From the NCBI RefSeq assembly GCF_044647545.1, contig NZ_CP172818.1: a DNA stretch of 64,000 nt. The stretch is one strand, 5' to 3'. The notes beneath the pieces are model-generated. The model saw nothing but the letters and a program-made list of their open reading frames with translations. It was not told the DNA's origin and did no database searches. This document shows, piece after piece, positions 1 to 64,000 of this stretch. The position numbers were made by a program, and so were the translations under genes. How positions within the stretch are numbered: the stretch's first letter is position 1; each line of letters opens with the position of its first letter. Source of the stretch: Escherichia coli (GTDB taxonomy: Bacteria; Pseudomonadota; Gammaproteobacteria; Enterobacterales; Enterobacteriaceae).

Positions 1-414
1 ACGGGACGGCACATTATACAGAATTTGCGGCAGGTCAGTATGTTCAGCGATGGCTTTGAAATGCTGATACAAACCTTCTTGCGACGGACGATTGTAGTAA
101 GGGGTTACCGTCAGGCAGCCGACGATACCGCTGTCATTGAAGCGCTGCGTCAGGCTAATGGCTTCCGCAGTAGCGTTAGCACCGGTCCCGGCAATCACCG
201 GAATGCGCCCGTCAGCCAGCTCCAGCGTCATCATCACCACATCAGCATGTTCGTCATGATTTAAGGTAGCGGACTCGCCAGTGGTGCCAACAGAAACGAT
301 CGCCGAAGTACCGCTGGCGACATGATAATCAATCAGTTTTTTCAAGCTAGCCCGACAGACATTACCTTTTTCATCCATCGGAGTAACAATCGCGACAATA
401 CTTCCCGTGAACAT
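1..414 (-). CDS. dapA: 4-hydroxy-tetrahydrodipicolinate synthase, N-terminal part only (gene continues beyond window start)
   Basis: Reverse strand from CAT at 412-414 translates [19 protein letters not shown]..., the DapA N-terminus; no stop inside the window. Confidence 0.9.
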
Positions 415-559
415 GGGCCATCCTCTGTGCAAACAAGTGTCTCAATGGTACGTTTGGTATGGCATTAAAAGCAAGCAGACAGAACCGTTCTGATTGTTGT
501 ATGCATGTTTTTTTTATGCTTTCCTTAAGAACAACTCACCCCTTGAAGGAATAACCAGT

Positions 560-1132
560 TTGACACTGTCATCGCAACATTATCTGGTGATCACTGCGTT
601 GGGTGCCGATCGCCCTGGAATAGTGAACACCATCACCCGTCATGTCAGTAGTTGCGGCTGTAATATTGAAGACAGTCGCCTGGCGATGCTGGGAGAAGAG
701 TTCACGTTTATCATGCTGCTTTCCGGTTCATGGAATGCCATTACTCTGATTGAATCAACGTTACCGTTGAAAGGTGCCGAACTGGATCTTTTAATCGTGA
801 TGAAGCGCACGACGGCGCGTCCGCGTCCGCCAATGCCAGCATCTGTCTGGGTTCAGGTCGATGTGGCAGACTCCCCGCATTTAATTGAACGCTTCACAGC
901 ACTTTTCGACGCGCATCATATGAACATTGCGGAGCTGGTGTCGCGCACGCAACCTGCTGAAAATGAACGGGCTGCGCAGTTGCATATTCAGATAACTGCC
1001 CACAGCCCCGCATCTGCGGACGCAGCAAATATTGAGCAAGCGTTCAAAGCCCTATGTACAGAACTCAATGCACAAGGCAGTATTAACGTCGTCAATTATT
1101 CCCAACATGATGAACAGGATGGAGTTAAGTAA
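560..1132 (+). CDS. gcvR: Glycine cleavage system transcriptional repressor (ACT domains)
   Basis: ORF 494..1132; 190-aa product if started at in-frame TTG 560 (LTLSSQHYLVITALGADRPGIVN...). Start codon choice is an inference from the known length. Confidence 0.85.
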   Translation: MTLSSQHYLVITALGADRPGIVNTITRHVSSCGCNIEDSRLAMLGEEFTFIMLLSGSWNAITLIESTLPLKGAELDLLIVMKRTTARPRPPMPASVWVQVDVADSPHLIERFTALFDAHHMNIAELVSRTQPAENERAAQLHIQITAHSPASADAANIEQAFKALCTELNAQGSINVVNYSQHDEQDGVK

Positions 1133-1602
1133 TGAATCCACTGAAAGCCGGTGATATCGCACCGAAATTTAGCTTGCCGGATCAAGACGGAGAACAAGTT
1201 AATTTGACCGACTTCCAGGGACAGCGTGTTCTGGTTTATTTCTACCCGAAAGCCATGACCCCCGGCTGTACCGTACAGGCCTGCGGCTTACGCGATAACA
1301 TGGATGAGTTGAAAAAAGCGGGCGTTGATGTGCTGGGTATCAGCACCGATAAACCCGAAAAACTCTCCCGTTTTGCGGAAAAAGAGCTGCTTAACTTTAC
1401 GCTCCTGTCTGATGAGGACCACCAGGTGTGCGAACAATTCGGCGTCTGGGGTGAAAAGTCCTTCATGGGCAAAACCTACGATGGTATTCATCGCATCAGC
1501 TTCCTGATTGACGCTGATGGCAAAATCGAACATGTTTTTGACGATTTCAAAACCAGCAATCACCACGACGTTGTGCTGAACTGGCTGAAAGAACACGCCT
1601 GA
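1132..1602 (+). CDS. bcp: Thiol peroxidase / bacterioferritin comigratory protein (peroxiredoxin)
   Basis: 156-aa ORF with peroxiredoxin active site AMTPGCTVQAC; ATG overlaps the gcvR stop by 1 nt. Confidence 0.93.
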   Translation: MNPLKAGDIAPKFSLPDQDGEQVNLTDFQGQRVLVYFYPKAMTPGCTVQACGLRDNMDELKKAGVDVLGISTDKPEKLSRFAEKELLNFTLLSDEDHQVCEQFGVWGEKSFMGKTYDGIHRISFLIDADGKIEHVFDDFKTSNHHDVVLNWLKEHA

Positions 1603-1796
1603 TTACTTTGCTCCATTCCGTGCTGGCTGCGCTTGCGGTCAGCACACCTCACTTCTCGTGATCAAGATCACATTCTCGCTTTCCCCTGCGACACGGGTGT
1701 CGAATCCATTTATTGCTGAACGTTAATGACCATCATTTTTGTACCGTTCAGAATCCAGTTAACACATAAATTATTGAATATATTAAATTAATCAGA

Positions 1797-1813
1797 CTGG
1801 CATCCTTTATGCA
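1797..1813 (+). promoter_or_regulatory. Sigma-54 (-24/-12) promoter of the hyf operon
   Basis: cTGGCATcctttaTGCAa: GG and GC separated by 10 nt, matching TGGCAC-N5-TTGCA; about 40 nt upstream of the hyfA ATG; operon encodes a sigma-54 activator (HyfR). Confidence 0.7.
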
Positions 1814-1854
1814 ATATGAAATGCAATGTTTCATATCATTTTCAAGGAGCCGAC

Positions 1855-2472
1855 ATGAACCGCTTTGTGGTGGCCGAACCACTGTGGTGTACAGGATGTA
1901 ATACCTGTCTCGCTGCCTGTTCGGACGTGCATAAAACGCAAGGTTTACAGCAACACCCGCGCCTGGCCCTGGCGAAGACGTCAACACTCACTGCCCCTGT
2001 CGTGTGTCATCACTGTGAGGAAGCCCCTTGCCTGCAGGTCTGCCCGGTCAATGCCATCTCCCAGAGGGACGATGCGATCCAACTCAACGAAAGCCTCTGT
2101 ATTGGCTGCAAGCTTTGCGCCGTGGTCTGCCCATTTGGCGCAATCAGCGCTTCAGGAAGCCGTCCGGTGAATGCCCCTGCGCAATATGTTTTTCAGGCTG
2201 AGGGCTCACTCAAAGACGGCGAAGAAAACGCGCCAACCCAACATGCTTTGCTGCGCTGGGAACCGGGTGTCCAGACCGTCGCGGTGAAATGCGACCTGTG
2301 TGATTTCTTGCCAGAAGGTCCGGCCTGCGTTCGCGCTTGTCCGAATCAGGCGTTACGGCTGATCACCGACGATAGCCTGCAACGTCAGATGAAAGAAAAA
2401 CAGCGCCTTGCCGCAAGCTGGTTTGCCAATGGCGGGGAGGATCCCCTTTCCCTCACTCAGGAGCAACGCTAA
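1855..2472 (+). CDS. hyfA: Hydrogenase-4 ferredoxin-like subunit (multiple 4Fe-4S Cys clusters)
   Basis: 205 aa from ATG 1855 after caaggag RBS; motifs CTGCNTCLAAC, CHHCEEAPC, CIGCKLCAVVCP, CDLC...CVRACP. Confidence 0.92.
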   Translation: MNRFVVAEPLWCTGCNTCLAACSDVHKTQGLQQHPRLALAKTSTLTAPVVCHHCEEAPCLQVCPVNAISQRDDAIQLNESLCIGCKLCAVVCPFGAISASGSRPVNAPAQYVFQAEGSLKDGEENAPTQHALLRWEPGVQTVAVKCDLCDFLPEGPACVRACPNQALRLITDDSLQRQMKEKQRLAASWFANGGEDPLSLTQEQR

Positions 2473-4490
2473 TGGATGCCCTGCAATTATTAACCTGGTC
2501 GCTGATCCTCTATCTGTTTGCCAGTCTGGCTTCGCTATTTTTACTCGGTCTGGACAGACTGGCTATTAAGCTTTCCGGCATCACATCGCTGGTGGGCGGC
2601 GTGATTGGCATCATCAGCGGAATTACGCAATTACATGCAGGCGTAACTTTAGCCGCCCGTTTTGCCACACCTTTTGAATTTGCCGATTTAACCCTGCGAA
2701 TGGATAGCCTCTCGGCATTTATGGTGCTGGTTATCTCCTTGCTGGTGGTGGTTTGTTCGCTCTATTCATTGACTTATATGCGCGAATACGAGGGTAAAGG
2801 CGCGGCGGCGATGGGCTTCTTTATGAATCTTTTCATCGCATCGATGGTTGCCCTGCTGGTGATGGACAACGCTTTTTGGTTCATCGTGCTGTTTGAAATG
2901 ATGTCGCTGTCTTCCTGGTTTCTGGTCATTGCCAGGCAGGATAAAACGTCGATCAACGCTGGCATGCTCTACTTTTTTATCGCCCACGCCGGATCGGTGC
3001 TGATTATGATCGCCTTCTTGCTGATGGGGCGCGAAAGCGGCAGCCTCGATTTTGCCAGTTTCCGCACGCTTTCACTTTCTCCGGGGCTGGCGTCGGCGGT
3101 GTTCCTGCTGGCCTTTTTCGGTTTTGGCGCGAAAGCCGGGATGATGCCGTTGCACAGCTGGTTGCCGCGCGCTCACCCTGCCGCACCATCGCACGCTTCG
3201 GCGTTGATGTCTGGCGTAATGGTCAAAATCGGTATTTTCGGCATCCTTAAAGTAGCGATGGATCTGCTGGCGCAAACGGATTTGCCGCTGTGGTGGGGCA
3301 TTCTGGTGATGGCGATCGGCGCAATCTCCGCGCTCCTGGGCGTGCTATATGCGCTGGCGGAACAGGATATCAAACGGCTGCTGGCCTGGAGTACCGTCGA
3401 AAACGTCGGCATTATTTTGCTGGCGGTCGGTGTGGCGATGGTCGGTCTGTCACTGCACGACCCGCTGCTCACCGTTGTTGGACTGCTCGGCGCGCTGTTT
3501 CATCTGCTCAACCATGCGCTGTTCAAAGGGCTGCTGTTTCTCGGCGCGGGCGCAATTATTTCGCGTTTGCATACCCACGACATGGAAAAAATGGGGGCAC
3601 TGGCGAAACGGATGCCGTGGACAGCCGCAGCATGCCTGATTGGTTGCCTCGCGATATCAGCCATTCCTCCGCTGAATGGTTTTATCAGCGAATGGTACAC
3701 CTGGCAGTCGCTGTTCTCACTAAGTCGTGTGGAAGCCGTAGCGCTACAACTTGCGGGTCCTATTGCTATGGTGATGCTGGCAGTCACTGGTGGGCTGGCA
3801 GTAATGTGCTTCGTCAAAATGTACGGCATTACTTTCTGTGGTGCGCCGCGCAGTACACACGCTGAAGAGGCACAGGACGTGCCAAATACGATGATCGTCG
3901 CCATGCTACTGCTCGCGGCACTCTGCGTATTCATTGCGCTTAGTGCCAGTTGGCTGGCACCGAAGATAATGCACATTGCCCATGCGTTTACCAATACCCC
4001 TCCCGTCACTGTCGCCAGCGGAATAGCACTTGTACCCGGCACGTTTCATACACGGGTCACTCCCTCATTACTGTTGCTGTTACTACTGGCGATGCCTTTG
4101 CTGCCTGGCCTTTACTGGCTGTGGTGTCGTTCGCGCCGCGCAGCGTTTCGTCGCACAGGAGATGCCTGGGCATGCGGCTACGGCTGGGATAATGCGATGG
4201 CCCCGTCAGGCAATGGCGTGATGCAGCCGCTGCGTGTGGTCTTTTGTGCGCTATTTCGTCTACGACAACAGCTCGACCCTACGCTGAGGCTGAACAAAGG
4301 TCTTGCGCACGTCACCGCCAGGGCTCAGAGCACAGAACCCTTCTGGGATGAGCGGGTGATCCGCCCCATCGTGAGCGCCACCCAACGGCTGGCCAAAGAA
4401 ATACAGCATCTGCAAAGCGGCGACTTTCGTCTCTATTGCCTGTATGTGGTCGCCGCACTGGTTGTGCTGCTAATCGCTATTGCCGTCTAA
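2472..4490 (+). CDS. hyfB: Hydrogenase-4 membrane subunit, NuoL/Mrp antiporter-like
   Basis: 672-aa polytopic hydrophobic ORF; start overlaps hyfA stop (TAATG). Confidence 0.92.
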   Translation: MDALQLLTWSLILYLFASLASLFLLGLDRLAIKLSGITSLVGGVIGIISGITQLHAGVTLAARFATPFEFADLTLRMDSLSAFMVLVISLLVVVCSLYSLTYMREYEGKGAAAMGFFMNLFIASMVALLVMDNAFWFIVLFEMMSLSSWFLVIARQDKTSINAGMLYFFIAHAGSVLIMIAFLLMGRESGSLDFASFRTLSLSPGLASAVFLLAFFGFGAKAGMMPLHSWLPRAHPAAPSHASALMSGVMVKIGIFGILKVAMDLLAQTDLPLWWGILVMAIGAISALLGVLYALAEQDIKRLLAWSTVENVGIILLAVGVAMVGLSLHDPLLTVVGLLGALFHLLNHALFKGLLFLGAGAIISRLHTHDMEKMGALAKRMPWTAAACLIGCLAISAIPPLNGFISEWYTWQSLFSLSRVEAVALQLAGPIAMVMLAVTGGLAVMCFVKMYGITFCGAPRSTHAEEAQDVPNTMIVAMLLLAALCVFIALSASWLAPKIMHIAHAFTNTPPVTVASGIALVPGTFHTRVTPSLLLLLLLAMPLLPGLYWLWCRSRRAAFRRTGDAWACGYGWDNAMAPSGNGVMQPLRVVFCALFRLRQQLDPTLRLNKGLAHVTARAQSTEPFWDERVIRPIVSATQRLAKEIQHLQSGDFRLYCLYVVAALVVLLIAIAV

Positions 4491-4500
4491 GGAAATCACC

Positions 4501-5448
4501 ATGAGACAAACTCTTTGCGACGGATATCTGATCATTTTTGCGTTAGCACAGGCCGTGATTCTGCTGGCGCTAACCCCGCTTTTTACGGGGATTTCCCGGC
4601 AGATACGCGCGCGTATGCACTCCCGTCGCGGACCGGGGATCTGGCAGGATTATCGCGATATCCACAAACTGTTTAAACGCCAGGAAGTTGCGCCGACATC
4701 TTCAGGTCTGATGTTCCGCCTGATGCCGTGGGTATTAATCAGCAGCATGCTGGTGCTGGCGATGGCCCTACCACTATTTATTACTGTTTCCCCTTTTGCG
4801 GGCGGCGGCGATCTGATCACCCTTATCTATCTTCTTGCCCTATTTCGTTTTTTCTTTGCTCTTTCCGGGCTGGATACCGGAAGCCCCTTTGCGGGAATCG
4901 GTGCCAGTCGCGAGTTAACGCTCGGCATTCTGGTCGAACCCATGCTCATTCTCTCACTGCTGGTATTGGCGCTGATAGCGGATTCCACGCATATCGAGAT
5001 GATCAGCAAGACGCTGGCGACGGGCTGGAACTCGCCGCTAACCACCGTACTGGCGTTACTGGCCTGTGGTTTTGCCTGCTTCATTGAGATGGGAAAAATT
5101 CCCTTTGATGTTGCTGAAGCAGAACAGGAATTACAGGAAGGCCCGCTGACCGAATATTCCGGTGCCGGGCTGGCGCTGGCGAAGTTGGGGCTGGGGCTGA
5201 AACAGGTCGTGATGGCATCACTGTTTGTGGCCCTGTTTCTGCCCTTTGGGCGCGCGCAAGAGCTTTCTCTCACCTGCCTGCTGACTTCACTTGTCGTTAC
5301 GCTGCTCAAGGTTTTGCTGATTTTTGTTCTGGCCTCTATCGCAGAAAACACGCTGGCACGCGGGCGATTTTTACTCATTCACCATGTGACCTGGCTTGGC
5401 TTCAGCCTTGCTGCGCTTGCCTGGGTCTTCTGGTTAACCGGTCTGTAA
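4501..5448 (+). CDS. hyfC: Hydrogenase-4 membrane subunit (NuoH/HycD-like)
   Basis: 315 aa from ATG 4501 (MRQTLCDGYLIIFALAQ...); hydrophobic; upstream ggaaatcacc RBS. Confidence 0.9.
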   Translation: MRQTLCDGYLIIFALAQAVILLALTPLFTGISRQIRARMHSRRGPGIWQDYRDIHKLFKRQEVAPTSSGLMFRLMPWVLISSMLVLAMALPLFITVSPFAGGGDLITLIYLLALFRFFFALSGLDTGSPFAGIGASRELTLGILVEPMLILSLLVLALIADSTHIEMISKTLATGWNSPLTTVLALLACGFACFIEMGKIPFDVAEAEQELQEGPLTEYSGAGLALAKLGLGLKQVVMASLFVALFLPFGRAQELSLTCLLTSLVVTLLKVLLIFVLASIAENTLARGRFLLIHHVTWLGFSLAALAWVFWLTGL

Positions 5449-5464
5449 GGAGCACTAACGGAAT

Positions 5465-6904
5465 ATGGAAAATCTTGCTCTGACGACGTTATTGCTGCCT
5501 TTTATCGGCGCACTGGTCGTTTCGTTTTCGCCACAACGTCGGGCCGCCGAATGGGGGGTTTTGTTCGCCGCGCTGACCACGCTGTGCATGTTGTCACTGA
5601 TCTCCGCGTTTTATCAGGCCGATAAAGTTGCCGTCACGTTGACGTTGGTCAACGTGGGGGATGTGGCGTTGTTTGGCCTGGTCATTGATCGCGTGAGTAC
5701 GCTGATTCTGTTTGTGGTGGTGTTCCTCGGTTTGCTGGTCACGATCTACTCCACGGGTTATCTGACGGATAAAAATCGCGAACACCTGCATAACGGCACG
5801 AATCGTTATTACGCATTTTTGCTGGTTTTTATCGGCGCGATGGCGGGACTGGTACTCTCCTCGACGCTGCTCGGTCAGTTGTTGTTTTTTGAAATTACGG
5901 GCGGCTGCTCCTGGGCGTTGATCAGTTATTACCAGAGCGATAAAGCGCAGCGTTCAGCACTAAAAGCGTTACTTATCACTCATATCGGTTCGCTGGGGTT
6001 GTATCTTGCCGCCGCCACGCTGTTTTTGCAGACCGGAACGTTTGCGCTTAGCGCGATGAGCGAGTTACACGGCGACGCACGTTATCTGGTTTATGGCGGC
6101 ATCCTGTTTGCCGCGTGGGGGAAATCGGCCCAGCTACCGATGCAAGCGTGGCTACCGGATGCAATGGAAGCGCCAACACCGATCAGCGCCTATCTCCACG
6201 CCGCATCGATGGTGAAAGTGGGCGTTTACATTTTTGCCCGTGCCATTATCGACGGCGGCAATATCCCGCATGTGATTGGCGGCGTTGGCATGGTTATGGC
6301 ACTGGTCACCATTCTTTACGGCTTCCTGATGTATTTGCCACAGCAGGATATGAAGCGGTTGCTGGCCTGGTCGACCATCACTCAACTTGGCTGGATGTTT
6401 TTCGGCTTGTCGCTCTCCATCTTCGGCTCGCGGCTGGCGCTGGAGGGCAGCATCGCCTACATCGTCAACCACGCGTTCGCTAAAAGCCTATTTTTCCTTG
6501 TAGCAGGTGCGCTGAGTTACAGCTGCGGCACGCGCTTGTTGCCGCGTCTGCGTGGCGTATTGCACACCCTGCCGTTGCCAGGCGTGGGTTTCTGCGTAGC
6601 CGCGCTGGCGATTACTGGCGTACCGCCGTTCAACGGCTTCTTCAGTAAATTCCCGCTGTTTGCCGCCGGTTTTTCGTTGTCAGTGGAGTACTGGATCCTG
6701 CTGCCCGCCATGATTCTGCTGATGTTTGAATCGGTCGCCAGTTTCGCCTGGTTTATTCGCTGGTTTGGTCGCGTCGTGCCTGGCAAACCGAGCGAGGCCG
6801 TCGCCGATGCCGCACCGCTGCCAGGATCAATGCGCCTGGTGTTGATTGTACTGATTGTGATGTCGCTGATTTCCAGCGTAATCGCCGCGACCTGGTTGCA
6901 GTAA
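5465..6904 (+). CDS. hyfD: Hydrogenase-4 membrane subunit, antiporter-like (NuoM/N family)
   Basis: 479-aa polytopic ORF, paralogous in character to hyfB and hyfF. Confidence 0.9.
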   Translation: MENLALTTLLLPFIGALVVSFSPQRRAAEWGVLFAALTTLCMLSLISAFYQADKVAVTLTLVNVGDVALFGLVIDRVSTLILFVVVFLGLLVTIYSTGYLTDKNREHLHNGTNRYYAFLLVFIGAMAGLVLSSTLLGQLLFFEITGGCSWALISYYQSDKAQRSALKALLITHIGSLGLYLAAATLFLQTGTFALSAMSELHGDARYLVYGGILFAAWGKSAQLPMQAWLPDAMEAPTPISAYLHAASMVKVGVYIFARAIIDGGNIPHVIGGVGMVMALVTILYGFLMYLPQQDMKRLLAWSTITQLGWMFFGLSLSIFGSRLALEGSIAYIVNHAFAKSLFFLVAGALSYSCGTRLLPRLRGVLHTLPLPGVGFCVAALAITGVPPFNGFFSKFPLFAAGFSLSVEYWILLPAMILLMFESVASFAWFIRWFGRVVPGKPSEAVADAAPLPGSMRLVLIVLIVMSLISSVIAATWLQ

Positions 6905-6915
6905 GGAGATGATGA

Positions 6916-7566
6916 ATGACCGGTTCTATGATCGTAAATAATCTGGCGGGACTGATGATGCTGACATCGCTGTTTGTGATTAGCGTCAAAAGCTATCGCC
7001 TGTCATGCGGATTTTACGCCTGCCAGTCGCTGGTGCTGGTGTCTATTTTCGCCACCCTCTCGTGCCTGTTCGTCGCAGAGCAACTGCTGATCTGGTCCGC
7101 CAGCGCCTTTATCACCAAAGTGCTGCTGGTACCGTTAATCATGATTTACGCTGCACGAAATATTCCCCAGAACATCCCGGAAAAAGCGTTATTCGGTCCG
7201 GCTATGATGGCATTGCTCGCGGCATTAATTGTCCTGCTTTGCGCATTTGTCGTTCAGCCCGTGAAGCTACCGATGGCTACCGGGCTGAAACCGGCGCTGG
7301 CGGTGGCGTTAGGTCATTTTCTGCTTGGCCTGCTGTGCATTGTCAGCCAGCGCAATATCCTGCGGCAAATTTTTGGTTACTGCCTGATGGAAAACGGCTC
7401 CCATCTGGTGCTGGCGCTTCTTGCCTGGCGTGCACCGGAACTGGTGGAAATTGGTATCGCTACCGACGCCATCTTCGCCGTCATTGTGATGGTGTTACTG
7501 GCAAGAAAAATATGGCGTACCCACGGCACGCTGGACGTGAACAACTTGACCGCGCTGAAGGGATAA
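6916..7566 (+). CDS. hyfE: Hydrogenase-4 small membrane subunit (NuoK-like)
   Basis: 216-aa hydrophobic ORF in operon context. Confidence 0.88.
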
Positions 7567-7570
7567 TGAG

Positions 7571-9151
7571 ATGAGTTATTCTGTGATGTTCGCTTTACTC
7601 CTGCTCACGCCGCTGCTTTTTTCGCTGCTCTGTTTTGCCTGCCGGAAATGGGGACACTCTGCGACTCGCACGGTGACAGTACTACATAGCTTAGGGATCA
7701 CACTGCTGCTGATTCTGACACTGTGGGTGGTCCAAACTGCCGCTGATGCGGGAGAAATATTCGCTGCGGGACTGTGGCTTCATATTGATGGTCTGGGCGG
7801 TTTGTTCCTCGCCATTCTTGGTGTGATTGGCTTTCTCACCGGTGTTTACTCGATTGGCTACATGCGTCATGAAGTGGCACACGGCGAGCTTTCACCCGTT
7901 ACGCTGTGCGATTACTACGGTTTCTTCCATCTGTTTTTGTTCACCATGCTGCTGGTTGTTACCAGCAATAACCTGATTGTGATGTGGGCGGCGATCGAAG
8001 CCACCACCTTAAGCTCGGCGTTTCTGGTAGGCATTTACGGTCAGCGTTCATCGCTGGAAGCTGCATGGAAGTACATCATTATTTGTACTGTTGGTGTCGC
8101 TTTTGGTCTGTTCGGTACCGTGCTGGTATACGCCAACGCCGCCAGCGTTATGCCGCAGGCAGAAATGGCGATATTCTGGAGCGAGGTTCTTAAGCAATCG
8201 TCCTTGCTTGACCCAACATTAATGCTGTTGGCCTTTGTGTTTGTGCTAATTGGCTTTGGCACCAAAACCGGGCTATTCCCCATGCACGCCTGGCTGCCAG
8301 ATGCTCACAGTGAAGCGCCGAGTCCGGTCAGCGCCCTGCTCTCCGCCGTATTGCTGAACTGCGCGCTATTGGTGCTGATTCGCTATTACATCATTATTTG
8401 CCAGGCCATCGGCAGCGATTTCCCCAACCGGTTGTTGCTCATCTTCGGCATGTTGTCGGTTGCCGTGGCGGCATTTTTCATTCTGGTACAGCGGGACATT
8501 AAGCGTCTGCTGGCGTACTCCAGCGTGGAGAACATGGGACTGGTCGCGGTGGCGTTAGGCATTGGCGGGCCGCTGGGAATTTTTGCCGCGCTGCTGCACA
8601 CCTTAAACCACAGTCTGGCAAAAACGCTGCTGTTCTGCGGTTCCGGCAATGTACTGCTCAAGTACGGCACGCGCGATCTCAACGTCGTCTGCGGAATGCT
8701 CAAAATCATGCCATTTACCGCCGTGCTGTTTGGCGGCGGTGCGCTGGCGCTGGCCGGGATGCCGCCCTTCAACATTTTTCTTAGCGAATTTATGACCGTT
8801 ACCGCCGGACTGGCGCGTAATCACCTGCTGATTATCGTCCTGCTGTTATTGCTGTTAACGCTGGTGCTGGCGGGCCTGGTACGGATGGCTGCGCGGGTGT
8901 TAATGGCGAAACCGCCGCAGGCCGTTAACCGGGGTGAACTTGGCTGGTTGACCACCTCGCCAATGGTGATTCTGCTGGTCATGATGCTGGCGATGGGAAC
9001 GCATATTCCACAACCTGTCATCAGGATCCTGGCGGGCGCTTCCACTATAGTCCTCTCAGGGACGCACGACCTGCCTGCACAACGTAGCACCTGGCATGAT
9101 TTTTTGCCTTCAGGCACCGCATCTGTTTCGGAGAAACACAGTGAACGTTAA
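7571..9151 (+). CDS. hyfF: Hydrogenase-4 membrane subunit, antiporter-like
   Basis: 526-aa polytopic ORF; third antiporter-like paralog in the operon. Confidence 0.9.
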
Positions 9152-10856
9152 TTCATCGTCAAATCGTGGCGAAGCGATTCTCGCCGCCCTGAAAACGCAG
9201 TTCCCCGGCGCGGTGCTGGATGAAGAGCGACAAACGCCTGAACAGGTCACCATTACGGTGAAAATCAATCTGCTGCCTGACGTTGTGCATTATCTTTATT
9301 ATCAACATGATGGCTGGCTTCCGGTCCTGTTTGGCAACGACGAGCGGACACTTAACGGTCATTACGCGGTTTATTATGCCCTTTCTATGGAAGGGGCCGA
9401 AAAATGCTGGATCGTGGTGAAGGCACTGGTCGATGCCGACAGTCGGGAGTTTCCGTCAGTCACACCGCGCGTCCCTGCCGCGGTCTGGGGCGAGCGAGAA
9501 ATTCGCGATATGTACGGGTTGATTCCGGTTGGCCAGCCGGATCAGCGTCGGCTGGTGTTGCCCGATGACTGGCCGGAAGATATGCATCCGCTGCGCAAAG
9601 ACGCGATGGATTATCGACTGCGCCCAGAACCGACGACTGATACCGAAACGTATCCGTTTATCAACGAGGGCAACAGCGATGCGCGGGTGATCCCTGTCGG
9701 CCCGCTGCATATCACCTCCGATGAACCAGGTCACTTCCGCTTGTTTGTGGATGGCGAGCAAATTGTCGATGCTGATTACCGCCTGTTTTATGTCCATCGC
9801 GGCATGGAGAAACTGGCAGAAACGCGGATGGGCTACAACGAAGTGACCTTCTTATCCGACCGCGTGTGTGGGATTTGCGGTTTTGCCCACAGTGTGGCCT
9901 ATACCAACTCGGTTGAAAATGCACTGGGGATTGAGGTGCCGCAACGAGCGCATACTATTCGCTCGATTCTGCTGGAAGTCGAACGGCTGCATAGTCATTT
10001 GCTCAACCTTGGCCTCTCCTGCCATTTTGTTGGTTTTGATACCGGCTTTATGCAATTTTTCCGCGTGCGGGAAAAGTCGATGACGATGGCGGAATTGCTG
10101 ACCGGGTCGCGTAAAACCTACGGTCTGAATCTGATTGGTGGTGTTCGCCGCGATATTCTCAAAGAGCAACGTCTGCAAACGCTGAAACTGGTGCGCGAGA
10201 TGCGCGCCGACGTGTCGGAGCTGGTAGAGATGTTGCTTGCCACGCCGAATATGGAACAACGCACTCAGGGCATTGGCATTCTCGACCGACAAATCGCCCG
10301 TGATTATAGCCCCGTAGGGCCGCTGATCCGCGGCAGTGGCTTTGCCCGTGATTTGCGCTTTGATCACCCCTACGCCGACTACGGCAATATTCCCAAAACG
10401 CTGTTTACCTTTACCGGCGGCGATGTCTTCTCCCGCGTGATGGTCCGTGTCAAAGAGACGTTTGATTCGCTGGCAATGCTGGAATTTGCCCTCGACAACA
10501 TGCCAGATACCCCACTGCTGACCGAAGGCTTTAGCTATAAACCTCACGCATTCGCGCTGGGCTTTGTTGAAGCGCCACGTGGTGAAGACGTGCACTGGAG
10601 CATGCTCGGTGATAACCAAAAATTGTTCCGCTGGCGCTGTCGTGCCGCCACCTACGCCAACTGGCCAGTGCTGCGTTACATGCTGCGCGGCAATACCGTT
10701 TCTGACGCACCGCTGATTATCGGTAGCCTTGATCCCTGTTACTCCTGTACCGACCGTGTGACGCTGGTTGATGTGCGCAAGCGCCAGTCAAAAACCGTGC
10801 CGTATAAAGAGATCGAACGCTACGGCATTGATCGTAACCGTTCGCCGCTGAAGTAA
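9141..10856 (+). CDS. hyfG: Hydrogenase-4 [NiFe] large catalytic subunit
   Basis: N-terminal NiFe ligand motif [10 protein letters not shown] and C-terminal DPCYSCTDR. Start ambiguous: GTG 9141 (overlaps hyfF stop by 11 nt) or ATG 9096. Confidence 0.9.
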
Positions 10857-10865
10857 GGACAGAAA

Positions 10866-11411
10866 ATGCTGAAGTTACTGAAAACTATTATGCGCGCCGG
10901 AACCGCGACGGTGAAATATCCCTTCGCGCCACTGGAGGTCAGCCCAGGCTTTCGCGGGAAACCGGACCTGATGCCCAGCCAATGTATTGCCTGCGGTGCC
11001 TGCGCCTGTGCTTGTCCGGCAAATGCGCTGACTATCCAGACCGACGACCAACAAAATACGCGCACCTGGCAGCTCTATCTGGGGCGTTGTATTTACTGCG
11101 GACGTTGTGAAGAAGTGTGCCCGACCAGAGCCATTCAGCTTACCAATAACTTTGAACTGACCGTCACCAATAAAGCCGATCTCTATACCCGCGCGACGTT
11201 TCATCTACAACGTTGCAGTCGTTGCGAACGCCCATTTGCCCCGCAAAAAACCGTCGCACTGGCTGCAGAACTGTTGGCACAGCAACAAAATGCGCCACAA
11301 AACCGCGAAATGTTGTGGGCGCAAGCGAGCATCTGCCCGGAATGCAAACAACGCGCGACGCTGATCAACGACGATACAGATGTACCGCTGGTGGCTAAGG
11401 AGCAGCTATGA
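10866..11411 (+). CDS. hyfH: Hydrogenase-4 ferredoxin-type subunit (2x 4Fe-4S)
   Basis: 181 aa; [12 protein letters not shown] and [12 protein letters not shown] motifs. Confidence 0.9.
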
Positions 11412-12166
11412 GTCCAGTGCTTACGCAACATGTCAGCCAGCCCATAACGCTGGACGAGCAAACGCAAAAGATGAAGCAGCATTTGCTACAGGATATCCGT
11501 CGCTCGGCTTACGTTTATCGCGTCGATTGCGGCGGCTGCAACGCCTGCGAAATCGAAATTTTTGCCGCCATCACACCCGTATTCGACGCAGAACGTTTTG
11601 GCATTAAGGTTGTTTCATCACCGCGTCACGCCGATATTTTGTTATTTACTGGCGCAGTCACCCGGGCGATGCGTATGCCTGCACTTCGGGCATATGAGTC
11701 TGCCCCCGATCATAAAATCTGTGTTTCCTACGGCGCGTGCGGTGTCGGCGGCGGTATTTTCCACGATCTTTACAGCGTCTGGGGCGGCAGCGACACCATT
11801 GTCCCCATTGATGTTTGGATCCCCGGCTGCCCGCCAACACCGGCCGCCACCATTCACGGTTTCGCCGTGGCGCTCGGTTTGCTGCAACAGAAGATTCACG
11901 CGGTGGATTATCGCGATCCCACCGGGGTGACCATGCAACCGCTGTGGCCGCAGATCCCGCCATCACAGCGTATCGCCATTGAGCGAGAAGCGAGGCGGCT
12001 GGCGGGCTATCGTCAAGGGCGAGAAATTTGCGATCGGCTCCTGCGCCATTTAAGCGACGATCCTACAGGAAATCGGGTTAACACCTGGTTGCGCGAAGCT
12101 GACGATCCACGTCTCAATAGTATCGTTCAGCAACTCTTTCGCGTTCTCCGGGGGTTACATGGCTGA
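11408..12166 (+). CDS. hyfI: Hydrogenase-4 small subunit (NuoB/HycG-like, Fe-S)
   Basis: 252 aa; CGGCNAC ... GACGVGGG ... PGCPP motifs typical of NuoB-type small subunits; overlaps hyfH stop. Confidence 0.9.
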
Positions 12167-12572
12167 GGAGTGCAGGGAAATTGTTTTCTGGACGCTGCGA
12201 AAAAAATTTATCGCCAGTAGCGACGAGATGCCGGAACACAGCTCCCAGGTAATGTATTACTCGTTGGCTATCGGTCATCACGTTGGCGTGATTGATTGTT
12301 TGAATGTCGCCTTCCGCTGCCCACAGACGGAATACGAAGATTGGCTTGCACAGGTCGAAGAGGAGCAAGCCCGACGTAAGATGCTGGGGGTGATGACTTT
12401 TGGTGAGATTGTTATTGACGCCAGCCACACCGCCCTGTTGACCCGGGCATTCGCGCCACTGGCAGATGACGCGACGTCGGCGTGGCAGGCGCGTAGCATT
12501 CAATTCATTCATCTGTTGGATGAAATTGTGCAGGAACCGGTCATCTATCTGATGGCCAGAAAAATTGCGTGA
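12159..12572 (+). CDS. hyfJ: Hydrogenase-4 maturation/assembly factor (HycH-like)
   Basis: 137-aa ORF overlapping hyfI 3' end; operon position. Confidence 0.85.
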
Positions 12573-12601
12573 GAAGGATTTCTCATTAATAAGGACTGTT
12601 G

Positions 12602-14614
12602 ATGGCTATGTCAGACGAGGCGATGTTTGCCCCGCCGCAAGGAATAACAATTGAAGCGGTAAACGGAATGCTCGCGGAGCGGTTAGCACAGAAACACGGC
12701 AAGGCGTCTTTATTACGCGCCTTCATCCCGCTGCCGCCGCCGTTCAGCCCGGTACAACTTATTGAACTGCATGTTCTCAAAAGCAACTTCTATTACCGCT
12801 ACCATGATGATGGCAGCGATGTGACGGCAACAACAGAGTATCAGGGTGAGATGGTCGATTATTCGCGCCACGCCGTCCTTCTCGGCAGTAGTGGAATGGC
12901 GGAGCTACGCTTTATTCGCACCCACGGCAGTCGTTTTACTCCCCAGGATTGCACACTGTTTAACTGGCTGGCACACATAATCACTCCGGTTCTGCAATCA
13001 TGGCTCAATGATGAAGAACAGCAGGTGGCGCTGCGTTTGCTGGAGAAAGATCGCGATCATCATCGGGTACTGGTGGATATCACTAATGCAGTGTTGTCAC
13101 ATCTTGATCTCGACGATCTGATCGCTGACGTCGCTCGTGAGATCCATCATTTTTTCGGTCTGGCTTCAGTCAGTATGGTACTGGGCGATCATCGAAAGAA
13201 CGAGAAGTTCAGCCTGTGGTGCAGCGATCTTTCTGCCTCACATTGTGCGTGTCTGCCACGCTGTATGCCTGGCGAAAGTGTATTGCTGACACAAACGCTA
13301 CAAACCCGACAACCGACCTTGACGCACTGTGCAGACGATCTGTTTCTCTGGCAACGCGACCCGTTATTACACTTACTTGCATCTAACGGCTGCGAATCTG
13401 CGCTCCTTATACCGCTCACCTTTGGCAACCATACACCGGGTGCATTGTTGCTGGCGCATACCTCTTCCACTCTCTTTAGTGAGGAAAACTGCCAGCTACT
13501 ACAACATATTGCCGATCGCATCGCTATTGCCGTTGGCAATGCCGATGCCTGGCGCAGCATGACCGATTTGCAGGAAAGCTTGCAGCAAGAAAACCACCAG
13601 CTTAGCGAGCAGCTCCTTTCGAATCTGGGCGTCGGTGACATTATCTATCAAAGCCAGGCAATGGAAGACCTGCTCCAGCAGGTAGATATTGTGGCGAAGA
13701 GCGACAGTACGGTGTTGATTTGTGGTGAAACCGGAACCGGCAAAGAGGTGATCGCCAGAGCGATCCATCAACTTAGCCCACGACGCGACAAGCCACTGGT
13801 CAAAATCAACTGCGCTGCCATCCCCGCCAGTCTTCTGGAAAGTGAGTTATTCGGTCATGACAAAGGGGCATTTACTGGTGCGATTAATACCCATCGTGGT
13901 CGTTTTGAAATTGCCGATGGCGGCACGTTGTTTCTCGATGAAATTGGCGATCTGCCGTTAGAACTTCAGCCTAAACTGCTGCGCGTATTGCAGGAACGGG
14001 AGATTGAGCGTCTCGGCGGGAGTAGAACGATCCCGGTAAATGTCAGAGTCATTGCCGCCACCAACCGTGATTTGTGGCAAATGGTTGAAGATCGCCAGTT
14101 TCGCAGCGATCTCTTTTATCGCCTGAATGTCTTCCCACTGGAACTGCCGCCACTGCGCGACCGTCCGGAAGATATCCCTCTTTTAGCAAAGCATTTCACG
14201 CAAAAAATGGCGCGCCATATGAATCGCGCAATTGACGCCATCCCGACCGAGGCGCTACGCCAGTTGATGTCGTGGGACTGGCCGGGCAACGTGCGCGAGC
14301 TGGAAAACGTGATTGAGCGAGCGGTACTACTGACTCGCGGTAACAGTCTGAATTTACATCTTAATGTCCGACAAAGCCGTTTACTGCCGACGCTAAATGA
14401 AGATTCAGCGCTTCGCAGTTCAATGGCGCAGTTACTGCACCCGACGACGCCAGAGAATGACGAAGAAGAACGTCAGCGCATTGTTCAGGTATTGCGAGAA
14501 ACCAATGGCATTGTTGCCGGGCCCCGTGGCGCGGCGACACGATTAGGGATGAAGCGCACCACGCTGCTGTCACGAATGCAGCGTCTGGGGATCTCGGTTC
14601 GCGAGGTGTTGTAA
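12602..14614 (+). CDS. hyfR: Sigma-54-dependent transcriptional activator of hyf (FhlA paralog)
   Basis: 670 aa from ATG 12602; Walker A GETGTGKE, sigma-54 contact motif GAFTGA, C-terminal HTH. Confidence 0.92.
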
Positions 14615-14635
14615 TCTGTTTTTGCAGGAGTATGC

Positions 14636-15484
14636 ATGAGAAACAAACTCTCTTTCGACTTGCAGTTGAGCGCCAGAAAAGCGGCAATCGCTGAACGGAT
14701 TGCCGCCCATAAAATTACCCGCAGCAAAGTGTCGGTCTTTTTAATGGCGATGTCCGCAGGCGTGTTTATGGCGATCGGATTTACTTTTTACCTTACCGTT
14801 ATCGCCGATGCCCCGTCTTCACAGGCATTAACCCATCTGGTGGGCGGCCTTTGCTTTACACTCGGCTTTATTTTGCTGGCGGTTTGCGGCACCAGCCTGT
14901 TCACCTCGTCGGTAATGACGGTGATGGCAAAAAGTCGGGGCGTTATTAGCTGGCGAACATGGCTGATTAATGCACTTCTGGTGGCCTGCGGTAATCTGGC
15001 AGGTATTGCCTGTTTCAGTTTGTTAATCTGGTTTTCCGGGCTGGTGATGAGTGAAAACGCGATGTGGGGAGTCGCGGTTTTACACTGCGCCGAGGGCAAA
15101 ATGCATCATACATTTACTGAATCAGTCAGCCTCGGCATTATGTGCAATGTGATGGTTTGCCTGGCGCTGTGGATGAGTTATTGCGGACGTTCGTTATGCG
15201 ACAAAATCGTCGCCATGATTTTGCCCATCACCCTGTTTGTCGCCAGTGGCTTTGAGCACTGTATCGCCAATTTATTTGTGATTCCGTTCGCCATTGCCAT
15301 TCGCCATTTCGCCCCTACCTCCTTCTGGCAACTGGCGCACAGTAGCGCAGACCATTTTCCGGCACTGACGGTCAGCCATTTTATTACCGCCAATCTGCTC
15401 CCGGTGATGCTGGGTAATATTATCGGCGGTGCAGTGCTGGTGAGTATTTGTTATCGGGCTATTTATTTACGTCAGGAACCCTAA
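14636..15484 (+). CDS. focB: Formate channel, FNT family
   Basis: 282-aa polytopic ORF at the end of the hyf operon. Confidence 0.9.
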   Translation: MRNKLSFDLQLSARKAAIAERIAAHKITRSKVSVFLMAMSAGVFMAIGFTFYLTVIADAPSSQALTHLVGGLCFTLGFILLAVCGTSLFTSSVMTVMAKSRGVISWRTWLINALLVACGNLAGIACFSLLIWFSGLVMSENAMWGVAVLHCAEGKMHHTFTESVSLGIMCNVMVCLALWMSYCGRSLCDKIVAMILPITLFVASGFEHCIANLFVIPFAIAIRHFAPTSFWQLAHSSADHFPALTVSHFITANLLPVMLGNIIGGAVLVSICYRAIYLRQEP

Positions 15485-15486
15485 AA

Positions 15487-15516
15487 ATCAGCCCGGCGAA
15501 ACAGTTCGTCGGGCTG
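15487..15516. terminator. Bidirectional hairpin terminator between focB and perM
   Basis: cagcccggcgaa-acag-ttcgtcgggctg stem-loop flanked by an A-run (left) and T-rich tract (right), between convergent genes. Confidence 0.6.
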
Positions 15517-15520
15517 AAGA

Positions 15521-16582
15521 TTATTCTTGCGCGATTTGCCCATCGGGCCAGGCGTGAATCACGGCTTTGATCAGCGTCGCCAATGGAATGGCGAAGAATA
15601 CGCCCCAGAATCCCCACAAACCACCGAAGATCACCACCGATAAAATAATCACCAGCGGATGCAGGTTAACCGCTTCGGAGAACAACACCGGCACTAGCAG
15701 GTTGCCGTCCAGCGCCTGAATGATCAGATACACCGCGAAGCAGCTCCAGAATTCCGTGCCAGCACCAAACTGGAATAGCGCCACGCCAATCACCGGAATG
15801 GTCACCACAAATGCGCCAATGTACGGAATAAGAACCGAGAAGCCGACCAGCACCGCCAGCAGCAGCGAATAGTTCAGCCCGAAGAGTAAGAACCCCAGCC
15901 AGGTGGCGATCCCCACCACGATCATCTCCAGCACTTTGCCGCGGATATAGTTGGTGATTTGTTGATTCATCTCCTTCCACACCTGTCCTGCCAGTCCGCG
16001 GTTACGCGGTAGCACCCGACGAACGGCGTTCAGCATCTGCTCTTTGTCTTTCAGCAGGAAGAAGACCATCAATGGCACCAGCACCAGATAGACAGCTATG
16101 GTGAGCAAACCGACCAGCGAGGCGAGGGAAATTTTCACCACCGAATCGCCCATGGTCAGCATCCGACTGCGCATATTTTCGGCCATTGCATCAATAATGC
16201 CCGCGTCCATTAACGCCGGATAGCGGCGCGGCAACGTGGCGGCAAAGTCAGAAAGCTTATTGAGCATCCCCGGCATATCGCGAATTAAGTAGATGCCCTG
16301 CTGCCAGGCGATAGGCAATACCACGAACGCCATCAGTAGCAATATACCGACGAAAACCACCAATACAATCGACGTCGCCCAGCGGCGGGAGCAGCCAATA
16401 GATTGCAGGCGCACGGTTGGCCATTCCAGCAAATAGGCCAGCACAATAGCCACCAGCAACGGAGCAAGCAGGCCACTAAAGAAAAAGATAATGCCAAATC
16501 CGGCAACTAAAATAACCAGCAAGGCAATCGCTTCCGGGTCGCTAAAACGGCGGCGATACCATTGCATCAACATTTCGAGCAT
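15521..16582 (-). CDS. perM: AI-2E family inner-membrane transporter/permease
   Basis: 353-aa polytopic ORF (yfgO). Confidence 0.88.
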   Translation of the reverse strand: MLEMLMQWYRRRFSDPEAIALLVILVAGFGIIFFFSGLLAPLLVAIVLAYLLEWPTVRLQSIGCSRRWATSIVLVVFVGILLLMAFVVLPIAWQQGIYLIRDMPGMLNKLSDFAATLPRRYPALMDAGIIDAMAENMRSRMLTMGDSVVKISLASLVGLLTIAVYLVLVPLMVFFLLKDKEQMLNAVRRVLPRNRGLAGQVWKEMNQQITNYIRGKVLEMIVVGIATWLGFLLFGLNYSLLLAVLVGFSVLIPYIGAFVVTIPVIGVALFQFGAGTEFWSCFAVYLIIQALDGNLLVPVLFSEAVNLHPLVIILSVVIFGGLWGFWGVFFAIPLATLIKAVIHAWPDGQIAQE

Positions 16583-16734
16583 AAAGACCTTCCCTGAACC
16601 TCAAGAGCGGGATTGCGATCCGCAATTGTATCGAAATGTCACAAAAAAGACTTCGCTTTTTATGACGGATTCAGGAAACTGAAAAGTCATTTGAGTGGGC
16701 TAATCTTCGCCGTTACACTCAAAGGCGGCGCGGT

Positions 16735-16764
16735 GGGAACGATATTTCACAGTATCGGTCAAAT
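16735..16764 (+). promoter_or_regulatory. Candidate sigma-E (RpoE) promoter upstream of bepA
   Basis: GGAAC (16736-16740) then about 17 nt then TCAAA, resembling GGAACTT-N16-TCAAA; about 30 nt upstream of the bepA ATG. Confidence 0.4.
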
Positions 16765-16794
16765 GACTATCTTCAGAAATACAGGATAGAGGTT

Positions 16795-18258
16795 ATGTTC
16801 AGGCAGTTGAAAAAAAACCTGGTTGCAACCCTCATTGCTGCTATGACCATTGGTCAGGTAGCCCCGGCGTTTGCCGACAGCGCAGACACCTTGCCGGATA
16901 TGGGAACCTCCGCAGGAAGCACGCTTTCCATTGGTCAGGAAATGCAGATGGGCGACTATTATGTCCGCCAGCTACGCGGCAGCGCGCCGTTAATTAATGA
17001 CCCGCTGTTAACGCAATATATTAATTCGCTGGGTATGCGTCTGGTTTCGCATGCCAATTCGGTTAAGACACCGTTTCATTTCTTTCTGATCAACAACGAC
17101 GAAATTAACGCCTTTGCTTTCTTTGGCGGCAACGTGGTGCTGCACTCTGCCCTGTTCCGTTATTCCGATAACGAAAGTCAACTGGCTTCAGTTATGGCGC
17201 ACGAAATCTCCCACGTCACCCAACGTCACCTGGCGCGAGCGATGGAAGATCAACAGCGCAGCGCGCCGCTGACCTGGGTCGGCGCGTTAGGTTCTATTTT
17301 ACTGGCGATGGCCAGTCCGCAGGCGGGGATGGCAGCGCTGACCGGTACACTGGCGGGAACGCGCCAGGGGATGATCAGTTTCACCCAGCAAAATGAACAG
17401 GAAGCGGATCGCATTGGTATTCAGGTGCTGCAACGCTCAGGATTCGATCCGCAGGCGATGCCGACCTTCCTCGAAAAATTGCTCGATCAGGCGCGTTACT
17501 CCTCGCGTCCGCCGGAAATTTTATTGACTCACCCGTTGCCGGAAAGTCGTCTGGCAGATGCCCGCAACCGTGCTAATCAGATGCGCCCGATGGTGGTGCA
17601 GTCGTCGGAGGATTTCTATCTGGCGAAAGCGCGCACACTGGGGATGTATAATTCCGGACGTAATCAGCTCACCAGTGATTTGCTGGATGAATGGGCGAAA
17701 GGAAACGTTCGTCAGCAACGAGCGGCGCAATATGGTCGTGCTCTACAGGCGATGGAAGCCAATAAATACGATGAGGCGCGTAAAACGCTGCAACCGTTAC
17801 TGGCGGCAGAACCTGGTAACGCATGGTATCTCGATCTGGCTACCGATATCGATCTTGGGCAAAACAAAGCCAATGAGGCAATCAATCGCCTGAAAAATGC
17901 CCGTGATTTGCGTACCAATCCGGTGTTGCAGCTCAACCTGGCGAACGCTTATCTGCAAGGCGGTCAACCACAAGAAGCGGCCAATATTCTGAATCGCTAC
18001 ACTTTTAATAATAAAGATGACAGCAACGGCTGGGATTTACTGGCACAGGCGGAAGCCGCGCTAAATAACCGCGATCAGGAACTGGCTGCGCGAGCAGAAG
18101 GTTATGCGCTCGCCGGGCGACTCGATCAGGCCATTTCCTTGTTGAGTAGCGCCAGTTCGCAGGTGAAATTAGGCAGCCTGCAACAAGCGCGTTACGATGC
18201 GCGCATCGACCAGTTGCGCCAGCTGCAGGAACGCTTTAAGCCTTATACCAAGATGTAA
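16795..18258 (+). CDS. bepA: Periplasmic M48 zinc metalloprotease/chaperone with TPR domain (outer-membrane protein biogenesis quality control)
   Basis: 487 aa; signal peptide; [10 protein letters not shown] zinc motif; TPR-like C-terminus. Confidence 0.92.
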
Positions 18259-18278
18259 TTCGCATTAAAGGAAGAACA

Positions 18279-18638
18279 ATGACCAAACAGGTAAAAATCT
18301 ACCATAACCCACGCTGTTCAAAGAGCCGGGAAACGCTGAGCCTGCTGAAAGAAAACGGCGTGGAGCCAGAAGTGGTGCTCTACCTTGAGACACCCGCCGA
18401 TGCGGCAACGCTGCGTGATTTGCTGAAAATGCTGGGAATGAATAGCGCTCGTGAATTGATGCGCCAGAAAGAGGATCTTTATAAAGAACTGAACCTGGCT
18501 GACAGTTCGCTTAGCGAAGGGGCGCTGATTCAGGCAATGGTGGATAATCCAAAGCTAATGGAGCGCCCGATTGTGGTCGCGAATGGCAAAGCGCGGATTG
18601 GTCGTCCACCGGAGCTGGTACTGGAAATCGTGGGTTAA
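18279..18638 (+). CDS. yfgD: ArsC-family reductase-like protein
   Basis: 119 aa; N-terminal HNPRCSKSRETL Cys motif of ArsC/Spx family. Confidence 0.88.
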   Translation: MTKQVKIYHNPRCSKSRETLSLLKENGVEPEVVLYLETPADAATLRDLLKMLGMNSARELMRQKEDLYKELNLADSSLSEGALIQAMVDNPKLMERPIVVANGKARIGRPPELVLEIVG

Positions 18639-18667
18639 GAAGTGCTCCATCGCTAGTTGAAGCACAT

Positions 18668-18703
18668 TGCCGGATGCGACGCTTGCCGCGTCTTATCCGG
18701 CCG
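18668..18703. repeat. REP (repetitive extragenic palindromic) element
   Basis: gccggatgcgacgcttgccgcgtcttatccggcc, classic REP consensus with imperfect palindrome. Confidence 0.75.
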
Positions 18704-18743
18704 ACGAATACTATGGGTGCATATCCGACAATAAACGTCTTGT

Positions 18744-19445
18744 CTACAGTTTCAGAATTTCTTTCACAAACGGAATGGTCAGCTTACGTTGCGCGGTAAT
18801 CGACGCACGATCCAGCTGATCCAGCGTCATAAATAACGTGCGCATTTCTCTGTCGAGCCGCTTCAGCAAGAAACGCCCCACATCTTCCGGCAGTTCAAAA
18901 CCACGCAAACGCGCGCGTAACTGTAGCGCCTGCAACTTATCTTCATCAGAAAGTGGCTGCAATTTGTAGATCTGCCCCCAGTCGAGTCGCGACGCGAGAT
19001 CCGGTAATCCCAGATTCAACTGCCGCGGTGGACGATCGCCGGTGATCAACAACCGTGTTTTGCCCGATTCCAGAATTCGATTGTAGAGATCGAAAATCGC
19101 CATCTCCCACAACTCATCGCCTGCAATACACTCAATGTTGTCGATACAGACCAGCGACAAATGCTCCATACCGTCGAGCACTTCCGGAACAAACCAGGTG
19201 CGTTTATCCAGCGGGACATAGCCCACCGCATCGCCACGCTGCGACAATTCCGCGCAAGCCGCGTGCAGCAGATGGCTGCGCCCCGCGCCTTCGCGTGCCC
19301 AGAGATAGATGTAACCGCTATGTTCCTGACGCAGCACGTTTTGCAGCGCGGCCAGTAAAGAGGAGTTATCCCCCGGCCAGAAACTTGCAAAGGTTTCGTC
19401 GTCAGGAAGATAAAGTGGCAAAGAGAGCTGTGCCGGTGTGTTCAG
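18744..19445 (-). CDS. hda: DnaA regulatory inactivator Hda (AAA+), non-AUG start
   Basis: ORF track gives 248 aa from an upstream ATG; the 233-aa product begins at in-frame CTG (plus-strand cag 19443-19445), [16 protein letters not shown]... Confidence 0.85.
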
Positions 19446-19539
19446 AGATACCTCAACCAGGATTTCACAAAATCGCGAGAAGTTTACCACAGAATCCCAT
19501 GATGTTTGAACCGGGCAGCAACACTGCCCGGTCGGTACA

Positions 19540-20829
19540 TTATTTGTCTGTTATATCCGCGTCTTCTGCGTCCAGCACCACTTCTTCAGGGCGCAGCATA
19601 CTAATCAGTTTGAAGATCAAACTTAAGCCGATACCGACGATGGTCGCCAGCGCCATACCTTTCAGCTCCGCCGCGCCAATGTTTACCTTCGCGCCACTGA
19701 CGCCGATGATCAAAATAACGGAAGTCAGGATCAGGTTCTGTGCTTTGTTGTAATCCACTTTCGATTCGATCAACACACGAATACCGGAAGCACCGATGAC
19801 ACCGTAAAGCAGCAGCGAAACGCCGCCCATCACCGGCAATGGAATCATCTGGATAGCAGCAGCCAGTTTACCGACGCAGGAAAGCAGGATAGCGAAAATC
19901 GCCGCCCCGCCGATAACCCAGGTACTGTAAACACGGGTGATCGCCATCACGCCAATGTTTTCTCCGTAAGTGGTGTTTGGCGTGGAGCCAAAGAAGCCGG
20001 AGATCACGGTCGACAAGCCGTTAGCAAACATCGAACGGTGCAGACCTGGATCGCGCAGCAGATCTTTTTTGACGATATTAGCCGTTACCACCAGGTGCCC
20101 TACGTGTTCGGCAATAACCACTAACGCCGCTGGCAGAATAGTCAGAATGGCAAACCACTCGAAGCGCGGCGTATAGAGGGTCGGCAGCGCAAACCAGTGA
20201 GCATTAATAATCGGCGTGGTATCGACAATTCCCATTGCGAAAGAGAGCGCGTAGCCCACCAGCACGCCAATTAAAATCGGGATAATTGCCAGGAAACCAC
20301 GAAACAGCACGGAACCTAAAACCGTGACTGCCAAGGTGGTAATGGAGATGATGATGGTTTTGGAGTCTGGCGTTTGCCCTTCAGCCGGGAGTAAACCTGC
20401 CATACCGGCAGCTACGCCCGCCAGCTCCAGACCGATGACGGCAACGATTGCGCCCATTGCCGCAGGTGGAAACAGCACGTCCAGCCAGCCGGTCCCCGCT
20501 TTCTTCACGATAAAAGAAACCAGGCAGAACAGCACGCCGCACATAATAAAGCCGCCCAGCGCGACTTCATACCCTAACGGCAACAGTAACAATACCGGTG
20601 AAATAAAGGCAAAGCTGGAACCAAGATAAGCCGGGATTTTCCCTTTACAGATGAAGAGATACAGCAGCGTTCCTATACCGTTAAATAACAGTACAGTCGC
20701 CGGGTTAATATGAAATAAGACGGGCACCAGGACGGTTGCACCAAACATGGCGAACAAATGTTGCAAACTAAGCGGGATTGTCTGTAAAAGTGGCGGTCTT
20801 TCACTCACCCCGATAGCACGGCGCGTCAT
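19540..20829 (-). CDS. uraA: Uracil:H+ symporter (NCS2 family)
   Basis: 429 aa from ATG at 20829 ([16 protein letters not shown]...); polytopic. Confidence 0.93.
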
Positions 20830-20875
20830 AGAATTATCCTCTGTATTATGTGTTATAGGCGCTTTACTCAAAAAA

Positions 20876-20908
20876 AAGCCGACTCTTAAAGTCGGCTTTA
20901 ATTATTTT
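20876..20908 (-). terminator. Intercistronic hairpin plus T-run (attenuator/terminator) between upp and uraA
   Basis: Minus strand: gccgact-ttaag-agtcggc followed by TTTTTTTT. Confidence 0.65.
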
Positions 20909-20914
20909 TATTCT

Positions 20915-21541
20915 TTATTTCGTACCAAAGATTTTGTCACCGGCATCGCCGAGGCCCGGAATAATGTATCCGTGCTCGTTCAGTCCCTGGTCAATCGATG
21001 CGGTATACAGTTCGACGTCCGGGTGCGCTTTTTCCAGCGCAGCGATACCTTCTGGCGCAGCTACCAGTACCAGAACTTTGATGCTGCTGCAGCCCGCTTT
21101 TTTCAGCAGGTCGATGGTCGCGATAACGGAACCACCGGTTGCCAGCATTGGGTCAACGATCAGCGCCATACGCTCATCGATGTTAGAAACCAGTTTCTGG
21201 AAGTACGGTACCGGCTCCAGCGTTTCTTCATTACGGTACATACCGACGACGCTGATACGCGCGCTCGGAACGTTTTCCAGCACACCGTCCATCATCCCCA
21301 GACCGGCACGTAGAATTGGCACAACGGTAATTTTCTTACCTTTGATCTGATCGATTTCTACCGGGCCGTTCCAGCCTTCGATAGTTACTTTTTCCGTTTC
21401 GAGGTCGGCGGTCGCTTCGTAAGTCAGCAGGCTACCCACTTCGGAAGCGAGTTCGCGAAAGCGCTTGGTGCTGATATCTTGCTCACGCATCAGTCCCAGC
21501 TTGTGTTTGACGAGTGGGTGTTTGACTTCCACGATCTTCAT
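20915..21541 (-). CDS. upp: Uracil phosphoribosyltransferase
   Basis: 208 aa from ATG at 21541 ([17 protein letters not shown]...). Confidence 0.94.
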
Positions 21542-21785
21542 ACTCTTTCTCCTTTGAGGGGCAGCCACAAAAAAATCGACGGATTATACCTCCTTTCTTC
21601 AAGGCGGCAATATTATTTTCGTTGACTTTAGTCAAAATGATAACGGTTTGAGATAAAGTTATTTTGTATTCAAATGGTTATGGAAGAAGATTATTCCATC
21701 CGAAAACGATCCTTTGCCCTGGTACAAGTATTCTTTTGCCGCGCGCCTGGGGAAAAGACGTGCAAAAAGGTTGTGTAAAGCAGTC

Positions 21786-21801
21786 TCGCAAACGTTTGCT
21801 T
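21786..21801. promoter_or_regulatory. PurR operator (pur box) in the purMN promoter
   Basis: tCGCAAACGTTTGCtt, near-perfect palindromic PurR box, about 65 nt upstream of purM start. Confidence 0.75.
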
Positions 21802-21846
21802 TCCCTGTTAGAATTGCGCCGAATTTTATTTTTCTACCGCAAGTAA

Positions 21847-22901
<1,055 letters not shown>

Positions 22902-22902
<1 letters not shown>

Positions 22903-23540
22903 TGAATATTGTGGTGCTTATTTCCGGCAGCGGAAGTAATTTGCAGGCAATTATTGACGCCTGCAAAACCAACAAAATTAAAGGCACCGTACGGGCAGTT
23001 TTCAGCAATAAGGCCGACGCGTTCGGCCTTGAACGCGCCCGCCAGGCGGGTATTGCAACGCATACGCTCATCGCCAGCGCGTTTGACAGTCGTGAAGCCT
23101 ATGACCGGGAGTTGATTCATGAAATCGACATGTACGCACCCGATGTGGTCGTGCTGGCTGGTTTTATGCGCATTCTCAGCCCGGCGTTTGTCTCCCATTA
23201 TGCCGGGCGTTTGCTGAACATTCACCCTTCTCTGCTGCCGAAATATCCCGGATTACACACCCATCGTCAGGCGCTGGAAAATGGCGATGAGGAGCACGGT
23301 ACATCGGTGCATTTCGTCACCGATGAACTGGACGGTGGCCCGGTTATTTTACAGGCGAAAGTCCCGGTATTTGCTGGTGATACGGAAGATGACATCACCG
23401 CCCGCGTGCAAACCCAGGAACACGCTATTTATCCACTGGTGATTAGCTGGTTTGCCGATGGTCGTCTGAAAATGCACGAAAACGCCGCGTGGCTGGATGG
23501 TCAACGTCTGCCGCCGCAGGGCTACGCTGCCGACGAGTAA
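22902..23540 (+). CDS. purN: Phosphoribosylglycinamide formyltransferase 1
   Basis: 212 aa; overlaps purM stop by 1 nt. Confidence 0.93.
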
Positions 23541-23711
23541 TGCCCCCGTAGTTAAAGCGCCAGCTCTGCCGCTGGCGTTTTTCAATTCACCTGTAAATCG
23601 CAAGCTCCAGCAGTTTTTTTCCCCCTTTTCTGGCATAGTTGGACATCTGCCAATATTGCTCGCCATAATATCCAGGCAGTGTCCCGTGAATAAAACGGAG
23701 TAAAAGTGGTA

Positions 23712-27324
<3,613 letters not shown>

Positions 27325-27330
27325 TGCTTT

Positions 27331-27360
27331 GCGGGCCGACGAGAAATGTCGGCCCGCATT
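27331..27360. terminator. Bidirectional hairpin terminator between ppx and pdeF
   Basis: gcgggccgac-gagaaat-gtcggcccgc followed by attatt; convergent genes. Confidence 0.6.
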
Positions 27361-27362
27361 AT

Positions 27363-29606
27363 TCAGGCACTTTCGCGAATGGGTTCGATTTCATTCAGCG
27401 TATCAATTAACGGTTGCGGCTTACCAATAAGATAACCCTGCATATAATCGATCCCCAAAGAGAACACCGCCTCGCGGATCTCTTCGTTTTCAACGTACTC
27501 TGCCACTACCCGCATTTTCTTCATTCGCGCCAGGTGGCAAATCGACGCCACTATCTGATAATCCAGACTATTTGACACAATATTGCGGATAAAACTGCCG
27601 TCAATTTTAAGCAAATCGGCATTCACATTTTTAAGCCGCGCATAGCTGGCATAGCCGGTGCCGAAATCATCAATCGCAATCTGGCAGCCTAATTCCTGAA
27701 GATGCTGCAAGGTGATTTGCGCCTGCTTAACATTTGTCAGAGCATTACTTTCGGTGACTTCAAAAATAAGTTGCCACGCTTCAATTTGATATTTAGCCAG
27801 CAGCTGACTGACTTCAACGGGAAAACGAGCCTGACATACCGAGGTTGGCGACAGATTAATCGCAAAACGGTGAGCGGGCATCTTCGCTCTGTTTTCAGCC
27901 ATAAATTGCAGCGTATGCTCAATGACCCACATGTCGATACTCGACGATAAACCAAATTCGTGCGCGACCGGCAAGAAGCTGTCGGGGCTGATCAGTTCAT
28001 CATTCTCACCTTTCATGCGCAGAAGAATTTCATGGTAAACATCACCACGCATACCGGTAATCGGCTGGGCCATCAGGAAAAAATGGTTGTGTTCCAGCGC
28101 CTGCTGTAGCCGATTCATCATCGCGACTTTATCTTTCAATTCGCGTTGCAAATACATTGCCCCGCGACGCTGCATATTTTCCGGGGCGTTGGTCACGATG
28201 GAAAGCTCGGCGACCGTATTTAGCTCTCCCAGCAGCAGGTAGATATGATTCACTGGCGAGCGCACATAGCAGTAACTGACGCCAATCTGCGGTTGCATCG
28301 GCATTCCATCCCAAAAGAAACGAAATTGCTTGAGATGGCTATCCAGTGCGGTAATGCGCTCCTGGTGCGATTCTGTATTCAGTCGCAGCGCGAGATCGTT
28401 ACCCGAAAGCTGATAAACATCTTCACCCGGTTCCAGCAAGGGTGACAGCCAGTGAGAAAGTTTTTGCTTGTATTGAATCCGTAGCATGATGCCATAGTTC
28501 TTAACCAGCATTTCCATGCCAGGGATGCGTAAATAACAAAGCGCAGACCAGGGGGCATCACGCAACGCGCGATTCAGGGCGCGAACATTTGGCAGATGAA
28601 CCACCGGGTCCACATACGCAAGCCGCTGAATGCGTCTGACTACCGCTCTCTGACGGGTTGCCAGTACAGCCATATAATTGACAATAAAAGAGAATACCAG
28701 ATAACTGGAGGAGGTTATGGTCAGCTGCGTGGTATAGCCAGGATAAATGGGAATGTAATTTTGATAGCTGTGGATGCTGATCATCAACACGACCGCCCAG
28801 AGCAGCGAAATCAGCTTATAACCATAGCGCATCGCTCCCCACATCATCAGGGGCAGCAATAATGACAAGGTATAGTTGGTGCTAAAAATTGTGCTTTTTT
28901 CATTTAACGGCATGCATAACAGCAGCAGTAAAGCACCTAATGCCAGTAGCCAGAGTGCGAACTCTTTTTTGGTGACTTTGACATCAACCTGCTGTTTTAA
29001 TTGCGAATAATAACTACGTAAATAAAACGGATTTCGCACTACACGAATGATGAAGTAGCACAGCGGGACACCAATCAGATTGCCCACCAGTAAGGCCTGA
29101 TAATTGATTAAGGTCCCGAGGTTAAAAGGCATGACGCCGACCAGATTTTCTCTGCTCGCCAGTAATCCTACAAACGCAGCAAACTGGAAAAGTATCAGAA
29201 ACAGCGTTGCAGGAAACACAATCTGCCAGAATATACGCTGGGAAATTAAACGGGTATCACCATGTGAAACGTTGTTACGCCGGGGAGTAAAGACCCTGTA
29301 ACCGCCCCAACAGAGAATGATAATGATAATAAAATTAGCCGTTAATGAGAGCGTTTCGTAAAAACCCAGCTCTGCATATTTGCGGACAAAAATCCCTAAG
29401 GCGATCCCTGGCAATGCCGCCCAGCTGAAAAACATCATCATGCTGATCATCAGAGCCAGAGGCAGATAAAAGAGAAAAACCTCACCGGAAGAAATATGCG
29501 CGAAAGTATTAATGTGGGCGAAAATGGGCAAGATTAAAGAAGGCAGGAACAGCGGAAGCCCCCACCATTTATCACGTATTTTTATATAAGTTGCATTCAG
29601 TTTCAT
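27363..29606 (-). CDS. pdeF: Membrane-anchored c-di-GMP phosphodiesterase (MASE1 - degenerate GGDEF - EAL)
   Basis: 747 aa; N-terminal polytopic domain; EAL-type region with EIL variant (YHEILLRM) and downstream catalytic residues; yfgF. Confidence 0.88.
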   Translation of the reverse strand: MKLNATYIKIRDKWWGLPLFLPSLILPIFAHINTFAHISSGEVFLFYLPLALMISMMMFFSWAALPGIALGIFVRKYAELGFYETLSLTANFIIIIILCWGGYRVFTPRRNNVSHGDTRLISQRIFWQIVFPATLFLILFQFAAFVGLLASRENLVGVMPFNLGTLINYQALLVGNLIGVPLCYFIIRVVRNPFYLRSYYSQLKQQVDVKVTKKEFALWLLALGALLLLLCMPLNEKSTIFSTNYTLSLLLPLMMWGAMRYGYKLISLLWAVVLMISIHSYQNYIPIYPGYTTQLTITSSSYLVFSFIVNYMAVLATRQRAVVRRIQRLAYVDPVVHLPNVRALNRALRDAPWSALCYLRIPGMEMLVKNYGIMLRIQYKQKLSHWLSPLLEPGEDVYQLSGNDLALRLNTESHQERITALDSHLKQFRFFWDGMPMQPQIGVSYCYVRSPVNHIYLLLGELNTVAELSIVTNAPENMQRRGAMYLQRELKDKVAMMNRLQQALEHNHFFLMAQPITGMRGDVYHEILLRMKGENDELISPDSFLPVAHEFGLSSSIDMWVIEHTLQFMAENRAKMPAHRFAINLSPTSVCQARFPVEVSQLLAKYQIEAWQLIFEVTESNALTNVKQAQITLQHLQELGCQIAIDDFGTGYASYARLKNVNADLLKIDGSFIRNIVSNSLDYQIVASICHLARMKKMRVVAEYVENEEIREAVFSLGIDYMQGYLIGKPQPLIDTLNEIEPIRESA

Positions 29607-29957
29607 AGATGCTCAGCAGAATCCCCCACATCCTGAAGGAGGTGTATTCAGACAGGCATCCCACCTGACTTCGAATGATGATTATTCATCACTATAGAGA
29701 GCATTGATTCTAAGTGTCATATGAAAGTTCCAATTGATATATATCAAACAAAATAACCCTGATTAATGAATTATTACGTTTATCATGTTAATTCATCATT
29801 ATTACATCATCATTGTAAATAATTAAATTAACTTCCATAACATTAAAATATGTATCCACTGACGCTTTTTTACATAACGAAGAATTGACCATTTTGTCCT
29901 GTTGTGCCTTAATGTAAGTACCGTCCACAGCGTGGGACATACTTCAAGGAACCTTTT

Positions 29958-30149
29958 GTGAGTCAGGCAACCAGTATGCGAAAACGACACCGATTTAACA
30001 GTCGCATGACCCGTATCGTACTGCTCATCAGCTTTATCTTCTTCTTTGGCCGTTTTATCTACTCGTCCGTCGGTGCATGGCAGCACCATCAGAGCAAAAA
30101 AGAAGCTCAGCAATCCACACTCTCCGTCGAATCACCGGTACAACGTTAG
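29958..30149 (+). CDS. yfgG: Small membrane protein YfgG
   Basis: 63-aa ORF with one hydrophobic helix (IVLLISFIFFFGRFIY), flanked by AT-rich DNA. Confidence 0.7.
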   Translation: MSQATSMRKRHRFNSRMTRIVLLISFIFFFGRFIYSSVGAWQHHQSKKEAQQSTLSVESPVQR

Positions 30150-30459
30150 CGGTTACCTTCTCCACTTTCACAGGACATAACGGCACCTCGCTGTCGGATG
30201 CTTTTGCTCTTTGGGATTATCAAAGCGGCAGATATTCTTTCATCTTAAATTTTACGTCTTTGTCCTGACTGATGTTTATCCTGTTTGGCTGCGAAATAAA
30301 TATAAAATTAATACATATGTTTTAATGATGTATTTTTATAAATTATTTTCCACATGAATTTTAATAAATTTAATCTATTCCTTTATACGCAATACATTTA
30401 CTTTCCTCTTTTGATGATCTTAAATGTCTTATTTTTCGTAATGTGTATAACAAGGAATA

Positions 30460-30978
30460 GTGATGAAATTTAAAAAATGTCTTCTGCCTGTGGCAATGTT
30501 AGCGTCATTCACTCTGGCAGGATGCCAGTCAAATGCTGATGATCATGCCGCCGATGTTTATCAAACCGATCAACTGAATACCAAACAAGAAACTAAAACC
30601 GTTAATATTATTTCCATTCTTCCCGCAAAAGTTGCCGTAGACAACTCCCAAAATAAACGAAACGCACAAGCCTTCGGCGCGCTTATTGGTGCAGTCGCTG
30701 GCGGTGTAATCGGCCACAACGTGGGGTCTGGCAGCAATTCCGGAACGACGGCAGGTGCAGTTGGCGGCGGAGCTGTTGGCGCGGCAGCGGGTTCTATGGT
30801 GAATGATAAAACCTTAGTGGAAGGTGTTTCTCTAACGTATAAGGAAGGCACCAAAGTGTATACCTCCACCCAGGTGGGTAAAGAGTGCCAGTTTACGACA
30901 GGTTTAGCCGTTGTTATTACCACGACGTATAACGAAACGCGTATTCAGCCAAATACCAAATGTCCTGAAAAGAGCTAA
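30460..30978 (+). CDS. yfgH: Outer-membrane lipoprotein with glycine-zipper motif
   Basis: 172 aa; lipobox LAGCQ; Gly/Ala-rich GALIGAVAGGVIGHNVGSG... segment. Confidence 0.85.
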   Translation: MMKFKKCLLPVAMLASFTLAGCQSNADDHAADVYQTDQLNTKQETKTVNIISILPAKVAVDNSQNKRNAQAFGALIGAVAGGVIGHNVGSGSNSGTTAGAVGGGAVGAAAGSMVNDKTLVEGVSLTYKEGTKVYTSTQVGKECQFTTGLAVVITTTYNETRIQPNTKCPEKS

Positions 30979-30993
30979 TAATCAGGAGGAGTC

Positions 30994-31533
30994 ATGAAGA
31001 AAGTTTTTCTTTGCGCCATCTTAGCCTCCTTTAGCTATCCGGCTATCGCCTCATCATTGCAGGATCAACTCTCGGCTGTCGCAGAAGCGGAACAGCAAGG
31101 TAAAAATGAAGAGCAAAGGCAGCATGACGAATGGGTCGCGGAGCGCAACAGGGAAATCCAGCAAGAGAAGCAACGTCGCGCAAACGCCCAGGCCGCGGCT
31201 AATAAAAGAGCGGCAACGGCAGCGGCAAATAAGAAAGCTCGTCAGGATAAACTGGACGCCGAAGCCACTGCGGACAAAAAACGCGATCAAAGTTATGAAG
31301 ATGAGCTACGCAGCTTAGAGATTCAGAAACAAAAACTGGCACTGGCGAAAGAAGAAGCCCGCGTTAAGCGCGAAAACGAATTTATCGATCAGGAACTGAA
31401 GCACAAAGCTGCGCAAACCGATGTGGTGCAATCTGAAGCTGACGCAAACAGAAATATGACTGAAGGCGGTCGCGATCTGATGAAAAGCGTGGGCAAAGCA
31501 GAAGAGAACAAATCGGACAGCTGGTTTAATTAA
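30994..31533 (+). CDS. yfgI: Secreted/periplasmic coiled-coil, charged protein YfgI
   Basis: 179 aa; signal peptide; highly charged K/E/Q/A-rich. Confidence 0.8.
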   Translation: MKKVFLCAILASFSYPAIASSLQDQLSAVAEAEQQGKNEEQRQHDEWVAERNREIQQEKQRRANAQAAANKRAATAAANKKARQDKLDAEATADKKRDQSYEDELRSLEIQKQKLALAKEEARVKRENEFIDQELKHKAAQTDVVQSEADANRNMTEGGRDLMKSVGKAEENKSDSWFN

Positions 31534-31570
31534 TCGATGTAAGTAACTTCAAGCCTATAATTCTTGAAGA

Positions 31571-31603
31571 TAAAAAACCCTCTGTAGTAACAGAGGGTTT
31601 TGT
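31571..31603. terminator. Bidirectional terminator between yfgI and guaA
   Basis: aaaaaaccctctg-tagtaa-cagagggtttt hairpin with flanking A- and T-runs. Confidence 0.7.
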
Positions 31604-31627
31604 TCATTCATAGTGCAGGGATCAAAA

Positions 31628-33205
31628 TCATTCCCACTCAATGGTAGCTGGCGGCTTGCCGCTGATGTCATACACCACGCGGGAAATACCGTTCACTTCA
31701 TTGATAATGCGGTTGGAAACGCGACCGAGGAAATCGTACGGCAGATGCGCCCAGTGTGCGGTCATAAAGTCGATGGTTTCGACAGCACGCAGAGAGACAA
31801 CCCAGTCATACTTACGACCATCGCCCATTACGCCAACGGAACGTACCGGCAGGAAGACGGTGAACGCCTGGCTGACTTTGTCGTACAGGTCCGCTTTACG
31901 CAGTTCTTCAATGAAGATGGCGTCAGCACGGCGCAGCAGGTCACAATACTCTTTCTTCACTTCACCCAGAACACGAACGCCAAGGCCTGGTCCCGGGAAC
32001 GGGTGACGGTACAGCATGTCGTACGGCAGGCCCAGCTCCAGACCAATCTTACGCACTTCGTCTTTGAACAGCTCTTTCAGCGGTTCAACCAGGCCCATCT
32101 TCATCTCTTTCGGCAGGCCGCCCACGTTGTGGTGAGATTTGATGACATGTGCTTTACCGGTTGCAGAAGCAGCAGATTCGATAACGTCAGGGTAGATAGT
32201 GCCCTGCGCCAGCCACTTCACGTCTTCCAGTTTCAGTGCTTCTTCATCGAATACTTCAACGAAAACGCGACCGATGATTTTACGTTTTGCTTCCGGATCG
32301 TTTTCGCCAGCCAGCGCTGACAGGAAGCGATCTTCTGCCGGTACGTGAACAATGTTCAGACCAAAGTGATCGCCAAACATATCCAGAACCTGCTCTGCTT
32401 CGTTGAGACGCAGCAGGCCGTTGTCGACGAATACGCAAGTCAGGTTTTTACCGATAGCGCGGTGCAGCAGCATTGCGGTTACGGAGGAATCCACACCACC
32501 AGAGAGGCCGAGGATGACTTTATCGTCGCCTACCTGCTCGCGGATGCGAGCTACAGCATCGTCGATAATTTTCGCTGGCGTCCACAGGGCTTCACACTGG
32601 CAGATATCACGCACAAAACGCTCCAGCATGCGCATACCCTGGCGAGTGTGAGTCACTTCCGGGTGGAACTGTACGCCATAGAAGCGTTTTTCTTCGTTAG
32701 CCATGATGGCGAACGGGCAGCTTTCGGTGCTGGCTACGGTGATGAAGTCGGACGGGATAGCGGTAACTTTATCGCCGTGGCTCATCCAGACATCGAGCAG
32801 AGGTTTACCGTCTGCTGTCAGAGCATCTTCGATACCGCGAACCAGTGCGCTGTCGTTTACGACTTCAACCTGCGCATAGCCAAATTCACGTTCGTTAGAG
32901 GCTTCAACATGACCACCCAACTGCATTGCCATGGTCTGCATACCATAGCAAACGCCGAATACCGGTACGCCTGCTTCAAAGACATACTGCGGCGCACGCG
33001 GGCTGTTTTCTTCGGTGGTGCTTTCCGGGCCGCCGGAAAGAATAATGCCGCTTGGATTGAAGTCACGAATTTGTGCTTCTGTCACATCCCACGCCCACAG
33101 TTCGCAGTAAACACCCAGTTCACGCACGCGGCGCGCAACCAGTTGGGTGTACTGAGAACCGAAGTCCAGAATGAGGATGCGATGCTTATGAATGTTTTCC
33201 GTCAT
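31628..33205 (-). CDS. guaA: GMP synthase (glutamine-hydrolysing)
   Basis: 525 aa; GATase N-terminus, PP-loop SGGVDSSV. Confidence 0.95.
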
Positions 33206-33273
33206 TGACGCTTATTCCGAGGCAAGTGAAACAGATAATATAAATCGCCCGACATGAAGTCGGGCGAAGAGAA

Positions 33274-34740
33274 TCAGGAGCCCAGACGGTAGTTCGGGGA
33301 CTCTTTAGTAATGGTCACGTCGTGAACGTGGCTTTCCTGAATGCCCGCACCGCTGATACGTACAAACTCCGCTTTAGTACGCAGTTCGTCGATAGTACCA
33401 CAGCCGGTCAGGCCCATACAGGAGCGCAGGCCGCCCATCTGCTGGTGAATGATCTCTTTCAGGCGACCTTTATAGGCCACGCGACCTTCGATACCTTCCG
33501 GCACCAGTTTGTCGGCAGCGTTGTCGCTCTGGAAGTAACGGTCAGAAGAACCTTTGGACATCGCGCCCAGAGAGCCCATCCCACGGTAAGACTTGTAAGA
33601 ACGGCCCTGGTAGAGCTCGATTTCACCTGGGGATTCTTCAGTACCCGCCAGCATGGAACCTACCATCACCGCGCTTGCACCAGCAGCGATAGCTTTGGCG
33701 ATATCGCCAGAGAAACGAATACCACCGTCAGCGATAACCGGAATCCCGGTGCCTTCCAGGGCTTCTACTGCGTCAGCAACGGCGGTGATCTGCGGAACAC
33801 CTACGCCAGTCACGATACGCGTCGTACAGATAGAGCCAGGGCCGATACCGACTTTAACCGCGCTGCAACCAGCTTCTGCCAGAGCGCGTGCCCCCGCAGC
33901 TGTTGCCACGTTGCCGCCGATGATTTGCAGATCCGGATATTTAGCACGAGTTTCACGGATACGCTGCAGAACGCCTTCAGAGTGACCGTGAGAGGAGTCG
34001 ATCAGCAGAACGTCAACGCCTGCGGCAACCAGCGCGTCGACACGCTCTTCGTTACCAGCGCCAGCGCCAACCGCTGCACCAACACGCAGACGGCCTTGCT
34101 CGTCTTTACAGGCGTTCGGTTTACGTTCCGCTTTCTGGAAGTCTTTCACAGTGATCATGCCGATCAGGTGGAATTCGTCATCAACCACCAGCGCCTTTTC
34201 AACGCGTTTTTCGTGCATTTTTGCCAGCACCACTTCACGGGCTTCGCCTTCACGCACGGTTACCAGACGCTCTTTCGGCGTCATGTAAACGCTAACCGGT
34301 TGATTCAGATCGGTCACAAAACGCACGTCACGACCGGTGATGATGCCGACCAGTTCGTTTTCTTCGGTAACCACCGGGTAACCCGCAAAGCCGTTACGTT
34401 CAGTCAGTTCTTTCACTTCACGCAGGGTGGTTGTCGGCAGCACGGTCTGCGGATCAGTTACCACGCCAGATTCGTGTTTTTTCACACGGCGAACTTCTTC
34501 TGCCTGGCGTTCAATGGACATGTTTTTGTGGATAAAGCCGATACCGCCTTCCTGAGCCAGAGCAATAGCCAGGCGCGCTTCCGTTACGGTATCCATTGCT
34601 GCGGAAAGCATAGGGATATTCAGACGAATAGTTTTCGTCAGCTGGGTGCTGAGGTCAGCAGTATTCGGCAGAACGGTAGAATGAGCAGGAACGAGGAGAA
34701 CGTCGTCAAACGTCAGAGCTTCTTTAGCGATACGTAGCAT
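33274..34740 (-). CDS. guaB: IMP dehydrogenase
   Basis: 488 aa from ATG at 34740 ([19 protein letters not shown]...); catalytic loop [11 protein letters not shown]; CBS domains. Confidence 0.95.
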
Positions 34741-34871
34741 GGGCAATATCTCGACCAGAGTGGTTAATAAATATTGCCGCGGCATTATACAGAGCGTAAC
34801 CGATTGCATCTACCCCTTTTTGCAAAAAATGCTTGCTATCCCCGGAGGGCGGGTTACTATCGACTGAATAA

Positions 34872-36245
<1,374 letters not shown>

Positions 36246-36267
36246 AAAAATCGCGTAAAAAGGTGCA

Positions 36268-36488
36268 TTAAGCCAGCACGAATTCAACGCGTTTTTTCGA
36301 TATTAAACCATGCCCATGCTGACAGAAGTAATCCACTGCACCACAAGCTTTTAACACCTGCAACGCCTGATGACACTCAGGACAAAGTGCCTTGATTTCG
36401 GTAAATTTTCTCCCGCAAGATCGACAACGAGCATCTCGCCGTTATCCTGATCAAGCATCATGCTAGATTGTGGACAATGCAGTTCCAT
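36268..36488 (-). pseudogene. yfgJ: yfgJ-like small zinc-ribbon protein gene with interrupted reading frame
   Basis: Minus strand: GGAG RBS then ATG (36488) MELHCPQ...; C-terminal 58 codons (...ARCRSCG...LCPECHQ...YFCQHGHGLISKKRVEFVLA*) lie in another frame; span 221 nt is not a multiple of 3. Confidence 0.45.
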
Positions 36489-36557
36489 ATGAAACGCTCC
36501 ACATTCGCAGCCATTCCCTCTCCGTTCAGAAAGGGAAAGCAGATAAAAACACGATAA

Positions 36558-38030
36558 TTACTTACTTTTCTTGATGTGCTTCATCAGACGCTTACGCTTG
36601 CGCATCTGAGTCGGCGTCAGGGTATTACGCTTGTTCGCATACGGGTTTTCCCCTTCTTTGAACTGAATACGAATCGGCGATCCCATTACGTCCAGCGATT
36701 TGCGGAAGTAGTTCATCAGGTAACGCTTGTAGGAATCAGGCAGGTCTTTCACCTGATTACCGTGAATCACCACAATCGGCGGGTTATAACCCCCGGCGTG
36801 GGCATATTTCAGCTTCACTCGACGACCGCGTACCAGCGGCGGTTGGTGATCTTCAACCGCCATCGTCATGATGCGCGTCAGCATAGAGGTCCCCACACGA
36901 CGGGTGGAGCTGTCATACGCTTCACGTACTGATTCAAACAAGTTACCAACACCACTGCCGTGCAAGGCAGAGATAAAGTGCACACGAGCAAAATCGATAA
37001 AGCCCAGACGGAAGTCCAGCGTCTCTTTCACCTGCTCTTTCACTTCCTGGCTCAGGCCGTCCCACTTGTTCACTACAATCACAAGTGAGCGCCCACTATT
37101 GAGAATAAAGCCCAGCAAGGAGAGATCCTGATCGGAAATACCTTCACGCGCATCAATCACCAACATCACCACGTTGGCATCTTCAATGGCCTGCAACGTT
37201 TTGATTACCGAGAACTTCTCTACCGCATCGGTGATTTTGCCGCGTTTACGTACGCCAGCGGTGTCAATGAGCACATACTCACGTCCGTCGCGTTCCATTG
37301 GAATGTAGATACTGTCACGCGTCGTGCCAGGCATGTCGTAAACAACAACGCGTTCTTCACCGAGAATACGGTTAGTGAGCGTAGACTTACCGACGTTCGG
37401 ACGACCCACAATCGCCAGTTTGATCGGCAGACTTTGCGGGTCGAAGTCGTCTTCCTCTTCTTCTTCGCCGTTCTCTTCCGCTTCAAATTGCGCCCAGTAT
37501 TCGGCGTCTTCGTCGACTTCTTCTTGCGGTGCGAGATCTTCCATCCACGGCAGCAGCACGTGCTCCAGCAGACTTAATACGCCACGACCGTGAGACGCGG
37601 CGATCGGGTAGATTTCACCTAAACCAAGCGAGTAGAAATCAACCACTGCCTGATCGGGATCCAGACCGTCAGTTTTGTTTGCCACCAGGAAGGTCGGTTT
37701 TTCACGGGAGCGCAGATGTTTAGCAATCGCTTCATCCGCCGGCATCAGGCCCGCGCGCGCATCCACCATAAACAGTACGACGTCCGCTTCTTCAATCGCC
37801 AGCAGCGACTGTTCCGCCATGCGGGTTTCTACACCGTCTTCTGTGCCATCAATCCCGCCGGTATCAATGCAGATAAACTCACGGCCTTCAATTTCCGCAC
37901 GACCGTACTTACGGTCACGAGTCAGACCCGGGAAATCCGCAACCAGCGCATCTCGGGTGCGAGTTAGACGGTTAAATAACGTGGATTTTCCTACGTTAGG
38001 GCGCCCGACAAGCGCGACCACAGGTACCAT
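36558..38030 (-). CDS. der: Ribosome-associated GTPase Der/EngA (tandem GTPase domains + KH-like)
   Basis: 490 aa from ATG at 38030 ([16 protein letters not shown]...); second G-domain [10 protein letters not shown]. Confidence 0.94.
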
Positions 38031-38089
38031 GTTTAAAGCCTCATTTTTATAAATCATCAGACAACGCACGCTATATTCGTGTCGTTGTT

Positions 38090-38125
38090 AAAAACAGGAA
38101 AACGGCCCCTGTCCAGGAGCCGTTT
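38090..38125 (-). terminator. Hairpin plus T-run downstream of bamB
   Basis: Minus strand: aaaacggctcctggacaggggccgtttt followed by cctgttttt. Confidence 0.5.
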
Positions 38126-38147
38126 TCAAAGTGAACGACAGAGACGA

Positions 38148-39326
38148 TTAACGTGTAATAGAGTACACGGTTCCGTCTTTTGCCTGGATCAGCAGTTTGC
38201 CGTCAGCGGCAACCGGTTCAGTCTGGAAACCGGAACTATCAACTTTTTGCTGGGCAACGAAACGACCATCTTCGACGTTAATCCAGTGCAGATAACCTTC
38301 ACTGTCACCTACCACCAGGTTGCCATTATACAGCACCGGAGAAGTCAGCAGGCGATGCAGCAGATCGCTTTGTGTCCACAGCGTAACGCCGCCATCAATG
38401 GTCAACGCCATCACCCGGTCATTTTGATCGACCAGATAGATGCGATTGCCGTCGACGATGAAATCATTCACCGAACCCAGTTCGCGTTTCCACATAATCT
38501 GACCACTGCGCAGATCAAGCGCCGTCAGGTTACCATTATAGGCCAGCGCGAAAACAACGCCGTTAACAACGACGGGTGTCGTGTCAACATCGCTCAGACG
38601 GTCAATTTCGGTAGAACCGGTCGCCTGGGAAATACGCTGCTGCCAAATCATCTGGCCCTGTTCCATCAGCACTGCGCTGACGCGACCATTATCGCCACCC
38701 ACGACGGCCGCACCAAAAGCCGTTGCCGGCGCAGACTCGCCACGCAAAGAGAGCGAAGGCATATCGAGGTTAACTGTCCATTTGACAGCGCCGTCAGCTT
38801 CGTTCAGCGCTTGTAACTGACCGTTACTGGTGTGGATTAACACCAGACCGTCGCTGACCACCGGACGCGAAAGTGCTTCACCCGCGACTTTAGTTTGCCA
38901 TGCCACAGTACCATCGCTGGTATTCAGCGCGTAAACCTGCGCCTTTTCGCTGCCAATGTAGACATGCCCACCAGACACGGTCACACCGCCAGAAAGTAAT
39001 GCAGGCTCTTTAGAGAACCAGCCATCTTTCTCGGCCAGGCTGACAGACCAGATTTCTTTGCCATCATCCGCATTCAGCGCTTTTACTAAACCAGCGCGGT
39101 CCGCTGCATAGACAACGTTGTCCGCCAGTGCCGGATGAAGATTGGAATAGAAGTTGCCAATGCCGCTACCAACGGAAGTGCTCCACGCAGTAGTCGGCGT
39201 AAACTGGTTTTCAACGGTTGGCAATGGGGACATCTTTACCACATCTTCTTCGCTGTTAAACAGCGAACAGCCGCTTAAAAGGGTAACGGAAAGCAGTCCT
39301 GGCAGCAGTAATTTACGCAATTGCAT
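38148..39326 (-). CDS. bamB: Outer-membrane protein assembly factor BamB (lipoprotein, beta-propeller)
   Basis: 392 aa; lipobox LLSGCS; repeated PQQ-like blades. Confidence 0.94.
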   Translation of the reverse strand: MQLRKLLLPGLLSVTLLSGCSLFNSEEDVVKMSPLPTVENQFTPTTAWSTSVGSGIGNFYSNLHPALADNVVYAADRAGLVKALNADDGKEIWSVSLAEKDGWFSKEPALLSGGVTVSGGHVYIGSEKAQVYALNTSDGTVAWQTKVAGEALSRPVVSDGLVLIHTSNGQLQALNEADGAVKWTVNLDMPSLSLRGESAPATAFGAAVVGGDNGRVSAVLMEQGQMIWQQRISQATGSTEIDRLSDVDTTPVVVNGVVFALAYNGNLTALDLRSGQIMWKRELGSVNDFIVDGNRIYLVDQNDRVMALTIDGGVTLWTQSDLLHRLLTSPVLYNGNLVVGDSEGYLHWINVEDGRFVAQQKVDSSGFQTEPVAADGKLLIQAKDGTVYSITR

Positions 39327-39336
39327 CGGGTCCCTC

Positions 39337-39957
39337 TCAGATGGACAAATTATTAATTTTCATCTGCATCATTTCGCTCAGTGCCGGGGTAACATCGCTT
39401 TTCACGCCTGCTTCCCATGCACTACGCGCACCTTGCTTATCACCTTTGCTCAGCAATGCTTCGCCACGCAGGTCGGCAACAATGGCAGCCCACCCTTCAC
39501 CTTTGATGGTATCGAGGGTCTTCAGCGCGGCATCAGCCTGCTTGAGCTGTACCTGAACGCGGGCAAGACGCAGATTTATCACGGCTTTGAGATTTTCATC
39601 GCTCGTGTCCGCCAATCCCTGTTGTAACTGGGTGGCAGCTTTCTCTAGTTCATTTTTGTCAACAAATTGCTGCGCAAGTTCCAAAGAAGCCAGCGCACCA
39701 TAGGTATTTTTATTTTCAGCAGCAAATTTTTCCGCCGCCGGGATGCTATCCGGTTTGCCTTCGCTCACTGCGGTAACCGCATTTTGATAGGCAAGAGAAG
39801 CGGAGCGTGCAGAATCAACCTGATGGCTATTCCAGTAGCGCCAGCCAATCAGTGCGCCAACGCCCAAAATCACCCCAACAGCCAGTGCTTTGCCATTTTC
39901 AGCAAAAAAGCGTTTAACCGCTTCAACCTGGTCGTTTTCGTTCTCGTAAATTTCCAC
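39337..39957 (-). CDS. yfgM: Inner-membrane anchored TPR-like protein YfgM (ancillary SecYEG/PpiD partner)
   Basis: 206 aa; single N-terminal TM helix then helical repeats. Confidence 0.88.
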   Translation of the reverse strand: MEIYENENDQVEAVKRFFAENGKALAVGVILGVGALIGWRYWNSHQVDSARSASLAYQNAVTAVSEGKPDSIPAAEKFAAENKNTYGALASLELAQQFVDKNELEKAATQLQQGLADTSDENLKAVINLRLARVQVQLKQADAALKTLDTIKGEGWAAIVADLRGEALLSKGDKQGARSAWEAGVKSDVTPALSEMMQMKINNLSI

Positions 39958-39974
39958 GCTGTCCTTCTCCTTCC

Positions 39975-41249
39975 TTAACCCAGTAACGTGCGCAAATGCG
40001 CGGCTACGCTATCCTGCGCAACTGCCGTTTGCTCACCAGAGCGCAAATCCTTCACTACTGCTGTGCCGTTAGCCACTTCAGACTCACCCAGCACCACAGC
40101 AACGCGGGCACCCCATTTATCAGCACGGGCAAACTGTTTCTTAAAGTTGCCGCCGCCGTGGTTGGTCATCAATTTCACGCCCGGTAATTCATCACGCAGA
40201 CGCTCAGCTAATGCCATAGCCGCAGATTGTGTATCAGCACCTGAAGCCACCAGGTATATATCGACAACAGGATCGGCTTTAAATTCCGGATTAACGGCCT
40301 GTACTAACAATACAAGACGTTCGAGGCCCATCGCAAAACCGACAGCCGGTGTTGCACGACCGCCCAGTTGTTCCACCAGACCGTCATAACGACCGCCTGC
40401 ACACACGGTGCCCTGGGAGCCGAGACTGTTAGTCACCCACTCGAAAACGGTACGGTTATAGTAATCCAGACCACGCACCAGACGCTGGTTGACGGTGTAA
40501 GCGATCCCCGCGCTCTCAAGCAGTTTGCACAGACCGGCAAAATGCTCACGAGATTCCTCGTCCAGATAATCGCCTAATGCCGGAGCGTCGTTGAGAAGCG
40601 CCTGCACTTCCGGATTTTTTGAATCCAGCACGCGCAGCGGGTTAGTGTACATGCGGCGTTTGCAGTCTTCGTCCAGCTTTTCTTTATGCTGCTCAAGGAA
40701 TGCCACCAGCGCATCGCGGTAATTGGCGCGTGCTTCCAGCGAACCGATAGAGTTCAGCTCAAGAGTTACGTGCTCGGAAATACCCAGCGCGCGCCACCAG
40801 CGGGCAGTGAGCATAATCAGTTCGGCGTCGATATCCGGACCTTGCAGACCGAAAACTTCGCAGCCCAACTGATGGAACTGACGATAACGCCCTTTCTGCG
40901 GACGCTCGTGACGGAACATAGGCCCGATATACCACAGACGCTGTTCCTGATTGTACAGAAGACCATGCTCGATGCCGGCGCGTACACAGCCCGCCGTCCC
41001 TTCAGGGCGCAGAGTCAGGCTGTCGCCATTGCGATCCTCAAAGGTGTACATCTCTTTTTCAACCACGTCGGTGACTTCACCAATCGCACGTTTGAATAGC
41101 GGGGTCTGCTCTACAATCGGCAAGCGGATTTCACTGTAACCGTAGCTGCCGAGCACGTTTTTCAGTGTGCCTTCAATGCGCTGCCAGATGGCCGTTTCGC
41201 CAGGCAGGTAATCGTTCATGCCGCGAATGGCTTGAATGTTTTTTGCCAC
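39975..41249 (-). CDS. hisS: Histidine--tRNA ligase
   Basis: 424 aa; class II aaRS motifs. Confidence 0.95.
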
Positions 41250-41359
41250 GTTTATTCTCTTTCTGAATATAAAAATGAACCCTCAACGCTTCCCTCAATG
41301 TTTCGGGAGCCATGCGGGTTCAATCATACACGGGAAGCGAGGCGCTTCCCATCACGTTA

Positions 41360-42478
41360 TTATTTTTCAACCTGCTGAACGTCAATTCGACGCGCTTCGT
41401 CCAGCTGACTGGCTTTCGCACGAATGCGCGCTTCCAGCTGGTCGATCATATCGTTGTTGTCCAGACGGTCTTTGCGCACGCCATCTTCATAGAGGCCGCT
41501 TTTCTTGTTGCCGCCGGTGACGCCGAGTGTAGAAACCAGCGCCTCACCTGGGCCATTCACCACGCAGCCGATAATCGAAACGTCCATCGGAGTGATGATA
41601 TCTTCCAGGCGTTGCTCCAGCGCGTTAACCGTACCGATAACATCAAACTCCTGACGCGAACAGGTTGGACAGGCGATGAAGTTGATCCCGCGCGAACGGA
41701 TACGCAGCGATTTCAAAATATCGAAACCGACTTTGATCTCTTCGACCGGATCGGCCGCCAGCGATACGCGCAGCGTGTCGCCGATGCCTTCAGACAGCAG
41801 CAGACCTAAACCAATGGCGGATTTAACCGCCCCGCTGCGCGCACCACCCGCTTCGGTGATCCCCAGATGCAGCGGCTGATCGATCTGTTTTGCCAGCAAA
41901 CGATAAGACTCAACAGCGAGGAAGACGTCAGACGCTTTCACGCTGACTTTGAACTGATCGAAGTTCAGGCGATCGAGATGATCAACATGACGCATGGCGG
42001 ATTCCAGCAACGCCTGCGGCGTCGGTTCGCCATACTTTTCTTGCAGATCTTTTTCCAGCGATCCGGCGTTAACGCCAATACGGATCGGAATGTTTTTATC
42101 GCGCGCACAGTCAACCACCATGCGAATACGCTCTTCATTACCGATATTGCCAGGGTTAATACGCAGACAATCGACGCCGTATTCCGCTACTTTCAGCGCA
42201 ATGCGATAGTCGAAATGGATGTCAGCCACCAGCGGCACGTTAACCTGCTGTTTGATGAGTTTGAACGCTTCTGCCGCGTCCATCGTCGGTACGGAGACAC
42301 GGACGATATCAGCGCCAACACGTTCCAGCGCCTTGATTTGATTGACCGTTGCTTCGACGTCTGTCGTACGCGTATTGGTCATGGACTGTACGGCGATGGG
42401 AGCACCATCGCCAATCGGCACATTCCCAACGTAAATACGTGTTGATTTTCTACGTTGAATTGGAGCCTGGTTATGCAT
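41360..42478 (-). CDS. ispG: 4-hydroxy-3-methylbut-2-enyl diphosphate synthase (flavodoxin)
   Basis: 372 aa; C-terminal Fe-S Cys ligands (ACPTCSRQ). Confidence 0.94.
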
Positions 42479-42504
42479 GAAAAATCTCCCGCGTTACCCG
42501 TCTG

Positions 42505-43515
42505 TTACTGCGCCGGTGATTGTTCGGCATTGAGGGTCAGACGCGCAACCTGGTTAGTTCTGATAAAACGACTCAGATCGACAGGTTTCCCTTGATACTG
42601 GATCTGTACTGCGGCTGGCGCACCAATTTTCAGTTTGTACGGTGCCTGGCCGGTTAAGTTCAAATTACCGTCTTTACGCTGCATACCGCTAAACAGTTTT
42701 TTACCGGTAGCATCGGTGACTTCCAGCCAGCAATCGGCAGTAAAGTTCATCACCAGCGCATTCGGGTCAACCGCCGGCGTAGTCACGCCAGCCTGATCGG
42801 TTGGCAACGGCGCAGCGCCATCTGGTGTTGTTGTTGCCGCTGGTGCCGGAGTCGCAGCGGTATCAACATTTGCCTGCGAAGGTGGAACAACCGCATTCTG
42901 TTGTGAATCGACGGTTGGCGATGGAGCCGTCGTCGCGGCAGGTGTTTGCGTGTTAGTTGCGGTGGTATCCACCGGTGATGTCGGCGTGGTCGCCATAGCC
43001 TGATCTGTGGTTGTCGACGTATCTAACGGTACACTCTGGCTTTGATTATTATTCAGTTCCGCAGAAGATTGATCGGCCATAGTGGTGATCTCTTCCTGCT
43101 GAGCTTTGTGGTCTTGCCACCACCAGGCACCGCTCAGGCCAATAACCACAAACAACACCAGCCAGGTGAAGGTCATCAGCCAGCCGTCACGTTTTTTGCG
43201 GCGTTTACCGAGGGAAAAACTCTGCATCGGCGCAACTTTTGCAGCCCGTAGTGGAGCCTGCTTTTCCAGCCCTGGCAGCAGTTCTTCTTCTGGAATATGT
43301 ACCAGACGCGCATAAGAGCGGATATATCCGCGCAGGAATGTTGAAGCAAGATCGGCGGGTGCCTTATCTTCTTCAATGTCGCGTACCGTGGAAACCTTCA
43401 GGCAAAGTCGCTCGGCAACGGCCTGTTGACTAAGTCCTAGTTGTTCGCGAGCATTACGCAGGCGAGCGCCGGTAGTAAGTGCTTCATTTTGGTCGTGCGT
43501 GGCTTCAGTATTCAT
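42505..43515 (-). CDS. rodZ: Cytoskeleton protein RodZ (HTH - TM - Pro/Thr/Ala-rich linker - periplasmic domain)
   Basis: 336 aa; Xre-type HTH N-terminus, TM helix, low-complexity T/P/A linker. Confidence 0.92.
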
Positions 43516-43799
43516 TCGCTGCAGGTACGTTTAAATGAGAATTGAGATGCCGGTGAACCATCATGCTCACCCACACCGCGAAACATCCGTTAAGTTAACC
43601 GTTATCATACAGTATAAGACCGTCTGTGTGCTCGTGACAAAGCCCACATTCACTAAGGCTAACTTACTGTTGCATCGTTACATACTGCCTTAAAGTCAGC
43701 AAAAACGCACCGTTAATATTGACCAGACAATTGCAACTTAATACTTCATTCATAAAAGATTACGCCACGGTACATAAAGTAACCGTGGCGTAATGGCTA

Positions 43800-44954
43800 T
43801 CAGACCGCTTTAATATCGATGGCTTCACCCTGCATCCGTTTACGCAGGGTACGTTTCGTACGGTCGATAACATCGCCCGCCAACTGACCACAGGCAGCAT
43901 CGATATCATCACCACGAGTTTTACGCACAATAGTGGTGAAACCGTAGCTCATCAGCACTTTAGAGAAACGGTCGATACGACTGTTTGAGCTGCGTCCATA
44001 CGGCGCGCCAGGGAACGGGTTCCACGGGATCAGGTTGATCTTACACGGCGTATCTTTCAGTAGCTCCGCCAGTTGGTGCGCGTGTTCAGTGCCGTCGTTA
44101 ACGTGGTCAAGCATCACGTATTCAATAGTGACTCGGCCCTGATTGGCGTTGGATTTCTCCAGATAACGGCGTACCGCAGCAAGGAACGTTTCGATATTGT
44201 ACTTTTTGTTGATCGGCACAATTTCGTCACGAATTTCGTCGTTCGGCGCGTGCAGGGAAATTGCCAGTGCAACGTCGATCATATCGCCCAGTTTATCCAG
44301 CGCCGGAACTACACCGGAAGTGGAAAGCGTCACGCGACGTTTTGACAGGCCAAAACCGAAATCATCAAGCATGATTTCCATCGCCGGAACGACGTTGTTC
44401 AGGTTGAGCAGCGGCTCGCCCATACCCATCATCACGACGTTAGTGATTGGGCGCTGACCGGTGACTTTTGCTGCGCCGACAATTTTCGCCGCACGCCACA
44501 CCTGACCGATAATTTCCGATACCCGCAGGTTGCGGTTAAAGCCCTGCTGGGCGGTGGAACAGAATTTACACTCCAGCGCACACCCCACCTGCGAAGAGAC
44601 GCAGAGCGTGGCACGGTCGTCTTCCGGGATATACACCGTTTCGACGCGCTGATCGCCAACGGCAATTGCCCATTTAATGGTGCCGTCAGATGAACGCTGT
44701 TCTTCAACCACTTCCGGTGCACGGATTTCCGCCACCTCTTTCAGTTTGCCGCGCAACACTTTGTTGATGTCGGTCATCTCATCAAAGTTGTCGCAGCAAT
44801 AGTGATACATCCACTTCATCACCTGATCGGCGCGGAAGGGTTTTTCACCTAAATCTTTAAAAAACTCCCGCATCTGCTGACGGTTGAGATCCAGCAGGTT
44901 GATTTTTCCATCTTTAGTGGTGACGTTTTCAGGTGTGACTAATTGTTCAGACAT
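43800..44954 (-). CDS. rlmN: Dual-specificity rRNA/tRNA m2A methyltransferase (radical SAM)
   Basis: 384 aa; radical-SAM CALECKFC motif. Confidence 0.94.
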
Positions 44955-45103
44955 ATGCTATTCCGGCCTCGTTATTACACGTTATGGCCCCTGGAGGGTT
45001 GAAAAAAGAAACGCCCCGGTGAGCGGCTGCTCGTCCGGGGGCGCTGCATTGTACAAATTCTGGCGCACGGATGCCACGTTTGCACGTAGCATTTACGAAA
45101 TTA

Positions 45104-45535
45104 TTAACGGGTGCGCGGGCACACTTCGCCTTCGCCGAAGAAATAAGCGATTTCGCGAGCGGCAGATTCGACGGAATCAGAACCGTGGGTACCATTTTCG
45201 GTCAGGCTGTCAGCGTAATCAGCACGCAGAGTACCGGCCAGTGCGTTTGCCGGATTGGTCGCGCCCAGCAGATCGCGGTGACGCTGAACAGCATTTTCAC
45301 CTTCCAGCACGGAAACAACGATCGGGCCAGAAGTCATGAATTCAACCAGACCATCAAAGAACGGTTTTCCATCGTGTTCAGCATAAAAGCCACGAGCCTG
45401 TTCAACGGTCAGGTGCAGCATTTTGGTGCCGACAATTTTGAACCCTGCAGCTTCAAAGCGCGCAAAGATACTACCAATCACGTTTTTTGCTACCGCGTTC
45501 GGTTTGATGATGGAAAAAGTACGTTCAATAGCCAT
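45104..45535 (-). CDS. ndk: Nucleoside diphosphate kinase
   Basis: 143 aa; active-site NGTHGSDS. Confidence 0.95.
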
Positions 45536-45683
45536 TTTTACCTCTGTAAATTGTTCTGTTGTTGTCTGTACCAGCGTACGAGATGGCGCGGATTATAATG
45601 AGCAACAGAGCCGTTGACTATTGATGAAGGTAACATTTTTTTAAAATAAACCCAGTTTAAGCAACAATCAGGGGCAAAACAGA

Positions 45684-47996
45684 CTATTGCATGACAAATT
45701 TCACTGTCGCTATTTGCCCCACCTCATCCATCACCAGCAATTGATAATCGCCTTTATCCGTCAAATGCAGGGTCACGTTGCGCCCACGTTCAGTTAACGG
45801 TTCGCCGTTCAGAAACCACCAGCGTTCACCTGCCCCTCCACTTGATTGTAACGGCAAAGTCGCTTCCGCTGCGCCCGGTAAACGTTTAATAATCGCGCCA
45901 TCGCGCACACCTGTTAGCTGCAGCGGGAGTTGTGCATCGTGACCGTATGGCGGGCAAATTGTCGAGGCCGGTGGCAAGCGCACAGCGCGACGTTCTGATG
46001 CGGGCAGCCAGGGTTCCAGCGGTAGCGGCCAGACATTTATCATTTCTTGTCGCGCCTGAGGGCAATCAGCGGCAACACGTTTGCCGTTTTCATCCAGCCA
46101 GATGGGGAAACGAATGCCATTAATGCCTTCCTGCTCCGGCAGTAATAGAGTTGGCGGCTGACTCCCGTCCAGCAGCCAGGTTGCCAGGCGGCGGCGACAG
46201 TTACTGTCACCTTCCGGCAAAGACTGTCCGCCCGGCCAGCAGATAACGCCACGACTTACAGAGTCAGGACGTGGGTCTTCCGGCAGATTCGCACTGCGCG
46301 ACAGTAAGATATTATTGACCTGATTCAACAATGGTACGGCGCTGGCAAAGCCAAACTGACCAACAACGGGCGTGCCGTCCGGTCTGCCAGTCCAGATCCC
46401 AATGACATAGCGAGCGTTAACCCCAATCGCCCAGGCATCACGATAGCCATAGCTGGTGCCCGTTTTCCATGCCAGTGGGGCGACGCGCGGCAAGGCACCA
46501 TCCGGCAAGGGTTGCGCTTCATCAGCCATAATCCGGCGAATGATCCACGCAGCCCCCGACGACATTAAAGGCCGTTCAAGCAGCGGATCATCAGGCTGTA
46601 AGCGCAATTTACCTGCCTTGCCGTGGCGAGCAAACGCGGTATACGCTGCCGCCATATTTTCCAGTTTTGCACCAGCGCCGCCGAGAATGAGCGAAAGATT
46701 CGGCGCAGCACCGTTGGGCAAATATAACGGCAATCCAGCATTGCGTAACTTTGCCGCAAACCGTTTCGGTCCATAGGCTTCCAGCACCTGCACAGCAGGT
46801 AAGTTCAGCGATCGCACCAGCGCCTCACTCATGCTGATCGGCCCATGAAAACCGCTGTCAAAGTTGCCAGGTCGGTAATCACCGGTGCGTCGGGGGACGT
46901 CTTGCAACAGCGATGCCGGGTGGATCAAGCCTTCATCCAGCGCCAGACCATAAACAAACGGTTTGAGCACCGATCCTGGCGATCGGATCGCATTGACCAT
47001 ATCAACATGACCAAAGCGTGAATCATCGTTGAGATCAACCGATCCCACCCAGCCGCGAACACGCATATCGGTATGATCAACCACGATCATCGCCAGTGAG
47101 CTGCGCGGTGGCAATCGTCCTTTCCAGTTTTGCGCCAGTTCTTCCAGACGTCGTTGAAGACCGGCATCCAGCGTAGTAACGATTTTGTCGCTTTTGCTTT
47201 TACCGAGCATCATGCGCGAAAACAGCGGTGCCAGTTGCGGCATTTGTCGGGGTGCCAGCCAGATGGGTTCTTCCCTTGACTCTTTTACCTGCTCACGGGA
47301 CCACACACCTTGCACGGCCATCCTTTCGAGCACTTTATTACGCGCGGCTTCGGCACGTTCCGGCCAGCGATCCGGGCGCAGTCGGCTGGGCGCTTGCGGC
47401 AACACCGCCAGCATTGCCGCCTCGGAATAGCTTAAATTCGCAGGCGATTTTCCGAGATAAGCCCAACTTGCCGCACCGATCCCCTGCAACGTACCGCCAA
47501 ACGGAGCGCGGTTAAGATACAAGGTCAGAATTTCACGCTTAGACAGATGCCACTCCAGTTGCAACGCGCGCCAGAGCTGGCGAATTTTGCCGCCAAATGT
47601 TTTGGGGTGAGGATCAAGCAGACGAGCAACCTGCATAGTGAGCGTGCTGCCACCGGAAATAACCCTTCCCGAAGTGAGATCTTGCCATGCTGCGCGCGCC
47701 ACCGAGAATGGATTCACCCCCGGATGCTTCCAGAACCAGCGATCTTCATAATTGATCAGCGCTTCAAGGTAACGTGGAGAAACATCTTCGATTGTTACCG
47801 GATAACGCCAGATGCCTTCCGCATCGGCAAAGCGCCAGAGCGGCGTCCCATCCTGCGCCACAACCACTCGTGCGGGATTGACTTCATGCAGCGGTAGAGG
47901 CCAGAGTTTATCTGCTCCCCACGCTGCAAGAAAAAGGAGAAATGGCGCAGCTGCCAGCGTTATCCAGCAGCCGCGTTTGGTTAACAAGCGAGGCAT
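45684..47996 (-). CDS. pbpC: Penicillin-binding protein 1C (glycosyltransferase/transpeptidase-like)
   Basis: 770 aa; N-terminal TM; GT51 and transpeptidase regions; directly downstream of yfhM. Confidence 0.92.
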   Translation of the reverse strand: MPRLLTKRGCWITLAAAPFLLFLAAWGADKLWPLPLHEVNPARVVVAQDGTPLWRFADAEGIWRYPVTIEDVSPRYLEALINYEDRWFWKHPGVNPFSVARAAWQDLTSGRVISGGSTLTMQVARLLDPHPKTFGGKIRQLWRALQLEWHLSKREILTLYLNRAPFGGTLQGIGAASWAYLGKSPANLSYSEAAMLAVLPQAPSRLRPDRWPERAEAARNKVLERMAVQGVWSREQVKESREEPIWLAPRQMPQLAPLFSRMMLGKSKSDKIVTTLDAGLQRRLEELAQNWKGRLPPRSSLAMIVVDHTDMRVRGWVGSVDLNDDSRFGHVDMVNAIRSPGSVLKPFVYGLALDEGLIHPASLLQDVPRRTGDYRPGNFDSGFHGPISMSEALVRSLNLPAVQVLEAYGPKRFAAKLRNAGLPLYLPNGAAPNLSLILGGAGAKLENMAAAYTAFARHGKAGKLRLQPDDPLLERPLMSSGAAWIIRRIMADEAQPLPDGALPRVAPLAWKTGTSYGYRDAWAIGVNARYVIGIWTGRPDGTPVVGQFGFASAVPLLNQVNNILLSRSANLPEDPRPDSVSRGVICWPGGQSLPEGDSNCRRRLATWLLDGSQPPTLLLPEQEGINGIRFPIWLDENGKRVAADCPQARQEMINVWPLPLEPWLPASERRAVRLPPASTICPPYGHDAQLPLQLTGVRDGAIIKRLPGAAEATLPLQSSGGAGERWWFLNGEPLTERGRNVTLHLTDKGDYQLLVMDEVGQIATVKFVMQ

Positions 47997-50900
47997 TTAC
48001 GGTCTGACAATCAGCAAATCTTCAGCCGCGCCGGTCGCCCGCCATTGGGGAACATACATTGATTCCACCATCGGTTGCGGTACCTGATACGTTCCCGGCG
48101 TCACCGCCCGCGCCAGATACACCAGCGTTACCGGTTGGTATTCATCAACGGCAACCGCCGCCACAAAGCGATCGTCACGGAACTCAATGTGCTTAATGCT
48201 CGCCTGCTGCATCTGGTTCAGTAAGTTTTGCACTTCGCCACCACTTTGCTCCAGGCTGGCGCTACCGTTCGCCAGATTCTGGTTTTCCAGTTCCAGACCC
48301 GCAGGCAGCAGATCCACGACTAACGCATCCGGCACGCTGTTACTGGCTTTTACCTGCAACCAGACCAGCACCAGATCGCCGCTACGTAACGAGTCCAGCG
48401 ATTTGCTCTTACCATCAGTACCAAGAATATGACGCTCGATTTGCAGCACATTGTTCGCCGGTAAAGGTGCGGATTGCGGATAACCGCTGGCATCCACACG
48501 CAGCCATAACGGCTGATCGCCACTGTTGGTCACCTGCAAGGTGGCAAGTTGATCACTATTCAGATTGCTGTTTAGCGTTTTCTCGCCTGTCAGCGGCTCA
48601 GCTGAGAAAGAGGTTTGCGCCTGCCATTTACCCGGTAAATCCTGAACCGTACGGGCAGCCAGGAACAACGCGTTACTTTCCTGCGTCGATAGCCAGCGTT
48701 CACCAAACGCCTGCTGCGAAAGCGTATTCAGCAAAGTGTTCTGCTCATCGGGTAGCAGTTTATTTTCTTCCAGCAAGGAGAGCATTAACGCGTTGTCGCG
48801 CAGTGGGCTACCGTAATCACCCAGCCATTTCCGCTCATCATTACGCGGCGTTTTCAGCGCCAGCGCAATTGCTTCTTCACCACGCGTCGCATCACCCATG
48901 GTTTTCAGCGCAACGCCAAGTTGCAGCAGCGGTAAACCAGAAGCGGCATCTGCACGATGCTCCCAGATTTCACGCAGCGCACCCAGTGGAGCTTTTTGCT
49001 GACGGGCCAGCACCAGCGCAGCGTAAGACTGTACGGCGAATTTACTGGCTTTGAGATTATCCGCATACGGAATCGACATCATGCCCGGATCTTGTAAATA
49101 GCGCAGTAGACGCTCATTCCCCCGGTTAATGGCGTCTGTCGGCACGCTGTAACCCTGCTCACCTGCGCGGACCAGGAAATCCATCACGTAAGCCGTCAGC
49201 CAGTACTCTTCATCACCGTTTTTATCCCACAGCGCAAAGCCACCGTTATCACGTTGCATTTGCAGTAAACGAGAAATGCCGATATCGACTGCCGCACGGC
49301 GCTTCTCATCACTGTCGCCTTTGATGCCCAACGCCTGCAGTTGGGCTGCGTTGGTGTAAAGTGACGGGAACAGGCCGCTGGCGGTTTGCTCCAGACAACC
49401 GTACGGATACGCTTTTAACTCTTTGATATAACGTGCAATATTCAACGGTGGTTTGCCGCTCAACAACAATTGCCCTTCCAGCGTAACAGGCGAGAAGTTT
49501 TGCAATCCATCAGCTGGAATCGCCCATGTCTCACCAGGCTGCAACGCCGTACCGTAATTGACCGTTTGTGCCGGGAATGCCGGACGGACGCCGATTTTCC
49601 ACTGTTTATGCTGATCGGCAACGGTTTCCCCCGGTAACGCTAACCCGCTAATGGTGGCCTGAATGTCACCATCGCCAAACCCCGTCAGAGCACGCACCGG
49701 GATAAACAGCGTAGTACGCACCCCTGGCGCTAATTCAACGGCTGCGGGTGAATCGCTGACCAGTTCAAGCAAACCACTGGCGGTCAGGGCAACGTTCAGT
49801 TTTTGCGGTTTATCGGTAAGATTAGTGATATCCAGCGTCAGACGCGAGGTATCGCCACTCGCCATAAAGCGCGGCATGTTCAGTTCAGCAATCACCGGTG
49901 CGGCAACTATCACTTTGCTTTCGTTGCTACCGAAGTCATCTGCCGTCCAGGCTTGCGCCATGACGCGCAATTCACCGTTAAAATCGCCAATCGGCAGTGC
50001 AACCGAGCCTTCGCCCTGTTCGTTGAGCGTTACCGGCAGCGCCTGCTGCGCGACAATATTGACGTGATTGACCGGCGGTTTACCACCACGTTTCAGCTCA
50101 TCACCATCGCCACCGAAACGCAGAGCTGCCAGACGCCCCTGACCTTCAATAACCTGACCGTAAATATCGTAAATGTCTGCGCCATAGCGTTTCTGACCAA
50201 AGAACGCCTGCCACGGATCTGGCGTAACGTAGCCAGTAATATTCAGCACACCACTATCAACGGCAGACACCAGCACATTCACCTGTTTAGGCTTCTCGCC
50301 ATTTTTAGTGCTGGCTTTAATTTTCACGGTTAATGGTTGATTGGGACGCATTTTTGCTGGTGTTTCCAGCGCCAGATCGAGGCGACGGTTTTCATCACCA
50401 AGCGGCAGATGCAACACACCAACCGCGCGTTTTGGCGTCGCGGAGCGAGATTTATCGCCAGGACGCACCACCAGCGTACTCAAATAAAGATCATGACGAT
50501 TCCAGGTTTTATTGACCGGAATCGTCAGATCCAGCCCTTGAGCCGGAACATCAATCTCTTGCCACCACAGCGGCCCTTCACTGGACTCGACCATCGCATA
50601 ACCTTTACCCGCCGTTGGCGCAGCAATATGCAACTTAATGGTATCGCCAGGGCGATAACTGGCTTTATCCAGTTTCAGCGTGACACGGTCGGGTCGCACG
50701 GCACCGCTCCCGTCGCTGTTGTCCTGCCAGCTATAGCCAGCCCAGAAACGCACACTACTGACCGCTTCATTCGGCGCTTTGACTTCCAGACGATAAGCGC
50801 CCCACTCTACCGGGAAACTGACCTTGCCGGTTTCGTCCGCTTTCAGATCCAGAGTTTGTTCATTTTCGATCAGATCTTTTTGATCAAACTGTGACTGCCA

Positions 50901-52955
50901 GCCTTCATCTTCTGACCAGTTCCAGTAGTAATCGCGGCGTTCGCGAATCAGGCGCACCTGCAAGCCCGACACGGCTTTTTTTACGCCTTGCGCATCGCTA
51001 TAAACGATGTCAAAAGCGGCGTTACTGCCTTCATCAACAATGGGCTGTTTCACAGTGCTGTCAGTGCGATAATCGTAAGCCGATTTCGAGGCGAACTGCG
51101 GACGGATCCCCGGCAATGCATCGGCAGGCCAGATAGCCTGCTCAGCGCGGCGCGTCACCGGGCGACCGCCCGATTCCAGCAAACTACCCTGGAAAATAAC
51201 CTGTAATGGGGAATGCGTTTCCTTCCACTGGCTTTCTGTAGAAACTTCGCCACGCCCTTTATCATCCAGCGTCAACTGAACTTCATCCAGCGTGCGGGAA
51301 AGATTTTCGGCAGCTATCTCGCCGAATTCGAAACCAGGTAAGGCTGACACAGCTTCACGCAGTGGGCGCAGGAAAAGTTGCCCTTGCAAAATATTACCAT
51401 TAGCAGGCGCACCATACAGGTAGTACCCCACCACGGAGAATTTCACTTCATCTTTCGGCGTTAGCGGGGTTTTCTCACCGGTCAGATTCAGCGCCATGCG
51501 CTCTGGCATAAAATCTTCGACGTGGAAATCCCACATCCGGTACTGGTTATCGCCCGTGTTAGCGCGAATATGCCACATACCGGTTGCCGCATTGCTATCG
51601 AGTGGCCAGGTAAAGTGGTAGAGGCCATTCTCCGGCTGACTAACGACGCTCCTGAGTACCTGCCCGTCGGGTTTAATCACGTCTAACTTGATGGGTTGAT
51701 CGGGCAATGCTTTACCGTCTGCATCACGCAGCAAACCATTGAGGATGACCGTTTCACCCGGGCGATAAAGATCGCGCGGGCCAAACATGAAAAACTGTTT
51801 GCTATAGCCCGGCGCGCCAGCAATGTTAAATTCCGCTAAGTCCAGCGCCGGGAGTTTTAAATCGAGTAGCGTTGTCTGACCGTCTTTACGCGCCAGCAGT
51901 AATGCCGCATTTTTATCATTTTCCAGCTGCACATGCCCCTGAGCATCACTGGTTGCCTGAGTCAGAGTCTGCCCTTTCTCATTTAATAAAGAGACTTCTA
52001 TTCCTTGCTGGGCCGCGCCGTTTTCCAGACTTTGGGTAAAGATATCCAGACGATTGTGATAACGGTGAGCTGAAACGCCGATATCACTTAACGTAAACAG
52101 CGTCGCGGGATTACTGTAATCGTAACGTCCAGCCTGATTCATCACAGCCAGATACACGCCTGCCTGCTGAAGCGGTTTGATATCGCCCAGCGGCAGCAAT
52201 AATTTTTCACGGGTGTTACGCGCAGGATTGAGATCAAACCGTCCAGTGTAGACCAGATCCGCCATCTGCAGCAGTTTGTCTGACTGCCAGTTCGCCAGCG
52301 AATTGCGGTATTCCCATTGGCTAATGAAAGCGGGCAGTGATTCTGGTTTCACACGGAAGAAGTTAACATCGACATTGTTAACGTTGAGCGCCATTACCGG
52401 CAGCCCTTCAATAACTTTACCAGGTAACAACGAACCACGGCTGGCAAAACCGACGCTGGGTTGGATATCACGGGTAGTTATAGTTTTTTCGTCATCTTTA
52501 CTGAAGGTTGCGTTGTTGAGTGCTTTGACCTCCTTGCCAATAGTGACGATCAAATCACGTTTCGGTTCGAGGTGGCGTAAACGCAACTCTTTAAGATTAT
52601 CTGACAGCTCCCAGGCACCATCCACTTTGCCGCTTTTCTTATCGACGACATGGATAACGCGTGAGAAATCCTGATCCGGGTCGAGAGGAATGGAGAACGT
52701 CAGCACCAGCGTGGCTGCGCCATCAAGTTGAACTTCAGAGAGATCCAGCAATGTCAGCGCCTTACCGGCACTCTGTTGGGCCAGTTTTTGTCGCTCCGGC
52801 GCGGAAAGTTTTGCTGAACTCACGTTTTCTGAAGAGGCCGCTTTAGTAACTTCAGAAGGCGCATCTTTTTTCACCGCTGTTGGCGCGTTATCGTTGTTGT
52901 CGCACCCTGCCAGCGCCAGCATTAGCATGCAGGCGGCTACGCGTAACTTTTTCAT
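47997..52955 (-). CDS. yfhM: Alpha-2-macroglobulin family lipoprotein (protease trap)
   Basis: 1652 aa; lipobox LALAGCDNN; thioester motif GCLEQ; stop abuts pbpC start. Confidence 0.92.
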   Translation of the reverse strand: MKKLRVAACMLMLALAGCDNNDNAPTAVKKDAPSEVTKAASSENVSSAKLSAPERQKLAQQSAGKALTLLDLSEVQLDGAATLVLTFSIPLDPDQDFSRVIHVVDKKSGKVDGAWELSDNLKELRLRHLEPKRDLIVTIGKEVKALNNATFSKDDEKTITTRDIQPSVGFASRGSLLPGKVIEGLPVMALNVNNVDVNFFRVKPESLPAFISQWEYRNSLANWQSDKLLQMADLVYTGRFDLNPARNTREKLLLPLGDIKPLQQAGVYLAVMNQAGRYDYSNPATLFTLSDIGVSAHRYHNRLDIFTQSLENGAAQQGIEVSLLNEKGQTLTQATSDAQGHVQLENDKNAALLLARKDGQTTLLDLKLPALDLAEFNIAGAPGYSKQFFMFGPRDLYRPGETVILNGLLRDADGKALPDQPIKLDVIKPDGQVLRSVVSQPENGLYHFTWPLDSNAATGMWHIRANTGDNQYRMWDFHVEDFMPERMALNLTGEKTPLTPKDEVKFSVVGYYLYGAPANGNILQGQLFLRPLREAVSALPGFEFGEIAAENLSRTLDEVQLTLDDKGRGEVSTESQWKETHSPLQVIFQGSLLESGGRPVTRRAEQAIWPADALPGIRPQFASKSAYDYRTDSTVKQPIVDEGSNAAFDIVYSDAQGVKKAVSGLQVRLIRERRDYYWNWSEDEGWQSQFDQKDLIENEQTLDLKADETGKVSFPVEWGAYRLEVKAPNEAVSSVRFWAGYSWQDNSDGSGAVRPDRVTLKLDKASYRPGDTIKLHIAAPTAGKGYAMVESSEGPLWWQEIDVPAQGLDLTIPVNKTWNRHDLYLSTLVVRPGDKSRSATPKRAVGVLHLPLGDENRRLDLALETPAKMRPNQPLTVKIKASTKNGEKPKQVNVLVSAVDSGVLNITGYVTPDPWQAFFGQKRYGADIYDIYGQVIEGQGRLAALRFGGDGDELKRGGKPPVNHVNIVAQQALPVTLNEQGEGSVALPIGDFNGELRVMAQAWTADDFGSNESKVIVAAPVIAELNMPRFMASGDTSRLTLDITNLTDKPQKLNVALTASGLLELVSDSPAAVELAPGVRTTLFIPVRALTGFGDGDIQATISGLALPGETVADQHKQWKIGVRPAFPAQTVNYGTALQPGETWAIPADGLQNFSPVTLEGQLLLSGKPPLNIARYIKELKAYPYGCLEQTASGLFPSLYTNAAQLQALGIKGDSDEKRRAAVDIGISRLLQMQRDNGGFALWDKNGDEEYWLTAYVMDFLVRAGEQGYSVPTDAINRGNERLLRYLQDPGMMSIPYADNLKASKFAVQSYAALVLARQQKAPLGALREIWEHRADAASGLPLLQLGVALKTMGDATRGEEAIALALKTPRNDERKWLGDYGSPLRDNALMLSLLEENKLLPDEQNTLLNTLSQQAFGERWLSTQESNALFLAARTVQDLPGKWQAQTSFSAEPLTGEKTLNSNLNSDQLATLQVTNSGDQPLWLRVDASGYPQSAPLPANNVLQIERHILGTDGKSKSLDSLRSGDLVLVWLQVKASNSVPDALVVDLLPAGLELENQNLANGSASLEQSGGEVQNLLNQMQQASIKHIEFRDDRFVAAVAVDEYQPVTLVYLARAVTPGTYQVPQPMVESMYVPQWRATGAAEDLLIVRP

Positions 52956-53161
52956 TTTTCATCCCTGCCACAATGGCCCGTTAGCAACGTCGAATAATTA
53001 TTATGCGTGAGAATTTACGTTATGTAATTCAGTATCACGCCCATACAATCCGAATTTTAGTGAGAATTGTGGCTCAGACAGCCAAATCAGCCTCTTTTGC
53101 TTGTCGCTTTTCACTAAACATCCGACAATTTAGCCTAACCCCGGCAAAAATGGAGATGCCT

Positions 53162-54007
53162 ATGTCCACGACATGGTTTGTAGGAGCCGACTGGCTCGCC
53201 GAACATATTGATGACCCGGAAATTCAGATTATCGATGCCCGCATGGCGTCGCCTGGACAGGAAGATCGTAACGTTGCTCAGGAGTATCTGAATGGACATA
53301 TTCCCGGCGCAGTGTTTTTTGATATCGAAGCGCTTTCTGATCACACTTCCCCGCTTCCGCACATGCTGCCGCGCCCGGAAACGTTCGCCGTGGCGATGCG
53401 TGAGTTAGGCGTTAACCAGGATAAGCACCTGATTGTCTATGACGAAGGTAATCTTTTCTCAGCCCCACGAGCATGGTGGATGCTGCGCACCTTTGGTGTA
53501 GAGAAAGTGTCGATTCTGGGGGGTGGACTTGCAGGCTGGCAGCGCGATGTTCTGCTGTTAGAAGAAGGTGCAGTAGAGCTGCCGGAAGGAGAGTTTAACG
53601 CCACGTTTAATCCTGAAGCCGTGGTGAAAGTCACCGATGTGTTATTGGCAAGCCATGAAAATACGGCGCAAATTATTGATGCCCGCCCGGCTGCACGTTT
53701 TAACGCAGAAGTTGATGAACCTCGCCCAGGTTTACGTCGCGGACATATTCCCGGTGCATTGAACGTTCCGTGGACGGAACTGGTGCGCGAAGGCGAATTA
53801 AAAACGACCGATGAACTGGATGCGATATTTTTTGGTCGCGGCGTCAGCTATGACAAACCGATTATCGTCAGCTGCGGCTCTGGTGTAACGGCAGCCGTGG
53901 TTTTGTTGGCACTCGCGACGCTGGATGTGCCAAACGTGAAACTGTACGACGGCGCATGGAGTGAATGGGGCGCACGGGCAGATTTACCGGTTGAGCCATT
54001 GAAATAA
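53162..54007 (+). CDS. sseA: 3-mercaptopyruvate sulfurtransferase (tandem rhodanese)
   Basis: 281 aa from ATG 53162 (MSTTWFVGADWLAEH...); catalytic Cys in CGSGVTA. Confidence 0.92.
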   Translation: MSTTWFVGADWLAEHIDDPEIQIIDARMASPGQEDRNVAQEYLNGHIPGAVFFDIEALSDHTSPLPHMLPRPETFAVAMRELGVNQDKHLIVYDEGNLFSAPRAWWMLRTFGVEKVSILGGGLAGWQRDVLLLEEGAVELPEGEFNATFNPEAVVKVTDVLLASHENTAQIIDARPAARFNAEVDEPRPGLRRGHIPGALNVPWTELVREGELKTTDELDAIFFGRGVSYDKPIIVSCGSGVTAAVVLLALATLDVPNVKLYDGAWSEWGARADLPVEPLK

Positions 54008-54023
54008 GCTTTTTACAGGCAAT

Positions 54024-54051
54024 AAAAAACCGCCGAATTTGGCGGTTTTTT
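54024..54051. terminator. sseA terminator hairpin (copy 1 of a duplicated hairpin)
   Basis: aaaaaaccgcc-gaattt-ggcggtttttt; an about 80% identical copy recurs at 54295-54325. Confidence 0.7.
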
Positions 54052-54294
54052 ATTGCTGGTCTGTTCCCTCAATATACCAAACACCCACGACACAAACTCC
54101 TAACCTCTTTCAACAAAAAATTTCTTTATTATATCCACTGCGGCCCTTTCCGCCAACTTAAAAAATGTTCGGTAATAAAATAACCTGGCTTATTAGTCCG
54201 AATTCGGACAAATATAAACAAATCAGCTCAATATTAAAAATACTAATCGGTAAAAGATATTACTTAAACGTGTAAATTCACTTTCTTTAAACAA

Positions 54295-54325
54295 CAAAAA
54301 ACCGCCAAAATCAGGCGGTTTTTTG
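54295..54325. repeat. Second copy of the A-run/hairpin/T-run element (terminator-like)
   Basis: aaaaaaccgcc-aaaatcag-ggcggtttttt followed by gttgctggt, as after copy 1. Confidence 0.6.
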
Positions 54326-54474
54326 TTGCTGGTTTGGTTCGCGGCCTTTCCAGCAGATTGGCTTGTGTTGCATGAGCAACGCAGGTGCTTCACAGCAAAG
54401 CAATACTCGCCAGTAACTCTCTTTTTGTCAAGCGAAAGAGAGTAATCATTGTTTATTTAGCGTATTATCGACAC

Positions 54475-54780
54475 CGGCCCTTTCCGCCGTCTCGCAAACG
54501 GGCGCTGGCTTAAGGAAAGGATGTTCCATGGCCGTAAATGCAGGTGTTTCACAGCGCTTGCTATCGCGGCAATATCGCCAGTGGTGCTGTCGTGATGCGG
54601 TCTTCGCATGGACCGCACAATGAAGATACGGAGCTTTTGTATCGTACTTATTGTTTCTGGTGCGCTGTTAACCGAGGTAAATAATAACCGGAGTCTCTCC
54701 GGCAACAATTTATTGGTGGTTAACAACCTTCAGAACAGCAGGTAAGCCCGAATGCCGCCCTTTGGGGCGGCATATTTTAG
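54475..54780 (+). ncRNA. ryfA: ryfA-like small RNA / small-protein mRNA (boundaries approximate)
   Basis: -10-like TATTAT at 54463-54468; transcript would run to the terminator atgccgccc-tttg-gggcggcat + T-tract at 54752-54780; about 305 nt; position between sseA and sseB. Confidence 0.45.
54521..54595 (+). CDS. Candidate 24-aa hydrophobic small protein within the ryfA-like transcript (type-I toxin-like)
   Basis: Strong SD AAGGAAAGG directly upstream of ATG; MFHGRKCRCFTALAIAAISPVVLS*. Alternative ORF 54620..54745 (41 aa, MKIRSFCIVLIVSGALL...) has no obvious SD. Confidence 0.3.
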   Translation: MFHGRKCRCFTALAIAAISPVVLS

Positions 54781-55553
54781 ATTATCCGGTTCTGTTTAAA
54801 GTCACGCAAAAAACCACCCCAGCGACGTTCATAGAATGGCACAATATGTTCGGTAATAAAGTGGCTAATTCCTTTTTCCCCTTTTTTCACCTGACAAATA
54901 TCGATGGGTTCATCGCCAGGTAATGTATCGGTCGCTACACTTCCCGCCGCCTGAATAATTTCTTCGATATCACCATCGGCTTCAATGCCAATAAGTAAAT
55001 TAGGCTGTGCCTCTTTGTTCTCTTTAATTGAACAAATAAAAGCACGCTTCACCGGCTTAATAGTTTTAAATAAGGTGGTGAGAGAATCAATCATTTGTGC
55101 TGGTGGCTCTGCGACTTCCGATAATATCAGCGATTCACCGCCCTCCAGTACTTCCTGGCTGCTCAGCGGATTTCCTTCTTCACCAATCAACAAACTGATT
55201 TCACGCGGCATAAATTCTTTACCGGTTGGCAGTTTGGCATTAAGGAAGAGCGTTTCGCCAAGGGTCATCTCAAACAATGTGCGAACGGGCATTACGACAA
55301 ATGCCTGTTCGTCTTCAACCGCCTGTTGAAGTGCTTCTAACGAGGTAAAAAAAGGAATGACGCTGGTGCCGTCTTCTTTTTCCCAGTGCTGTAAATCAAG
55401 CGCGCTATCTTCAACCACAGCCTCGCCCTGCGCCGCCGTACCCGGCACCCAGACGGTGGATTCCAGTAGAGTACGGAAAAAGGCCGGGCGGTGCGCCGGT
55501 TCGGTTGCTGCTTTTTCCAGCAGGTCTTCAAGTTCATTTTTTGTTTCGGACAT
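54777..55553 (-). CDS. sseB: Protein SseB (enhanced serine sensitivity)
   Basis: 258 aa from ATG at 55553 (MSETKNELEDLLEKAATEP...); stop overlaps ryfA-like terminator. Confidence 0.88.
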   Translation of the reverse strand: MSETKNELEDLLEKAATEPAHRPAFFRTLLESTVWVPGTAAQGEAVVEDSALDLQHWEKEDGTSVIPFFTSLEALQQAVEDEQAFVVMPVRTLFEMTLGETLFLNAKLPTGKEFMPREISLLIGEEGNPLSSQEVLEGGESLILSEVAEPPAQMIDSLTTLFKTIKPVKRAFICSIKENKEAQPNLLIGIEADGDIEEIIQAAGSVATDTLPGDEPIDICQVKKGEKGISHFITEHIVPFYERRWGGFLRDFKQNRII

Positions 55554-55695
55554 AAGAACCACAATTCATTCAACGTTCGGGGCACAAGTGCCTGATGCGC
55601 CATACTTATCAGGCCTACAAGGGATTCACAATTTGTTGAATTTGCAATACTTTGTAGGCCGGATATGGCGTTTACGCCGCATCCGGCATATTAGT

Positions 55696-56979
55696 TTACG
55701 CCGTTAACAGATTAGCAATCGTGCGCACACCAAGTCCCGTAGCACCCGCAGACCACTGTTCAACCGGCGCTTTACGGTAAGTCGCCGAGCAGTCGATATG
55801 CAGCCAGCCTTGCTGATAGTTCTCAACAAAGTGCGACAGGAAGCCCGCCGCCGTGCTCGCGCCTGCCGGGTACGCCGCGCTTCCGGTATTGTTCAGTTCG
55901 GCAAAGTTAGACGGCAGCTGGCTGCGGTGGAACTCCGCCAGCGGCAGACGCCAGAACGGTTCATTCTCCTGCGCGGCACTCGCCAGCAAGCGACCGGCAA
56001 GCGCATCGTCAAAACTGAACAGCGCGTGATAATCATTACCCAGCGCAGTTTTCGCCGCCCCGGTGAGGGTCGCCGCATCAATGATCAGTTCCGGTTTCTG
56101 CGCACTGGCATCAATCAGGCCATCGGCCAGCACCAGACGCCCTTCCGCATCAGTGTTCATCACTTCAACTTTTTTACCGTTGCGATAGGTAATAATATCG
56201 CCCAGTTTGAACGCGTTGCCGCTGATCAGGTTATCCGCACAGCAGAGGAACAGCTTCACGCGCTTGTTCAGTCCGCGCGTAATGGCAAACGCCAGCGCCC
56301 CGGTAACCGTTGCCGCGCCGCCCATGTCCGACTTCATCGAGTCCATAAATGCGGTCTGTTTGATGCTGTAGCCGCCGGAGTCAAAAGTGATGCCTTTACC
56401 AACCAGGCACGCGTACACTGGCGCTTCTTTATCGCCAGTTGGGTTGTAATCCAGCGCCAGCAATACCGGAGAACGTTCTGAACCGCGTCCGACGGTGTGC
56501 AGCCCCATATAACCTTGATCACGCAGATCTTCGCCTTTGGTGATCCGGTAAGTCACACAATCGCCCGCGACATTGCTGATCAGATCAACAGCACGCTGTG
56601 CCAGTTGCGATGGCCCCAGTTCTTCTGCCGGTGCGTTGATGGTGTCACGCACCCAGTCGATGATCATCAGGCGGTTATCCAGTTCCTGGCGCTGGGCATC
56701 GTCCAGATCCGGCCACTCCACTTTACGCGTGCCTTTCGGGGCTTTGTAACCTTGCCAGAATGCCCAGCAGCGATCCGCATCCCAGCCTTCTCCGCTTAGC
56801 TGAACATGCTTGATGCCCAGACCATCAATCTTGCGCGCCGCACGCTGGATAAGCCCCAGATCGTCTGCCCCGTTCAAATGCAGGGTAATGCCATCATTAT
56901 TAATGCTGTAAGTTGCTTTTTCTCCCCAGCGCGCATCGGCAGGTTGGATAGAGAGGGTAATTTTCATCGCTTCTGTCAT
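55696..56979 (-). CDS. pepB: Peptidase B (M17 leucyl aminopeptidase family)
   Basis: 427 aa from ATG at 56979 ([10 protein letters not shown]...); M17 signature NTDAEGRL. Confidence 0.94.
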
Positions 56980-57027
56980 TTTAGTTATCCTTATTCGTTT
57001 AACGCAAAACGGGTCCCCCCAGCCCAT

Positions 57028-57228
57028 TTACTCGGCCTCGTCAAGCCAGACCAACAAAATCGCTTCGAGGATTTTTTCGTTGGATGCCTGCGGGTCGTCG
57101 TCGAAATCTTCCAGATCGCAAATCCACTGATGCATATCGGTGAATCGAACCGTTTTCGGATCAAGATCGGGATACGCATCGTACAGTGCTTCGCCAATTT
57201 CGCGGCTATCGGTCCACTTAAGTCCCAT
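57028..57228 (-). CDS. iscX: Fe-S cluster assembly protein IscX
   Basis: 66-aa acidic ORF ([24 protein letters not shown]...). Confidence 0.92.
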
Positions 57229-57239
57229 ACTAACCTCTG

Positions 57240-57575
57240 TTAATGCTCACGCGCATGGTTGATAGTGTAACGCGGGATTTCGACCACTAAATCTTCGTCG
57301 GTAACGCGCGCCTGGCAGCTTAAACGGCTTTCCGGCTCCAGTCCCCAGGCTTTGTCCAGCATGTCGTCTTCCTGCTCTGAGCTTTCCGGCAGCGAGTCAA
57401 AACCTTCACGAACGATGCAGTGGCAGGTGGTGCAAGCACAGGATTTTTCACAGGCGTGTTCAATCTCGATACCGTTACGCAGCGCAACGTCGAGAATGGT
57501 TTCACCACTATTCGCTTCCAGAACAGCGCCATCAGGGCAGAGATCCTGATGAGGCAAAATAACAATCTTTGGCAT
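57240..57575 (-). CDS. fdx: [2Fe-2S] ferredoxin of the isc system
   Basis: 111 aa; Cys ligands in [12 protein letters not shown]. Confidence 0.94.
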
Positions 57576-57576
57576 A

Positions 57577-59427
57577 TTAAACCTCGTCCACGGAATGGCC
57601 TTTCAGCGCACGACGAACCGACTGGTCCATGCGGCGAGCGGCGAAATCCTGGGTTTGTTTGTCTACGTTTTTAATCGCTTGTTCGATGGCGTCAACATCA
57701 TCGCCCTGCGCCACTTCACTCAGGTGAGCGGCAGCATCGTCGATATCCTGACGTTCTGCGGCGCTTAACAGCGCGGCATCAGCAGCCAGCGCGCCGTGCA
57801 GACTTTCCAGCACACGCGCCGCTTCTACTTTTTGTTCTGCCAGCATACGGGCTTTTACGTCCTGCTCGGCATAGCTCATTGAGTCTTTGATCATCGAAGC
57901 GATTTCGCTATCGGTCAGACCGTAAGACGGTTTGACCTGAATAGACGCCTCAACGCCGGTGGATTTCTCCATCGCCGTCACGCTCAAAAGACCGTCGGCA
58001 TCGACCTGGAACGTTACGCGAATATGCGCGCCGCCAGCCGGTAGCGCCGGGATACCACGCAGTGCAAAACGCGCCAGCGAGCGGCAGTCCTGCACCAGTT
58101 CACGTTCACCCTGCATCACATGGATAGACATTGCCGTCTGACCATCTTTAAAGGTGGTGAAATCCTGGGCGCGGGCCACCGGAATCGTGGTATTACGCGG
58201 GATCACTTTCTCCACCAGGCCGCCCATGGTCTCGAGGCCCAGCGACAGCGGGATCACATCCAGCAACAGCATTTCGCTGTCCGGCTTGTTACCCACCAGA
58301 ATATCCGCCTGAATCGCCGCGCCAATAGCGACGACTTTATCCGGGTCGATAGAAGTCAGCGGTGGACGACCGAAAAATTCGCCTACTCGTTCACGCACCA
58401 GCGGCACGCGAGTAGAACCGCCCACCATCACCACTTCCAGCACTTCATCAGCTTCTACGCCCGCATCTTTCAGCGCGCGACGACAAGCCAGTAAGGTTCG
58501 TTTTACCAGTGGCGCGATCAGTTCATTGAATTGTTCACGGCTGATTTCGCCCTGCCAGCCCGCAACGTTAACGGTCACAGAGTCCGCATCGCTCAGCGCG
58601 ATTTTGGCTGCAATGGCGGCATCCAGCAGTTCACGCTGAACGCGGTTATCGCTACGATCAGGAATGCCCGCCTGCTCGCGAATATAATCCGCCAGCAGAT
58701 GGTCGAAATCATCGCCGCCGAGCGCGGAATCACCGCCGGTTGCCAGCACTTCAAACACGCCGCGACTTAAGCGCAGAATGGAAATATCAAACGTCCCGCC
58801 ACCGAGGTCATAAACGGCGATCACGCCTTCCTGACCGGAATCCAGCCCGTAGGCGATAGCCGCAGCGGTCGGTTCGTTAAGTAAGCGCAGGACGTGAAGG
58901 CCCGCCAGACGCGCCGCGTCTTTGGTGCCCTGACGCTGGGCATCGTCAAAGTACGCCGGAACGGTGATAACTACACCATCCAGCTCGCCTGCCAGGGCTT
59001 CAGTTGCCCGCGCCGCCAGTGCTTTGAGGATGTCCGCAGAAACGCGCACCGGGTTCAGCAGTCCTGCCGCCGTTTCAATCATCGGAAGGCCGTTTTCGCT
59101 GGCCTGGAATTGATAAGGCAGATGTGGATAGCGTTGCTGGATATCAGCCAGCGAGCGCCCCATCAGGCGTTTAACAGAACTAATGGTGTTGGCGGTGTCG
59201 AGCGCTGCGTTAGTACGCGCGTCATAACCCACCGAATGCCCTTGCTGTTGATAGTGAACAACAGATGGCAGCAGGTGACGGCCTTCATGGTCGGCTAACG
59301 TTTCGGCCTGACCGCTGCGCACTGTCGCCACCAGCGAGTTGGTTGTGCCCAGGTCGATACCGGCCGCCAGACGACGCTGATGCGGCGCAGCACTCAAACC
59401 AGGTTCACTAATTTGTAATAAGGCCAT
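57577..59427 (-). CDS. hscA: Hsp70-type Fe-S cluster chaperone HscA
   Basis: 616 aa from ATG at 59427 ([17 protein letters not shown]...); Hsp70 signatures [16 protein letters not shown]. Confidence 0.95.
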
Positions 59428-59443
59428 GTTTAGCTTCCAGAAA

Positions 59444-59959
59444 TTAAAAATCGAGCAGTTTTTCTTCGAGTTGTTCGGCACTGCTTCGCAGTTTATCGAG
59501 AAAACGCAGCTTACGCACGGTATCCGCCGCCGCGTCCCACGTCTCGTTGTCTAACTGTTCAACCATCAACTGATGGCGGGTATCAAACATCTTTTTCACA
59601 CGTTTGATAAAGCTTTCCAGCCGCGCTTCATCTTTCGCCTGTTCGATCTCGTCCAGTTCTTCGCGCAGTTCCAGCTGTTCCATCAGGAACGCGGTGTCGC
59701 GCACAGTATGCTGCTCGCTGGCGAGATCAAAACCGTGCAAAGAAAGTAAATATTCCGCGCGCATTAACGGATGACGCAGCGTTTGCCAGGCCTGGTTAAT
59801 GGTTGCAGATTGCTGTACGGCGGCGAGTTGTTCCGCCTGGCTTCCGCTGGCGAATTTATCAGGATGATACTGACGTTGTAGATCCTGAAAACGCAGGCTC
59901 AGTGCCTGGGTATCGAGTTGATAACGGGCAGGCAAGCCAAAGAGGGTGAAGTAATCCAT
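59444..59959 (-). CDS. hscB: J-type co-chaperone HscB
   Basis: 171 aa; J-domain HPD motif (YHPDKF). Confidence 0.94.
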
Positions 59960-60054
59960 AACATTCTCAGGGCTGCGATCCGCCGCGATAACGGCGAATC
60001 AGGTAAAACAAACCCCACGCGCAGGCGACCACGGTGGGGTTATCGGTATGCGCA

Positions 60055-60378
60055 TCAAACGTGGAAGCTTTCGCCGCAACCACACTCATCTTTGACGTTC
60101 GGGTTAGTGAATTTAAACCCTTCGTTCAGGCCTTCTTTTACGAAGTCCAGCTGCGTACCGTCCAGAAATTGCAGGCTTTTGCCATCGACCACGACTTTCA
60201 CGCCTTTGTCTTCAAACACGATGTCTTCCGGCGTCGGTTCGTCAACAAATTCCAGTACATAAGCCATACCTGAACATCCGGAGGTTCTCACGCCCAGACG
60301 CAGGCCAAACCCTTTGCCGCGGTTAGCCAGAAAGGTATTTACTCGCGCTGCTGCACTGTCGCTCAGTGTAATCGACAT
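60055..60378 (-). CDS. iscA: A-type Fe-S cluster carrier IscA
   Basis: 107 aa from ATG at 60378; C-terminal CGCGESF. Confidence 0.94.
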
Positions 60379-60394
60379 AACCAAACCTCAACTC

Positions 60395-60781
60395 TTATTT
60401 TGCTTCACGTTTGCTTTTATAGTCCGCAATGGCGGCTTTGATCGCGTCTTCTGCCAGAATAGAACAGTGAATTTTCACCGGCGGCAGTTCAAGTTCTTCA
60501 GCAATATCGGTGTTTTTGATCGCCTGCGCTTCGTCGAGAGACTTCCCTTTCACCCATTCGGTGACCAGGGAGCTGGAAGCGATAGCAGAACCGCAGCCGT
60601 AAGTTTTAAAACGCGCGTCTTCAATGATACCTTCATCGTTGACTTTAATCTGCAACTTCATCACGTCGCCACAGGCCGGTGCACCCACCATGCCGCTGCC
60701 GACGTTCTCGTCGTTGTTGTCAAAGGAACCCACGTTACGCGGATTCTCGTAATGGTCGATAACTTTTTCGCTGTAAGCCAT
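60395..60781 (-). CDS. iscU: Fe-S cluster scaffold IscU
   Basis: 128 aa; conserved Cys (GAPACGDVMK, YGCGSAIAS, IHCSILAED) and LPPVK motif. Confidence 0.95.
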   Translation of the reverse strand: MAYSEKVIDHYENPRNVGSFDNNDENVGSGMVGAPACGDVMKLQIKVNDEGIIEDARFKTYGCGSAIASSSLVTEWVKGKSLDEAQAIKNTDIAEELELPPVKIHCSILAEDAIKAAIADYKSKREAK

Positions 60782-60808
60782 TATAAATTCTCCTGATTCC
60801 GATACCGA

Positions 60809-62023
60809 TTAATGATGAGCCCATTCGATGCTGTTCAGATCCACGCCCTGCTTGTACATTTCCCACAGCGGAGAAAGGTCACGCAGACGACCGATGGATT
60901 TACGAACTAACTCGATGGTGTAGTCGATCTCTTCTTCAGTAGTAAAACGACCTAAAGAGAAACGGATAGAGCTATGTGCCAGCTCGTCGTTCAGCCCCAG
61001 CGCGCGCAGCACGTAGGACGGTTCGAGGCTTGCTGACGTACAGGCGGAACCTGAAGAAACCGCGAGGTCTTTCAGCGCCATAATCAGCGACTCACCTTCA
61101 ACGTAGTTGAAGCTGACGTTGAGAATGTTCGGCGCACCGTGTTCCAGGTCACCGTTCAGGTAAACTTCTTCGATATCTTTGATGCCGTTCCACAGACGGT
61201 TACGCAGGCCGCGCAGACGTTCCATCTCGGTCGCCATCTCTTCTTTTGCGATGCGATAGGCTTCGCCCATACCAACGATCTGGTGAACAGGCAGAGTGCC
61301 GGAACGCATACCGCGCTCGTGACCGCCGCCGTGCATTTGCGCTTCGATGCGTACGCGCGGTTTACGACGCACATACAGCGCACCGATACCTTTCGGGCCA
61401 TAGATTTTGTGACCGGAGAATGACATCAGGTCAACTTTCAACTGGCTCAGGTCGATAGGCAGTTTGCCCACGCTCTGGGTTGCATCAACGTGATAGATAA
61501 TGCCACGAGCACGGCACATTTCGCCGATAGCCGCGATATCCTGCACCACGCCGATTTCGTTATTCACGTGCATGATAGAAACGAGGATGGTGTCGTCACG
61601 CATCGCTGCTTCCAGTTCTTTCAGGTCGATAATGCCGTTACGCTGCGGTGCCAGGTAGGTGACTTCGAAACCTTCGCGCTCCAGCTGACGGCAGGTATCC
61701 AGTACCGCTTTGTGTTCGGTTTTACTGGTGATGATGTGCTTGCCTTTTTTCTGATAAAAGTTGGCTGCACCTTTGATCGCCAGGTTGTCAGATTCGGTTG
61801 CACCAGAGGTAAAGACGATTTCACGCGGGTCAGCGCCGACCAGATCGGCAATCTGATTACGGGCGATATCAACCGCTTCTTCAGCCTGCCAGCCGAAACG
61901 GTGAGAACGGGAGGCCGGGTTACCAAAGGTTCCGTCCATCGTCATAAACTGCATCATTTTCTCGGCAACACGCGGGTCCACCGGCGTGGTTGCGGAGTAG
62001 TCGAGATAAATCGGTAATTTCAT
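60809..62023 (-). CDS. iscS: Cysteine desulfurase IscS
   Basis: 404 aa from ATG at 62023 ([16 protein letters not shown]...); PLP-Lys in [12 protein letters not shown]; active-site SSGSACTS. Confidence 0.95.
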
Positions 62024-62134
62024 TGCTCTATAAACTCCGTACATCACTCAATGCAAGGAACCAGGCTACCGGCTGGATGTACGACCGTGTTTACGGAGTG
62101 TTTAGCACTCCGGCCTGATTCTGAATTCTTTTTA

Positions 62135-62623
62135 TTAAGCGCGTAACTTAACGTCGATCGCGTCTTGTGTGCGGGTGCGTGGCGCGTCGTGAGTATGCTG
62201 ACGACCAGACACATCCAGCACTTCCTGGTTATTAACCAGTTCGCCTAAAGTAATGTTATTGAGAAAACCGGTAAGACGGTCGCTCAAATCACGCCACAGC
62301 GCGTGGGTCAGGCATTTATCGCCGCCCTGGCAGCCGCCTTTACCCTGACAACGGGTGGCATCTACAGATTCGTCAACGGCGCTAATCACTTCGCCAACGG
62401 CGATGCTGCTGGCATCTTTGCCTAACAGATAACCACCGCCTGGTCCACGTACGCTGGAAACCAGACCATTTTTACGCAGACGGGAAAACAGTTGTTCCAG
62501 ATAAGAAAGGGAAATTCCCTGACGTTCGGAAATATCAGCCAACGGTACCGGGCCCGCTTCAGAGTTGAGCGCAACGTCAAGCATTGCGGTCACGGCATAG
62601 CGCCCTTTAGATGTCAGTCTCAT
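62135..62623 (-). CDS. iscR: Rrf2-family [2Fe-2S] transcriptional regulator IscR
   Basis: 162 aa; N-terminal HTH; cluster ligands in [13 protein letters not shown]...H. Confidence 0.94.
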
Positions 62624-62732
62624 GTCTTACTTCACCTCAAACTCGCCCCTGCCCGGGGTTTTTTATTGTAAAAGTGGGGGTATTGCATAGCAGGGTCAAG
62701 TCTGACATTCCCGAGTAAATTGGTCAACTATT

Positions 62733-62756
62733 TACTTGACTGATTTAGTCGGGTAT
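62733..62756 (-). promoter_or_regulatory. Candidate IscR type-1 binding site in the iscR promoter
   Basis: Minus strand ATACCCGACTAAATCAGTCAAGTA fits ATAsyyGACTrwwwyAGTCrrsTAT; about 110-130 nt upstream of the iscR start. Confidence 0.5.
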
Positions 62757-62799
62757 TTAACCTTCAGTGCCATTTTTTTATCGTGGCGTTTGTACCTGT

Positions 62800-62873
62800 T
62801 GTCGGATGCGGTGTGAACACCTTATCCGACCTGGACCAAGCCTGATAAGACGCGTTAAGCATCGCATCAGGCA
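62800..62873. repeat. REP/BIME cluster (two palindromic units)
   Basis: gtcggatgcggtgtgaacaccttatccgac and gcctgataagacgcgttaagcatcgcatcaggc, classic REP units between trmJ and the iscR promoter. Confidence 0.75.
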
Positions 62874-62880
62874 ACCACTG

Positions 62881-63621
62881 TTATTCGGCCTTGTTACCTT
62901 TATTCTGCTGCTCAATAGAAGCCAGAATCCCGCGCAGGATATTCAATTCCTGGCTTTCCGGGCGTGCACGGGTAAACAGACGGCGCAATTTATTCATCAC
63001 CTGCCCCGGATGGTTTTCACGGATAAAACCGGTTGCCAGCAGCGTTTGCTCCAGATGACCATAAAAACGCTCCAGATCATCGACCAGCGGATACGGCGTC
63101 TCTTCATGCTCGACCTGCTCGCCATTTTCCTGAGTTGCCAGCCAGGCCATGCGCACTTCATAGGCAATAACCTGAACCGCCATCGCCAGGTTCAGCGAAC
63201 TGTATTCCGGGTTAGCCGCAATCGCGACATGATAATGGCATTTCTGCAGCTCTTCATTGGTCAAGCCGACGCGCTCGCGACCAAACACCAGCGCCACCGG
63301 GGTATTTGCCGCTTCAGCGACGCTTTTCAGACCGCATTCGCGCGGGTCGAGCATCGGCCACGGCAGCGTGCGAGAACGTGCGCTGGTGCCCACCACCAGG
63401 CTACAACCAGCCAACGCTTCGTCGAGCGTATCGACGATGTGCGCATTACCAATCACATCGCTGGCCCCTGCTGCCAGGGCAATCGCCTGGGAGTCGGGTT
63501 TCACCAGTGGATTAACCAGCCACAGATTGGTTAATCCCATTGTTTTCATGGCACGGGCAACAGAACCCATATTGCCGGTGTGTGACGTCTCCACCAGCAC
63601 AATTCGAATATTTTGCAGCAT
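62881..63621 (-). CDS. trmJ: tRNA (cytidine/uridine-2'-O)-methyltransferase TrmJ (SPOUT)
   Basis: 246 aa ([26 protein letters not shown]...). Confidence 0.93.
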
Positions 63622-63739
63622 TGTCTTTCTTCGTCTAAAGATTATTCGCGCATCTTATCATAAAACGAAGACAGATGCCGATCTCGCTGCTATACTCTGC
63701 GCCGTTTTCCCGTTCTTTAACATCCAGTGAGAGAGACCG

Positions 63740-64000
63740 ATGCATCCGATGCTGAACATCGCCGTGCGCGCAGCGCGCAAGGCGGGTAATTTAATTGCCA
63801 AAAACTATGAAACCCCGGACGCTGTAGAAGCGAGCCAGAAAGGCAGTAACGACTTCGTGACCAACGTAGATAAAGCTGCCGAAGCGGTGATTATCGACAC
63901 GATTCGTAAATCTTACCCACAGCACACCATCATCACCGAAGAAAGCGGTGAACTTGAAGGTACTGATCAGGATGTTCAATGGGTTATCGATCCACTGGAT
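63740..64000 (+). CDS. suhB: Inositol monophosphatase family protein SuhB, N-terminal part (continues past window end)
   Basis: ATG 63740: MHPMLNIAVRAARKAGNLIAKNYETPD...; no stop within window. Confidence 0.9.
   Translation, partial: MHPMLNIAVRAARKAGNLIAKNYETPDAVEASQKGSNDFVTNVDKAAEAVIIDTIRKSYPQHTIITEESGELEGTDQDVQWVIDPLD

Follow-up and report, generated by a model that had tools for sequence, protein, structure and literature searches.

The PurR operator in the promoter of the purMN operon of an Escherichia coli strain

Results

Gene organization around the site

The stretch of E. coli DNA that was analysed, referred to here as the window, is 64 kb (64,000 nucleotides) long. It contains purM and purN on one strand and upp on the other, with the divergent upp gene forming the other boundary of the intergenic DNA that lies upstream of purM (Table 1). 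The initial annotation had placed the purMN genes downstream of a candidate binding site for the repressor PurR, and NCBIfam profiles confirmed the identity of both genes. The start of purN overlaps the stop of purM, which fits an operon.

Table 1. Positions of genes, promoter elements and the PurR operator in the window.
Feature	Position	Strand	Description	Basis
upp (uracil phosphoribosyltransferase)	20915..21541	-	Divergent neighbour bounding the intergenic region	NF001097, 303 bits; annotation
upp promoter	21610..21583	-	TTGCCG-16-TATAAT; transcription start site G at 21577	
PurR operator (pur box) of the purMN promoter	21786..21801		TCGCAAACGTTTGCTT	Sequence, published ChIP-chip motif, PWM, conservation
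Perfect 12-bp palindromic core	21788..21799		GCAAACGTTTGC; central CpG at 21793-21794	Self-complementarity computed
Predicted extended -10 element	21806..21814	+	TGtTAGAAT; TG at 21806-21807, TAGAAT at 21809-21814 (-12 to -7)	
purM transcription start site	21821	+	G; 44-nt 5'UTR	PMC3415461, mapped via the purM start
Likely Shine-Dalgarno region	21850..21856	+	GTGGGGA; 8 nt before the GTG	
purM (phosphoribosylformylglycinamidine cyclo-ligase)	21865..22902	+	345 aa, GTG start	TIGR00878, 515 bits; RefSeq annotation
purN (phosphoribosylglycinamide formyltransferase)	22902..23540	+	212 aa	TIGR00639, 281 bits; ORF list; K-12 annotation

The gene order is the same as in K-12 MG1655, with hda, uraA, and upp on one strand and purM, purN, ppk, and ppx on the other. 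The segment 21738-21864 (127 nt), which contains the box, the promoter, and the 5'UTR, matches K-12 exactly, and the 11 positions at which the intergenic region differs from that strain are all upstream of 21738. Many RefSeq E. coli genomes contain the 801 bp surrounding the site at 100% identity, annotated there as upp / purM, and the 60 nt spanning the box and the -10 region have an identity of 99% or more in 5306 of the 5424 complete E. coli genomes. The gene for the repressor, purR, is present in E. coli. In K-12 it is located approximately 0.9 Mb from purMN (PurR motif at 1,735,808; PMC3159470), outside the window.

Sequence and symmetry of the site

The sequence TCGCAAACGTTTGCTT lies in the 323-bp divergent upp/purM intergenic region, 63 nt upstream of the GTG start codon of purM. 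It had been described as an almost perfect palindrome that matches the pur-box consensus. The exact letters are found at these positions and 12 of the 16 are self-complementary, but the two outermost positions at either end are unpaired, so that the perfection extends over 12 bp rather than 16. The window has 14 perfect 12-bp palindromes, among them this core, GCAAACGTTTGC. Its CG dinucleotide is at the exact centre of the palindrome (positions 8-9) and is invariant in 29 Enterobacterales as well as in the Vibrio and Aeromonas boxes. The match to the consensus was upheld, with two mismatches to the classical pur box ACGCAAACGTTTTCNT and one, at position 1, to the motif ACGNAAACGTTTGCNT derived from ChIP data (PMC3159470). 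We also considered an RNA hairpin or terminator. This was rejected because the purM transcription start site is downstream of the palindrome, which has no loop; a scan found no terminator-like site.

The site lies inside the purM core promoter

Kim et al. (2012) reported a transcription start site for purM at NC_000913.2 2,619,175 with a 44-nt 5'UTR, and the upstream sequence given for it is ...CTCGCAAACGTTTGCTTTCCCTGTTAGAATTGCGCCG, ending ...TAGAATTGCGCCG (PMC3415461 supplementary file 2). This start site corresponds to 21821 in the window, and the 16-mer therefore spans -35 to -20 relative to it. Thus, the overlap with the purM promoter that had been expected from the sequence is correct, and the site is inside the core promoter. 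It covers the position of the -35 hexamer along with the greater part of the spacer, and 7 bp separate its end from the -10 hexamer.

We located the purM promoter from the published start site together with conservation of the sequence CTGnTAGAAT. The element TGtTAGAAT within it is predicted to be an extended -10. At the -35 position the hexamer reads TCGCAA, with only three of six matches to TTGACA. A generic sigma-70 scan called no + strand promoter in the upp-purM region, which we attribute to this poor -35 hexamer. Further downstream, the GGGG core of the likely Shine-Dalgarno region is kept in 28 of the 29 Enterobacterales upstream regions.

Published evidence for PurR binding

The PurR operator of purMN is already published, with a literature that goes back to about 1990, curated database entries, and ChIP-chip data from 2011. 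Purine-dependent and purR-dependent repression of purMN was reportedly found by Meng et al. and He et al. in 1990, and the original in vitro footprint and lacZ-fusion work is likewise said to be theirs.

Comparison with PurR ChIP data had been proposed beforehand as a check of the site. In the ChIP-chip study of Cho et al. (2011), the identical 16-mer is the PurR motif at K-12 2,619,140-2,619,155, and it lies under the peak assigned to purM-purN, which covers K-12 2,618,847-2,619,484 (PMC3159470 Table 1). The log2 enrichment of this peak was 0.98 without adenine and 2.08 with adenine, the latter being the maximum of the table, and purMN was singled out among the promoters with a large adenine-dependent difference in ChIP signal (PMC3159470). 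This increase in occupancy with adenine indicates corepressor-dependent binding of PurR in vivo. Cho et al. also counted purMN with the units of IMP biosynthesis that PurR-hypoxanthine represses and noted that PurR sites are generally located between the -35 and -10 elements, where they regulate initiation (PMC3159470).

A second line of evidence comes from Liu et al. (2011), who isolated the upp-purMN intergenic region on a multicopy plasmid and identified two sites in it, one for PurR (CGCAAACGTTTGCTT) and one for FNR (TTGACTTTAGTCAA) (PMC3266220). Deletion of AAACGTTTGCTT from the multicopy clone weakened its protective effect, which the authors attributed to titration of PurR (PMC3266220). 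This plasmid-titration experiment bears on PurR binding only indirectly.

These experimental data are from K-12, which is another strain than that of the window, and the sequence of the element is identical in the two. The K-12 purMN operator in RegulonDB/EcoCyc shares with the site the same 16-mer, the surrounding 127 nt, and the position relative to the transcription start site and the start codon. The element in the window is the purMN PurR operator of K-12, carried by a different E. coli strain. Identification of the site as a PurR operator in the initial annotation is thus supported by an identical 16-mer in a K-12 ChIP-chip peak, by the effect of deleting the site, and by its conservation upstream of purM (see below).

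The operator is in an intergenic region shared by two divergent transcription units, and PurR regulates some pyrimidine genes (carAB, pyrC, pyrD, and codBA; PMC3159470). Both observations would be in keeping with a PurR site that also regulates upp-uraA, or that acts at a distance, in addition to controlling purMN. We consider such a dual role very unlikely, since the start site of upp transcription (21577) is 209 bp away from the box, which lies upstream of it and far outside the upp core promoter. Moreover, Cho et al. assigned the peak to purM-purN only (PMC3159470), and the other Enterobacterales keep the distance of the box to the purM -10 element and not its distance to upp.

It is more improbable still that the palindrome is mainly the operator of another LacI-family regulator, such as GalR/GalS, CytR, or RbsR, which use AAACGTTT-centred palindromes, with PurR binding being secondary. 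The core A-A-N-C-G-N-T-T is common to operators of this family, GalR has PurR-like binding sequences at purR itself (PMC5110547), and structure-based energies separate GalR/GalS sites from PurR sites poorly (PMC2577325). However, none of the 15 GalR ChIP-chip regions is at purM (PMC5110547 Table 3), and the outer GTG...CAC arms of GalR operators (GTGNAANCGNTTNCAC) are absent from the site, which has TCG...CTT instead. By contrast, the enrichment of PurR at purM is the highest in the table of Cho et al. and responds to adenine (PMC3159470), and the site precedes genes for purine biosynthesis, the core of the PurR regulon.

Motif scores in the window

Matches to the consensus with up to three mismatches were as frequent in the window as expected (3 found, 3.0 expected per 64-kb window). 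Because counting mismatches was therefore uninformative, we replaced it with a leave-one-out position weight matrix (PWM) and an exact score distribution. The matrix was built from 27 other published PurR sites, leaving out TCGCAAACGTTTGCTT. With this matrix TCGCAAACGTTTGCTT scored 17.05 bits, with a per-position p of 8.5e-7. At this score, 0.11 chance matches are expected over the full 64-kb window and 0.0005 over the 296-bp region between upp and purM. Known PurR sites score between 12.1 and 25.0 bits, which places the purMN site (17.0) in the lower-middle part of the range. The closest known operator is that of xanP, TGGCAAACGTTTGCTT, with one mismatch.

The best match to the PurR matrix in the window is at another position. 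This is ACGGCAACGATTGCGC at 20438-20453 (+), which lies inside uraA (ORF 19540..20871, minus strand), scores 17.8 bits, and is identical at 15 of 16 positions to the published yieG PurR motif. We examined it as a second operator and rejected it; the sequence encodes GAIVAV, and its synonymous positions drift across Enterobacterales genera. The table of Cho et al. has no PurR ChIP-chip peak at this look-alike (PMC3159470). In Markov simulations, 45 of 300 windows reached 17.8 bits or more somewhere. The match in uraA is probably a coincidence of the coding sequence. Since a 16-mer inside uraA scores equally high, a PWM score alone is no proof of binding; the look-alike illustrates the need for conservation and context beyond a motif score.

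Conservation of the site upstream of purM

For a comparison across taxa we scanned one genome per species with a degenerate DNA pattern for the N-terminal motif of PurM (including YKDAGVDI). The operator is not part of this pattern. The scan yielded at least 120 loci, and for these the best PWM score in the 310 nt upstream was taken. The best scores were bimodal among the loci listed. A strong box was present upstream of purM in all 42 listed loci from three groups (28/28 Enterobacterales, 10/10 Vibrionaceae, and 4/4 Aeromonas), scoring between 14.4 and 24.9 bits and lying 77-155 nt upstream of the PurM motif. By contrast, a box above 11.4 bits was found in none of the 74 other scorable loci among those listed, which include Shewanella, Pseudoalteromonas, Colwellia, Halomonas and relatives, Idiomarinaceae, Oceanospirillales, Orbaceae, and alpha- and epsilon-proteobacteria. 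Control segments of equal length inside purM reached a maximum of 11.7 bits. Two Enterobacterales relatives, Orbaceae bacterium ESL0727 (5.2 bits) and Zophobihabitans entericus (-2.8 bits), have no PurR-like box upstream of purM, unlike all of the listed Enterobacterales, Vibrionaceae, and Aeromonas.

We also aligned the window with 28 Enterobacterales genera, giving 29 sequences in all. Most of the upstream DNA could not be aligned across this set. Three blocks are invariant or nearly invariant: CTCGCAAACGTTTGC, CTGnTAGAAT, and the ribosome-binding region, which contains GGGG, together with the GTG start codon. Within these, CGCAAACG-TTGC is nearly invariant and CTGnTAGAAT is invariant in the 29 Enterobacterales; the latter sequence is also present in Vibrionaceae and Aeromonas. 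The conserved box and CTGnTAGAAT amid diverged flanks make up a phylogenetic footprint, of the classic kind, of an operator plus a -10 element.

These results leave a negligible probability for a chance pur-box match without a regulatory role, because even though the mismatch count is not significant in 64 kb and the comparable match in uraA appears to be coincidental, only 0.0005 matches are expected upstream of purM, the box is invariant in non-coding DNA of 29 Enterobacterales genera whose flanks are beyond alignment, it separates 42 of 42 loci in three groups from 0 of 74 in other taxa among the loci listed, and its published occupancy in ChIP-chip (PMC3159470), taken with this conservation, effectively refutes such a reading.

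Discussion

Repression of purMN by PurR

We conclude, with a probability of about 97%, that 21786-21801 is the operator through which the LacI-family repressor PurR controls the E. coli purMN operon. PurR is a dimer of the LacI family that binds its 16-bp operator only when hypoxanthine or guanine is bound, and adenine is converted to hypoxanthine. In complexes of PurR with the purF operator, the central CpG is where the hinge helices intercalate, kinking the DNA. In de novo IMP synthesis, the products of purM and purN carry out steps 5 and 3. According to the mechanism that we propose, a build-up of hypoxanthine or guanine would lead to binding of the corepressor-bound PurR dimer to TCGCAAACGTTTGCTT, with one helix-turn-helix contacting each half-site and the hinge helices opening the minor groove at the central CpG. 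PurR located on -35 to -20 would then keep sigma-70 region 4 and the polymerase off the -35 and spacer DNA. Because PurR would occupy DNA that RNA polymerase needs, initiation of purM-purN transcription would be repressed. The geometry of the promoter thus suggests steric occlusion as the mechanism of repression.

Comparison with other PurR operators

The xanP and purF operators are also 16-bp pseudo-palindromes with a central CpG and GCAAAC/GTTTGC half-sites. The purF operator, AAGAAAACGTTTGCGT, which is the site that was co-crystallized with PurR, matches the purMN site at 14 of 16 positions when read on the opposite strand. In the purMN site, position 1 is T instead of A and positions 15-16 are TT instead of GT. 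The intragenic operators of purB and purR are bound by the same repressor and belong to the same motif family. They differ in that they are downstream of the promoter and act as a roadblock to elongation (PMC3159470), whereas the purMN site, located within the core promoter, would be expected to prevent initiation.

The purM boxes of Vibrionaceae and Aeromonas are likewise strong (15.0-24.9 bits) and are followed by the same CTGnTAGAAT -10 region, but they overlap the -35 region from further upstream than the Enterobacterales box does. The distance from the end of the box to TAGAAT is 7 nt in all 29 Enterobacterales versus 17-21 nt in the Vibrionaceae and Aeromonas loci listed, being 17-18 nt in most of the 10 Vibrionaceae and 21 nt in the four Aeromonas. 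The operator is thus shifted relative to the promoter by about 1 to 1.5 helical turns between lineages. One rather speculative explanation, which we regard as unlikely although less so than the alternatives discussed above, is that in Enterobacterales the PurR box itself serves as the weak -35 of an extended -10 promoter, and that two geometries of repression, differing in strength or kinetics, may have evolved.

The value of the site in this study is as a positive control, where an operator validated by experiment was recovered from raw sequence at its exact coordinates. As a discovery it carries little weight, being correct but ordinary. Mildly new by-products are the conserved architecture of the predicted extended -10, the spacing in Vibrionaceae and Aeromonas, and the non-conserved look-alike in uraA.

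Other regulatory sites in the window

Two further sequences in the window are identical to published PurR ChIP motifs. In the guaB-xseA intergenic region, GCGTAACCGATTGCAT at 34794-34809 (+) is identical to the motif of guaBA. Relative to the expected guaB start codon it is approximately 51-66 nt upstream, and it is on the strand opposite guaB. The other, CCGGAAGCGATTGCCT at 16522-16537 (-), is identical to the motif assigned to yfgO/yfgC (perM/bepA); it is inside the first 60 nt of the called perM ORF (15521..16582, minus strand) and not intergenic.

The FNR box of the upp-purM region, TTGACTTTAGTCAA (PMC3266220), is at 21622-21635. It was placed at -61.5 from the upp transcription start site by Liu et al. 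(PMC3266220), versus a distance of 51.5 nt between its centre and the upp start site of Kim et al. at 21577 (PMC3415461). The two sources therefore imply different start sites for upp.

The T-run in the initially transcribed region of upp differs in length, with 7 T in the strain of the window (21569-21575) versus 8 T in K-12. UTP-sensitive reiterative transcription at this run controls upp, and a change in its length could therefore alter the pyrimidine regulation of the gene.

Follow-up and report, generated by a model that had tools for sequence, protein, structure and literature searches.

Escherichia coli PdeF joins a MASE1 membrane domain and a complete EAL domain through a highly degenerate GGDEF-fold domain

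An open reading frame in a 64,000-nucleotide stretch of Escherichia coli DNA (the window) raises the question of whether a protein with relatives among GGDEF-EAL enzymes makes c-di-GMP, degrades it, or does both, and what its GGDEF-like middle region does. The reading frame lies on the minus strand (positions 27363 to 29606, stop codon included), starts with ATG and encodes 747 amino acids. A sequence-only reading had named the product PdeF, and we found that the name is correct. The DNA is 100% identical to annotated pdeF in several complete E. coli genomes, and pdeF is found in 5425 of 5426 such genomes. Compared with K-12 b2503 (pdeF, also called yfgF), of which it is the orthologue, nucleotide identity is 98.6% and 744 of the 747 amino acids are identical (99.6%). 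The three substitutions, A209V, L699R and L715F, are at positions that vary across PdeF orthologues, and none falls on a catalytic or motif residue. L699R is four residues N-terminal of the catalytic E703; orthologues have Arg, Gln or Leu at this position. The gene order is also that of K-12, with ppk-ppx convergent with pdeF and then yfgG-yfgH-yfgI-guaA, which makes this the same gene as K-12 pdeF with the same flanking genes. Given this perfect match of the DNA with complete genomes in which pdeF is annotated, we take the features read from this sequence to be those of a conserved gene and not chance. Two plus-strand reading frames inside pdeF (27702 to 27950 and 28596 to 28862) are mechanical products of the frame search with nothing to support them. 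We concluded that the locus is the already characterized E. coli pdeF, whose architecture, SGNDL and EIL motifs, activity and FNR promoter have all been published.

The upstream region is identical to that of K-12 at 359 of 360 bp. Previous work described a class II FNR promoter for E. coli yfgF, with the FNR box at -41.5 and the -10 element TAGAAT (PMC3718329). Consistently with this, we found a perfect TTGAT-N4-ATCAA match, TTGATATATATCAA (29734 to 29747, minus strand), centered 134.5 bp upstream of the ATG, and the hexamer TAGAAT at 29707 to 29712 on the same strand; the two match the published promoter. This FNR box is the only perfect match in the 64-kb window. From the -41.5 spacing, transcription would start near 29699. 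BasR binding to and regulation of pdeF were reported in 2025. Near the promoter, a search for PmrA/BasR-type boxes (YTTAAK-N5-YTTAAK) gave just one match, with two mismatches (29762 to 29778), and matches across the window were at chance level (34 observed, 36 expected); we therefore claim no site. Downstream, the 38-bp gap between the convergent stop codons of ppx and pdeF holds a GC-rich hairpin with an 11-bp stem and a 7-nt loop (27330 to 27358), found by RNA folding (-24 kcal/mol; z = -4.9 compared with shuffled sequences). A consensus terminator scan 3' of pdeF called none, and the hairpin has no strong T-tract. We infer that it is probably a terminator shared by ppx and pdeF.

The sequence-only reading had proposed a large polytopic N-terminal domain, an unrecognizable GGDEF motif and an EAL domain, and had set a Pfam search for MASE1, GGDEF and EAL as a check. 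That search found MASE1 and EAL and no intact GGDEF active site. MASE1 (PF05231) spans residues 15 to 320 (28647 to 29564, minus strand), with an E value of 1.5e-70 and 238.1 bits against a cutoff of 29.8; the match covers the full model length, 1 to 299. Hydropathy and the AlphaFold model both give about 9 to 10 hydrophobic or helical segments in the N terminus. In the model MASE1 is a helical bundle, the last helix of which (residues 291 to 330) extends into the cytoplasm.

The EAL domain (PF00563) spans residues 498 to 730 (27417 to 28115, minus strand), with an E value of 7e-71 and 238.7 bits against a gathering score of 31.3. Its model superposes on solved EAL domains with TM scores of 0.86 to 0.91 and an rmsd of about 2 Å. 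Another proposed check, a motif alignment, showed all of the catalytic Glu and Asp residues to be present. The catalytic and metal-binding set is complete: E526, R530, N584, E616/E619, D646/D647, K667, E703/E706 and Q723. Spurbeck 2012 (Table 1, PMC3484386) also gives this same complete set for YfgF. These residues and loop 6 align with those of the active phosphodiesterases RbdA, MucR and MorA, and in an alignment of 40 orthologues they are invariant in 39. Loop 6, DFG(T/A)GYSS, reads DFGTGYAS at residues 647 to 654, with one conservative Ser-to-Ala change that is kept in orthologues.

The EAL signature had been called an EIL variant. The motif itself is as described: YHEILLRM is at residues 524 to 531 (28014 to 28037), and the signature residues E526-I527-L528, with E526 the catalytic Glu, are encoded at 28023 to 28031 on the minus strand. 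However, the middle residue of E-x-L is a variable hydrophobic one, Ile in 32 and Val in 8 of the 40 orthologues and Leu or Ala in RbdA, MucR and MorA. EIL is also found in PdeA/YfeA and in a canonical PAS-GGDEF-EAL protein (P0217). Judging from these alignments, EIL is merely a tolerated E-x-L variant and no meaningful deviation.

Published biochemistry agrees with a complete EAL site. In the passages of PMC3718329, PMC12419081 and PMC3484386 that cite Lacey 2010, K-12 PdeF has phosphodiesterase activity and no diguanylate cyclase activity in vitro, and PMC8861645 cites the same work for in vitro hydrolysis of c-di-GMP to pGpG. Inhibition of PdeF by pGpG has been reported in the literature, and a Salmonella YfgF E526A variant lacks phosphodiesterase activity (PMC3718329). 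PMC6510439 is a further paper in support of the overall reading of PdeF.

The region between MASE1 and EAL (residues 321 to 497; 28116 to 28646, minus strand) is harder to place. Pfam GGDEF (PF00990) did not match at E ≤ 1 with the whole of PdeF or at E ≤ 10 with residues 321 to 497 alone, none of the 120 listed orthologues had a match, and a PDB sequence search with residues 321 to 497 alone gave nothing significant. In a search of 1.84 billion proteins, a profile of this domain family found only 97 representative clusters, nearly all of them of MASE1-X-EAL proteins. By these results alone the region could be a mere linker or a domain unrelated to GGDEF, a reading that we give practically no credence. 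AlphaFold models the domain at pLDDT values of 75 to 94, and in a Foldseek search of the PDB the best 50 matches were all GGDEF domains (E = 2e-6 to 2e-4). Comparison of the domain with canonical GGDEF by hhalign gave 98.2% probability (E = 3e-14, 121 columns), and the family profile reaches the Pfam-positive GGDEF proteins P0195, P0199, P0201 and P0217. In the AlphaFold models the order of secondary-structure elements is that of GGDEF domains. The Foldseek and hhalign results refute a linker or unrelated domain. Fold search, profile-profile comparison and transitive profile matches all show that residues 321 to 497 are a very diverged GGDEF fold (core fold, about residues 333 to 472), as the degenerate GGDEF of the sequence-only reading had implied. 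For the model of the entire PdeF protein, the closest structures are those of the tandem GGDEF-EAL proteins RbdA, DosP, MorA and PA0575. Lacey 2010 reportedly found GGDEF-dependent dimerization of YfgF.

The position of the GG(D/E)EF hairpin is occupied by SGNDL (residues 401 to 405; 28392 to 28406, minus strand), placed there by the RbdA and MorA alignments and by hhalign; it lies on the β2-β3 hairpin of the AlphaFold model. SGNDL is also the YfgF motif in Table 1 of Spurbeck 2012 (PMC3484386). Orthologues read [STA]-G-x-[DE]-[LM] here. The residue map of this domain comes from alignments at 7 to 23% identity. In it we compared the sites of the Mg2+-binding Asp and the guanine-binding Asn and Asp of canonical GGDEF domains (PleD D327, N335 and D344); they are replaced by R360, V368 and I377, respectively. 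The Arg before GG is Q399, P362 likewise replaces a canonical residue, and the I-site RxxD has become E392-P-G-E395 (EPGE), of which the first position varies in orthologues. Column 368 is Gly, Val or Ile in orthologues, and I377 is an invariant Ile; the Mg2+- and guanine-site columns are noncanonical in all 40 orthologues, and the Arg column and the motif likewise stay noncanonical across them. Helix α4, which carries phosphate-binding Lys/Arg in canonical GGDEF domains, is mapped unreliably: hhalign ended before it, and neither candidate register in the gapped phmmer alignment has a Lys or Arg. Given the low identities and this gap in the map, nucleotide binding of a noncanonical kind keeps a slight probability. 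As the residues that bind Mg2+ and guanine and those of the I-site have all been substituted, cyclase activity is ruled out, and the domain is a highly degenerate, catalytically dead one.

This bears on the view of PdeF as a bifunctional diguanylate cyclase/phosphodiesterase, a name given to orthologues in many database records. Citrobacter orthologues carry exactly this label, and in CFT073 an exogenous diguanylate cyclase and an exogenous phosphodiesterase both complemented phenotypes of a yfgF mutant in some assays (PMC3484386). The protein, however, lacks a GG(D/E)EF motif, the Mg2+-binding Asp and the guanine-binding residues, Pfam finds GGDEF in none of the 120 orthologues listed, and K-12 PdeF is cited as lacking cyclase activity in vitro. 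We consider a bifunctional PdeF next to impossible. The phosphodiesterase rather than cyclase activity predicted by the sequence-only reading is borne out by the complete EAL set, the destroyed GGDEF site and the published K-12 activity as cited.

A cyclase-dead GGDEF domain could still bind GTP and activate EAL allosterically, in the manner of Caulobacter PdeA (CC3396) or Pseudomonas RbdA. Part of this idea holds. The GGDEF domain of PdeF is described in PMC12419081 as enhancing phosphodiesterase activity at physiological Mg2+, which fits a regulatory or structural role. P. aeruginosa RbdA (PA0861; PAS-GGDEF-EAL) is the best match to the cytoplasmic module of PdeF both in sequence (EAL and tandem module, E = 8e-49) and in structure, and its GGDEF domain was crystallized with GTP (5xgd). 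Both proteins have F-x-W-x-x-x-P after GGDEF helix α3. RbdA, however, has kept the canonical GGDEF motif together with its GTP-binding site, whereas PdeF has lost all mapped GTP contacts; the two also differ in their sensors, PAS in RbdA and MASE1 in PdeF. In CC3396 (GEDEF), as in PdeF, an inactive GGDEF domain precedes an active EAL domain and modulates its activity, and CC3396 retains GTP binding, as Christen et al. reportedly showed in 2005. The middle domain of PdeF is far more diverged than that of CC3396, and its residues for contact with guanine, Mg2+ and phosphate are missing, the last judged from the unreliable mapping of α4. GTP-sensing degenerate domains such as GEDEF stay recognizable as GGDEF, whereas the domain of PdeF scores nothing against Pfam GGDEF, and of the canonical GTP and Mg2+ contacts, all those with a mappable position in it are substituted (R360, V368, I377, Q399 and SGNDL). 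Moreover, the reported enhancement is linked to Mg2+, and the PdeF passages of PMC3718329 and PMC12419081 do not mention GTP dependence. These mapped replacements argue against GTP binding, and we regard GTP sensing by PdeF as very unlikely.

The domain has nevertheless been kept. With 70% mean identity (58% for MASE1) and 52 invariant columns, the alignment indicates that it is under purifying selection. Its invariant motifs are DPxxHxPNxRAL, WSxLC, NYGxxLRIxYKQ, FRFxWD, SYCYVRSPVxH and TNxPE, several of which lie in or close to what was once the active site. The PdeF/PdeA-type middle domain forms a small, sharply separated subfamily. It is conceivable, though we think it unlikely, that this domain has a newly acquired, undescribed function beyond that of a dead GGDEF relic. 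It might, for example, bind another small ligand or a partner, or serve as a relay dedicated to coupling the MASE1 helix to EAL.

The PdeA in question is E. coli PdeA/YfeA, a paralogue described as "structurally highly related" to PdeF (PMC5635695). Like PdeF, it combines MASE1, a degenerate GGDEF domain and an EAL domain with EIL(R) and a complete residue set (Spurbeck 2012, Table 1, PMC3484386). Its GGDEF remnant is PGSEL instead of SGNDL. Unlike PdeF, it is expressed aerobically and is not FNR induced, and the effect of PdeF on aspartate chemotaxis is not reproduced with it (PMC3718329, PMC5635695).

That chemotaxis effect raises the possibility that the main role of PdeF is c-di-GMP independent and exerted through MASE1, by modulation of aspartate taxis or utilization upon an anaerobic-to-aerobic shift, with phosphodiesterase activity secondary. 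In Lacey 2013 (PMC3718329), the effect remained in a Salmonella strain devoid of all GGDEF proteins and also with E526A. It required a Lys-Lys-Glu (KKE) motif in a cytoplasmic MASE1 loop (section 4.4), which is present in PdeF of the window at residues 213 to 215 (28962 to 28970, minus strand). However, it was seen only under sustained ectopic expression, and conservation of the KKE motif is poor at both Lys, with E215 alone invariant in the 40 orthologues. The EAL catalytic residues, in contrast, are strictly conserved, and phosphodiesterase-dependent pdeF phenotypes are documented (PMC3484386, PMC12419081). We therefore doubt that this is the main role, while keeping it in view; the MASE1 role adds to that of the enzyme, and both are compatible.

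All of these data taken together suggest, with high confidence, that PdeF is an inner-membrane c-di-GMP-specific phosphodiesterase with a MASE1 anchor, a cyclase-dead GGDEF-fold activating module, an intact EAL domain and a class II FNR promoter. According to this model, the MASE1 helical bundle would anchor PdeF in the inner membrane and probably sense a signal. Its last helix, running into the cytoplasm, would lead to the GGDEF-fold domain, and the signal may pass from MASE1 to EAL by way of this long helix and then the GGDEF-like domain. Having lost its GTP-binding and cyclase residues, the GGDEF-fold domain would serve as a conserved structural and activating module for the EAL domain, the complete metal-binding site of which would hydrolyze c-di-GMP to pGpG. 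With a class II FNR promoter in control of the gene, PdeF would be made mainly without oxygen. Anaerobically made PdeF would then lower c-di-GMP and so affect motility, cell surface properties, adhesion and peroxide tolerance, the phenotypes known from the literature.

As a discovery this matters little, and it confirms the annotation of pdeF. For a GTP-sensing GGDEF domain in PdeF, the required residues are missing, and for its orthologues the database label "bifunctional diguanylate cyclase/phosphodiesterase" is unjustified at the residue level.

The ORF list gave pdeF (yfgF) as an ATG-started, 747-codon minus-strand ORF (27363..29606), the extent and name assigned in the sequence-only reading, and the name is right: PdeF differs from K-12 MG1655 b2503 at 3 of 747 residues (A209V, L699R, and L715F), and the 360 bp upstream of the gene differ by one base. 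Published K-12 work is therefore valid for the present allele. We found a match to the 3.5-kb query around pdeF in 5425 of 5426 complete E. coli genomes, and several complete chromosomes were 100% identical to it and label the gene "pdeF: cyclic-guanylate-specific phosphodiesterase PdeF." L699R (codon 699, 27510-27512) lies four residues N-terminal of the catalytic Glu E703; because orthologues have Q, L, or R at this position, the change from K-12 is probably neutral.

Downstream, ppx (25783..27324), preceded by ppk, is convergent with pdeF; upstream, on the opposite strand, lie yfgG, yfgH, yfgI, and then guaA. At 31534-31627, guaA directly follows yfgI, as in K-12. Strain FDAARGOS_497 matches the window at 100% identity over 27000-30500; there, the genes directly after yfgI are those of a prophage lysis set (holins, a GH19 endolysin, and DUF2514; 7535-9501 of database locus L001). 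Because FDAARGOS_497 differs there from the window and K-12, we concluded that prophages insert at the yfgI-guaA junction in some strains. Rfam matches above the gathering score at 41269-41360 (-), 54138-54338 (+), 54474-54778 (+), and 62025-62134 (-) are the sRNAs sroE, IS128, and ryfA and the iscRS stability element.

Pfam matched MASE1 at residues 15-320 (E=1.5e-70, model covered over its full length) and EAL at residues 498-730 (E=7e-71) and found no third domain in whole PdeF, even at E≤1. Residues 321-497 alone matched no Pfam family at E≤10 and nothing significant among PDB sequences, where the best GGDEF-containing match was MorA (E=1.3). Precomputed PF00990 matches were found in 0 of the 120 orthologues listed. 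NCBIfam gave only sub-threshold similarity to other GGDEF-EAL phosphodiesterases (DibA, PRK10060, and DosP among them); the alignments start at about residues 287-317, far ahead of the EAL domain.

Three independent lines (fold, profile-profile comparison, and transitive matches) show that residues 321-497 are a GGDEF-fold domain. An AlphaFold model of this region, built from 25 orthologues, has the order beta1-alpha1-alpha2-beta2-hairpin-beta3-alpha3-beta-beta-alpha4. Its pLDDT was 75 overall and 80-93 for the core; the region scored 87-94 when PdeF was modelled at full length. The best 50 Foldseek matches in the PDB were all GGDEF domains, including DosC, RbdA, PleD, DgcZ, YfiN, and FimX (E 2e-6 to 2e-4, TM 0.5-0.63, identity 7-18%). 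Profile-profile comparison of the orthologue alignment with four canonical GGDEF domains gave 98.2% probability (E=3e-14, 121 columns). An exhaustive HMMER profile search with residues 321-497 against 1.84 billion representatives recovered 97 proteins (E≤0.001); among the distant matches, Pfam recognised the homologues P0195 and P0199 weakly and P0201 and P0217 strongly as GGDEF. The whole PdeF model best matched the tandem GGDEF-EAL structures RbdA, DosP, MorA, and PA0575 (for PA0575, TM 0.71, rmsd 4.9 Å, 424 columns). The full-length model shows the final MASE1 helix (291-330) extending unbroken into the cytoplasm and stopping just ahead of the invariant DPVVHLPN motif that starts the GGDEF-like domain. 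The proposed MASE1/degenerate GGDEF/EAL architecture is thus correct, with Pfam evidence for MASE1 and EAL and fold and profile evidence for GGDEF. The KKE motif at residues 213-215, on which c-di-GMP-independent MASE1 function depends (Lacey 2013, PMC3718329), is found in the present PdeF.

We mapped the former cyclase site by phmmer and hhalign alignments, which were concordant. In the "DxD-FK" segment, R360 stands in place of the Mg2+-binding Asp and P362 in place of the second Asp; V368 and I377 take the places of the guanine-binding Asn and Asp, and Q399 that of the Arg before GG; GG(D/E)EF reads S401-G-N-D-L405; and the RxxD I-site position is E392-P-G-E395. We take the mapped positions to be equivalent to PleD D327, N335, D344, R366, and R359-D362. 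None was canonical in any of 40 orthologues, whose columns read R/H/S/C; P; G/V/I; I; Q/H/L/M; and [S/T/A]-G-x-[D/E]-[L/M]. Remoter family members (A3 alignment) have PGYDL, PGHDL, SGASL, EGPSF, TGNQL, and others. Because canonical residues are absent across orthologues and distant members alike, the loss is old and fixed. At the residue level, cyclase activity is excluded. In canonical GGDEF domains, helix alpha4 bears a phosphate-binding Lys/Arg. GTP binding by the degenerate domain, which had been suggested, is the one part of the earlier interpretation that we do not support: the canonical GTP/Mg2+ positions are all replaced in the mapped part, and canonical binding is very unlikely, with the alpha4 alignment being unreliable.

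The EAL domain is CATALYTICALLY complete by residue-by-residue alignment to RbdA/PA0861, MucR, and MorA, active phosphodiesterases with solved structures. The conserved set comprises E526 and R530 (EILLR), N584 (AINLS), E616 and E619 (FEVTE), D646 and D647 followed by loop 6 FGTGYAS, K667 (LKID), E703 and E706 (AEYVE), and Q723 (MQGY), and it is invariant in 40 non-redundant orthologues (at least 58% overall identity) bar one aberrant sequence. The modelled domain (full-length AlphaFold model) superimposes on solved EAL domains with TM 0.86-0.91 and ~2 Å rmsd. The predicted phosphodiesterase activity is correct. Spurbeck 2012 (PMC3484386) describes YfgF as a phosphodiesterase verified by experiment, and an E526A variant is reported as inactive (Lacey 2013, PMC3718329). 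The signature YHEILLRM (residues 524-531) had been singled out for its EIL. Of the 40 orthologues, 32 have Ile and 8 have Val as the middle residue; RbdA, MucR, and MorA have Leu or Ala; E. coli PdeA/YfeA (PMC3484386) and P0217, a canonical PAS-GGDEF-EAL protein, also have EIL. Since this residue varies and EIL occurs elsewhere, EIL is an ordinary variant without functional implication. In some distant MASE1-degenerate GGDEF-EAL relatives (P0127, P0130, P0135, P0137, and P0138 in A3), EAL catalytic residues are also missing, as in YYAISLQM, QVSLRL, ALSGIDFVHAG, and VARGVDS. Both domains of these proteins are probably enzymatically dead, and the proteins may be receptors or scaffolds.

The FNR box TTGATATATATCAA at 29734-29747 is the sole perfect TTGAT-N4-ATCAA match in the 64-kb window, and a TAGAAT hexamer lies downstream at 29707-29712. 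Both belong to the published class II FNR promoter of E. coli yfgF, with the box at -41.5 (PMC3718329). From this spacing, transcription would start near 29699, with a leader of ~93 nt. PdeF is undetectable in K-12 under aerobic conditions (PMC5635695), and a 2025 study reports that BasR binds the pdeF promoter (PMC12419081). A PmrA/BasR-like direct repeat CGTAATAATTCATTAAT (29762-29778, minus strand, 2 mismatches) lies a short way upstream of this box; it is a weak candidate only, and such matches occur at chance frequency within the window. The AT-rich pdeF-yfgG intergenic region (GC 0.37) also holds a 50-codon ORF MSHAVDGTYIKAQQDKMVNSSLCKKASVDTYFNVMEVNLIIYNDDVIMMN (29788-29940, minus strand), a putative small protein whose ORF ends 41 bp before the FNR box; PGAP annotates it in FDAARGOS_497 as hypothetical protein WP_000017552.1, and K-12 has no such annotation. 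The stop codons of ppx and pdeF are 38 bp apart, and this gap contains a GC-rich hairpin with a perfect 11-bp stem (27330-27358; -24 kcal/mol, z=-4.9). A consensus terminator scan missed it, but it is a likely and plausibly bidirectional terminator for the two convergent genes.

Spurbeck 2012 (Table 1, PMC3484386) lists yfgF with "SGNDL," "EILR," and the whole EAL residue string, PMC6510439 gives "MASE1-GGDEF(deg)-EAL," and PMC8861645 cites pGpG product inhibition. Because motifs, activity, and architecture are in these papers, all parts of the original finding were already published. The pdeF observation is confirmed as a known feature; its interpretation stands for identity, architecture, and phosphodiesterase activity and is not supported for GTP binding, and EIL is no meaningful variant.

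Mean orthologue identity to PdeF was 70% for the middle domain, 58% for MASE1, and 77% for EAL, and 52 of 177 middle-domain columns were invariant (25-sequence alignment). The middle domain is strongly conserved and narrowly distributed, and it is not decaying. We infer that it persists as a structural relay, and as an activating module, between sensor and enzyme. According to PMC12419081, citing Lacey 2010, the GGDEF domain raises YfgF phosphodiesterase activity at physiological Mg2+. Our inference is consistent with this published enhancement. The domain is reportedly also required for dimerisation. Ordinary GGDEF domains are extremely abundant, yet the PdeF-type middle-domain family is very small, and its 97 members are a measure of how isolated this subfamily has become.

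Follow-up and report, generated by a model that had tools for sequence, protein, structure and literature searches.

Two AT-rich tracts flanking yfgG of Escherichia coli share one H-NS-bound domain and probably differ in origin and function

The window analyzed here, a 64-kb stretch of Escherichia coli DNA (64,000 nt), contains the ppx–pdeF–yfgG–yfgH–yfgI–guaA region, in which the small gene yfgG is bracketed by two intergenic spacers with AT-rich tracts. Both tracts are ordinary gene-control intergenic DNA and lie inside one extended H-NS-bound domain running from pdeF to yfgI; their origins and functions are not the same. Spacer 1 (29607-29957), about 350 bp long, serves two divergent genes as an ancient control region and is conserved in 35 Enterobacteriaceae species. 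Spacer 2 (30150-30459) consists of the yfgG 3′ UTR and, beyond it, AT-rich DNA upstream of the accessory genes yfgHI. For this explanation as a whole, i.e., regulatory intergenic regions within an H-NS domain, with their FNR, Nac, promoter and Rho parts, we estimate a probability of roughly 80%.

In effect, this ordinary region was already known, and it contains no new kind of element. Each binding event is already found in published genome-wide tables, which no single paper combines. The occupancies of H-NS, FNR, Nac, sigma70 and sigmaS described below come from published data that we mapped onto the window, as do the consequences of hns/stpA deletion for pdeF and of Nac induction for yfgG, the 3′ end and the Rho zone. 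The practical value of this exercise is annotation: it gives exact coordinates to a class II FNR promoter, a Nac site, a sigma70/sigmaS promoter, a 3′ end, a Rho zone and an H-NS domain around yfgG, a gene required for nickel and cobalt tolerance. It also illustrates how two similar-looking AT-rich tracts have different histories, one being an ancient control region with conserved composition and the other the edge of a mobile two-gene cassette.

Composition and gene content

An earlier reading of this DNA from sequence only had described both spacers as AT-rich far beyond their surroundings, and the windowed GC content agrees. Across 29607-30460, GC is 0.363, compared with 0.522 for the whole window, and it drops to 0.322 and 0.226 in the two segments singled out by that reading (29640-29950 and 30270-30455, respectively). 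At 100-, 150- and 200-bp resolution alike, the two deepest GC minima of the 64 kb fall in these spacers, with 100-bp minima of 0.18 in spacer 1 and 0.14 in spacer 2 (window mean, 0.522; SD, 0.063). The corresponding 50 kb of MG1655 has 18 intergenic regions of 40 bp or more (mean GC, 0.418); among them the same two spacers rank lowest, with 100-bp minima of 0.17 and 0.18, and the next one is 0.22.

The AT-rich parts do not fill the whole of the spacers, with core GC values of 0.230 (29700-29860) and 0.217 (30280-30440). Near-normal composition is seen in the pdeF 5′ UTR (29607-29700; GC about 0.5), in the yfgG promoter plus 5′ UTR (29883-29957; about 0.49) and in the yfgG 3′ UTR (30150-30245). 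The placement of a 63-aa yfgG between pdeF and yfgH was correct as well, and all three gene calls were confirmed:

27363-29606, minus strand: pdeF (yfgF)
29958-30149, plus strand: yfgG, 63 aa, DUF2633
30460-30978, plus strand: yfgH

A divergent control region between pdeF and yfgG

The elements of spacer 1, from the pdeF side to the yfgG side, are as follows.

29607-29700, minus strand: pdeF 5′ UTR, about 94 nt, its probable transcription start site (TSS) being placed by the FNR box at -41.5 and the -10 TAGAAT
29707-29712, minus strand: pdeF -10 hexamer TAGAAT, from the sequence and the literature assignment (PMC3718329)
29734-29747, no strand: FNR box TTGATATATATCAA, a perfect consensus centered at -41.5; pdeF is class II FNR-activated
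29748-29882, no strand: AT-rich core, upstream DNA common to both divergent promoters, with the Nac site and a T-tract adjoining the yfgG -35
29837-29851, no strand: putative Nac (LysR-type) site ATAACATTAAAATAT, ATA-N9-TAT, centered about -76 from the yfgG TSS
29885-29913, plus strand: yfgG promoter, with -35 TTGACC (29885-29890), a 17-nt spacer and extended -10 TGcCTTAAT (hexamer 29908-29913)
29920-29957, plus strand: yfgG 5′ UTR, with a short conserved hairpin (CGCCC..GGG), Shine-Dalgarno (SD) sequence AAGGAA and GTG start (alignment; TSS from PMC4447067)

On the pdeF side, the FNR box is the sole perfect match in the 64 kb and keeps a fixed distance from the pdeF ATG in 34/35 species. The TAGAAT at 29712-29707, which puts the pdeF TSS at about 29700, sits within a GATTYTARKT block, the core positions of which do not vary among 20 species. 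As cited in PMC3718329, Lacey 2010 assigned yfgF/pdeF a class II FNR promoter with this very -10, and both PMC3718329 and PMC3688515 credit Lacey et al. 2010 with FNR activation of yfgF. An FNR ChIP-seq/chip peak at yfgF/yfgG was reported by Myers 2013, who also list the exact box sequence (Tables S5 and S6; PMC3688515). The position of the box, the -10, FNR binding in vivo and the published FNR-dependent anaerobic expression are all those expected where FNR acts in the class II mode. From its box at 29734-29747, centered at -41.5, FNR activates pdeF on the minus strand, with TAGAAT as the -10.

Downstream of this promoter, alignments show that the sequence of the pdeF 5′ UTR is kept across genera (GGAUGCCUG plus a CAGGA motif). 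The UTR can be drawn as two short hairpins about 28 nt apart with a GGA in each loop (CAGG-UGGGAUG-CCUG and ACCC-..CAGGA..-GGGU), which is a CsrA dimer layout. Were this stretch (29607-29700, minus strand) an undescribed post-transcriptional control element bound by CsrA, it would tie the Csr system to an anaerobic c-di-GMP phosphodiesterase. We consider this unlikely: the MFE z-score is -0.56, RNAalifold retained a single 5-bp hairpin, and the two-hairpin model gives 79.6% paired cells versus 78.5% in shuffles. Covariation is weak, its score being reached by 35/500 shuffles, and yfgF was not found in the accessible part of the supplementary tables of a CsrA integrated-transcriptomics paper. 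A separate candidate in the same UTR, a three-codon upstream ORF (AUG CCU GUC UGA), was discarded since its AUG is AUA in three genera.

On the yfgG side, AATTGACC of the promoter is invariant in 20 species, and TGTGCCTTAATGT is invariant except at three positions; identical hexamers are given in Shimada 2014 (PMC3946193). A sigma70 ChIP-seq peak at 2627279 in a published table (height, 11932) maps to about 29924 and is among the strongest of the neighborhood, while a sigmaS ChIP-seq peak with its TSS at 2627275 (PMC4447067) maps to 29920. On the plus strand, the extended -10 promoter TTGACC-17-TGcCTTAAT, used by sigma70 and sigmaS, drives yfgG from a TSS at 29920.

This promoter responds to induced Nac. 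The Nac ChIP-seq summit at 2627183 (U00096.2; PMC5217608) maps to about 29828, and upon Nac induction yfgG went from 0 to 137 (138-fold), values that reflect induced (over)expression of Nac (PMC5217608). The ATA-N9-TAT motif occurs just 3 times in the 64 kb, and in the copy at 29837-29851 the ATAA...AT positions are invariant across 20 species. An upstream ATA-N9-TAT, Nac ChIP and Nac-dependent induction of yfgG are what one finds at Nac-activated sigma70 promoters, suggesting that Nac, bound at this conserved site, would switch yfgG on. Of the sites compared by eye with the conserved islands, those of Zur, NikR, RcnR, Fur, CpxR and OmpR did not fit, and the Nac ATA-N9-TAT did.

The AT-rich core of spacer 1 is shared upstream DNA that bears these sites. 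Its mean column identity across 20 species (0.64) is the lowest of the spacer's four parts; its GC ranges from 0.24 to 0.36 (mean, 0.29) in the same species. The core contains 8.9 -10-like hexamers per 100 bp, versus 1.9 in the window, and underlies an H-NS genomic SELEX site as well as an H-NS ChIP-chip region.

A different role for such DNA would be that of upstream activating sequences as known from rRNA promoters, with the tracts being mainly Fis-bound or intrinsically curved and boosting yfgG and yfgH, not silencing them. The conserved T-tract TTTTTTACAT (29866-29875), located just upstream of the yfgG -35 like an UP element, would suit this idea, and so would the strong sigma70 peak of yfgG. 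In a wedge model, the curvature predicted for 30346-30466 in spacer 2 lies far out in the tail of the window's values (ratio, 0.828; mean, 0.959; SD, 0.028); the same model, however, predicts spacer 1 to be average and uncurved (0.935 to 0.96). The Fis consensus (G-N3-W7-N3-C / GNNYAWWWWWTRNNC) has no match in either spacer. Moreover, yfgH is expressed at a low level that does not depend on Nac, and spacer 2 has no sigma70 peak among the peaks listed. We consider it improbable that the tracts act mainly in this way. Of what had been proposed from the sequence alone, curved DNA is retained as a prediction for 30346-30466 but not for spacer 1, and Fis binding finds no support in the consensus scan.

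The yfgG 3′ UTR and the upstream region of yfgHI

Spacer 2 is part of a variable segment and comprises three elements.

30150-31570, plus strand: variable accessory segment (spacer 2, yfgH and yfgI), from the yfgG stop codon to the guaA terminator
30150-30241, plus strand: yfgG 3′ UTR, ending at a weak hairpin (30203-30233) followed by AUAUUCUUUC
30246-30395, no strand: AT-rich core, the distal upstream region of yfgHI, H-NS-covered, with the Rho zone for yfgG read-through and the second Nac peak
30396-30462, plus strand: promoter-proximal part, with the putative yfgHI promoter (TTTACT, 30398-30403; 17-nt spacer; TTAAAT, 30421-30426) and the SD sequence AAGGA

Among 37 loci, the yfgHI cassette is confined to Escherichia and C. 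amalonaticus. In species where guaA directly follows yfgG, homology breaks off at the stop codon of yfgG and is picked up again at the terminator (about 31572-31601). The cassette is also present on about 196 small plasmids, and the GC3 of yfgH is 0.42, compared with 0.52-0.59 in neighboring genes. From this lineage-restricted and plasmid-borne distribution, yfgHI appears to be an accessory cassette. Loss of yfgHI in other genera, instead of gain in Escherichia, could also account for the distribution.

Transcripts of yfgG end within spacer 2. A Term-seq 3′ end at 2629573 (U00096.3; PMC7815308) maps to 30241, 92 nt past the yfgG stop codon, and the hairpin preceding it has a predicted energy of -12.5 kcal/mol (z-score, -1.7). 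A bicyclomycin-sensitive Rho termination region with its peak at 2629689 (score, 8.5; p = 1e-48; PMC7815308) maps to 30357. Over most of 29950-30250 and 30300-30450, the GC skew is -0.16 to -0.33 (C > G on the plus strand); a published Rho region together with such C-rich, G-poor skew is the picture of a Rho-dependent terminator. H-NS coating and this termination zone would keep yfgG transcription out of yfgHI, which would give spacer 2 an insulating role.

Within spacer 2, a conserved proximal block adjoins the fast-evolving AT core: the promoter-proximal part shows 97-100% identity within E. coli, and the core just 75-79% between divergent E. coli lineages. Escherichia species and C. amalonaticus share TTTACTTT and TAACAAGGA.TAGT.ATGAA without any change, and on plasmids the cassette shows the same arrangement (TTTACT-N17-AAAAAT). 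Such conservation is consistent with yfgHI having its own weak promoter, TTTACT-17-TTAAAT, and the true start of yfgH is probably the ATG at 30463. The supplementary tables of the Cappable-seq data gave no match for the coordinates of a yfgH TSS. A second Nac peak (2627520-2627856) has its summit at about 30350, and the core contains an ATA-N9-TAT motif at 30364-30378; expression of yfgH is low and unchanged by Nac (PMC5217608). AT-rich DNA can yield functionless ChIP peaks, of which this Nac peak is an example.

The tracts had also been thought capable of hiding small RNAs, and this found no backing. That the spacers conceal an unannotated small RNA or small protein gene is in our view very improbable, although there are two candidates to consider. 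One is a 50-aa ORF called by PGAP in spacer 1 (29788-29940, minus strand; hypothetical protein WP_000017552.1), and the minus strand also has several promoter-like sites, which are not above shuffles (4 found versus 4.9 expected). In most of 18 non-E. coli sequences, the ORF has lost its start or has stops in frame, 9/50 of its residues vary among lineages of E. coli, and Pfam gave no match. The other is an RNA derived from the yfgG 3′ UTR and ending at 30241, where the Term-seq 3′ end is listed as an 'orphan'; its hairpin is weak and without a proper U-tail, and this is the only terminator-like site. More generally, an Rfam search at E<=10 over 27000-33500 gave chance-level eukaryotic matches only, and MG1655 carries no ncRNA or small ORF annotation at either spacer. 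The mapped 3′ ends are only those of the yfgG transcript, and the cores are poorly conserved. A repeat search in the spacers returned just short, low-significance repeats and an unconserved palindrome.

The H-NS domain and its relation to known systems

Both AT-rich tracts are covered by H-NS, as had been anticipated from their composition. Genomic SELEX placed an H-NS site in the yfgF/yfgG spacer (PMC3946193), and ChIP-chip found one enriched region over both spacers, extending over 2.1 kb under anaerobic and 4.6 kb under aerobic conditions (PMC3688515, Table S3). The anaerobic region (2626274-2628408) maps to about 28919-31053 of the window, and the aerobic one (2624400-2628963) to about 27045-31608. 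Table S6 of Myers gives nucleoid proteins at the FNR site as 'None', yet the H-NS region in Table S3 covers that site (PMC3688515).

The consequence for pdeF is visible in an hns stpA mutant, in which the FNR ChIP signal increases about 5-fold at the pdeF promoter, from 0.35 to 1.68. Anaerobic induction of pdeF in the medium of Myers was likewise seen only in the absence of H-NS and StpA, amounting to 4.3-fold in the mutant (O2-dependent ratio, 0.23; PMC3688515). We suggest that the AT-rich core of spacer 1 attracts H-NS/StpA, which would lower FNR occupancy and mask the anaerobic induction of pdeF.

The sequence-only reading had suggested that yfgG and yfgH could be under silencing or environmental control. 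Such control does hold for pdeF, as judged by the hns stpA effect, whereas yfgG, with its strong sigma70 peak and Nac activation, is regulated and not silenced. The strong yfgG sigma70 peak sits within the H-NS domain; H-NS is therefore not a plain off switch for the region. Silencing of yfgG and yfgH by H-NS is something that one may infer, and for the yfgHI cassette H-NS would presumably act in this manner. Horizontal acquisition fits spacer 2, with its lineage-restricted, plasmid-borne cassette, and not spacer 1, which is ancestral and conserved in 35 species.

One might ask whether the AT-richness has any function of its own. It could result from relaxed selection and AT-biased mutation, in spacer 2 also from a foreign cassette composition, with H-NS and Nac ChIP signals being passive. 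In both spacers, conservation is indeed lowest in the AT core, the Nac peak at yfgH leaves expression unchanged, and yfgHI on plasmids works with an upstream region that is far less AT-rich. Matches to the H-NS high-affinity 10-mer (tCGATAAATT-like), of which each spacer has two with <=2 mismatches, are not above composition-matched shuffles (mean, 0.9). On the other hand, the low GC of the spacer 1 core and the spacer length of about 350 bp are maintained across genera whose locus GC ranges from 0.45 to 0.58, the core contains invariant islands, and removal of H-NS plus StpA alters both FNR occupancy and pdeF regulation. We thus regard a mere by-product as rather unlikely and favor regulatory intergenic DNA within an H-NS domain. 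As a further thought, the two AT tracts, bound by H-NS and Nac and separated by about 500 bp, could be bridged into a loop around yfgG, an idea we hold to be weaker than that of a CsrA-bound pdeF 5′ UTR.

How do these elements compare with known systems? With class II FNR promoters (TTGAT-N4-ATCAA at -41.5, as at yfiD, narG and the published yfgF), the pdeF promoter shares the perfect box, the right distance to TAGAAT, FNR binding in vivo and conservation across Enterobacteriaceae. There is no difference; it is the same yfgF/pdeF promoter that was already described. The canonical position of a Nac site is -64. Like the Nac-activated sigma70 promoters of hutU, putP and gabD, that of yfgG has ATA-N9-TAT beneath a Nac summit and upstream of the sigma70 promoter, and the gene is induced; unlike them, its site would lie near -76, not -64, and a second Nac peak before yfgHI is without effect.

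The masking of pdeF resembles that of FNR sites in extended H-NS regions (Myers et al. 2013, 'silent' or dampened; classic cases are proU, bgl and hlyE). Common to both are AT-rich DNA, an H-NS ChIP-chip region of >1 kb, and higher FNR occupancy together with anaerobic regulation revealed by deletion of hns and stpA. In contrast to those sites, FNR is bound here in the wild type, and the site is not fully silent. The embedded yfgG promoter is strongly occupied by sigma70, and spacer 1 is ancestral, not horizontally acquired.

For spacer 2, the closest relative is the co-operative termination by H-NS and Rho in AT-rich acquired DNA. Reportedly, as put forward by Peters et al. 2012, H-NS and Rho co-operate in termination within AT-rich, horizontally acquired DNA. 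Spacer 2 similarly combines a bicyclomycin-sensitive region with an H-NS-bound, AT-rich C > G tract at the edge of an accessory cassette, which makes a share of H-NS in Rho termination at this site a candidate parallel.

The AT-rich spacers and their H-NS domain

The region containing yfgG is nearly universal in E. coli, matching 5,424/5,426 complete genomes at 95-100% identity, with the order ppx / pdeF (yfgF) / yfgG / yfgH / yfgI / guaA. Its main features, in window positions, are as follows.

27363-29606, minus: pdeF (yfgF), MASE1 and EAL domains
29607-29957: spacer 1, between the divergent pdeF and yfgG
29958-30149, plus: yfgG, 63 aa, DUF2633; "Ni/Co stress response protein" in the MG1655 annotation
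30150-30459: spacer 2, yfgG to yfgH
30453-30457, plus: yfgH Shine-Dalgarno (SD) sequence AAGGA
30460-30978, plus: yfgH, glycine-zipper lipoprotein
30994-31533, plus: yfgI, DUF5384
31572-31601: AAAAAACCCTCTGTAGTAACAGAGGGTTTT, a perfect hairpin with A and T runs on either side, between the convergent yfgI and guaA

The AT-rich tracts that the sequence-only reading had seen around yfgG are real: against a window GC of 0.522, spacer 1 has 0.342 and spacer 2 has 0.306, and together they hold the two lowest GC minima of the 64 kb at 100-, 150-, and 200-bp resolution (100-bp minima 0.18 and 0.14, respectively; standard deviation across 100-bp windows, 0.063). The corresponding 50 kb of MG1655 contains 18 intergenic regions of 40 bp or more (mean GC 0.418), and the two spacers have the lowest 100-bp minima of them all (0.17 and 0.18; next 0.22), so their AT-richness is extreme even among noncoding DNA. 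The AT-rich parts are nonetheless narrower than the spacers, with cores at 29700-29860 (GC 0.230) and 30280-30440 (GC 0.217), since GC is close to normal in the UTR and promoter segments bordering them. Elsewhere in the window, 100-bp GC falls below 0.30 only at 1697-1860, 21594-21711, and 54147-54331 (minima 0.26, 0.28, and 0.23).

Published coordinates were converted to window positions by subtracting 2,597,355 (U00096.2) or 2,599,332 (U00096.3). The suggestion that H-NS binds here is borne out by an H-NS gSELEX site within the yfgF/yfgG spacer (Shimada 2014, PMC3946193) and by H-NS ChIP-chip regions at 2626274-2628408 anaerobically and 2624400-2628963 aerobically (Myers 2013, PMC3688515, Table S3). 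These map to ~28919-31053 and ~27045-31608, and thus a single extended H-NS domain covers pdeF (its 5′ part or all of it), both spacers, yfgG, yfgH, and yfgI. The covered block has a GC of 0.450 versus 0.527 for the remaining window. Matches to the H-NS 10-mer in the spacers did not exceed composition-matched shuffles, and binding is therefore best explained by general AT content. The companion idea of Fis binding was not supported.

The silencing idea is supported for pdeF. In the wild type, yfgF is an FNR-bound operon without FNR-dependent expression change (Table S9, PMC3688515); in an hns stpA mutant, FNR ChIP-chip at yfgF/yfgG gives a signal of 1.68 instead of 0.35 (Table S7), and only there does yfgF show a +O2/-O2 ratio of 0.23 (Table S11). 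We conclude that H-NS/StpA dampen FNR action at pdeF. For this FNR site, Table S6 of the same study has the nucleoid-protein entry "None", which conflicts with the H-NS region of Table S3 and the signal of Table S7. Unlike pdeF, yfgG has strong sigma70 occupancy, and its wild-type level is 2.2-fold higher under anaerobic conditions (Table S12).

The density of -10-like hexamers in the AT cores is ~5x that of the window. H-NS suppresses spurious transcription initiation, and this density would fit such a role. A Rho termination region at 2626899, antisense to pdeF, maps to 27567 on the plus strand (Rho score 8.8; Adams 2021, PMC7815308), implying antisense transcription across pdeF within the H-NS domain.

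A conserved divergent control region between pdeF and yfgG

Spacer 1 serves two divergent genes as a control region of ancient origin. Among 37 Enterobacteriaceae loci encoding YfgG relatives, ppx-pdeF with a divergent yfgG was found wherever contig extent permits, separated by 312-366 bp (mostly ~350 bp), and 34/35 species have a TTGAY-N4-RTCAA box at ~130 nt from the ATG of pdeF. In a 20-species alignment, the following conserved elements are interspersed with variable AT-rich DNA.

29607-29700, minus: pdeF 5′ UTR
minus: GATTYTARKT, the pdeF -10 (TAGAAT/TAAAAT)
29734-29747: FNR box
islands: TGTAAATA, TT..ATAACA, and TTTTTACAT
blocks: AATTGACC, invariant, and TGTGCCTTAATGT, near-invariant
plus, at yfgG: short hairpin, SD AAGGAA, and GTG start

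The core at 29748-29882 has a GC of 0.24-0.36 in 20/20 species but a mean column identity of just 0.64, the lowest among four parts of the spacer; its composition is thus better conserved than its sequence. In E. coli LCP22S3_I2 (NZ_CM149864.1), an IS5 sits at a CTAA target (29710-29713) between the pdeF -10 and the FNR box; the insertion is expected to separate pdeF from FNR control in this strain.

The FNR box is the sole perfect TTGAT-N4-ATCAA in the window. It is the box that PMC3718329, citing Lacey 2010, describes at -41.5 of the class II yfgF promoter with -10 TAGAAT, and Myers et al. (PMC3688515) give both an FNR ChIP peak for yfgF/yfgG and the exact box sequence. On the yfgG side, RpoD holoenzyme binds spacer 1, with the yfgG promoter given as TTGACC-17-CTTAAT (PMC3946193). 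The published yfgG transcription start site (TSS), 2627275, converts via U00096.2 to 29920, exactly 7 nt past the -10 hexamer; a published sigma70 ChIP-seq peak (height 11932) maps to ~29924, and the sigmaS ChIP-seq region 2627100-2627399 bears the same TSS (PMC4447067). Here TGcCTTAAT is invariant. We take this sequence to be an extended -10 whose -13 position is C, an arrangement that would suit sigma70 and sigmaS alike.

Expression of Nac raises yfgG from 0 to 137 (138-fold), making it the top induced gene after nac itself (Aquino et al. 2017, PMC5217608). The Nac ChIP-seq summit, 2627183, maps to ~29828, nine bases from ATAACATTAAAATAT (29837-29851), whose ATAA...AT positions are invariant in 20/20 species. 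This sequence carries an ATA-N9-TAT motif, which we take to be the Nac/LysR consensus; of its three occurrences in the 64 kb, two fall in the two spacers. Further regulators are represented by a gSELEX site for the LysR-type PgrR in spacer 1 and by yfgF in a published supplementary table of OmpR targets. Experimental evolution of gallium-resistant E. coli is the subject of PMC6928379, whose abstract also names yfgG.

Spacer 2 at the edge of the yfgHI cassette

Within the fetched loci, only Escherichia (E. coli, E. albertii, and one further species) and C. amalonaticus have yfgH and yfgI; in the remaining genera, guaA or unrelated genes lie downstream of yfgG. Where guaA directly follows yfgG, homology to E. 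coli ends at the yfgG stop codon and restarts at the hairpin AAAAAACCCTCTGTAGTAACAGAGGGTTTT, so that 30150 to ~31570 is a variable insert. The hairpin is conserved in genera where yfgG faces guaA directly across it and is probably a bidirectional terminator. A yfgH-yfgI pair (76% and 62% aa identity) is carried by small mobilizable ColRNAI plasmids of ~7.5 kb, and ~196 E. coli/Salmonella plasmid records hold a YfgH homologue at 60-80% identity; on the plasmid examined (NZ_CP073991.1), a phosphoethanolamine transferase gene and an IS1 precede the pair. The GC3 of yfgH is 0.42 versus 0.52-0.59 in neighbouring genes, and a published study found yfgH/yfgI orthologues present in S. Typhi and absent from S. 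Typhimurium. Spacer 2 is thus the edge of an accessory cassette.

In FDAARGOS_497 (NZ_CP033850.1, 5454-7501), which is 100% identical to window 29300-30800, prophage lysis genes (holins, endolysin, spanin) follow yfgI in place of guaA. Given this and the differing cargo in other genera, the yfgG-guaA interval looks like an integration hot spot.

The initial 92 nt of spacer 2 form the yfgG 3′ UTR, whose Term-seq end (2629573) maps to 30241, past a weak hairpin. A published Rho termination region follows, peaking at 2629689 (30357; Rho score 8.5, p = 1e-48), where the plus strand has a C>G skew. Nac ChIP-seq has its other peak here (2627520-2627856, summit ~30350), beside ATAAATTTAATCTAT (30364-30378); Nac induction leaves yfgH expression unchanged (25.4 vs 26.1; PMC5217608). 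Sequence change is rapid in the AT core at 30246-30395 (75-79% identity among divergent E. coli lineages), which includes an imperfect palindrome at 30298-30335 with 23-nt overlapping arms (AAATATAAAATTAATACATATGT / ACATATGTTTTAATGATGTATTT), retained only in close E. coli relatives.

The final 67 bp, 97-100% identical among E. coli lineages, hold the invariant TTTACTTT, the SD, and the start codon. Because of this conservation, and because the plasmid yfgHI copy has the identical layout (TTTACT-N17-AAAAAT), we propose TTTACT (30398) -17- TTAAAT (30421) as the putative yfgHI promoter. Annotation starts yfgH at GTG 30460, a codon that is GTA in C. amalonaticus; the ATG after it is kept in that species, which makes ATG 30463 the probable true start.

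Curved DNA, suggested for both tracts, was predicted only beside yfgH: a wedge model gave strong curvature within the spacers solely at 30346-30466 (ratio 0.828; mean 0.959, sd 0.028), and spacer 1 was not predicted to be curved. The model places the most curved DNA of the window at 53016-53196, 45426-45716, and 16546-16706 (end-to-end ratios 0.72-0.83), where curvature is stronger than in either spacer.

Proposed hidden transcripts and the pdeF leader

The idea that the spacers hide small RNAs found no backing: an Rfam search of the region returned no credible match, the MG1655 annotation places its sRNAs elsewhere in the neighbourhood and none in the spacers, and promoter-like sites in the spacers were not above shuffles. 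A 50-aa ORF (WP_000017552.1; 29788-29940, minus), antisense to the yfgG promoter, is RefSeq/PGAP-annotated in many E. coli genomes and not in MG1655. Its start is lost or stops intervene in most non-E. coli sequences, and 9/50 residues differ between E. coli lineages; judging by sequence, it is probably a spurious call.

Two stretches of the pdeF 5′ UTR show strong conservation, GGAUGCCUG.CUGAA and another with a second GGA (CAGGA); the two GGA motifs lie ~28 nt apart in loops of short hairpins with weak covariation. yfgF had no match in the searched supplements of a CsrA transcriptomics study. This arrangement resembles a dual CsrA site and is a weak lead, the sole one towards something new. 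Otherwise, spacer 1 is a conserved divergent control region for FNR, Nac, and sigma70/sigmaS, and spacer 2 is the upstream flank, probably insulated by H-NS and Rho, of a mobile yfgHI cassette; every component is of a known kind and already present in published datasets.

Follow-up and report, generated by a model that had tools for sequence, protein, structure and literature searches.

A frame-broken yfgJ homologue beside xseA in an ST648-type Escherichia coli genome record: a probable assembly chimera of two alleles

The genes xseA and yfgJ of Escherichia coli are listed as a convergent transcriptional overlap (PMC12288877), and the interval between them is a known variable region, 'GR17 xseA..yfgJ', the site of the ila (sinH, sinI, ratA) cluster (PMC12928451). 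In the 64,000-nucleotide stretch of E. coli DNA analysed here (the window), a yfgJ homologue on the minus strand (36268..36488) has a broken reading frame and the adjacent xseA ends early. The question raised by this locus is whether the two lesions are pseudogenes carried by the strain or faults of the genome record. The sequence-only reading of the window, which had noticed both disruptions, raised a locally low-quality region as an alternative to two independent pseudogenisations. Our analysis favours the former: both lesions fall inside a single patch of 387 bp, and with a probability of roughly 0.7 the broken yfgJ and the truncated xseA would be artefacts of a reference-guided or consensus assembly and not biological pseudogenes.

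State of the yfgJ reading frame

The yfgJ homologue is preceded by a good ribosome binding site (GGAG-N8-ATG, minus strand) with the ATG at 36488-36486, and extends for 221 nt from ATG to stop. The start frame reads MELHCPQSSMMLDQDNGEMLVVDLAGENLPKSRHFVLSVIRRCRC and terminates at the stop codon 36351-36353, which gives an ORF of 45 aa (beginning MELHCPQSSMML, 36351..36488, minus strand) that follows the correct reading to about codon 17 only. The Cys-rich C-terminal part lies out of the start frame, in a frame of 57 codons plus stop (RRDARCRSCG...VEFVLA, 36268..36441, minus strand) that carries zinc knuckles 2-4; read from 36486, with a two-base offset, this frame runs through RRDARCRSCGRKFTEIKALCPECHQALQVLKACGAVDYFCQHGHGLISKKRVEFVLA and ends at 36268. 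All of this agrees with what had been read from the letters alone, down to the ribosome binding site, the span and the displaced C-terminus. In K-12, yfgJ is a single 216-nt ORF of 71 aa (MELHCPQCQHVLDQDNGHARCRSCGEFIEMKALCPDCHQPLQVLKACGAVDYFCQHGHGLISKKRVEFVLA) that takes in both halves, so that the two parts in the window can be read as one gene only with a frameshift. The simpler possibility, a reference yfgJ encoded wholly in one of the two window frames from a different start, does not apply, and the earlier estimate that at least one indel separates the two halves from a single small ORF holds.

The identity of the gene, proposed originally from its translation, has been confirmed. The repaired (conceptual) translation of 72 aa matches Pfam PF07191, a double zinc ribbon, over residues 4-69 (E=5e-24), and the C-terminal frame matches PDB 2JNE, the NMR structure of E. 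coli YfgJ (E=8.5e-29); judged by these two matches, the homologue is not a chance ORF. Its position is also that of the K-12 gene, downstream of der and convergent with xseA in the island-less arrangement. K-12 YfgJ (71 aa; 2JNE; PF07191, Zn_ribbon_6) and the window gene share the segments MELHCPQ, LDQDNG and RCRSCG and the last 29 residues (VLKACGAVDYFCQHGHGLISKKRVEFVLA) without any difference, and in both the yfgJ stop codon overlaps the stop of a K-12-type xseA. The window gene differs from its K-12 counterpart in its length (221 and not 216 nt), the broken frame, the loss of Cys8, two extra residues between the knuckles and several residues of the type found in ST648 strains.

Two features expected of a YfgJ protein are thus absent from the window. 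Instead of one uninterrupted ORF of about 70-75 aa there are ORFs of 45 and 57 aa in different frames, and the zinc ligands (C5-x2-C8...C21-x2-C24-x9-C34-x2-C37...) are neither complete nor correctly spaced. Cys8, which occupies its column in 114 of 115 homologues, is replaced by Ser, and two of the spacers are longer by one residue each, in columns where all 115 have a gap. Retention of the good Shine-Dalgarno sequence and the ATG might be taken to mean that the gene functions in a split or recoded form, either by programmed frameshifting or as two separately translated peptides. This idea is hardly credible, since every one of the 403 homologues found is a single ORF (403/403), no slippery heptamer (X XXY YYZ) occurs at GGC GAG ATG CTC, the first zinc knuckle has lost Cys8, and the configuration is confined to one record.

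A mosaic patch in an ST648-type background

Outside the immediate surroundings of yfgJ the window belongs to a well-defined clone. Positions 1-36201 are identical to MS6198, an ST648-type strain, at 100.000% with 0 mismatches and 0 gaps; 31626-36201 are 100% identical to FDAARGOS_497, and between 36640 and 38189 no 50-nt bin differs from the latter. To the right of the patch, one SNP and three small garbled spots are listed against FDAARGOS_497; over the roughly 27 kb of this right side the only clean SNP is at 45725 in pbpC (C vs T). The closest whole-region relatives include a strain whose name is ST648, and an origin from Shigella or from another Escherichia species has been rejected, since the backbone shows identity with E. 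coli of ST648 type.

To check the reading frames, 42 genes annotated in an E. coli reference were compared with the window. Frame-breaking indels were found in xseA (1 gap) and yfgJ (4 gap openings, 7 bases in all) only, and in none of the 40 other genes; differences in rodZ and yfhM are in frame, in multiples of three, and the remaining genes are gap-free at 97-100% identity. With 40 genes free of frame-breaking indels and 36.2 kb that are base-perfect against MS6198, the notion of a window of generally low quality was discarded. Two ST648-specific length differences from K-12 are reproduced exactly. One is a deletion of 38 nt near 18716-18723. The other is an insertion of 48 nt in hyfG (10305-10344), present in the same form in MS6198 (hyfG of 1,716 nt vs 1,668 nt in K-12), which looks like an in-frame duplication belonging to the natural variation of the clone.

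In ST648-type relatives (FDAARGOS_497, MS6198, AR_451) the gene order is xseA, an 8-kb adhesin gene, sinI, sinH, yfgJ and der, so that xseA and yfgJ are separated by about 11.9 kb of a sinH/sinI/adhesin (ila, CS54-like) island. The segment 36198-36589 of the window corresponds to 1471-13419 of the locus sequence of an ST648-type relative; sinH, sinI and the ratA-like adhesin are all absent, and xseA and yfgJ are adjacent. The ST648 allele of yfgJ is intact (MELNCPICKTPLERNGETAHCATCDKDFTVQALCPECHQALQVLKACGAVDYFCQHGHGLISKKRVEFIIA). The protein of the clone (WP_022645978.1 of FDAARGOS_497, 71 aa) shares with the window gene the segments GE(T)A, KxFT and ALCPECHQALQ, including an Ala private to this allele, and der and xseA on either side agree with the window at 100%; the two loci differ in that the clone's yfgJ lies about 11.9 kb of island away from xseA, whereas the window has K-12-type sequence in place of the island. 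Across E. coli, yfgJ falls into deeply diverged allele classes, with very different N-terminal halves and almost invariant C-terminal 30 residues, and the allele class correlates with whether a sinH island is present next to the gene.

Identity to the ST648 type is lost after CCTGG (36198..36202, plus strand), where ST648-type xseA passes into K-12-type sequence and the two xseA alleles cease to align, and it returns at about 36590. The intervening patch (36203..36589) comprises the 3' end of xseA, yfgJ and the yfgJ-der spacer, and K-12-type bases are interleaved in it with those of the clone's own allele. The damage goes beyond a point indel in yfgJ; by the alignments, the patch in its full length is chimeric at the level of single bases, with K-12-type sequence and the clone's yfgJ allele as its two components.

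The neighbouring xseA shares this hybrid structure. Over its first 1,300 nt it agrees at 100% with the ST648 allele (itself about 92% identical to K-12 xseA); the last ~70 nt are of K-12 type and lack 1 nt at ~36225/36226 (GAAGTAAAAAAC > GAAAGAAAAAC), so that the ORF (34902..36245, plus strand) encodes 447 aa. The K-12 protein has 456 aa and that of ST648 strains, whose gene is intact with a different 3' end, has 455 aa. The second frame disruption that had been pointed out close to yfgJ is thus real; its distance from the frame-breaking site of yfgJ is about 185-210 bp.

Alignment with reference yfgJ, the check proposed at the outset, has placed the indels at three sites. Relative to K-12 they amount to a -1/+1 pair, a +2 and a +3, with a net gain of 5 nt. 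At 36458..36467 (minus strand) CQHV is read as SSMM and the Cys8 codon is lost as a result of the -1/+1 pair and a G>C change; the sequence there corresponds to ST648-type ATCT joined to K-12-type AGCATG, the ST648 allele reading CCAATCTGC. The frame is broken at 36434..36435 (minus strand), where the alignments and the list of sites unique to the window show GGCGAGATGCT, 2 nt longer than K-12 (GGC--CATGCG). An equivalent description of this site, relative to the ST648 allele GGCGAGACTGCT, is a gain of 3 nt at a staggered join from K-12-type to ST648-type sequence and the loss of one C, and by this description the actual frame-breaker is the single lost C (GAGACTGCT > GAGATGCT). The third site, 36408..36410 (minus strand), has 3 nt more than K-12 (GGG AGA AAA TTT ACC vs GGG GAA TTT ATT) so that the spacer from Cys24 to Cys34 gains a residue found in 0 of 115 homologues. 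Both extra residues sit exactly where the alignment of K-12-type with ST648-type DNA staggers by three bases (AAYGGC, TTTAC). The odd residues of yfgJ fall at such staggered joins and are therefore by-products of chimeric joining rather than independent mutations. A simple homopolymer error was considered and rejected, as none of the indels is a plain change of run length.

The intermixture of the two parental types is very fine. Site by site, the patch carries 104 bases found in K-12 only, 47 found in ST648 only and 21 found in neither. At the protein level the K-12-type segment MELHCPQ..LDQDNG is followed by GE(T)A of ST648 type, RCRSCG of K-12 type, (R)KFT of ST648 type, EIK of K-12 type, ALCPECHQALQ of ST648 type, and finally VLK...VEFVLA of K-12 type. 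This requires at least 6 parental switches within the 216 nt of yfgJ, to which four small indels within about 60 nt have to be added; in a jumping alignment of the patch, 21 mismatches remain even after 13 switches. Derivation from one parent by deletion only was rejected (LCS 268/322 vs the ST648 type and 280/322 vs K-12). Both parents have left signatures of their own. The patch has the Ala of CHQALQ that is otherwise peculiar to the ST648 allele (0/115 homologue representatives), and the resident allele itself must therefore have contributed. Conversely, the 69-nt xseA tail, essentially identical to K-12, and the VEFVLA end have no counterpart in the ST648 locus, and a foreign template is therefore needed. 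Mutation in situ cannot account for the patch, because the flanks are free of SNPs over 36 kb and the patch is ~14-20% divergent.

Searches for the patch elsewhere gave no close relative. Among 5,426 complete E. coli genomes, identity reaches at best 85.9% for a 471-nt query (36150-36620), 91.9% for 36203-36400 and 80.2% for 36380-36575, with K-12/BL21-like alleles among the best matches for each query. No intact YfgJ closer than 85% was found in 5.8 billion protein clusters, and a window-specific 22-mer (GGGAGAAAATTTACCGAAATCA) had no match in a pattern scan of species-representative genomes. A degenerate C-terminal pattern also had no match in the species-representative genomes, but was probably too strict, as it missed the E. 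coli representative as well. When about 15 billion proteins were searched for exact copies of the 447-aa XseA and of the 45-aa ORF product, each was found on one NCBI contig only (4,499,902 bp). A pseudogene established in a lineage would be expected to recur in independent genomes with a divergence that matches its flanks; here the products are found on one contig, the 5,426 complete genomes reach no more than 85.9% identity, and flanks that are 100% identical to clone-mates enclose a patch 14-20% divergent from the nearest allele.

These data bear directly on the possibility that the yfgJ region of the window is a true third allele, deeply diverged and imported from an unsampled Escherichia lineage, with frameshifts that reflect decay or sequencing errors. 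A third lineage would also be expected to show a mixture of K-12-type, ST648-type and unique sites, and several deep allele classes of yfgJ do exist in E. coli. We nevertheless consider this origin quite improbable. The main objection is the Ala shared with the ST648 allele to which it is private; moreover, the branch leading to the patch is short relative to the K-12 and ST648 branches despite its degenerate look, the extra residues occupy columns gapped in every homologue, the adjoining xseA tail is that of K-12, and neither the genome, protein nor pattern searches returned a relative.

Origin of the patch

Reference-guided assemblies are subject to reference bias and chimeric consensus, in which alleles of the sample appear where the reads align, and bases or structure of the reference where the sample is too divergent; in such a consensus sample-specific insertions may be missing, and small indels or garbles appear at structural differences. 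The window shows the same pattern, with the difference that some sample-specific indels are cleanly reproduced. The most economical account of the locus would run as follows. The strain is of ST648 type, and its true locus is expected to be xseA, the adhesin/sinI/sinH island of ~11.9 kb, yfgJ and der, with xseA and yfgJ both intact. Divergent reads may have been forced onto a K-12-structured scaffold, and a reference-guided consensus or gap-filling step could then have produced the base-by-base mixture; the extra codons, the loss of Cys8 and the small indels are products of the staggered DNA register in which the two alleles are joined. We infer that the chimera was probably formed in silico rather than in the cell, and that the island is likely to be really present in the strain.

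The main competitor of this account is a real scar of recombination or deletion: K-12-like, island-less DNA taken up by an ST648 cell would have undergone homeologous recombination with the resident locus and removed the sinH island, in which case the mosaic yfgJ and the hybrid xseA would be truly frameshifted and real pseudogenes. Several observations speak for it: the K-12-type bases do need a K-12-type template, the resident allele has clearly contributed, xseA..yfgJ is a variable region either occupied or empty among E. coli, the short identities at the staggered joins (AAYGGC, TTTAC) could equally be used by strand exchange in vivo, and a clone-mate with a true loss of the island is conceivable. 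We regard it as doubtful all the same, and an assembly artefact is favoured on several grounds. The parental types alternate down to adjacent bases, with at least 6 switches in the 216 nt, unlike known tracts of recombination or mismatch repair, and the clustering of four small indels adds to the difficulty. The junctions lie exactly where the homology of ST648 and K-12 collapses, that is at the least homologous points, and not in the well-conserved flanks, which contain no donor-type SNPs. The patch and its products are unique to one contig, with no closer allele, genome or protein set among those searched, and 40 other genes of the window carry no frame-breaking indel. Unlikely too is the more specific proposal that a single homeologous exchange in vivo excised the 11.9-kb adhesin virulence island and left a fine mosaic scar that inactivates yfgJ and truncates XseA, the large subunit of ExoVII.

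A further argument for the artefact, and against the scar, comes from deletion-only garbles that the same window contains at structural differences between ST648 and K-12. The clearest is at 54064..54161, downstream of the sseA terminator, where all 98 nt recur, in order, within 188 nt of the ST648 timP/sseB'-duplication region; the other 90 bases have been dropped, with 0 substitutions (LCS 98/98, vs 77.2 ± 1.9 for shuffles with a maximum of 83). In a wider alignment G accounts for 41 of 84 dropped bases and nearly all G bases are gone. The match to the shorter K-12 version is poorer (91/98 as a subsequence), and BLAST found no match for this segment in the 5,426 complete E. coli genomes. The window also lacks a duplicated copy of ~0.4-0.5 kb in the timP region that is carried by FDAARGOS_497. 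Two further deletion-only garbles relative to ST648 genomes are seen: one at 57003..57024, in a GC-rich hairpin of the pepB-iscX interval, and one of 13 nt at 62834..62836, in a REP element between iscR and trmJ. The three spots plainly look like sequence that cannot be biological. All four anomalies, the patch and the three garbles, coincide with structural differences between ST648 and K-12, and at the sites of the island and of the timP duplication the window combines K-12 structure with ST648 bases. The size of the record, 4,499,902 bp vs about 4.9-5.4 Mb for the listed ST648-type relatives, has likewise been counted in favour of an artefact.

Some observations count against an assembly artefact, or at least restrict its form. 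The +48 nt of hyfG and the -38 nt near 18716 are perfectly reproduced, and reference retention is uneven: K-12 insertions of 164 nt and 147 nt at 57003-57024 and 62834-62836, respectively, have not been kept. The exact ST648 indels and the absence of the K-12 REP insertions imply that a naive consensus made only by mapping reads onto K-12 MG1655 is insufficient and was rejected as such; de novo contigs or local reassembly must presumably have been used in the pipeline. About 10-20 bases of the patch, as well as the 1-nt deletion in xseA, match neither parent.

Consequences for the locus and for the record

The findings bring nothing new on the function of YfgJ or on the listed xseA-yfgJ transcriptional overlap, and their main value is a caution about the assembly record. 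Taken at face value, the record describes an ST648-type E. coli without the sinH/sinI/adhesin island, without YfgJ and without the C-terminus of exonuclease VII. If the patch is an artefact, as we consider probable, pseudogene counts, island calls and pangenome statistics would be wrong here and probably at many other loci as well. If, on the other hand, the patch is real, it would mean that the island has been excised by an unusually fine-grained recombination between sequences only ~65-80% identical, which would be of moderate interest for the genome plasticity of E. coli.

Follow-up and report, generated by a model that had tools for sequence, protein, structure and literature searches.

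The feature analysed here is a low-complexity segment of the E. coli rodZ gene. We read it, with a probability of roughly 0.88, as a disordered spacer of RodZ that tolerates variation, is present in the window as a minority 336-aa allele and contains two diverged patches, each of which would have been introduced in a single step. The window, i.e. the whole stretch of DNA analysed, comprises 64,000 nt of E. coli contig NZ_CP172818.1 (assembly GCF_044647545.1). Within it, the coding sequence occupies 42505..43515 on the minus strand (336 aa plus stop in the ORF list) and its product is identical to RefSeq protein WP_001090832.1, annotated as cytoskeleton protein RodZ also in MS20657 and E. coli IAI39. 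The reading frame is intact and is flanked by rlmN (384-aa ORF, 43800..44954) and ispG (372-aa ORF, 41360..42478). At the DNA level, the gene matches the rodZ annotated in E. coli FDAARGOS_497 (NZ_CP033850.1) with 100% identity.

The domain layout is that of RodZ. Pfam places the cytoplasmic helix-turn-helix domain HTH_25 (PF13413, E = 2.6e-14; score 53.2 bits, cut-off 24.6) at residues 18–79 (43279..43464, minus strand) and the folded periplasmic domain RodZ_C, or DUF4115 (PF13464, E = 2.8e-24; score 85.3 bits, cut-off 23.9), at residues 255–327 (42535..42753, minus strand). A single transmembrane helix, assigned to residues 112–133 (43117..43182, minus strand), agrees with the AlphaFold2 model, where it begins at residue 110, with PDB entry 6s0k, whose chain k (‘Cytoskeleton protein RodZ’) aligns to residues 106–138 and thus covers the membrane helix only, and with a review of RodZ that gives the same residues 112–133 (PMC6946637). 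The basic juxtamembrane sequence KRRKKRD precedes this hydrophobic stretch. Judging by the two Pfam domains, the single membrane helix, the orthologous rlmN-rodZ-ispG position and the DNA identity to an annotated rodZ, the gene is rodZ, as it had been named in the preliminary description. RodZ, a bitopic protein of the inner membrane, connects MreB filaments with the machinery for cell-wall elongation; the K-12 protein binds MreB and is required for rod shape (PMC6946637). The sequence of the cytoplasmic domain encoded here is that of K-12, and the helix-turn-helix domain has no amino-acid differences across the three main E. coli alleles.

Residues 135–254 (42754..43113, minus strand) form a periplasmic Thr/Pro/Ala-rich linker. 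The preliminary description had located such a low-complexity linker at 42700–43100, and the protein strings quoted for it are present in the translation. Threonine (25), alanine (21) and proline (15) make up 61 of the 120 linker residues, or 51% compared to 22% in the rest of the protein, which is ∼7–8 standard deviations above expectation when 22% is taken as background. Sequence entropy is 3.35 bits in the linker and 4.08 bits elsewhere; there is just one lysine or arginine, and only 7 of the 120 residues belong to the set I/L/M/F/W/Y/C. No Pfam domain was matched between residues 79 and 255, and no PDB chain covers the linker. In an AlphaFold2 model based on a 32-sequence alignment, residues 154–249 have pLDDT below 50 and are assigned by DSSP as coil, without secondary structure, while RodZ_C is beta-rich with pLDDT of 85–93. 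The biased composition and the low model confidence together indicate that the low-complexity linker is real and is predicted to be unstructured.

This segment corresponds to the already described disordered periplasmic region of RodZ, so that neither the feature nor the allele is new. According to the review, in the periplasmic part of RodZ a disordered region precedes a folded beta domain, disorder being supported by NMR-based prediction for Bacillus subtilis RodZ and by cross-linking in E. coli; RodZ dimerises or self-interacts through the disordered region, and the periplasmic part is largely dispensable for rod shape, which is retained by RodZ1-142 and RodZ1-155 (PMC6946637). The linker would tether the folded RodZ_C domain to the membrane helix. 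Since this function would depend on an approximate length and a Thr/Pro/Ala-rich composition rather than on the exact sequence, the linker should accept amino-acid replacements and short in-frame indels to which the flanking domains are intolerant. The same features recur in other Ser/Thr/Pro-rich disordered extracytoplasmic linkers, such as those of B. subtilis RodZ and of streptococcal membrane proteins: biased composition with no predicted structure, a position between membrane anchor and folded ectodomain, and rapid sequence change at conserved length. The Ser/Thr-rich disordered regions of the streptococcal proteins are reported to be O-glycosylated (PMC11092751), whereas the E. coli linker, known here from its sequence, gives no hint of modification.

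The length of the linker varies between strains. We surveyed complete E. coli genomes (n = 5,426), 5,425 of which carry rodZ once, with matched gene lengths of 1008, 1011 and 1014 nt. These lengths define three classes. The window belongs to class I (360-nt linker, 336 aa, ∼98–100% identity to the window; IAI39, FDAARGOS_497), with 197 genomes or 3.6%. Class II (357-nt linker, 335 aa, 95.3% identity; Nissle 1917, ATCC 11775) accounts for ∼1,097 genomes (20%), and class III (363-nt linker, 337 aa, 84.4–85.8% identity; K-12, BL21, O157:H7, ATCC 8739) for ∼4,130 genomes (76%). The class I count was obtained with the class-specific patch B1 described below, and the class II count was derived by combining the B1 and patch A counts. 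When the linker alone was used as a query, just six genomes had 90–95% identity to the window. Thus, alignment of rodZ across strains bears out the earlier expectation that strains differ by linker indels, the linker length being non-identical among related strains (335, 336 and 337 aa in 5,425 genomes).

The same alignment explains why the ORF is one codon off the 337 aa given in the preliminary description, a figure which is correct for K-12-type RodZ (the review writes RodZ85-337; PMC6946637). Relative to K-12 RodZ (YfgA, 337 aa), which has the same rlmN-rodZ-ispG locus and domain order, the window allele has lost two codons (LNNN--QSQ versus LSSNSEQGQ) and gained one (TPAATTAP versus TP-AVTAP), and hence encodes 336 aa. 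The helix-turn-helix domain, juxtamembrane segment, transmembrane helix and RodZ_C are protein-identical between the two; all of the ∼23 amino-acid replacements fall between residues 136 and 251. The window linker DNA is 84.4–85.8% identical to that of K-12, being two codons shorter in a segment that we call patch A and one codon longer in a second one, patch B. RodZ of phylogroup B2 (Nissle 1917, ATCC 11775; 335 aa, WP_001090835.1) is much closer: it is identical to the window allele save for patch B and three isolated synonymous sites. In patch B, the window allele has a 36-nt patch with 13 substitutions and an extra Ala codon, where the B2 allele has AVTAPAPAVDP.

A RodZ of 335, 336 or 337 aa should therefore be regarded as normal allelic variation and not as an annotation error, and all alleles found already carry RefSeq protein accessions. 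That the 336-aa length reflects faulty sequencing or assembly of a 337-aa gene can practically be dismissed. Low-complexity regions are error-prone, and the record of E. coli P276M (NZ_CP044293.1) does contain a frameshifted rodZ; but 197 complete genomes, produced by many laboratories, and eight independent metagenome contigs carry the 336-aa allele, and this allele differs from K-12 by two separate in-frame changes and ∼50 substitutions, not by a single-base error. The annotation of the P276M record lists rodZ, rlmN and pbpC each as frameshifted or partial, so this record looks like a low-accuracy assembly rather than biology.

Judging from the named strains only, linker class appears to track phylogroup, and on the same basis it could serve as a cheap lineage marker distinguishing K-12, B2 and IAI39 types. 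We found no relevant literature on rodZ polymorphism by phylogroup.

Differences between the classes are concentrated in the two patches. Patch A (rodZ nt 453–541; 42975..43063, minus strand) exists in two E. coli forms: A1 is found in the window and in B2 and F types, and A2 in the K-12 type. It holds the two-codon length difference, located at the 43044/43045 junction and adjoining an (AAT)3 run at 43045–43053. When the 335-aa allele is compared with the 337-aa K-12 allele, 21 of the 42 substitutions fall within one 100-nt window (permutation test, P < 5e-5), accompanied by the 6-nt indel. A 108-nt query with the K-12 form of patch A matched 4,108 genomes at ≥95% identity, 23 at 80–95% and 1,294 at 75%, and so divides the genomes into groups of 1,294 and 4,131. 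In contrast, a control query of 108 nt from the N-terminal domain was ≥99% identical in 5,423 of 5,424 genomes. Patch B1 (rodZ nt 577–612; 42904..42939, minus strand) is specific for the 336-aa class and includes the extra Ala codon within 42934–42939; it was found in 197 of the 5,426 genomes, in a single copy each and always in rodZ. Here, 13 of the 16 substitutions that separate the window allele from the 335-aa allele fall within 31 nt (permutation test, P < 5e-5), and the two alleles differ at 8 of 11 third codon positions compared to 3 of 324 elsewhere.

Within a gene that is otherwise nearly identical across the species, the E. coli forms of each patch are as distant from one another as from E. 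albertii. For patch A, p-distances between E. coli forms are 0.22–0.23, and those to E. albertii are 0.21–0.25; for patch B the corresponding values are 0.33 and 0.31–0.36. The domains, on the other hand, differ by 0–0.012 within E. coli and by 0.078 from E. albertii. Despite being saturated at silent sites, B1 keeps the residue pattern T-A-P-x-P-x-V-D of its counterpart. By this comparison B1 looks like a homologous, long-diverged copy rather than the product of a random mutation burst, which points to short-tract recombination from a diverged lineage. Outgroups carry B2-like sequence at this position, so B1 is the derived form. Patch combinations A1B1, A1B2 and A2B2 exist; a query with the artificial chimera A2B1 found no genome above 96.2% identity, and that best match was itself the plain K-12 allele. 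With three of the four possible combinations present, the four-gamete test gives no signal of exchange between the patches. The data fit two successive events: a split between A2B2 and A1B2, and the subsequent origin of A1B1 from A1B2.

The preliminary description had called the linker repetitive at the DNA level and hinted that such repeats promote indels. The first statement did not hold up, and the second is without support. Tandem Repeats Finder returned no rows even at a minimum score of 30, a repeat finder gave short imperfect pairs only (the longest being 27 nt at 78%), and repeated 5- to 10-mers in the linker were not above the level of 2000 codon-order shuffles (P = 0.11–1.0). We therefore rejected tandem or dispersed DNA repeats as a source of the variation. 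Among the motifs that had been named, GCGG occurs three times in the linker (2.9 expected) and CCGTCG once (0.16 expected); GGTG alone is enriched (8 versus 3.1 expected), since its complement CACC arises at junctions of Thr and Pro codons. True micro-repeats are limited to the (AAT)3 run in patch A and an (ACA)3 run at ∼42827–42835, both read on the coding strand.

These results also bear on the notion that the linker is a simple-sequence contingency locus, at which replication slippage at DNA repeats frequently generates length variants. The two three-unit runs do lie within the linker, and the Asn run varies between species, being NNN in the window allele and NN in E. albertii. In addition, a 310-aa variant (P0017; NCBI E. 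coli, 3 contigs) lacks the 25 residues between two 8-nt GCACCAGC copies, motifs that belong to B2-type DNA, with the junction deduced from the protein only. Nevertheless, we found neither a tandem array nor the many within-lineage lengths, out-of-frame ones included, that are expected of a contingency locus. Tandem repeats are absent, k-mers recur no more often than in codon-shuffled controls, and the 5,425 genomes show just three common lengths, every one of them divisible by three and linked to its own sequence class instead of being scattered within classes. Moreover, the indels are accompanied by dense substitutions, which slippage does not produce. We consider slippage very improbable as the origin of the length classes.

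P0017 is one of several rare RodZ variants (P0017, P0033, P0066 and P0074) of 305–319 aa with in-frame linker deletions of 18–30 residues. Two other short variants, P0071 and P0073, lose the transmembrane helix or part of RodZ_C and may be artefacts.

Protein-level constraint on the linker was compared with that on the rest of the locus. Between the window and the K-12-type allele, dN is 0.095 and dS 0.37 in the linker, compared to 0 and 0.05 in the folded parts of rodZ. Across E. coli alleles, linker dN ranges from 0.02 to 0.095 and omega from 0.16 to 0.37; dN is zero in both rodZ domains, RlmN and IspG, and the RlmN and IspG proteins of the window are each identical to those encoded beside the K-12-type allele. 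In an alignment of nine E. coli alleles, 64 of the 85 variable nucleotide columns lie in the linker. Because linker omega is 0.16–0.37, constraint on its protein sequence is relaxed, not absent, and is without sign of positive selection; the same pairwise values led us to reject positive selection as a cause of the divergence.

A similar pattern extends over the family. We compared 82 sequences, 79 of them from species representatives of Enterobacteriaceae. Linker length stays within 106–127 residues and the T/P/A fraction within 0.36–0.55, while mean pairwise amino-acid identity per column is 0.52 in the linker versus 0.90 in the domains; 94 of the 165 linker columns contain gaps, compared to 10 of the 219 domain columns. 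Biased composition, no stable predicted structure, and length and composition kept without conservation of sequence are the properties of an intrinsically disordered linker. Read from these alignments, the pattern is the signature of a spacer for which length and composition matter and sequence does not. The linker thus offers a compact natural case in which a spacer keeps its length and composition as its sequence changes.

Synonymous sites also diverge faster in the linker. At conserved residues, four-fold-site divergence is ∼2.1–2.4 times that of the domains in many close Enterobacteriaceae species pairs (rodZ loci L005–L084), a rough figure as the species pairs are not phylogenetically independent. 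Misalignment was rejected as the cause, the excess remaining when three identical residues were demanded on each side, and so was weaker codon bias, third-position usage and entropy being equal in the linker and the domains. Relaxed protein constraint alone does not explain this excess. Within E. coli, dS between the 335- and 337-aa linkers is 0.20, compared to 0.05–0.13 in flanking genes. Relaxed constraint and the twofold synonymous factor together cover much of the whole-linker divergence in E. coli; the two patches exceed both. Saturated patches and the synonymous excess thus present small puzzles for studies of recombination and mutation in low-complexity coding DNA.

We propose that each patch entered in a single step, short-tract recombination from a diverged and unsampled Escherichia lineage being the most likely route, and would then have been inherited with the phylogroups. 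Clustering of the substitutions, genus-level distances of the blocks and low diversity within each class speak for a single-step origin. The likeness to mosaic genes made by short-tract recombination lies in the sharp-edged, genus-level blocks inside a near-identical gene, as well as in a breakpoint located in the linker of strain EcN_Sk; the difference is that no donor was found here and that only three of four A/B combinations occur. BLAST searches for a donor of B1 or patch A gave no close match among 80 Enterobacteriaceae species representatives. A degenerate protein-level pattern had eight matches in metagenome contigs, all of them E. coli with the identical patch, and an exact pattern had none in viral contigs. 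Clustered, sharp-edged substitutions were thus seen and a donor lineage was not found in these collections, and for this reason the recombination origin is something we infer. A second point against import is that both patches lie within the linker and that the divergence stops almost precisely at its boundaries, a pattern to be expected of accelerated in-situ change no less than of import.

Other sources of B1 were considered and rejected. Ectopic templating would call for a second copy, and a 54-nt query at E ≤ 10 hit one place per genome, always rodZ. A compensated frameshift or a small inversion was set aside because a comparison by eye of the two versions, in both orientations, gave no common word of more than 5 nt, which means that the change is substitutional.

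A different account of the patches is that they represent diverged linker haplotypes kept by balancing or diversifying selection, for instance through a periplasmic antagonist or partner, or polymorphisms that predate the species. In its fullest form, the patches would be long-lived haplotypes, as old as the split of the Escherichia species and maintained by selection on an interaction of the periplasmic RodZ spacer. Several observations are in its favour. The patch A forms are ∼25% apart within E. coli (75% identity), as far as E. coli is from E. albertii, and intermediates are few (the 23 genomes of 5,425 at 80–95% identity). E. marmotae and E. albertii also have the short form of patch A (NNN--QSQ), and the long one recurs in E. 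fergusonii, E. whittamii and Citrobacter. At conserved residues of patch A, 5 of 16 sites differ synonymously (hand count), compared to ∼5% of third positions elsewhere. If haplotypes were indeed selected, the interaction concerned could be self-association or contact with another protein, be it a partner or an antagonist, and repeated exchange of haplotypes between lineages would underlie the twofold synonymous excess. However, we know of no interacting antagonist; omega is well below 1; the family-wide synonymous excess already accounts for much of the whole-linker divergence; and the periplasmic part is reported to be largely dispensable. Furthermore, the classes appear to follow phylogroups, as plain vertical inheritance predicts, K-12, BL21, O157 and ATCC 8739 being separated from Nissle, ATCC 11775 and IAI39. 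We judge selection on ancient haplotypes to be unlikely, both in its general and in its fullest form, and prefer single-step introduction of the patches into a tolerant spacer.

Two genomes stood out. The rodZ of EcN_Sk (NZ_CP172017.1, 2999–4006) is a mosaic, with the 5′ part of the linker of B2 type and the 3′ part of K-12 type. It is 99.7% identical to an artificial chimera, has its breakpoint inside the linker and is the only such case among 5,425 genomes; the Ndk protein of this strain is also of K-12 type. In Escherichia sp. MOD1-EC7003, ispG and hisS are 3.7–4.7% diverged from E. coli, the rodZ domains only 0.8–2.1%, and the linker is of K-12 (A2) type. The closer relationship of rodZ compared to ispG and hisS, together with the A2-type linker, suggests that rodZ was exchanged between the MOD1-EC7003 lineage and E. 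coli.

Scans of the linker for further coded elements indicate that it encodes nothing else. A hidden RNA was rejected, the only Rfam hit being a microRNA family at E = 0.89, and so was a hidden or antisense gene, promoter and terminator scans being at or below shuffle expectation; plus-strand ORFs of 64–69 aa are as expected opposite GC-rich ACN/CCN/GCN codons. The rlmN-rodZ spacer (43516–43799, 284 nt) differs by 0.4–0.7% among the E. coli alleles compared and has one sigma-70-like site at 43611–43640 on the minus strand, with the scan overall not above shuffle expectation. Directly downstream of ispG, a full-length match to the small RNA sroE (Rfam RF00371, 116.6 bits) lies at 41269–41360 on the minus strand; this sRNA is already known from E. 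coli and has no connection with the linker.

Follow-up and report, generated by a model that had tools for sequence, protein, structure and literature searches.

An intact core-genome yfhM–pbpC pair of Escherichia coli, coding for a protease-trap lipoprotein and the penicillin-binding protein PBP1C

The locus described here lies in a window of 64,000 nucleotides of E. coli DNA (the whole stretch that was analysed) and is the ordinary, well-studied core-genome yfhM–pbpC pair of this species, intact and already known. With high confidence, the region is best explained as this core-genome pair, consisting of a protease-trap lipoprotein and PBP1C, most likely expressed from one transcript. The preliminary description had recognised it correctly as an intact core locus, for which structures are solved and a functional hypothesis has existed for twenty years. 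Both gene names were confirmed by Pfam and RefSeq, in the case of YfhM also by PDB and in the case of PbpC also by NCBIfam; on identical DNA, RefSeq carries the label 'yfhM: alpha2-macroglobulin', and the partner is annotated as pbpC. The gene order is rodZ, rlmN, ndk, pbpC, yfhM, sseA, ryfA, sseB and pepB, with neighbours matching those of K-12. Protein alignment against K-12 YfhM and PbpC showed full-length products for both genes, in line with the claim that they are intact. Chance can be set aside for these calls: the open reading frames are long, the domain E-values go as low as 1e-51, and the PDB matches have E = 0. None of the PADLOC anti-phage defence models matched YfhM or PbpC. The coordinates of all features are compiled in Table 1.

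Table 1. Positions of the yfhM–pbpC features in the window
Feature	Position	Strand	Basis
yfhM CDS (ECAM, type I bacterial alpha-2-macroglobulin lipoprotein)	47997..52955	-	ORF, 1652 aa plus TAA
pbpC CDS (PBP1C, class A penicillin-binding protein / peptidoglycan glycosyltransferase)	45684..47996	-	ORF, 770 aa plus TAG
Lipoprotein signal peptide, residues 1-18	52902..52955	-	translation
Lipobox LAGC, residues 15-18, putative acylated Cys18	52902-52913	-	translation
Bait region, residues 923-963, RYGADIYDIYGQVIEGQGRLAALRFGGDGDELKRGGKPPVN	50067..50189	-	translation; same as K-12 over these residues
Thioester motif CLEQ, Cys1187-Gln1190, within YPYGCLEQ	49386..49397	-	translation
Junction TAAATG, stop 47999-47997 and ATG 47996-47994, both genes in the same frame	47994..47999	-	
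GT51 glycosyltransferase domain of PbpC, residues 60-226	47319..47819	-	Pfam and motifs
Transpeptidase domain of PbpC, residues 330-519	46440..47009	-	Pfam and motifs
PBP1C-specific C-terminal domain BiPBP_C, residues 687-767	45696..45938	-	PF06832, 63.9 bits
Divergent yfhM-sseA intergenic region, 206 nt, presumed promoter region	52956..53161	.	
Sigma-70-like match ATTACA-17-CATAAT upstream of yfhM	53028..53000	-	consensus match only

In YfhM, 11 Pfam families passed their cut-offs (bMG1, A2M_bMG2, bMG3, MG2, bMG5, bMG6, A2M_BRD, A2M, TED_complement, CUB_A2MG and bMG10); they span residues 59 to 1637 and follow the expected order. The HMM search that had been proposed as a check of the domain architecture therefore returned the full bacterial alpha-2-macroglobulin set, comprising an MG1-MG2 anchor, the MG keyring, the bait-region domain, CUB, TED and a C-terminal MG domain. 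Since no NCBIfam model matched YfhM in the profile search, its identity is based on Pfam, PDB (4rtd, 4ziq and 5a42, all at E=0) and the RefSeq annotation. The lipobox that had been described is present, with the cleavage context MKKLRVAACMLMLALAG|C in the translation and Asp19 at the +2 position after Cys18. An aspartate at +2 acts as an inner-membrane retention signal in Lol sorting, and we infer lipidation of YfhM on Cys18 and its retention in the inner membrane via Asp +2. For ECAM, anchoring in the inner membrane has been described (PMC4498604). The numbering of the bait region in the window copy agrees with the residues of the elastase-cleaved ECAM structure (Arg923-Leu942, Arg956, Gly958 and Asn963; PMC4498604).

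The intact thioester (GCLEQ) noted earlier was found again on re-inspection, with CLEQ at residues 1187-1190 being the sole CxEQ of the protein. Y1185, G1186, C1187, E1189 and Q1190 were invariant in 64 aligned homologues, and a search with the C-terminal 900 residues of YfhM as query gave CxEQ in 122/122 full-length representatives among the best 150 matches. The C-terminal MG motifs RDDR (at 1593) and ESMY (ExMY, at 1631), by which the thioester is shielded, were also present, and D1595, R1596 and M1633 were invariant in the same 64 homologues.

Compared to the K-12 proteins ECAM and PBP1C (b2520/b2519; PDB 4RTD, 4ZIQ, 5A42), the window comprises the same locus, the same neighbours and the same abutting junction, and the lipobox, bait region, CLEQ, RDDR and ExMY of ECAM are all identical to those of the window YfhM. 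The Salmonella enterica protein Sa-A2M (PDB 4U48, 4U4J, 4U59) matched YfhM over its full length (3046 bits, residues 18-1652). It resembles YfhM in domain order, thioester and lipoprotein anchor (PMC5764988); as the orthologue from a different genus, it has an identity of about 81-82% to ECAM (PMC4498604). The type II proteins, P. aeruginosa MagD and E. coli YfaS, share with ECAM the fold, the bait region, the periplasmic location and the association with the inner membrane (PMC3735191, PMC5764988), but they have neither the CxEQ thioester nor the lipobox cysteine and belong to a six-gene mag-type operon that is not located beside pbpC. The window YfhM belongs to type I: the CxEQ, the lipobox cysteine, the domain order, the bait region, RDDR, ExMY and the pbpC neighbour were all found, and the presence of both cysteines and of pbpC separates it from type II. 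More distantly, the eukaryotic thioester proteins (human alpha-2-macroglobulin, complement C3, CD109) share the MG domains, the CUB-TED insertion, CxEQ and the bait-triggered change, and the matches of YfhM to 7voo, 6tav, 8cem and 9fx2 were weak but significant (E from 1e-6 to 3e-4). In contrast to these proteins, ECAM is a lipoprotein and a monomer, carries two additional MG domains at its N-terminus and has no receptor-mediated clearance; its identity to human A2M is ~12% (PMC4498604).

In the mechanism that has been demonstrated for the K-12 protein, and that the window YfhM would follow, ECAM is exported, lipidated on Cys18 and held in the inner membrane by Asp +2, facing the periplasm. 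Cutting of the disordered bait region (~923-963) by a protease exposes the buried Cys1187-Gln1190 thioester, which then reacts with a lysine of the protease while ECAM closes around it ('snap-trap'). Experiments on the proteins of K-12 and Salmonella have established that the thioester bond forms and that proteases are trapped covalently (PMC4498604, PMC5764988), and the 98% identity to the K-12 protein points to thioester trapping by the window YfhM as well.

PbpC matched the NCBIfam equivalog NF008414 with 1567 bits (cut-off 1121, residues 1-770) and TIGR02073 with 914 bits (cut-off 494), and the Pfam domains Transgly PF00912, Transpeptidase PF00905 and BiPBP_C PF06832 were all above their cut-offs. 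PBP1C is a class A penicillin-binding protein anchored in the inner membrane; it combines a GT51 glycan-polymerase domain with a penicillin-binding domain of the transpeptidase type and a C-terminal domain specific to its family. The transpeptidase motifs S342-V-L-K345 (SxxK), S396-L-N398 (SxN) and K511-T-G513 (KTG) were all three invariant in 65 orthologues. PBP1A and PBP1B share with PBP1C the GT51 and transpeptidase domains, the N-terminal membrane anchor, EDxxFxxHxG, SxxK, SxN and KTG, whereas PBP1C differs from them by the extra BiPBP_C domain, by GKIRQ in place of RKxxE, by having no solved structure and by its inability to replace them.

Among the GT51 motifs of PbpC, motifs 1, 2 and 4 are intact. 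Motif 1 (EDxxFxxHxG) reads EDRWFWKHPG, with the first catalytic glutamate at Glu84, and is invariant in the 65 orthologues. Motif 3 reads GKIRQ instead of RKxxE, so that Gln140 (codon 47577-47579) replaces the second catalytic glutamate. In the alignment, this column holds Glu in five solved PBP1a structures (RKIKE, RKINE, RKITE, RKARE), compared to Gln in 65/65 PbpC orthologues, each encoded beside a thioester alpha-2-macroglobulin gene. Since Gln is invariant in these orthologues, Gln140 is, judged from the alignment, the norm of the PbpC family and not a defect of the window copy. A literature text search for RKxxE together with PBP1c gave no match to this change of motif 3.

Given the glutamine at the second GT51 glutamate position, the synthase activity of PBP1C may be non-canonical. 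That PBP1C is a glycan synthase with a mechanism of its own or with conditional activation, for instance only after envelope damage, appears improbable; if true and not already described, a distinct PBP1C would explain both the absent laboratory phenotype and the failure to replace PBP1A/1B. Likewise improbable is the related reading that PBP1C is not a conventional glycan polymerase and instead binds peptidoglycan or lipid II, serves as a scaffold partner or is active only conditionally. The invariant Gln140 opposite Glu in the five solved class A glycosyltransferases speaks for it, as does the finding that PBP1C cannot substitute for PBP1A/1B (PMC7554673). On the other side, the essential E84 and the GT51 motifs 1, 2 and 4 are preserved. 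Moreover, Schiffer and Höltje reportedly found in 1999 a moenomycin-sensitive transglycosylase activity for PBP1C, which argues against an unconventional protein. The same applies to a PBP1b mutant in which overproduction of PBP1C brought back the LdtD-dependent labelling, as would fit a GTase activity (PMC6131605). Beyond this support of LdtD, the literature surveyed contained no other PBP1C phenotype and no link to ECAM.

At the junction, which reads TAAATG, the stop codon of yfhM is followed immediately by the start codon of pbpC (47996/47997, gap of 0 nt), as stated in the preliminary description. The window scan found no terminator-like site on the minus strand at this point, where a terminator between the genes had been named as evidence against a shared transcript. 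The two genes thus display one strand, zero gap and a terminator-free junction, and we infer the co-transcription of yfhM and pbpC from this gene geometry only. The most likely origin of a common transcript would be the yfhM-sseA intergenic region. The consensus scan for promoters gave 6 sites compared to 5.6 expected in shuffles, and the ATTACA/CATAAT site upstream of yfhM is for this reason without statistical weight. No terminator was recognised after pbpC, where the predicted fold of the pbpC-ndk spacer was no more stable than that of its shuffled versions (z = -0.39). In the literature, the pair is called an operon or juxtaposed genes (PMC4498604, PMC3328433, PMC5764988, PMC7554673), the label 'operon' being given on genomic grounds (PMC4498604, PMC5764988).

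With regard to translation, the calculated Shine-Dalgarno pairing energy was +0.4 kcal/mol before pbpC compared to -6.0 before yfhM, and no Shine-Dalgarno sequence was found upstream of pbpC by this calculation in the window. Because of the 0-nt gap, the terminator-free junction and the Shine-Dalgarno-free start, a translational coupling of pbpC to yfhM is suggested, in which ribosomes finishing at the yfhM TAA probably restart at the adjacent pbpC ATG. A fusion by stop-codon read-through was considered and rejected, since most other Enterobacteriaceae carry a frame-breaking 1-nt spacer and the shared frame is incidental.

The synteny of the pair was examined across the Gammaproteobacteria with one genome per species, which resulted in 69 informative loci from other species. 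Downstream of the alpha-2-macroglobulin gene (a2m) and on the same strand, pbpC was found in 66 of the 69, in Enterobacterales, Pseudomonas, Orbales, Pseudoalteromonas, Marinobacterium and Sedimenticola; the pairing that had been pointed out is real and conserved. A gap of 0-1 nt was determined in 19 Enterobacteriaceae loci, whereas the two genes are 417-740 nt apart in 26 Pseudomonas loci. Between a2m and pbpC, 27 Pseudomonas loci carry a conserved ORF of 97 aa on the opposite strand. Due to this spacing and the intervening opposite-strand ORF, the operon structure is not universal. One Pseudomonas locus (L037) contains a gene for a thermolysin-like M4 protease between the two genes.

The conserved synteny supports, as a standing hypothesis, a joint defence and repair role, in which ECAM would trap proteases breaching the outer membrane and PBP1C would patch the peptidoglycan. 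This is the hypothesis of Budd et al. 2004, in the form in which later papers cite it. In the literature surveyed on the pair, no physical or genetic interaction of ECAM and PBP1C and no experiment on their joint action was reported, and PBP1C is without a known role under laboratory conditions (PMC7554673). Alternatively, the two genes could be inherited neighbours that are expressed and act independently, with a pbpC promoter in the 3' part of yfhM and a task of PBP1C unrelated to protease trapping. An internal pbpC promoter may lie within the 5 kb of yfhM, and a SELEX peak of the sigma-E RNA polymerase holoenzyme is located inside yfhM of K-12 (PMC5493296). The Pseudomonas pairs keep the synteny without a simple operon, and the phenotype of overproduced PBP1C, an extra GTase capacity for LdtD, does not involve ECAM (PMC6131605). 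Nonetheless, independence is considered unlikely: the gap of 0-1 nt in the Enterobacteriaceae and the missing Shine-Dalgarno sequence of the window pbpC point to coupled expression, the consensus scan, a weak method, detected no promoter-like minus-strand site in the 3' part of yfhM, and in the absence of a functional link it would be difficult to account for a synteny that extends across distant Gammaproteobacteria (66 of 69 loci).

A second alternative accepts the module but with targets other than host proteases: ECAM would guard the periplasm against proteases of rival microbes or from the cell's own secretion traffic, and the pair would serve general envelope housekeeping instead of colonisation. 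This is considered rather unlikely. In its favour, a2m-pbpC is not confined to host-associated bacteria and also occurs in genera that live free in the sea or in soil (Marinobacterium, Pseudoalteromonas, Sedimenticola and many Pseudomonas), one Pseudomonas pair encloses the M4 protease gene, and a scenario of inter-bacterial competition has been raised before (PMC3328433). Against it, ECAM traps elastase and other mammalian proteases in vitro (PMC4498604), a result that is non-discriminating due to the broad spectrum of the bait.

Compared to K-12 b2520, YfhM was identical in 1624/1653 positions (98%), with 28 substitutions and a deletion of one codon; the absent residue is the counterpart of Ser1373 of K-12, which lies in a variable loop within the thioester domain. 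PbpC was identical to b2519 in 759/770 positions (99%), with 11 substitutions. The codon differences comprised 103 synonymous and 28 non-synonymous ones for yfhM and 55 and 11 for pbpC, and the divergence of both genes was at a level similar to that of the neighbouring ndk and rlmN. A recombinant or unusually divergent allele was rejected, since both genes differ from K-12 evenly over their length, mainly at synonymous positions and to the same degree as ndk and rlmN. By these comparisons, the differences of the allele are ordinary between-lineage variation. The 7.5 kb segment was found in 5425 of 5426 complete E. coli genomes, always on the chromosome; 82 complete genomes showed at least 99% identity over the 7.5 kb, and several chromosomes, for example those of MS6198 and ECONIH1, were 100% identical at the DNA level.

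Both minus-strand reading frames lie exactly where the preliminary description had placed them, and the abutment of stop and start claimed there (47996/47997) was read at the junction as TAAATG, with no space (0 nt) between the genes. yfhM and pbpC share one common frame, separated by a single TAA. Since related Enterobacteriaceae genera comprise a 1-nt spacer at this point, the common frame is regarded as incidental.

Coordinates of the features in the window and in two Pseudomonas loci (L025, L037)
Feature	Location	Strand	Remarks
yfhM ORF	47997..52955	minus	1652 aa
pbpC ORF	45684..47996	minus	770 aa
yfhM/pbpC junction	47994-47999	minus	stop 47999-47997, ATG 47996-47994
PbpC GT51 motif 3	47577-47591	minus	residues 136-140
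sigma-70-like site	53028..53000		consensus match
IS128 RNA	54138-54338	+	Rfam 188 bits, between sseA and sseB
ryfA	54474-54778	+	Rfam 314 bits, between sseA and sseB
sroE sRNA	41269-41360	minus	Rfam
iscR stability element (iscRS)	62025-62134	minus	Rfam
97-aa spacer ORF	L025:9810-10103	minus	equivalent place in 26 more Pseudomonas loci (e.g. L027, L029, L032, L040, L062)
M4 metalloprotease gene	L037:10351-11838	minus	Pseudomonas sp. HMWF032, 495 aa

The N-terminus of the upstream protein reads MKKLRVAACMLMLALAGCDNN and comprises the lipobox noted before, LAGC, whose Cys18 precedes an Asp at the +2 position. On re-inspection, the thioester motif described as GCLEQ was found as CLEQ at residues 1187-1190 within YPYGCLEQ, the sole CxEQ of the protein. 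An HMM search recovered the complete bacterial alpha-2-macroglobulin (a2m) architecture in the order bMG1, bMG2, bMG3, MG2, bMG5, bMG6, bait-region domain, A2M, TED, CUB and bMG10, every Pfam domain scoring above its curated cut-off. Among PDB sequences, the E. coli ECAM entries 4RTD, 4ZIQ and 5A42 matched over approximately the full mature length (E = 0), followed by Salmonella Sa-A2M (4U48, 3046 bits). Judged from these matches, the upstream protein is YfhM (ECAM). Its bait region (residues 923-963) showed no difference from K-12, and the numbering agrees with that of the residues cited for ECAM cleaved by elastase (PMC4498604, structure). The C-terminal MG domain comprises RDDR (1593) and ESMY (1631), the motifs shielding the thioester. 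In an alignment of 64 sequences, the window protein and 63 homologues with identities down to 30%, Y1185, G1186, C1187, E1189, Q1190, D1595, R1596 and M1633 were invariant. The downstream protein reached 1567 bits against the NCBI PbpC equivalog NF008414 (cut-off 1121), also passed TIGR02073 and comprises the Pfam domains Transgly, Transpeptidase and BiPBP_C, which identifies it as PbpC (PBP1C).

Several E. coli chromosomes, among them MS6198 and ECONIH1, match the 7.5 kb yfhM-pbpC segment with 100% identity. All but one of 5426 complete E. coli genomes (5425) comprised it, in every case chromosomal, and it is annotated as yfhM and pbpC. The gene order rodZ, rlmN, ndk, pbpC, yfhM, sseA, ryfA, sseB, pepB is that of K-12, and the locus is part of the core E. 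coli chromosome. Compared to K-12, YfhM was identical at 1624 of 1653 positions with one residue missing (K-12 Ser1373; DNA 97.3%; 103 synonymous and 28 non-synonymous codon changes) and PbpC at 759 of 770 (DNA 97.1%; 55 and 11), in agreement with the intactness claimed before. The differences are distributed evenly over both genes, and the adjoining ndk (97.2%) and rlmN (98.1%) showed a similar divergence, a pattern of ordinary between-lineage variation under purifying selection. While in MS6198 two copies of timP and a fragment of sseB lie between sseA and sseB (L001:1951-2758), the spacer in the window is single-copy, K-12-like and 770 nt long; the window is therefore not the exact configuration of MS6198.

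With the last 900 residues of YfhM as the query, an exhaustive HMMER search yielded 3176 representative proteins at E ≤ 1e-30. Among the top 150 of these (P0121-P0270), all 122 full-length homologues comprised CxEQ, as CLEQ in 98 and as CAEQ, CIEQ, CTEQ, CVEQ or CSEQ in the remainder. A loose lipobox pattern matched just 44 of the 122, and many distant type I proteins may have another anchoring or miscalled starts. A locus scan seeded by a 64-sequence alignment, with one genome per species, gave 76 loci, of which 69 were informative. A PbpC homologue followed downstream on the same strand in 66 of these 69, while it lay upstream in one and was absent within 5 kb in two; a2m-pbpC synteny is therefore strongly conserved in Gammaproteobacteria. 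The gaps, which are estimates since pbpC starts were estimated except in Escherichia and Citrobacter, amounted to 0 nt in 5 loci (Escherichia, Citrobacter), 1 nt in 14 (other Enterobacteriaceae), 3-11 nt in 4, 23-203 nt in 15 (Yersinia, Serratia, Photorhabdus, Gilliamella, Pseudoalteromonas and others), 417-740 nt in 26 and more than 2 kb in 2 (both Pseudomonas). Tight coupling is a feature of Enterobacteriaceae. In 27 Pseudomonas loci, the two genes are separated by a conserved hydrophobic 97-aa ORF that runs on the opposite strand and matches no Pfam family, so that the pair is syntenic there yet forms no simple operon.

No terminator-like hairpin, which would have spoken against co-transcription, was detected at the yfhM/pbpC junction on the minus strand. 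The 25 nt upstream of the pbpC ATG showed no anti-Shine-Dalgarno pairing (+0.4 kcal/mol), compared to -6.0 before yfhM; together with the single TAA, this suggests termination-reinitiation at pbpC. The simplest reading would be one transcript starting in the 206-nt yfhM-sseA divergent region and covering both genes, with pbpC translated via termination-reinitiation. This reading is weakened or limited by three observations. The sigma-70-like site is a mere consensus match, and the scan yielded no more sites than shuffled sequence. In K-12, a sigma-E holoenzyme SELEX peak (6.1-fold, listed as intragenic, map position 2649866; PMC5493296) is reported in yfhM; the genome version chosen decides whether it falls mid-gene or some 125 nt from the 5' end within the gene. 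The peak could hint at envelope-stress control. Finally, the pbpC-ndk spacer comprises no convincing terminator.

ECAM is described as an inner-membrane-anchored periplasmic protease trap, in which cleavage of the bait detaches the thioester domain from the MG domain at the C-terminus and exposes Cys1187-Gln1190 for covalent capture; type I a2m genes are said to adjoin pbpC or form an operon with it, and the idea of trapping the protease and repairing the wall is credited to Budd et al. 2004 (PMC4498604; PMC3328433; PMC5764988). The preliminary description was accurate in every element, its interpretation is this accepted one, and the pair is an intact core-genome locus that is already known. 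In the papers cited here, no report testing ECAM-PBP1C cooperation was found, and the cooperative role is a hypothesis. That both genes are expressed and act independently although adjacent would agree with the Pseudomonas arrangement, but at this locus it is opposed by junctions of 0-1 nt, by the lack of a Shine-Dalgarno sequence before pbpC and by how widely the synteny extends.

A second rival reading, a real module directed at microbial or self proteases rather than host ones, fits the presence of the pair in free-living marine and soil genera, as well as the protease gene found between the trap gene and pbpC in one Pseudomonas locus (L037). This gene encodes a thermolysin-like enzyme with FTP, PepSY, Peptidase_M4 and M4_C domains. 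In a further locus (L076), a different 495-aa ORF occupies the gap. The third rival explanation concerns PBP1C itself, which could be other than a conventional polymerase: its GT51 motif 3 is GKIRQ instead of the canonical RKxxE, and Gln140, aligned to the second catalytic Glu of the GT domain in five class A PBPs of solved structure, was invariant in all 65 PbpC orthologues encoded beside an alpha-2-macroglobulin gene, as were E84, SxxK, SxN and KTG. A non-exhaustive literature search found no paper joining RKxxE with PBP1c. PBP1C has no role known in laboratory conditions and is unable to replace PBP1A/1B (PMC7554673); its sole reported phenotype is the support of LdtD-dependent labelling when overproduced (PMC6131605).

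Four non-coding RNA features were detected elsewhere in the window. The K-12 annotation places timR, ryfA and timP, which encodes a small toxin, in the sseA-sseB spacer and sroE, as found here, between hisS and ispG; sroE and iscRS are both standard for K-12.
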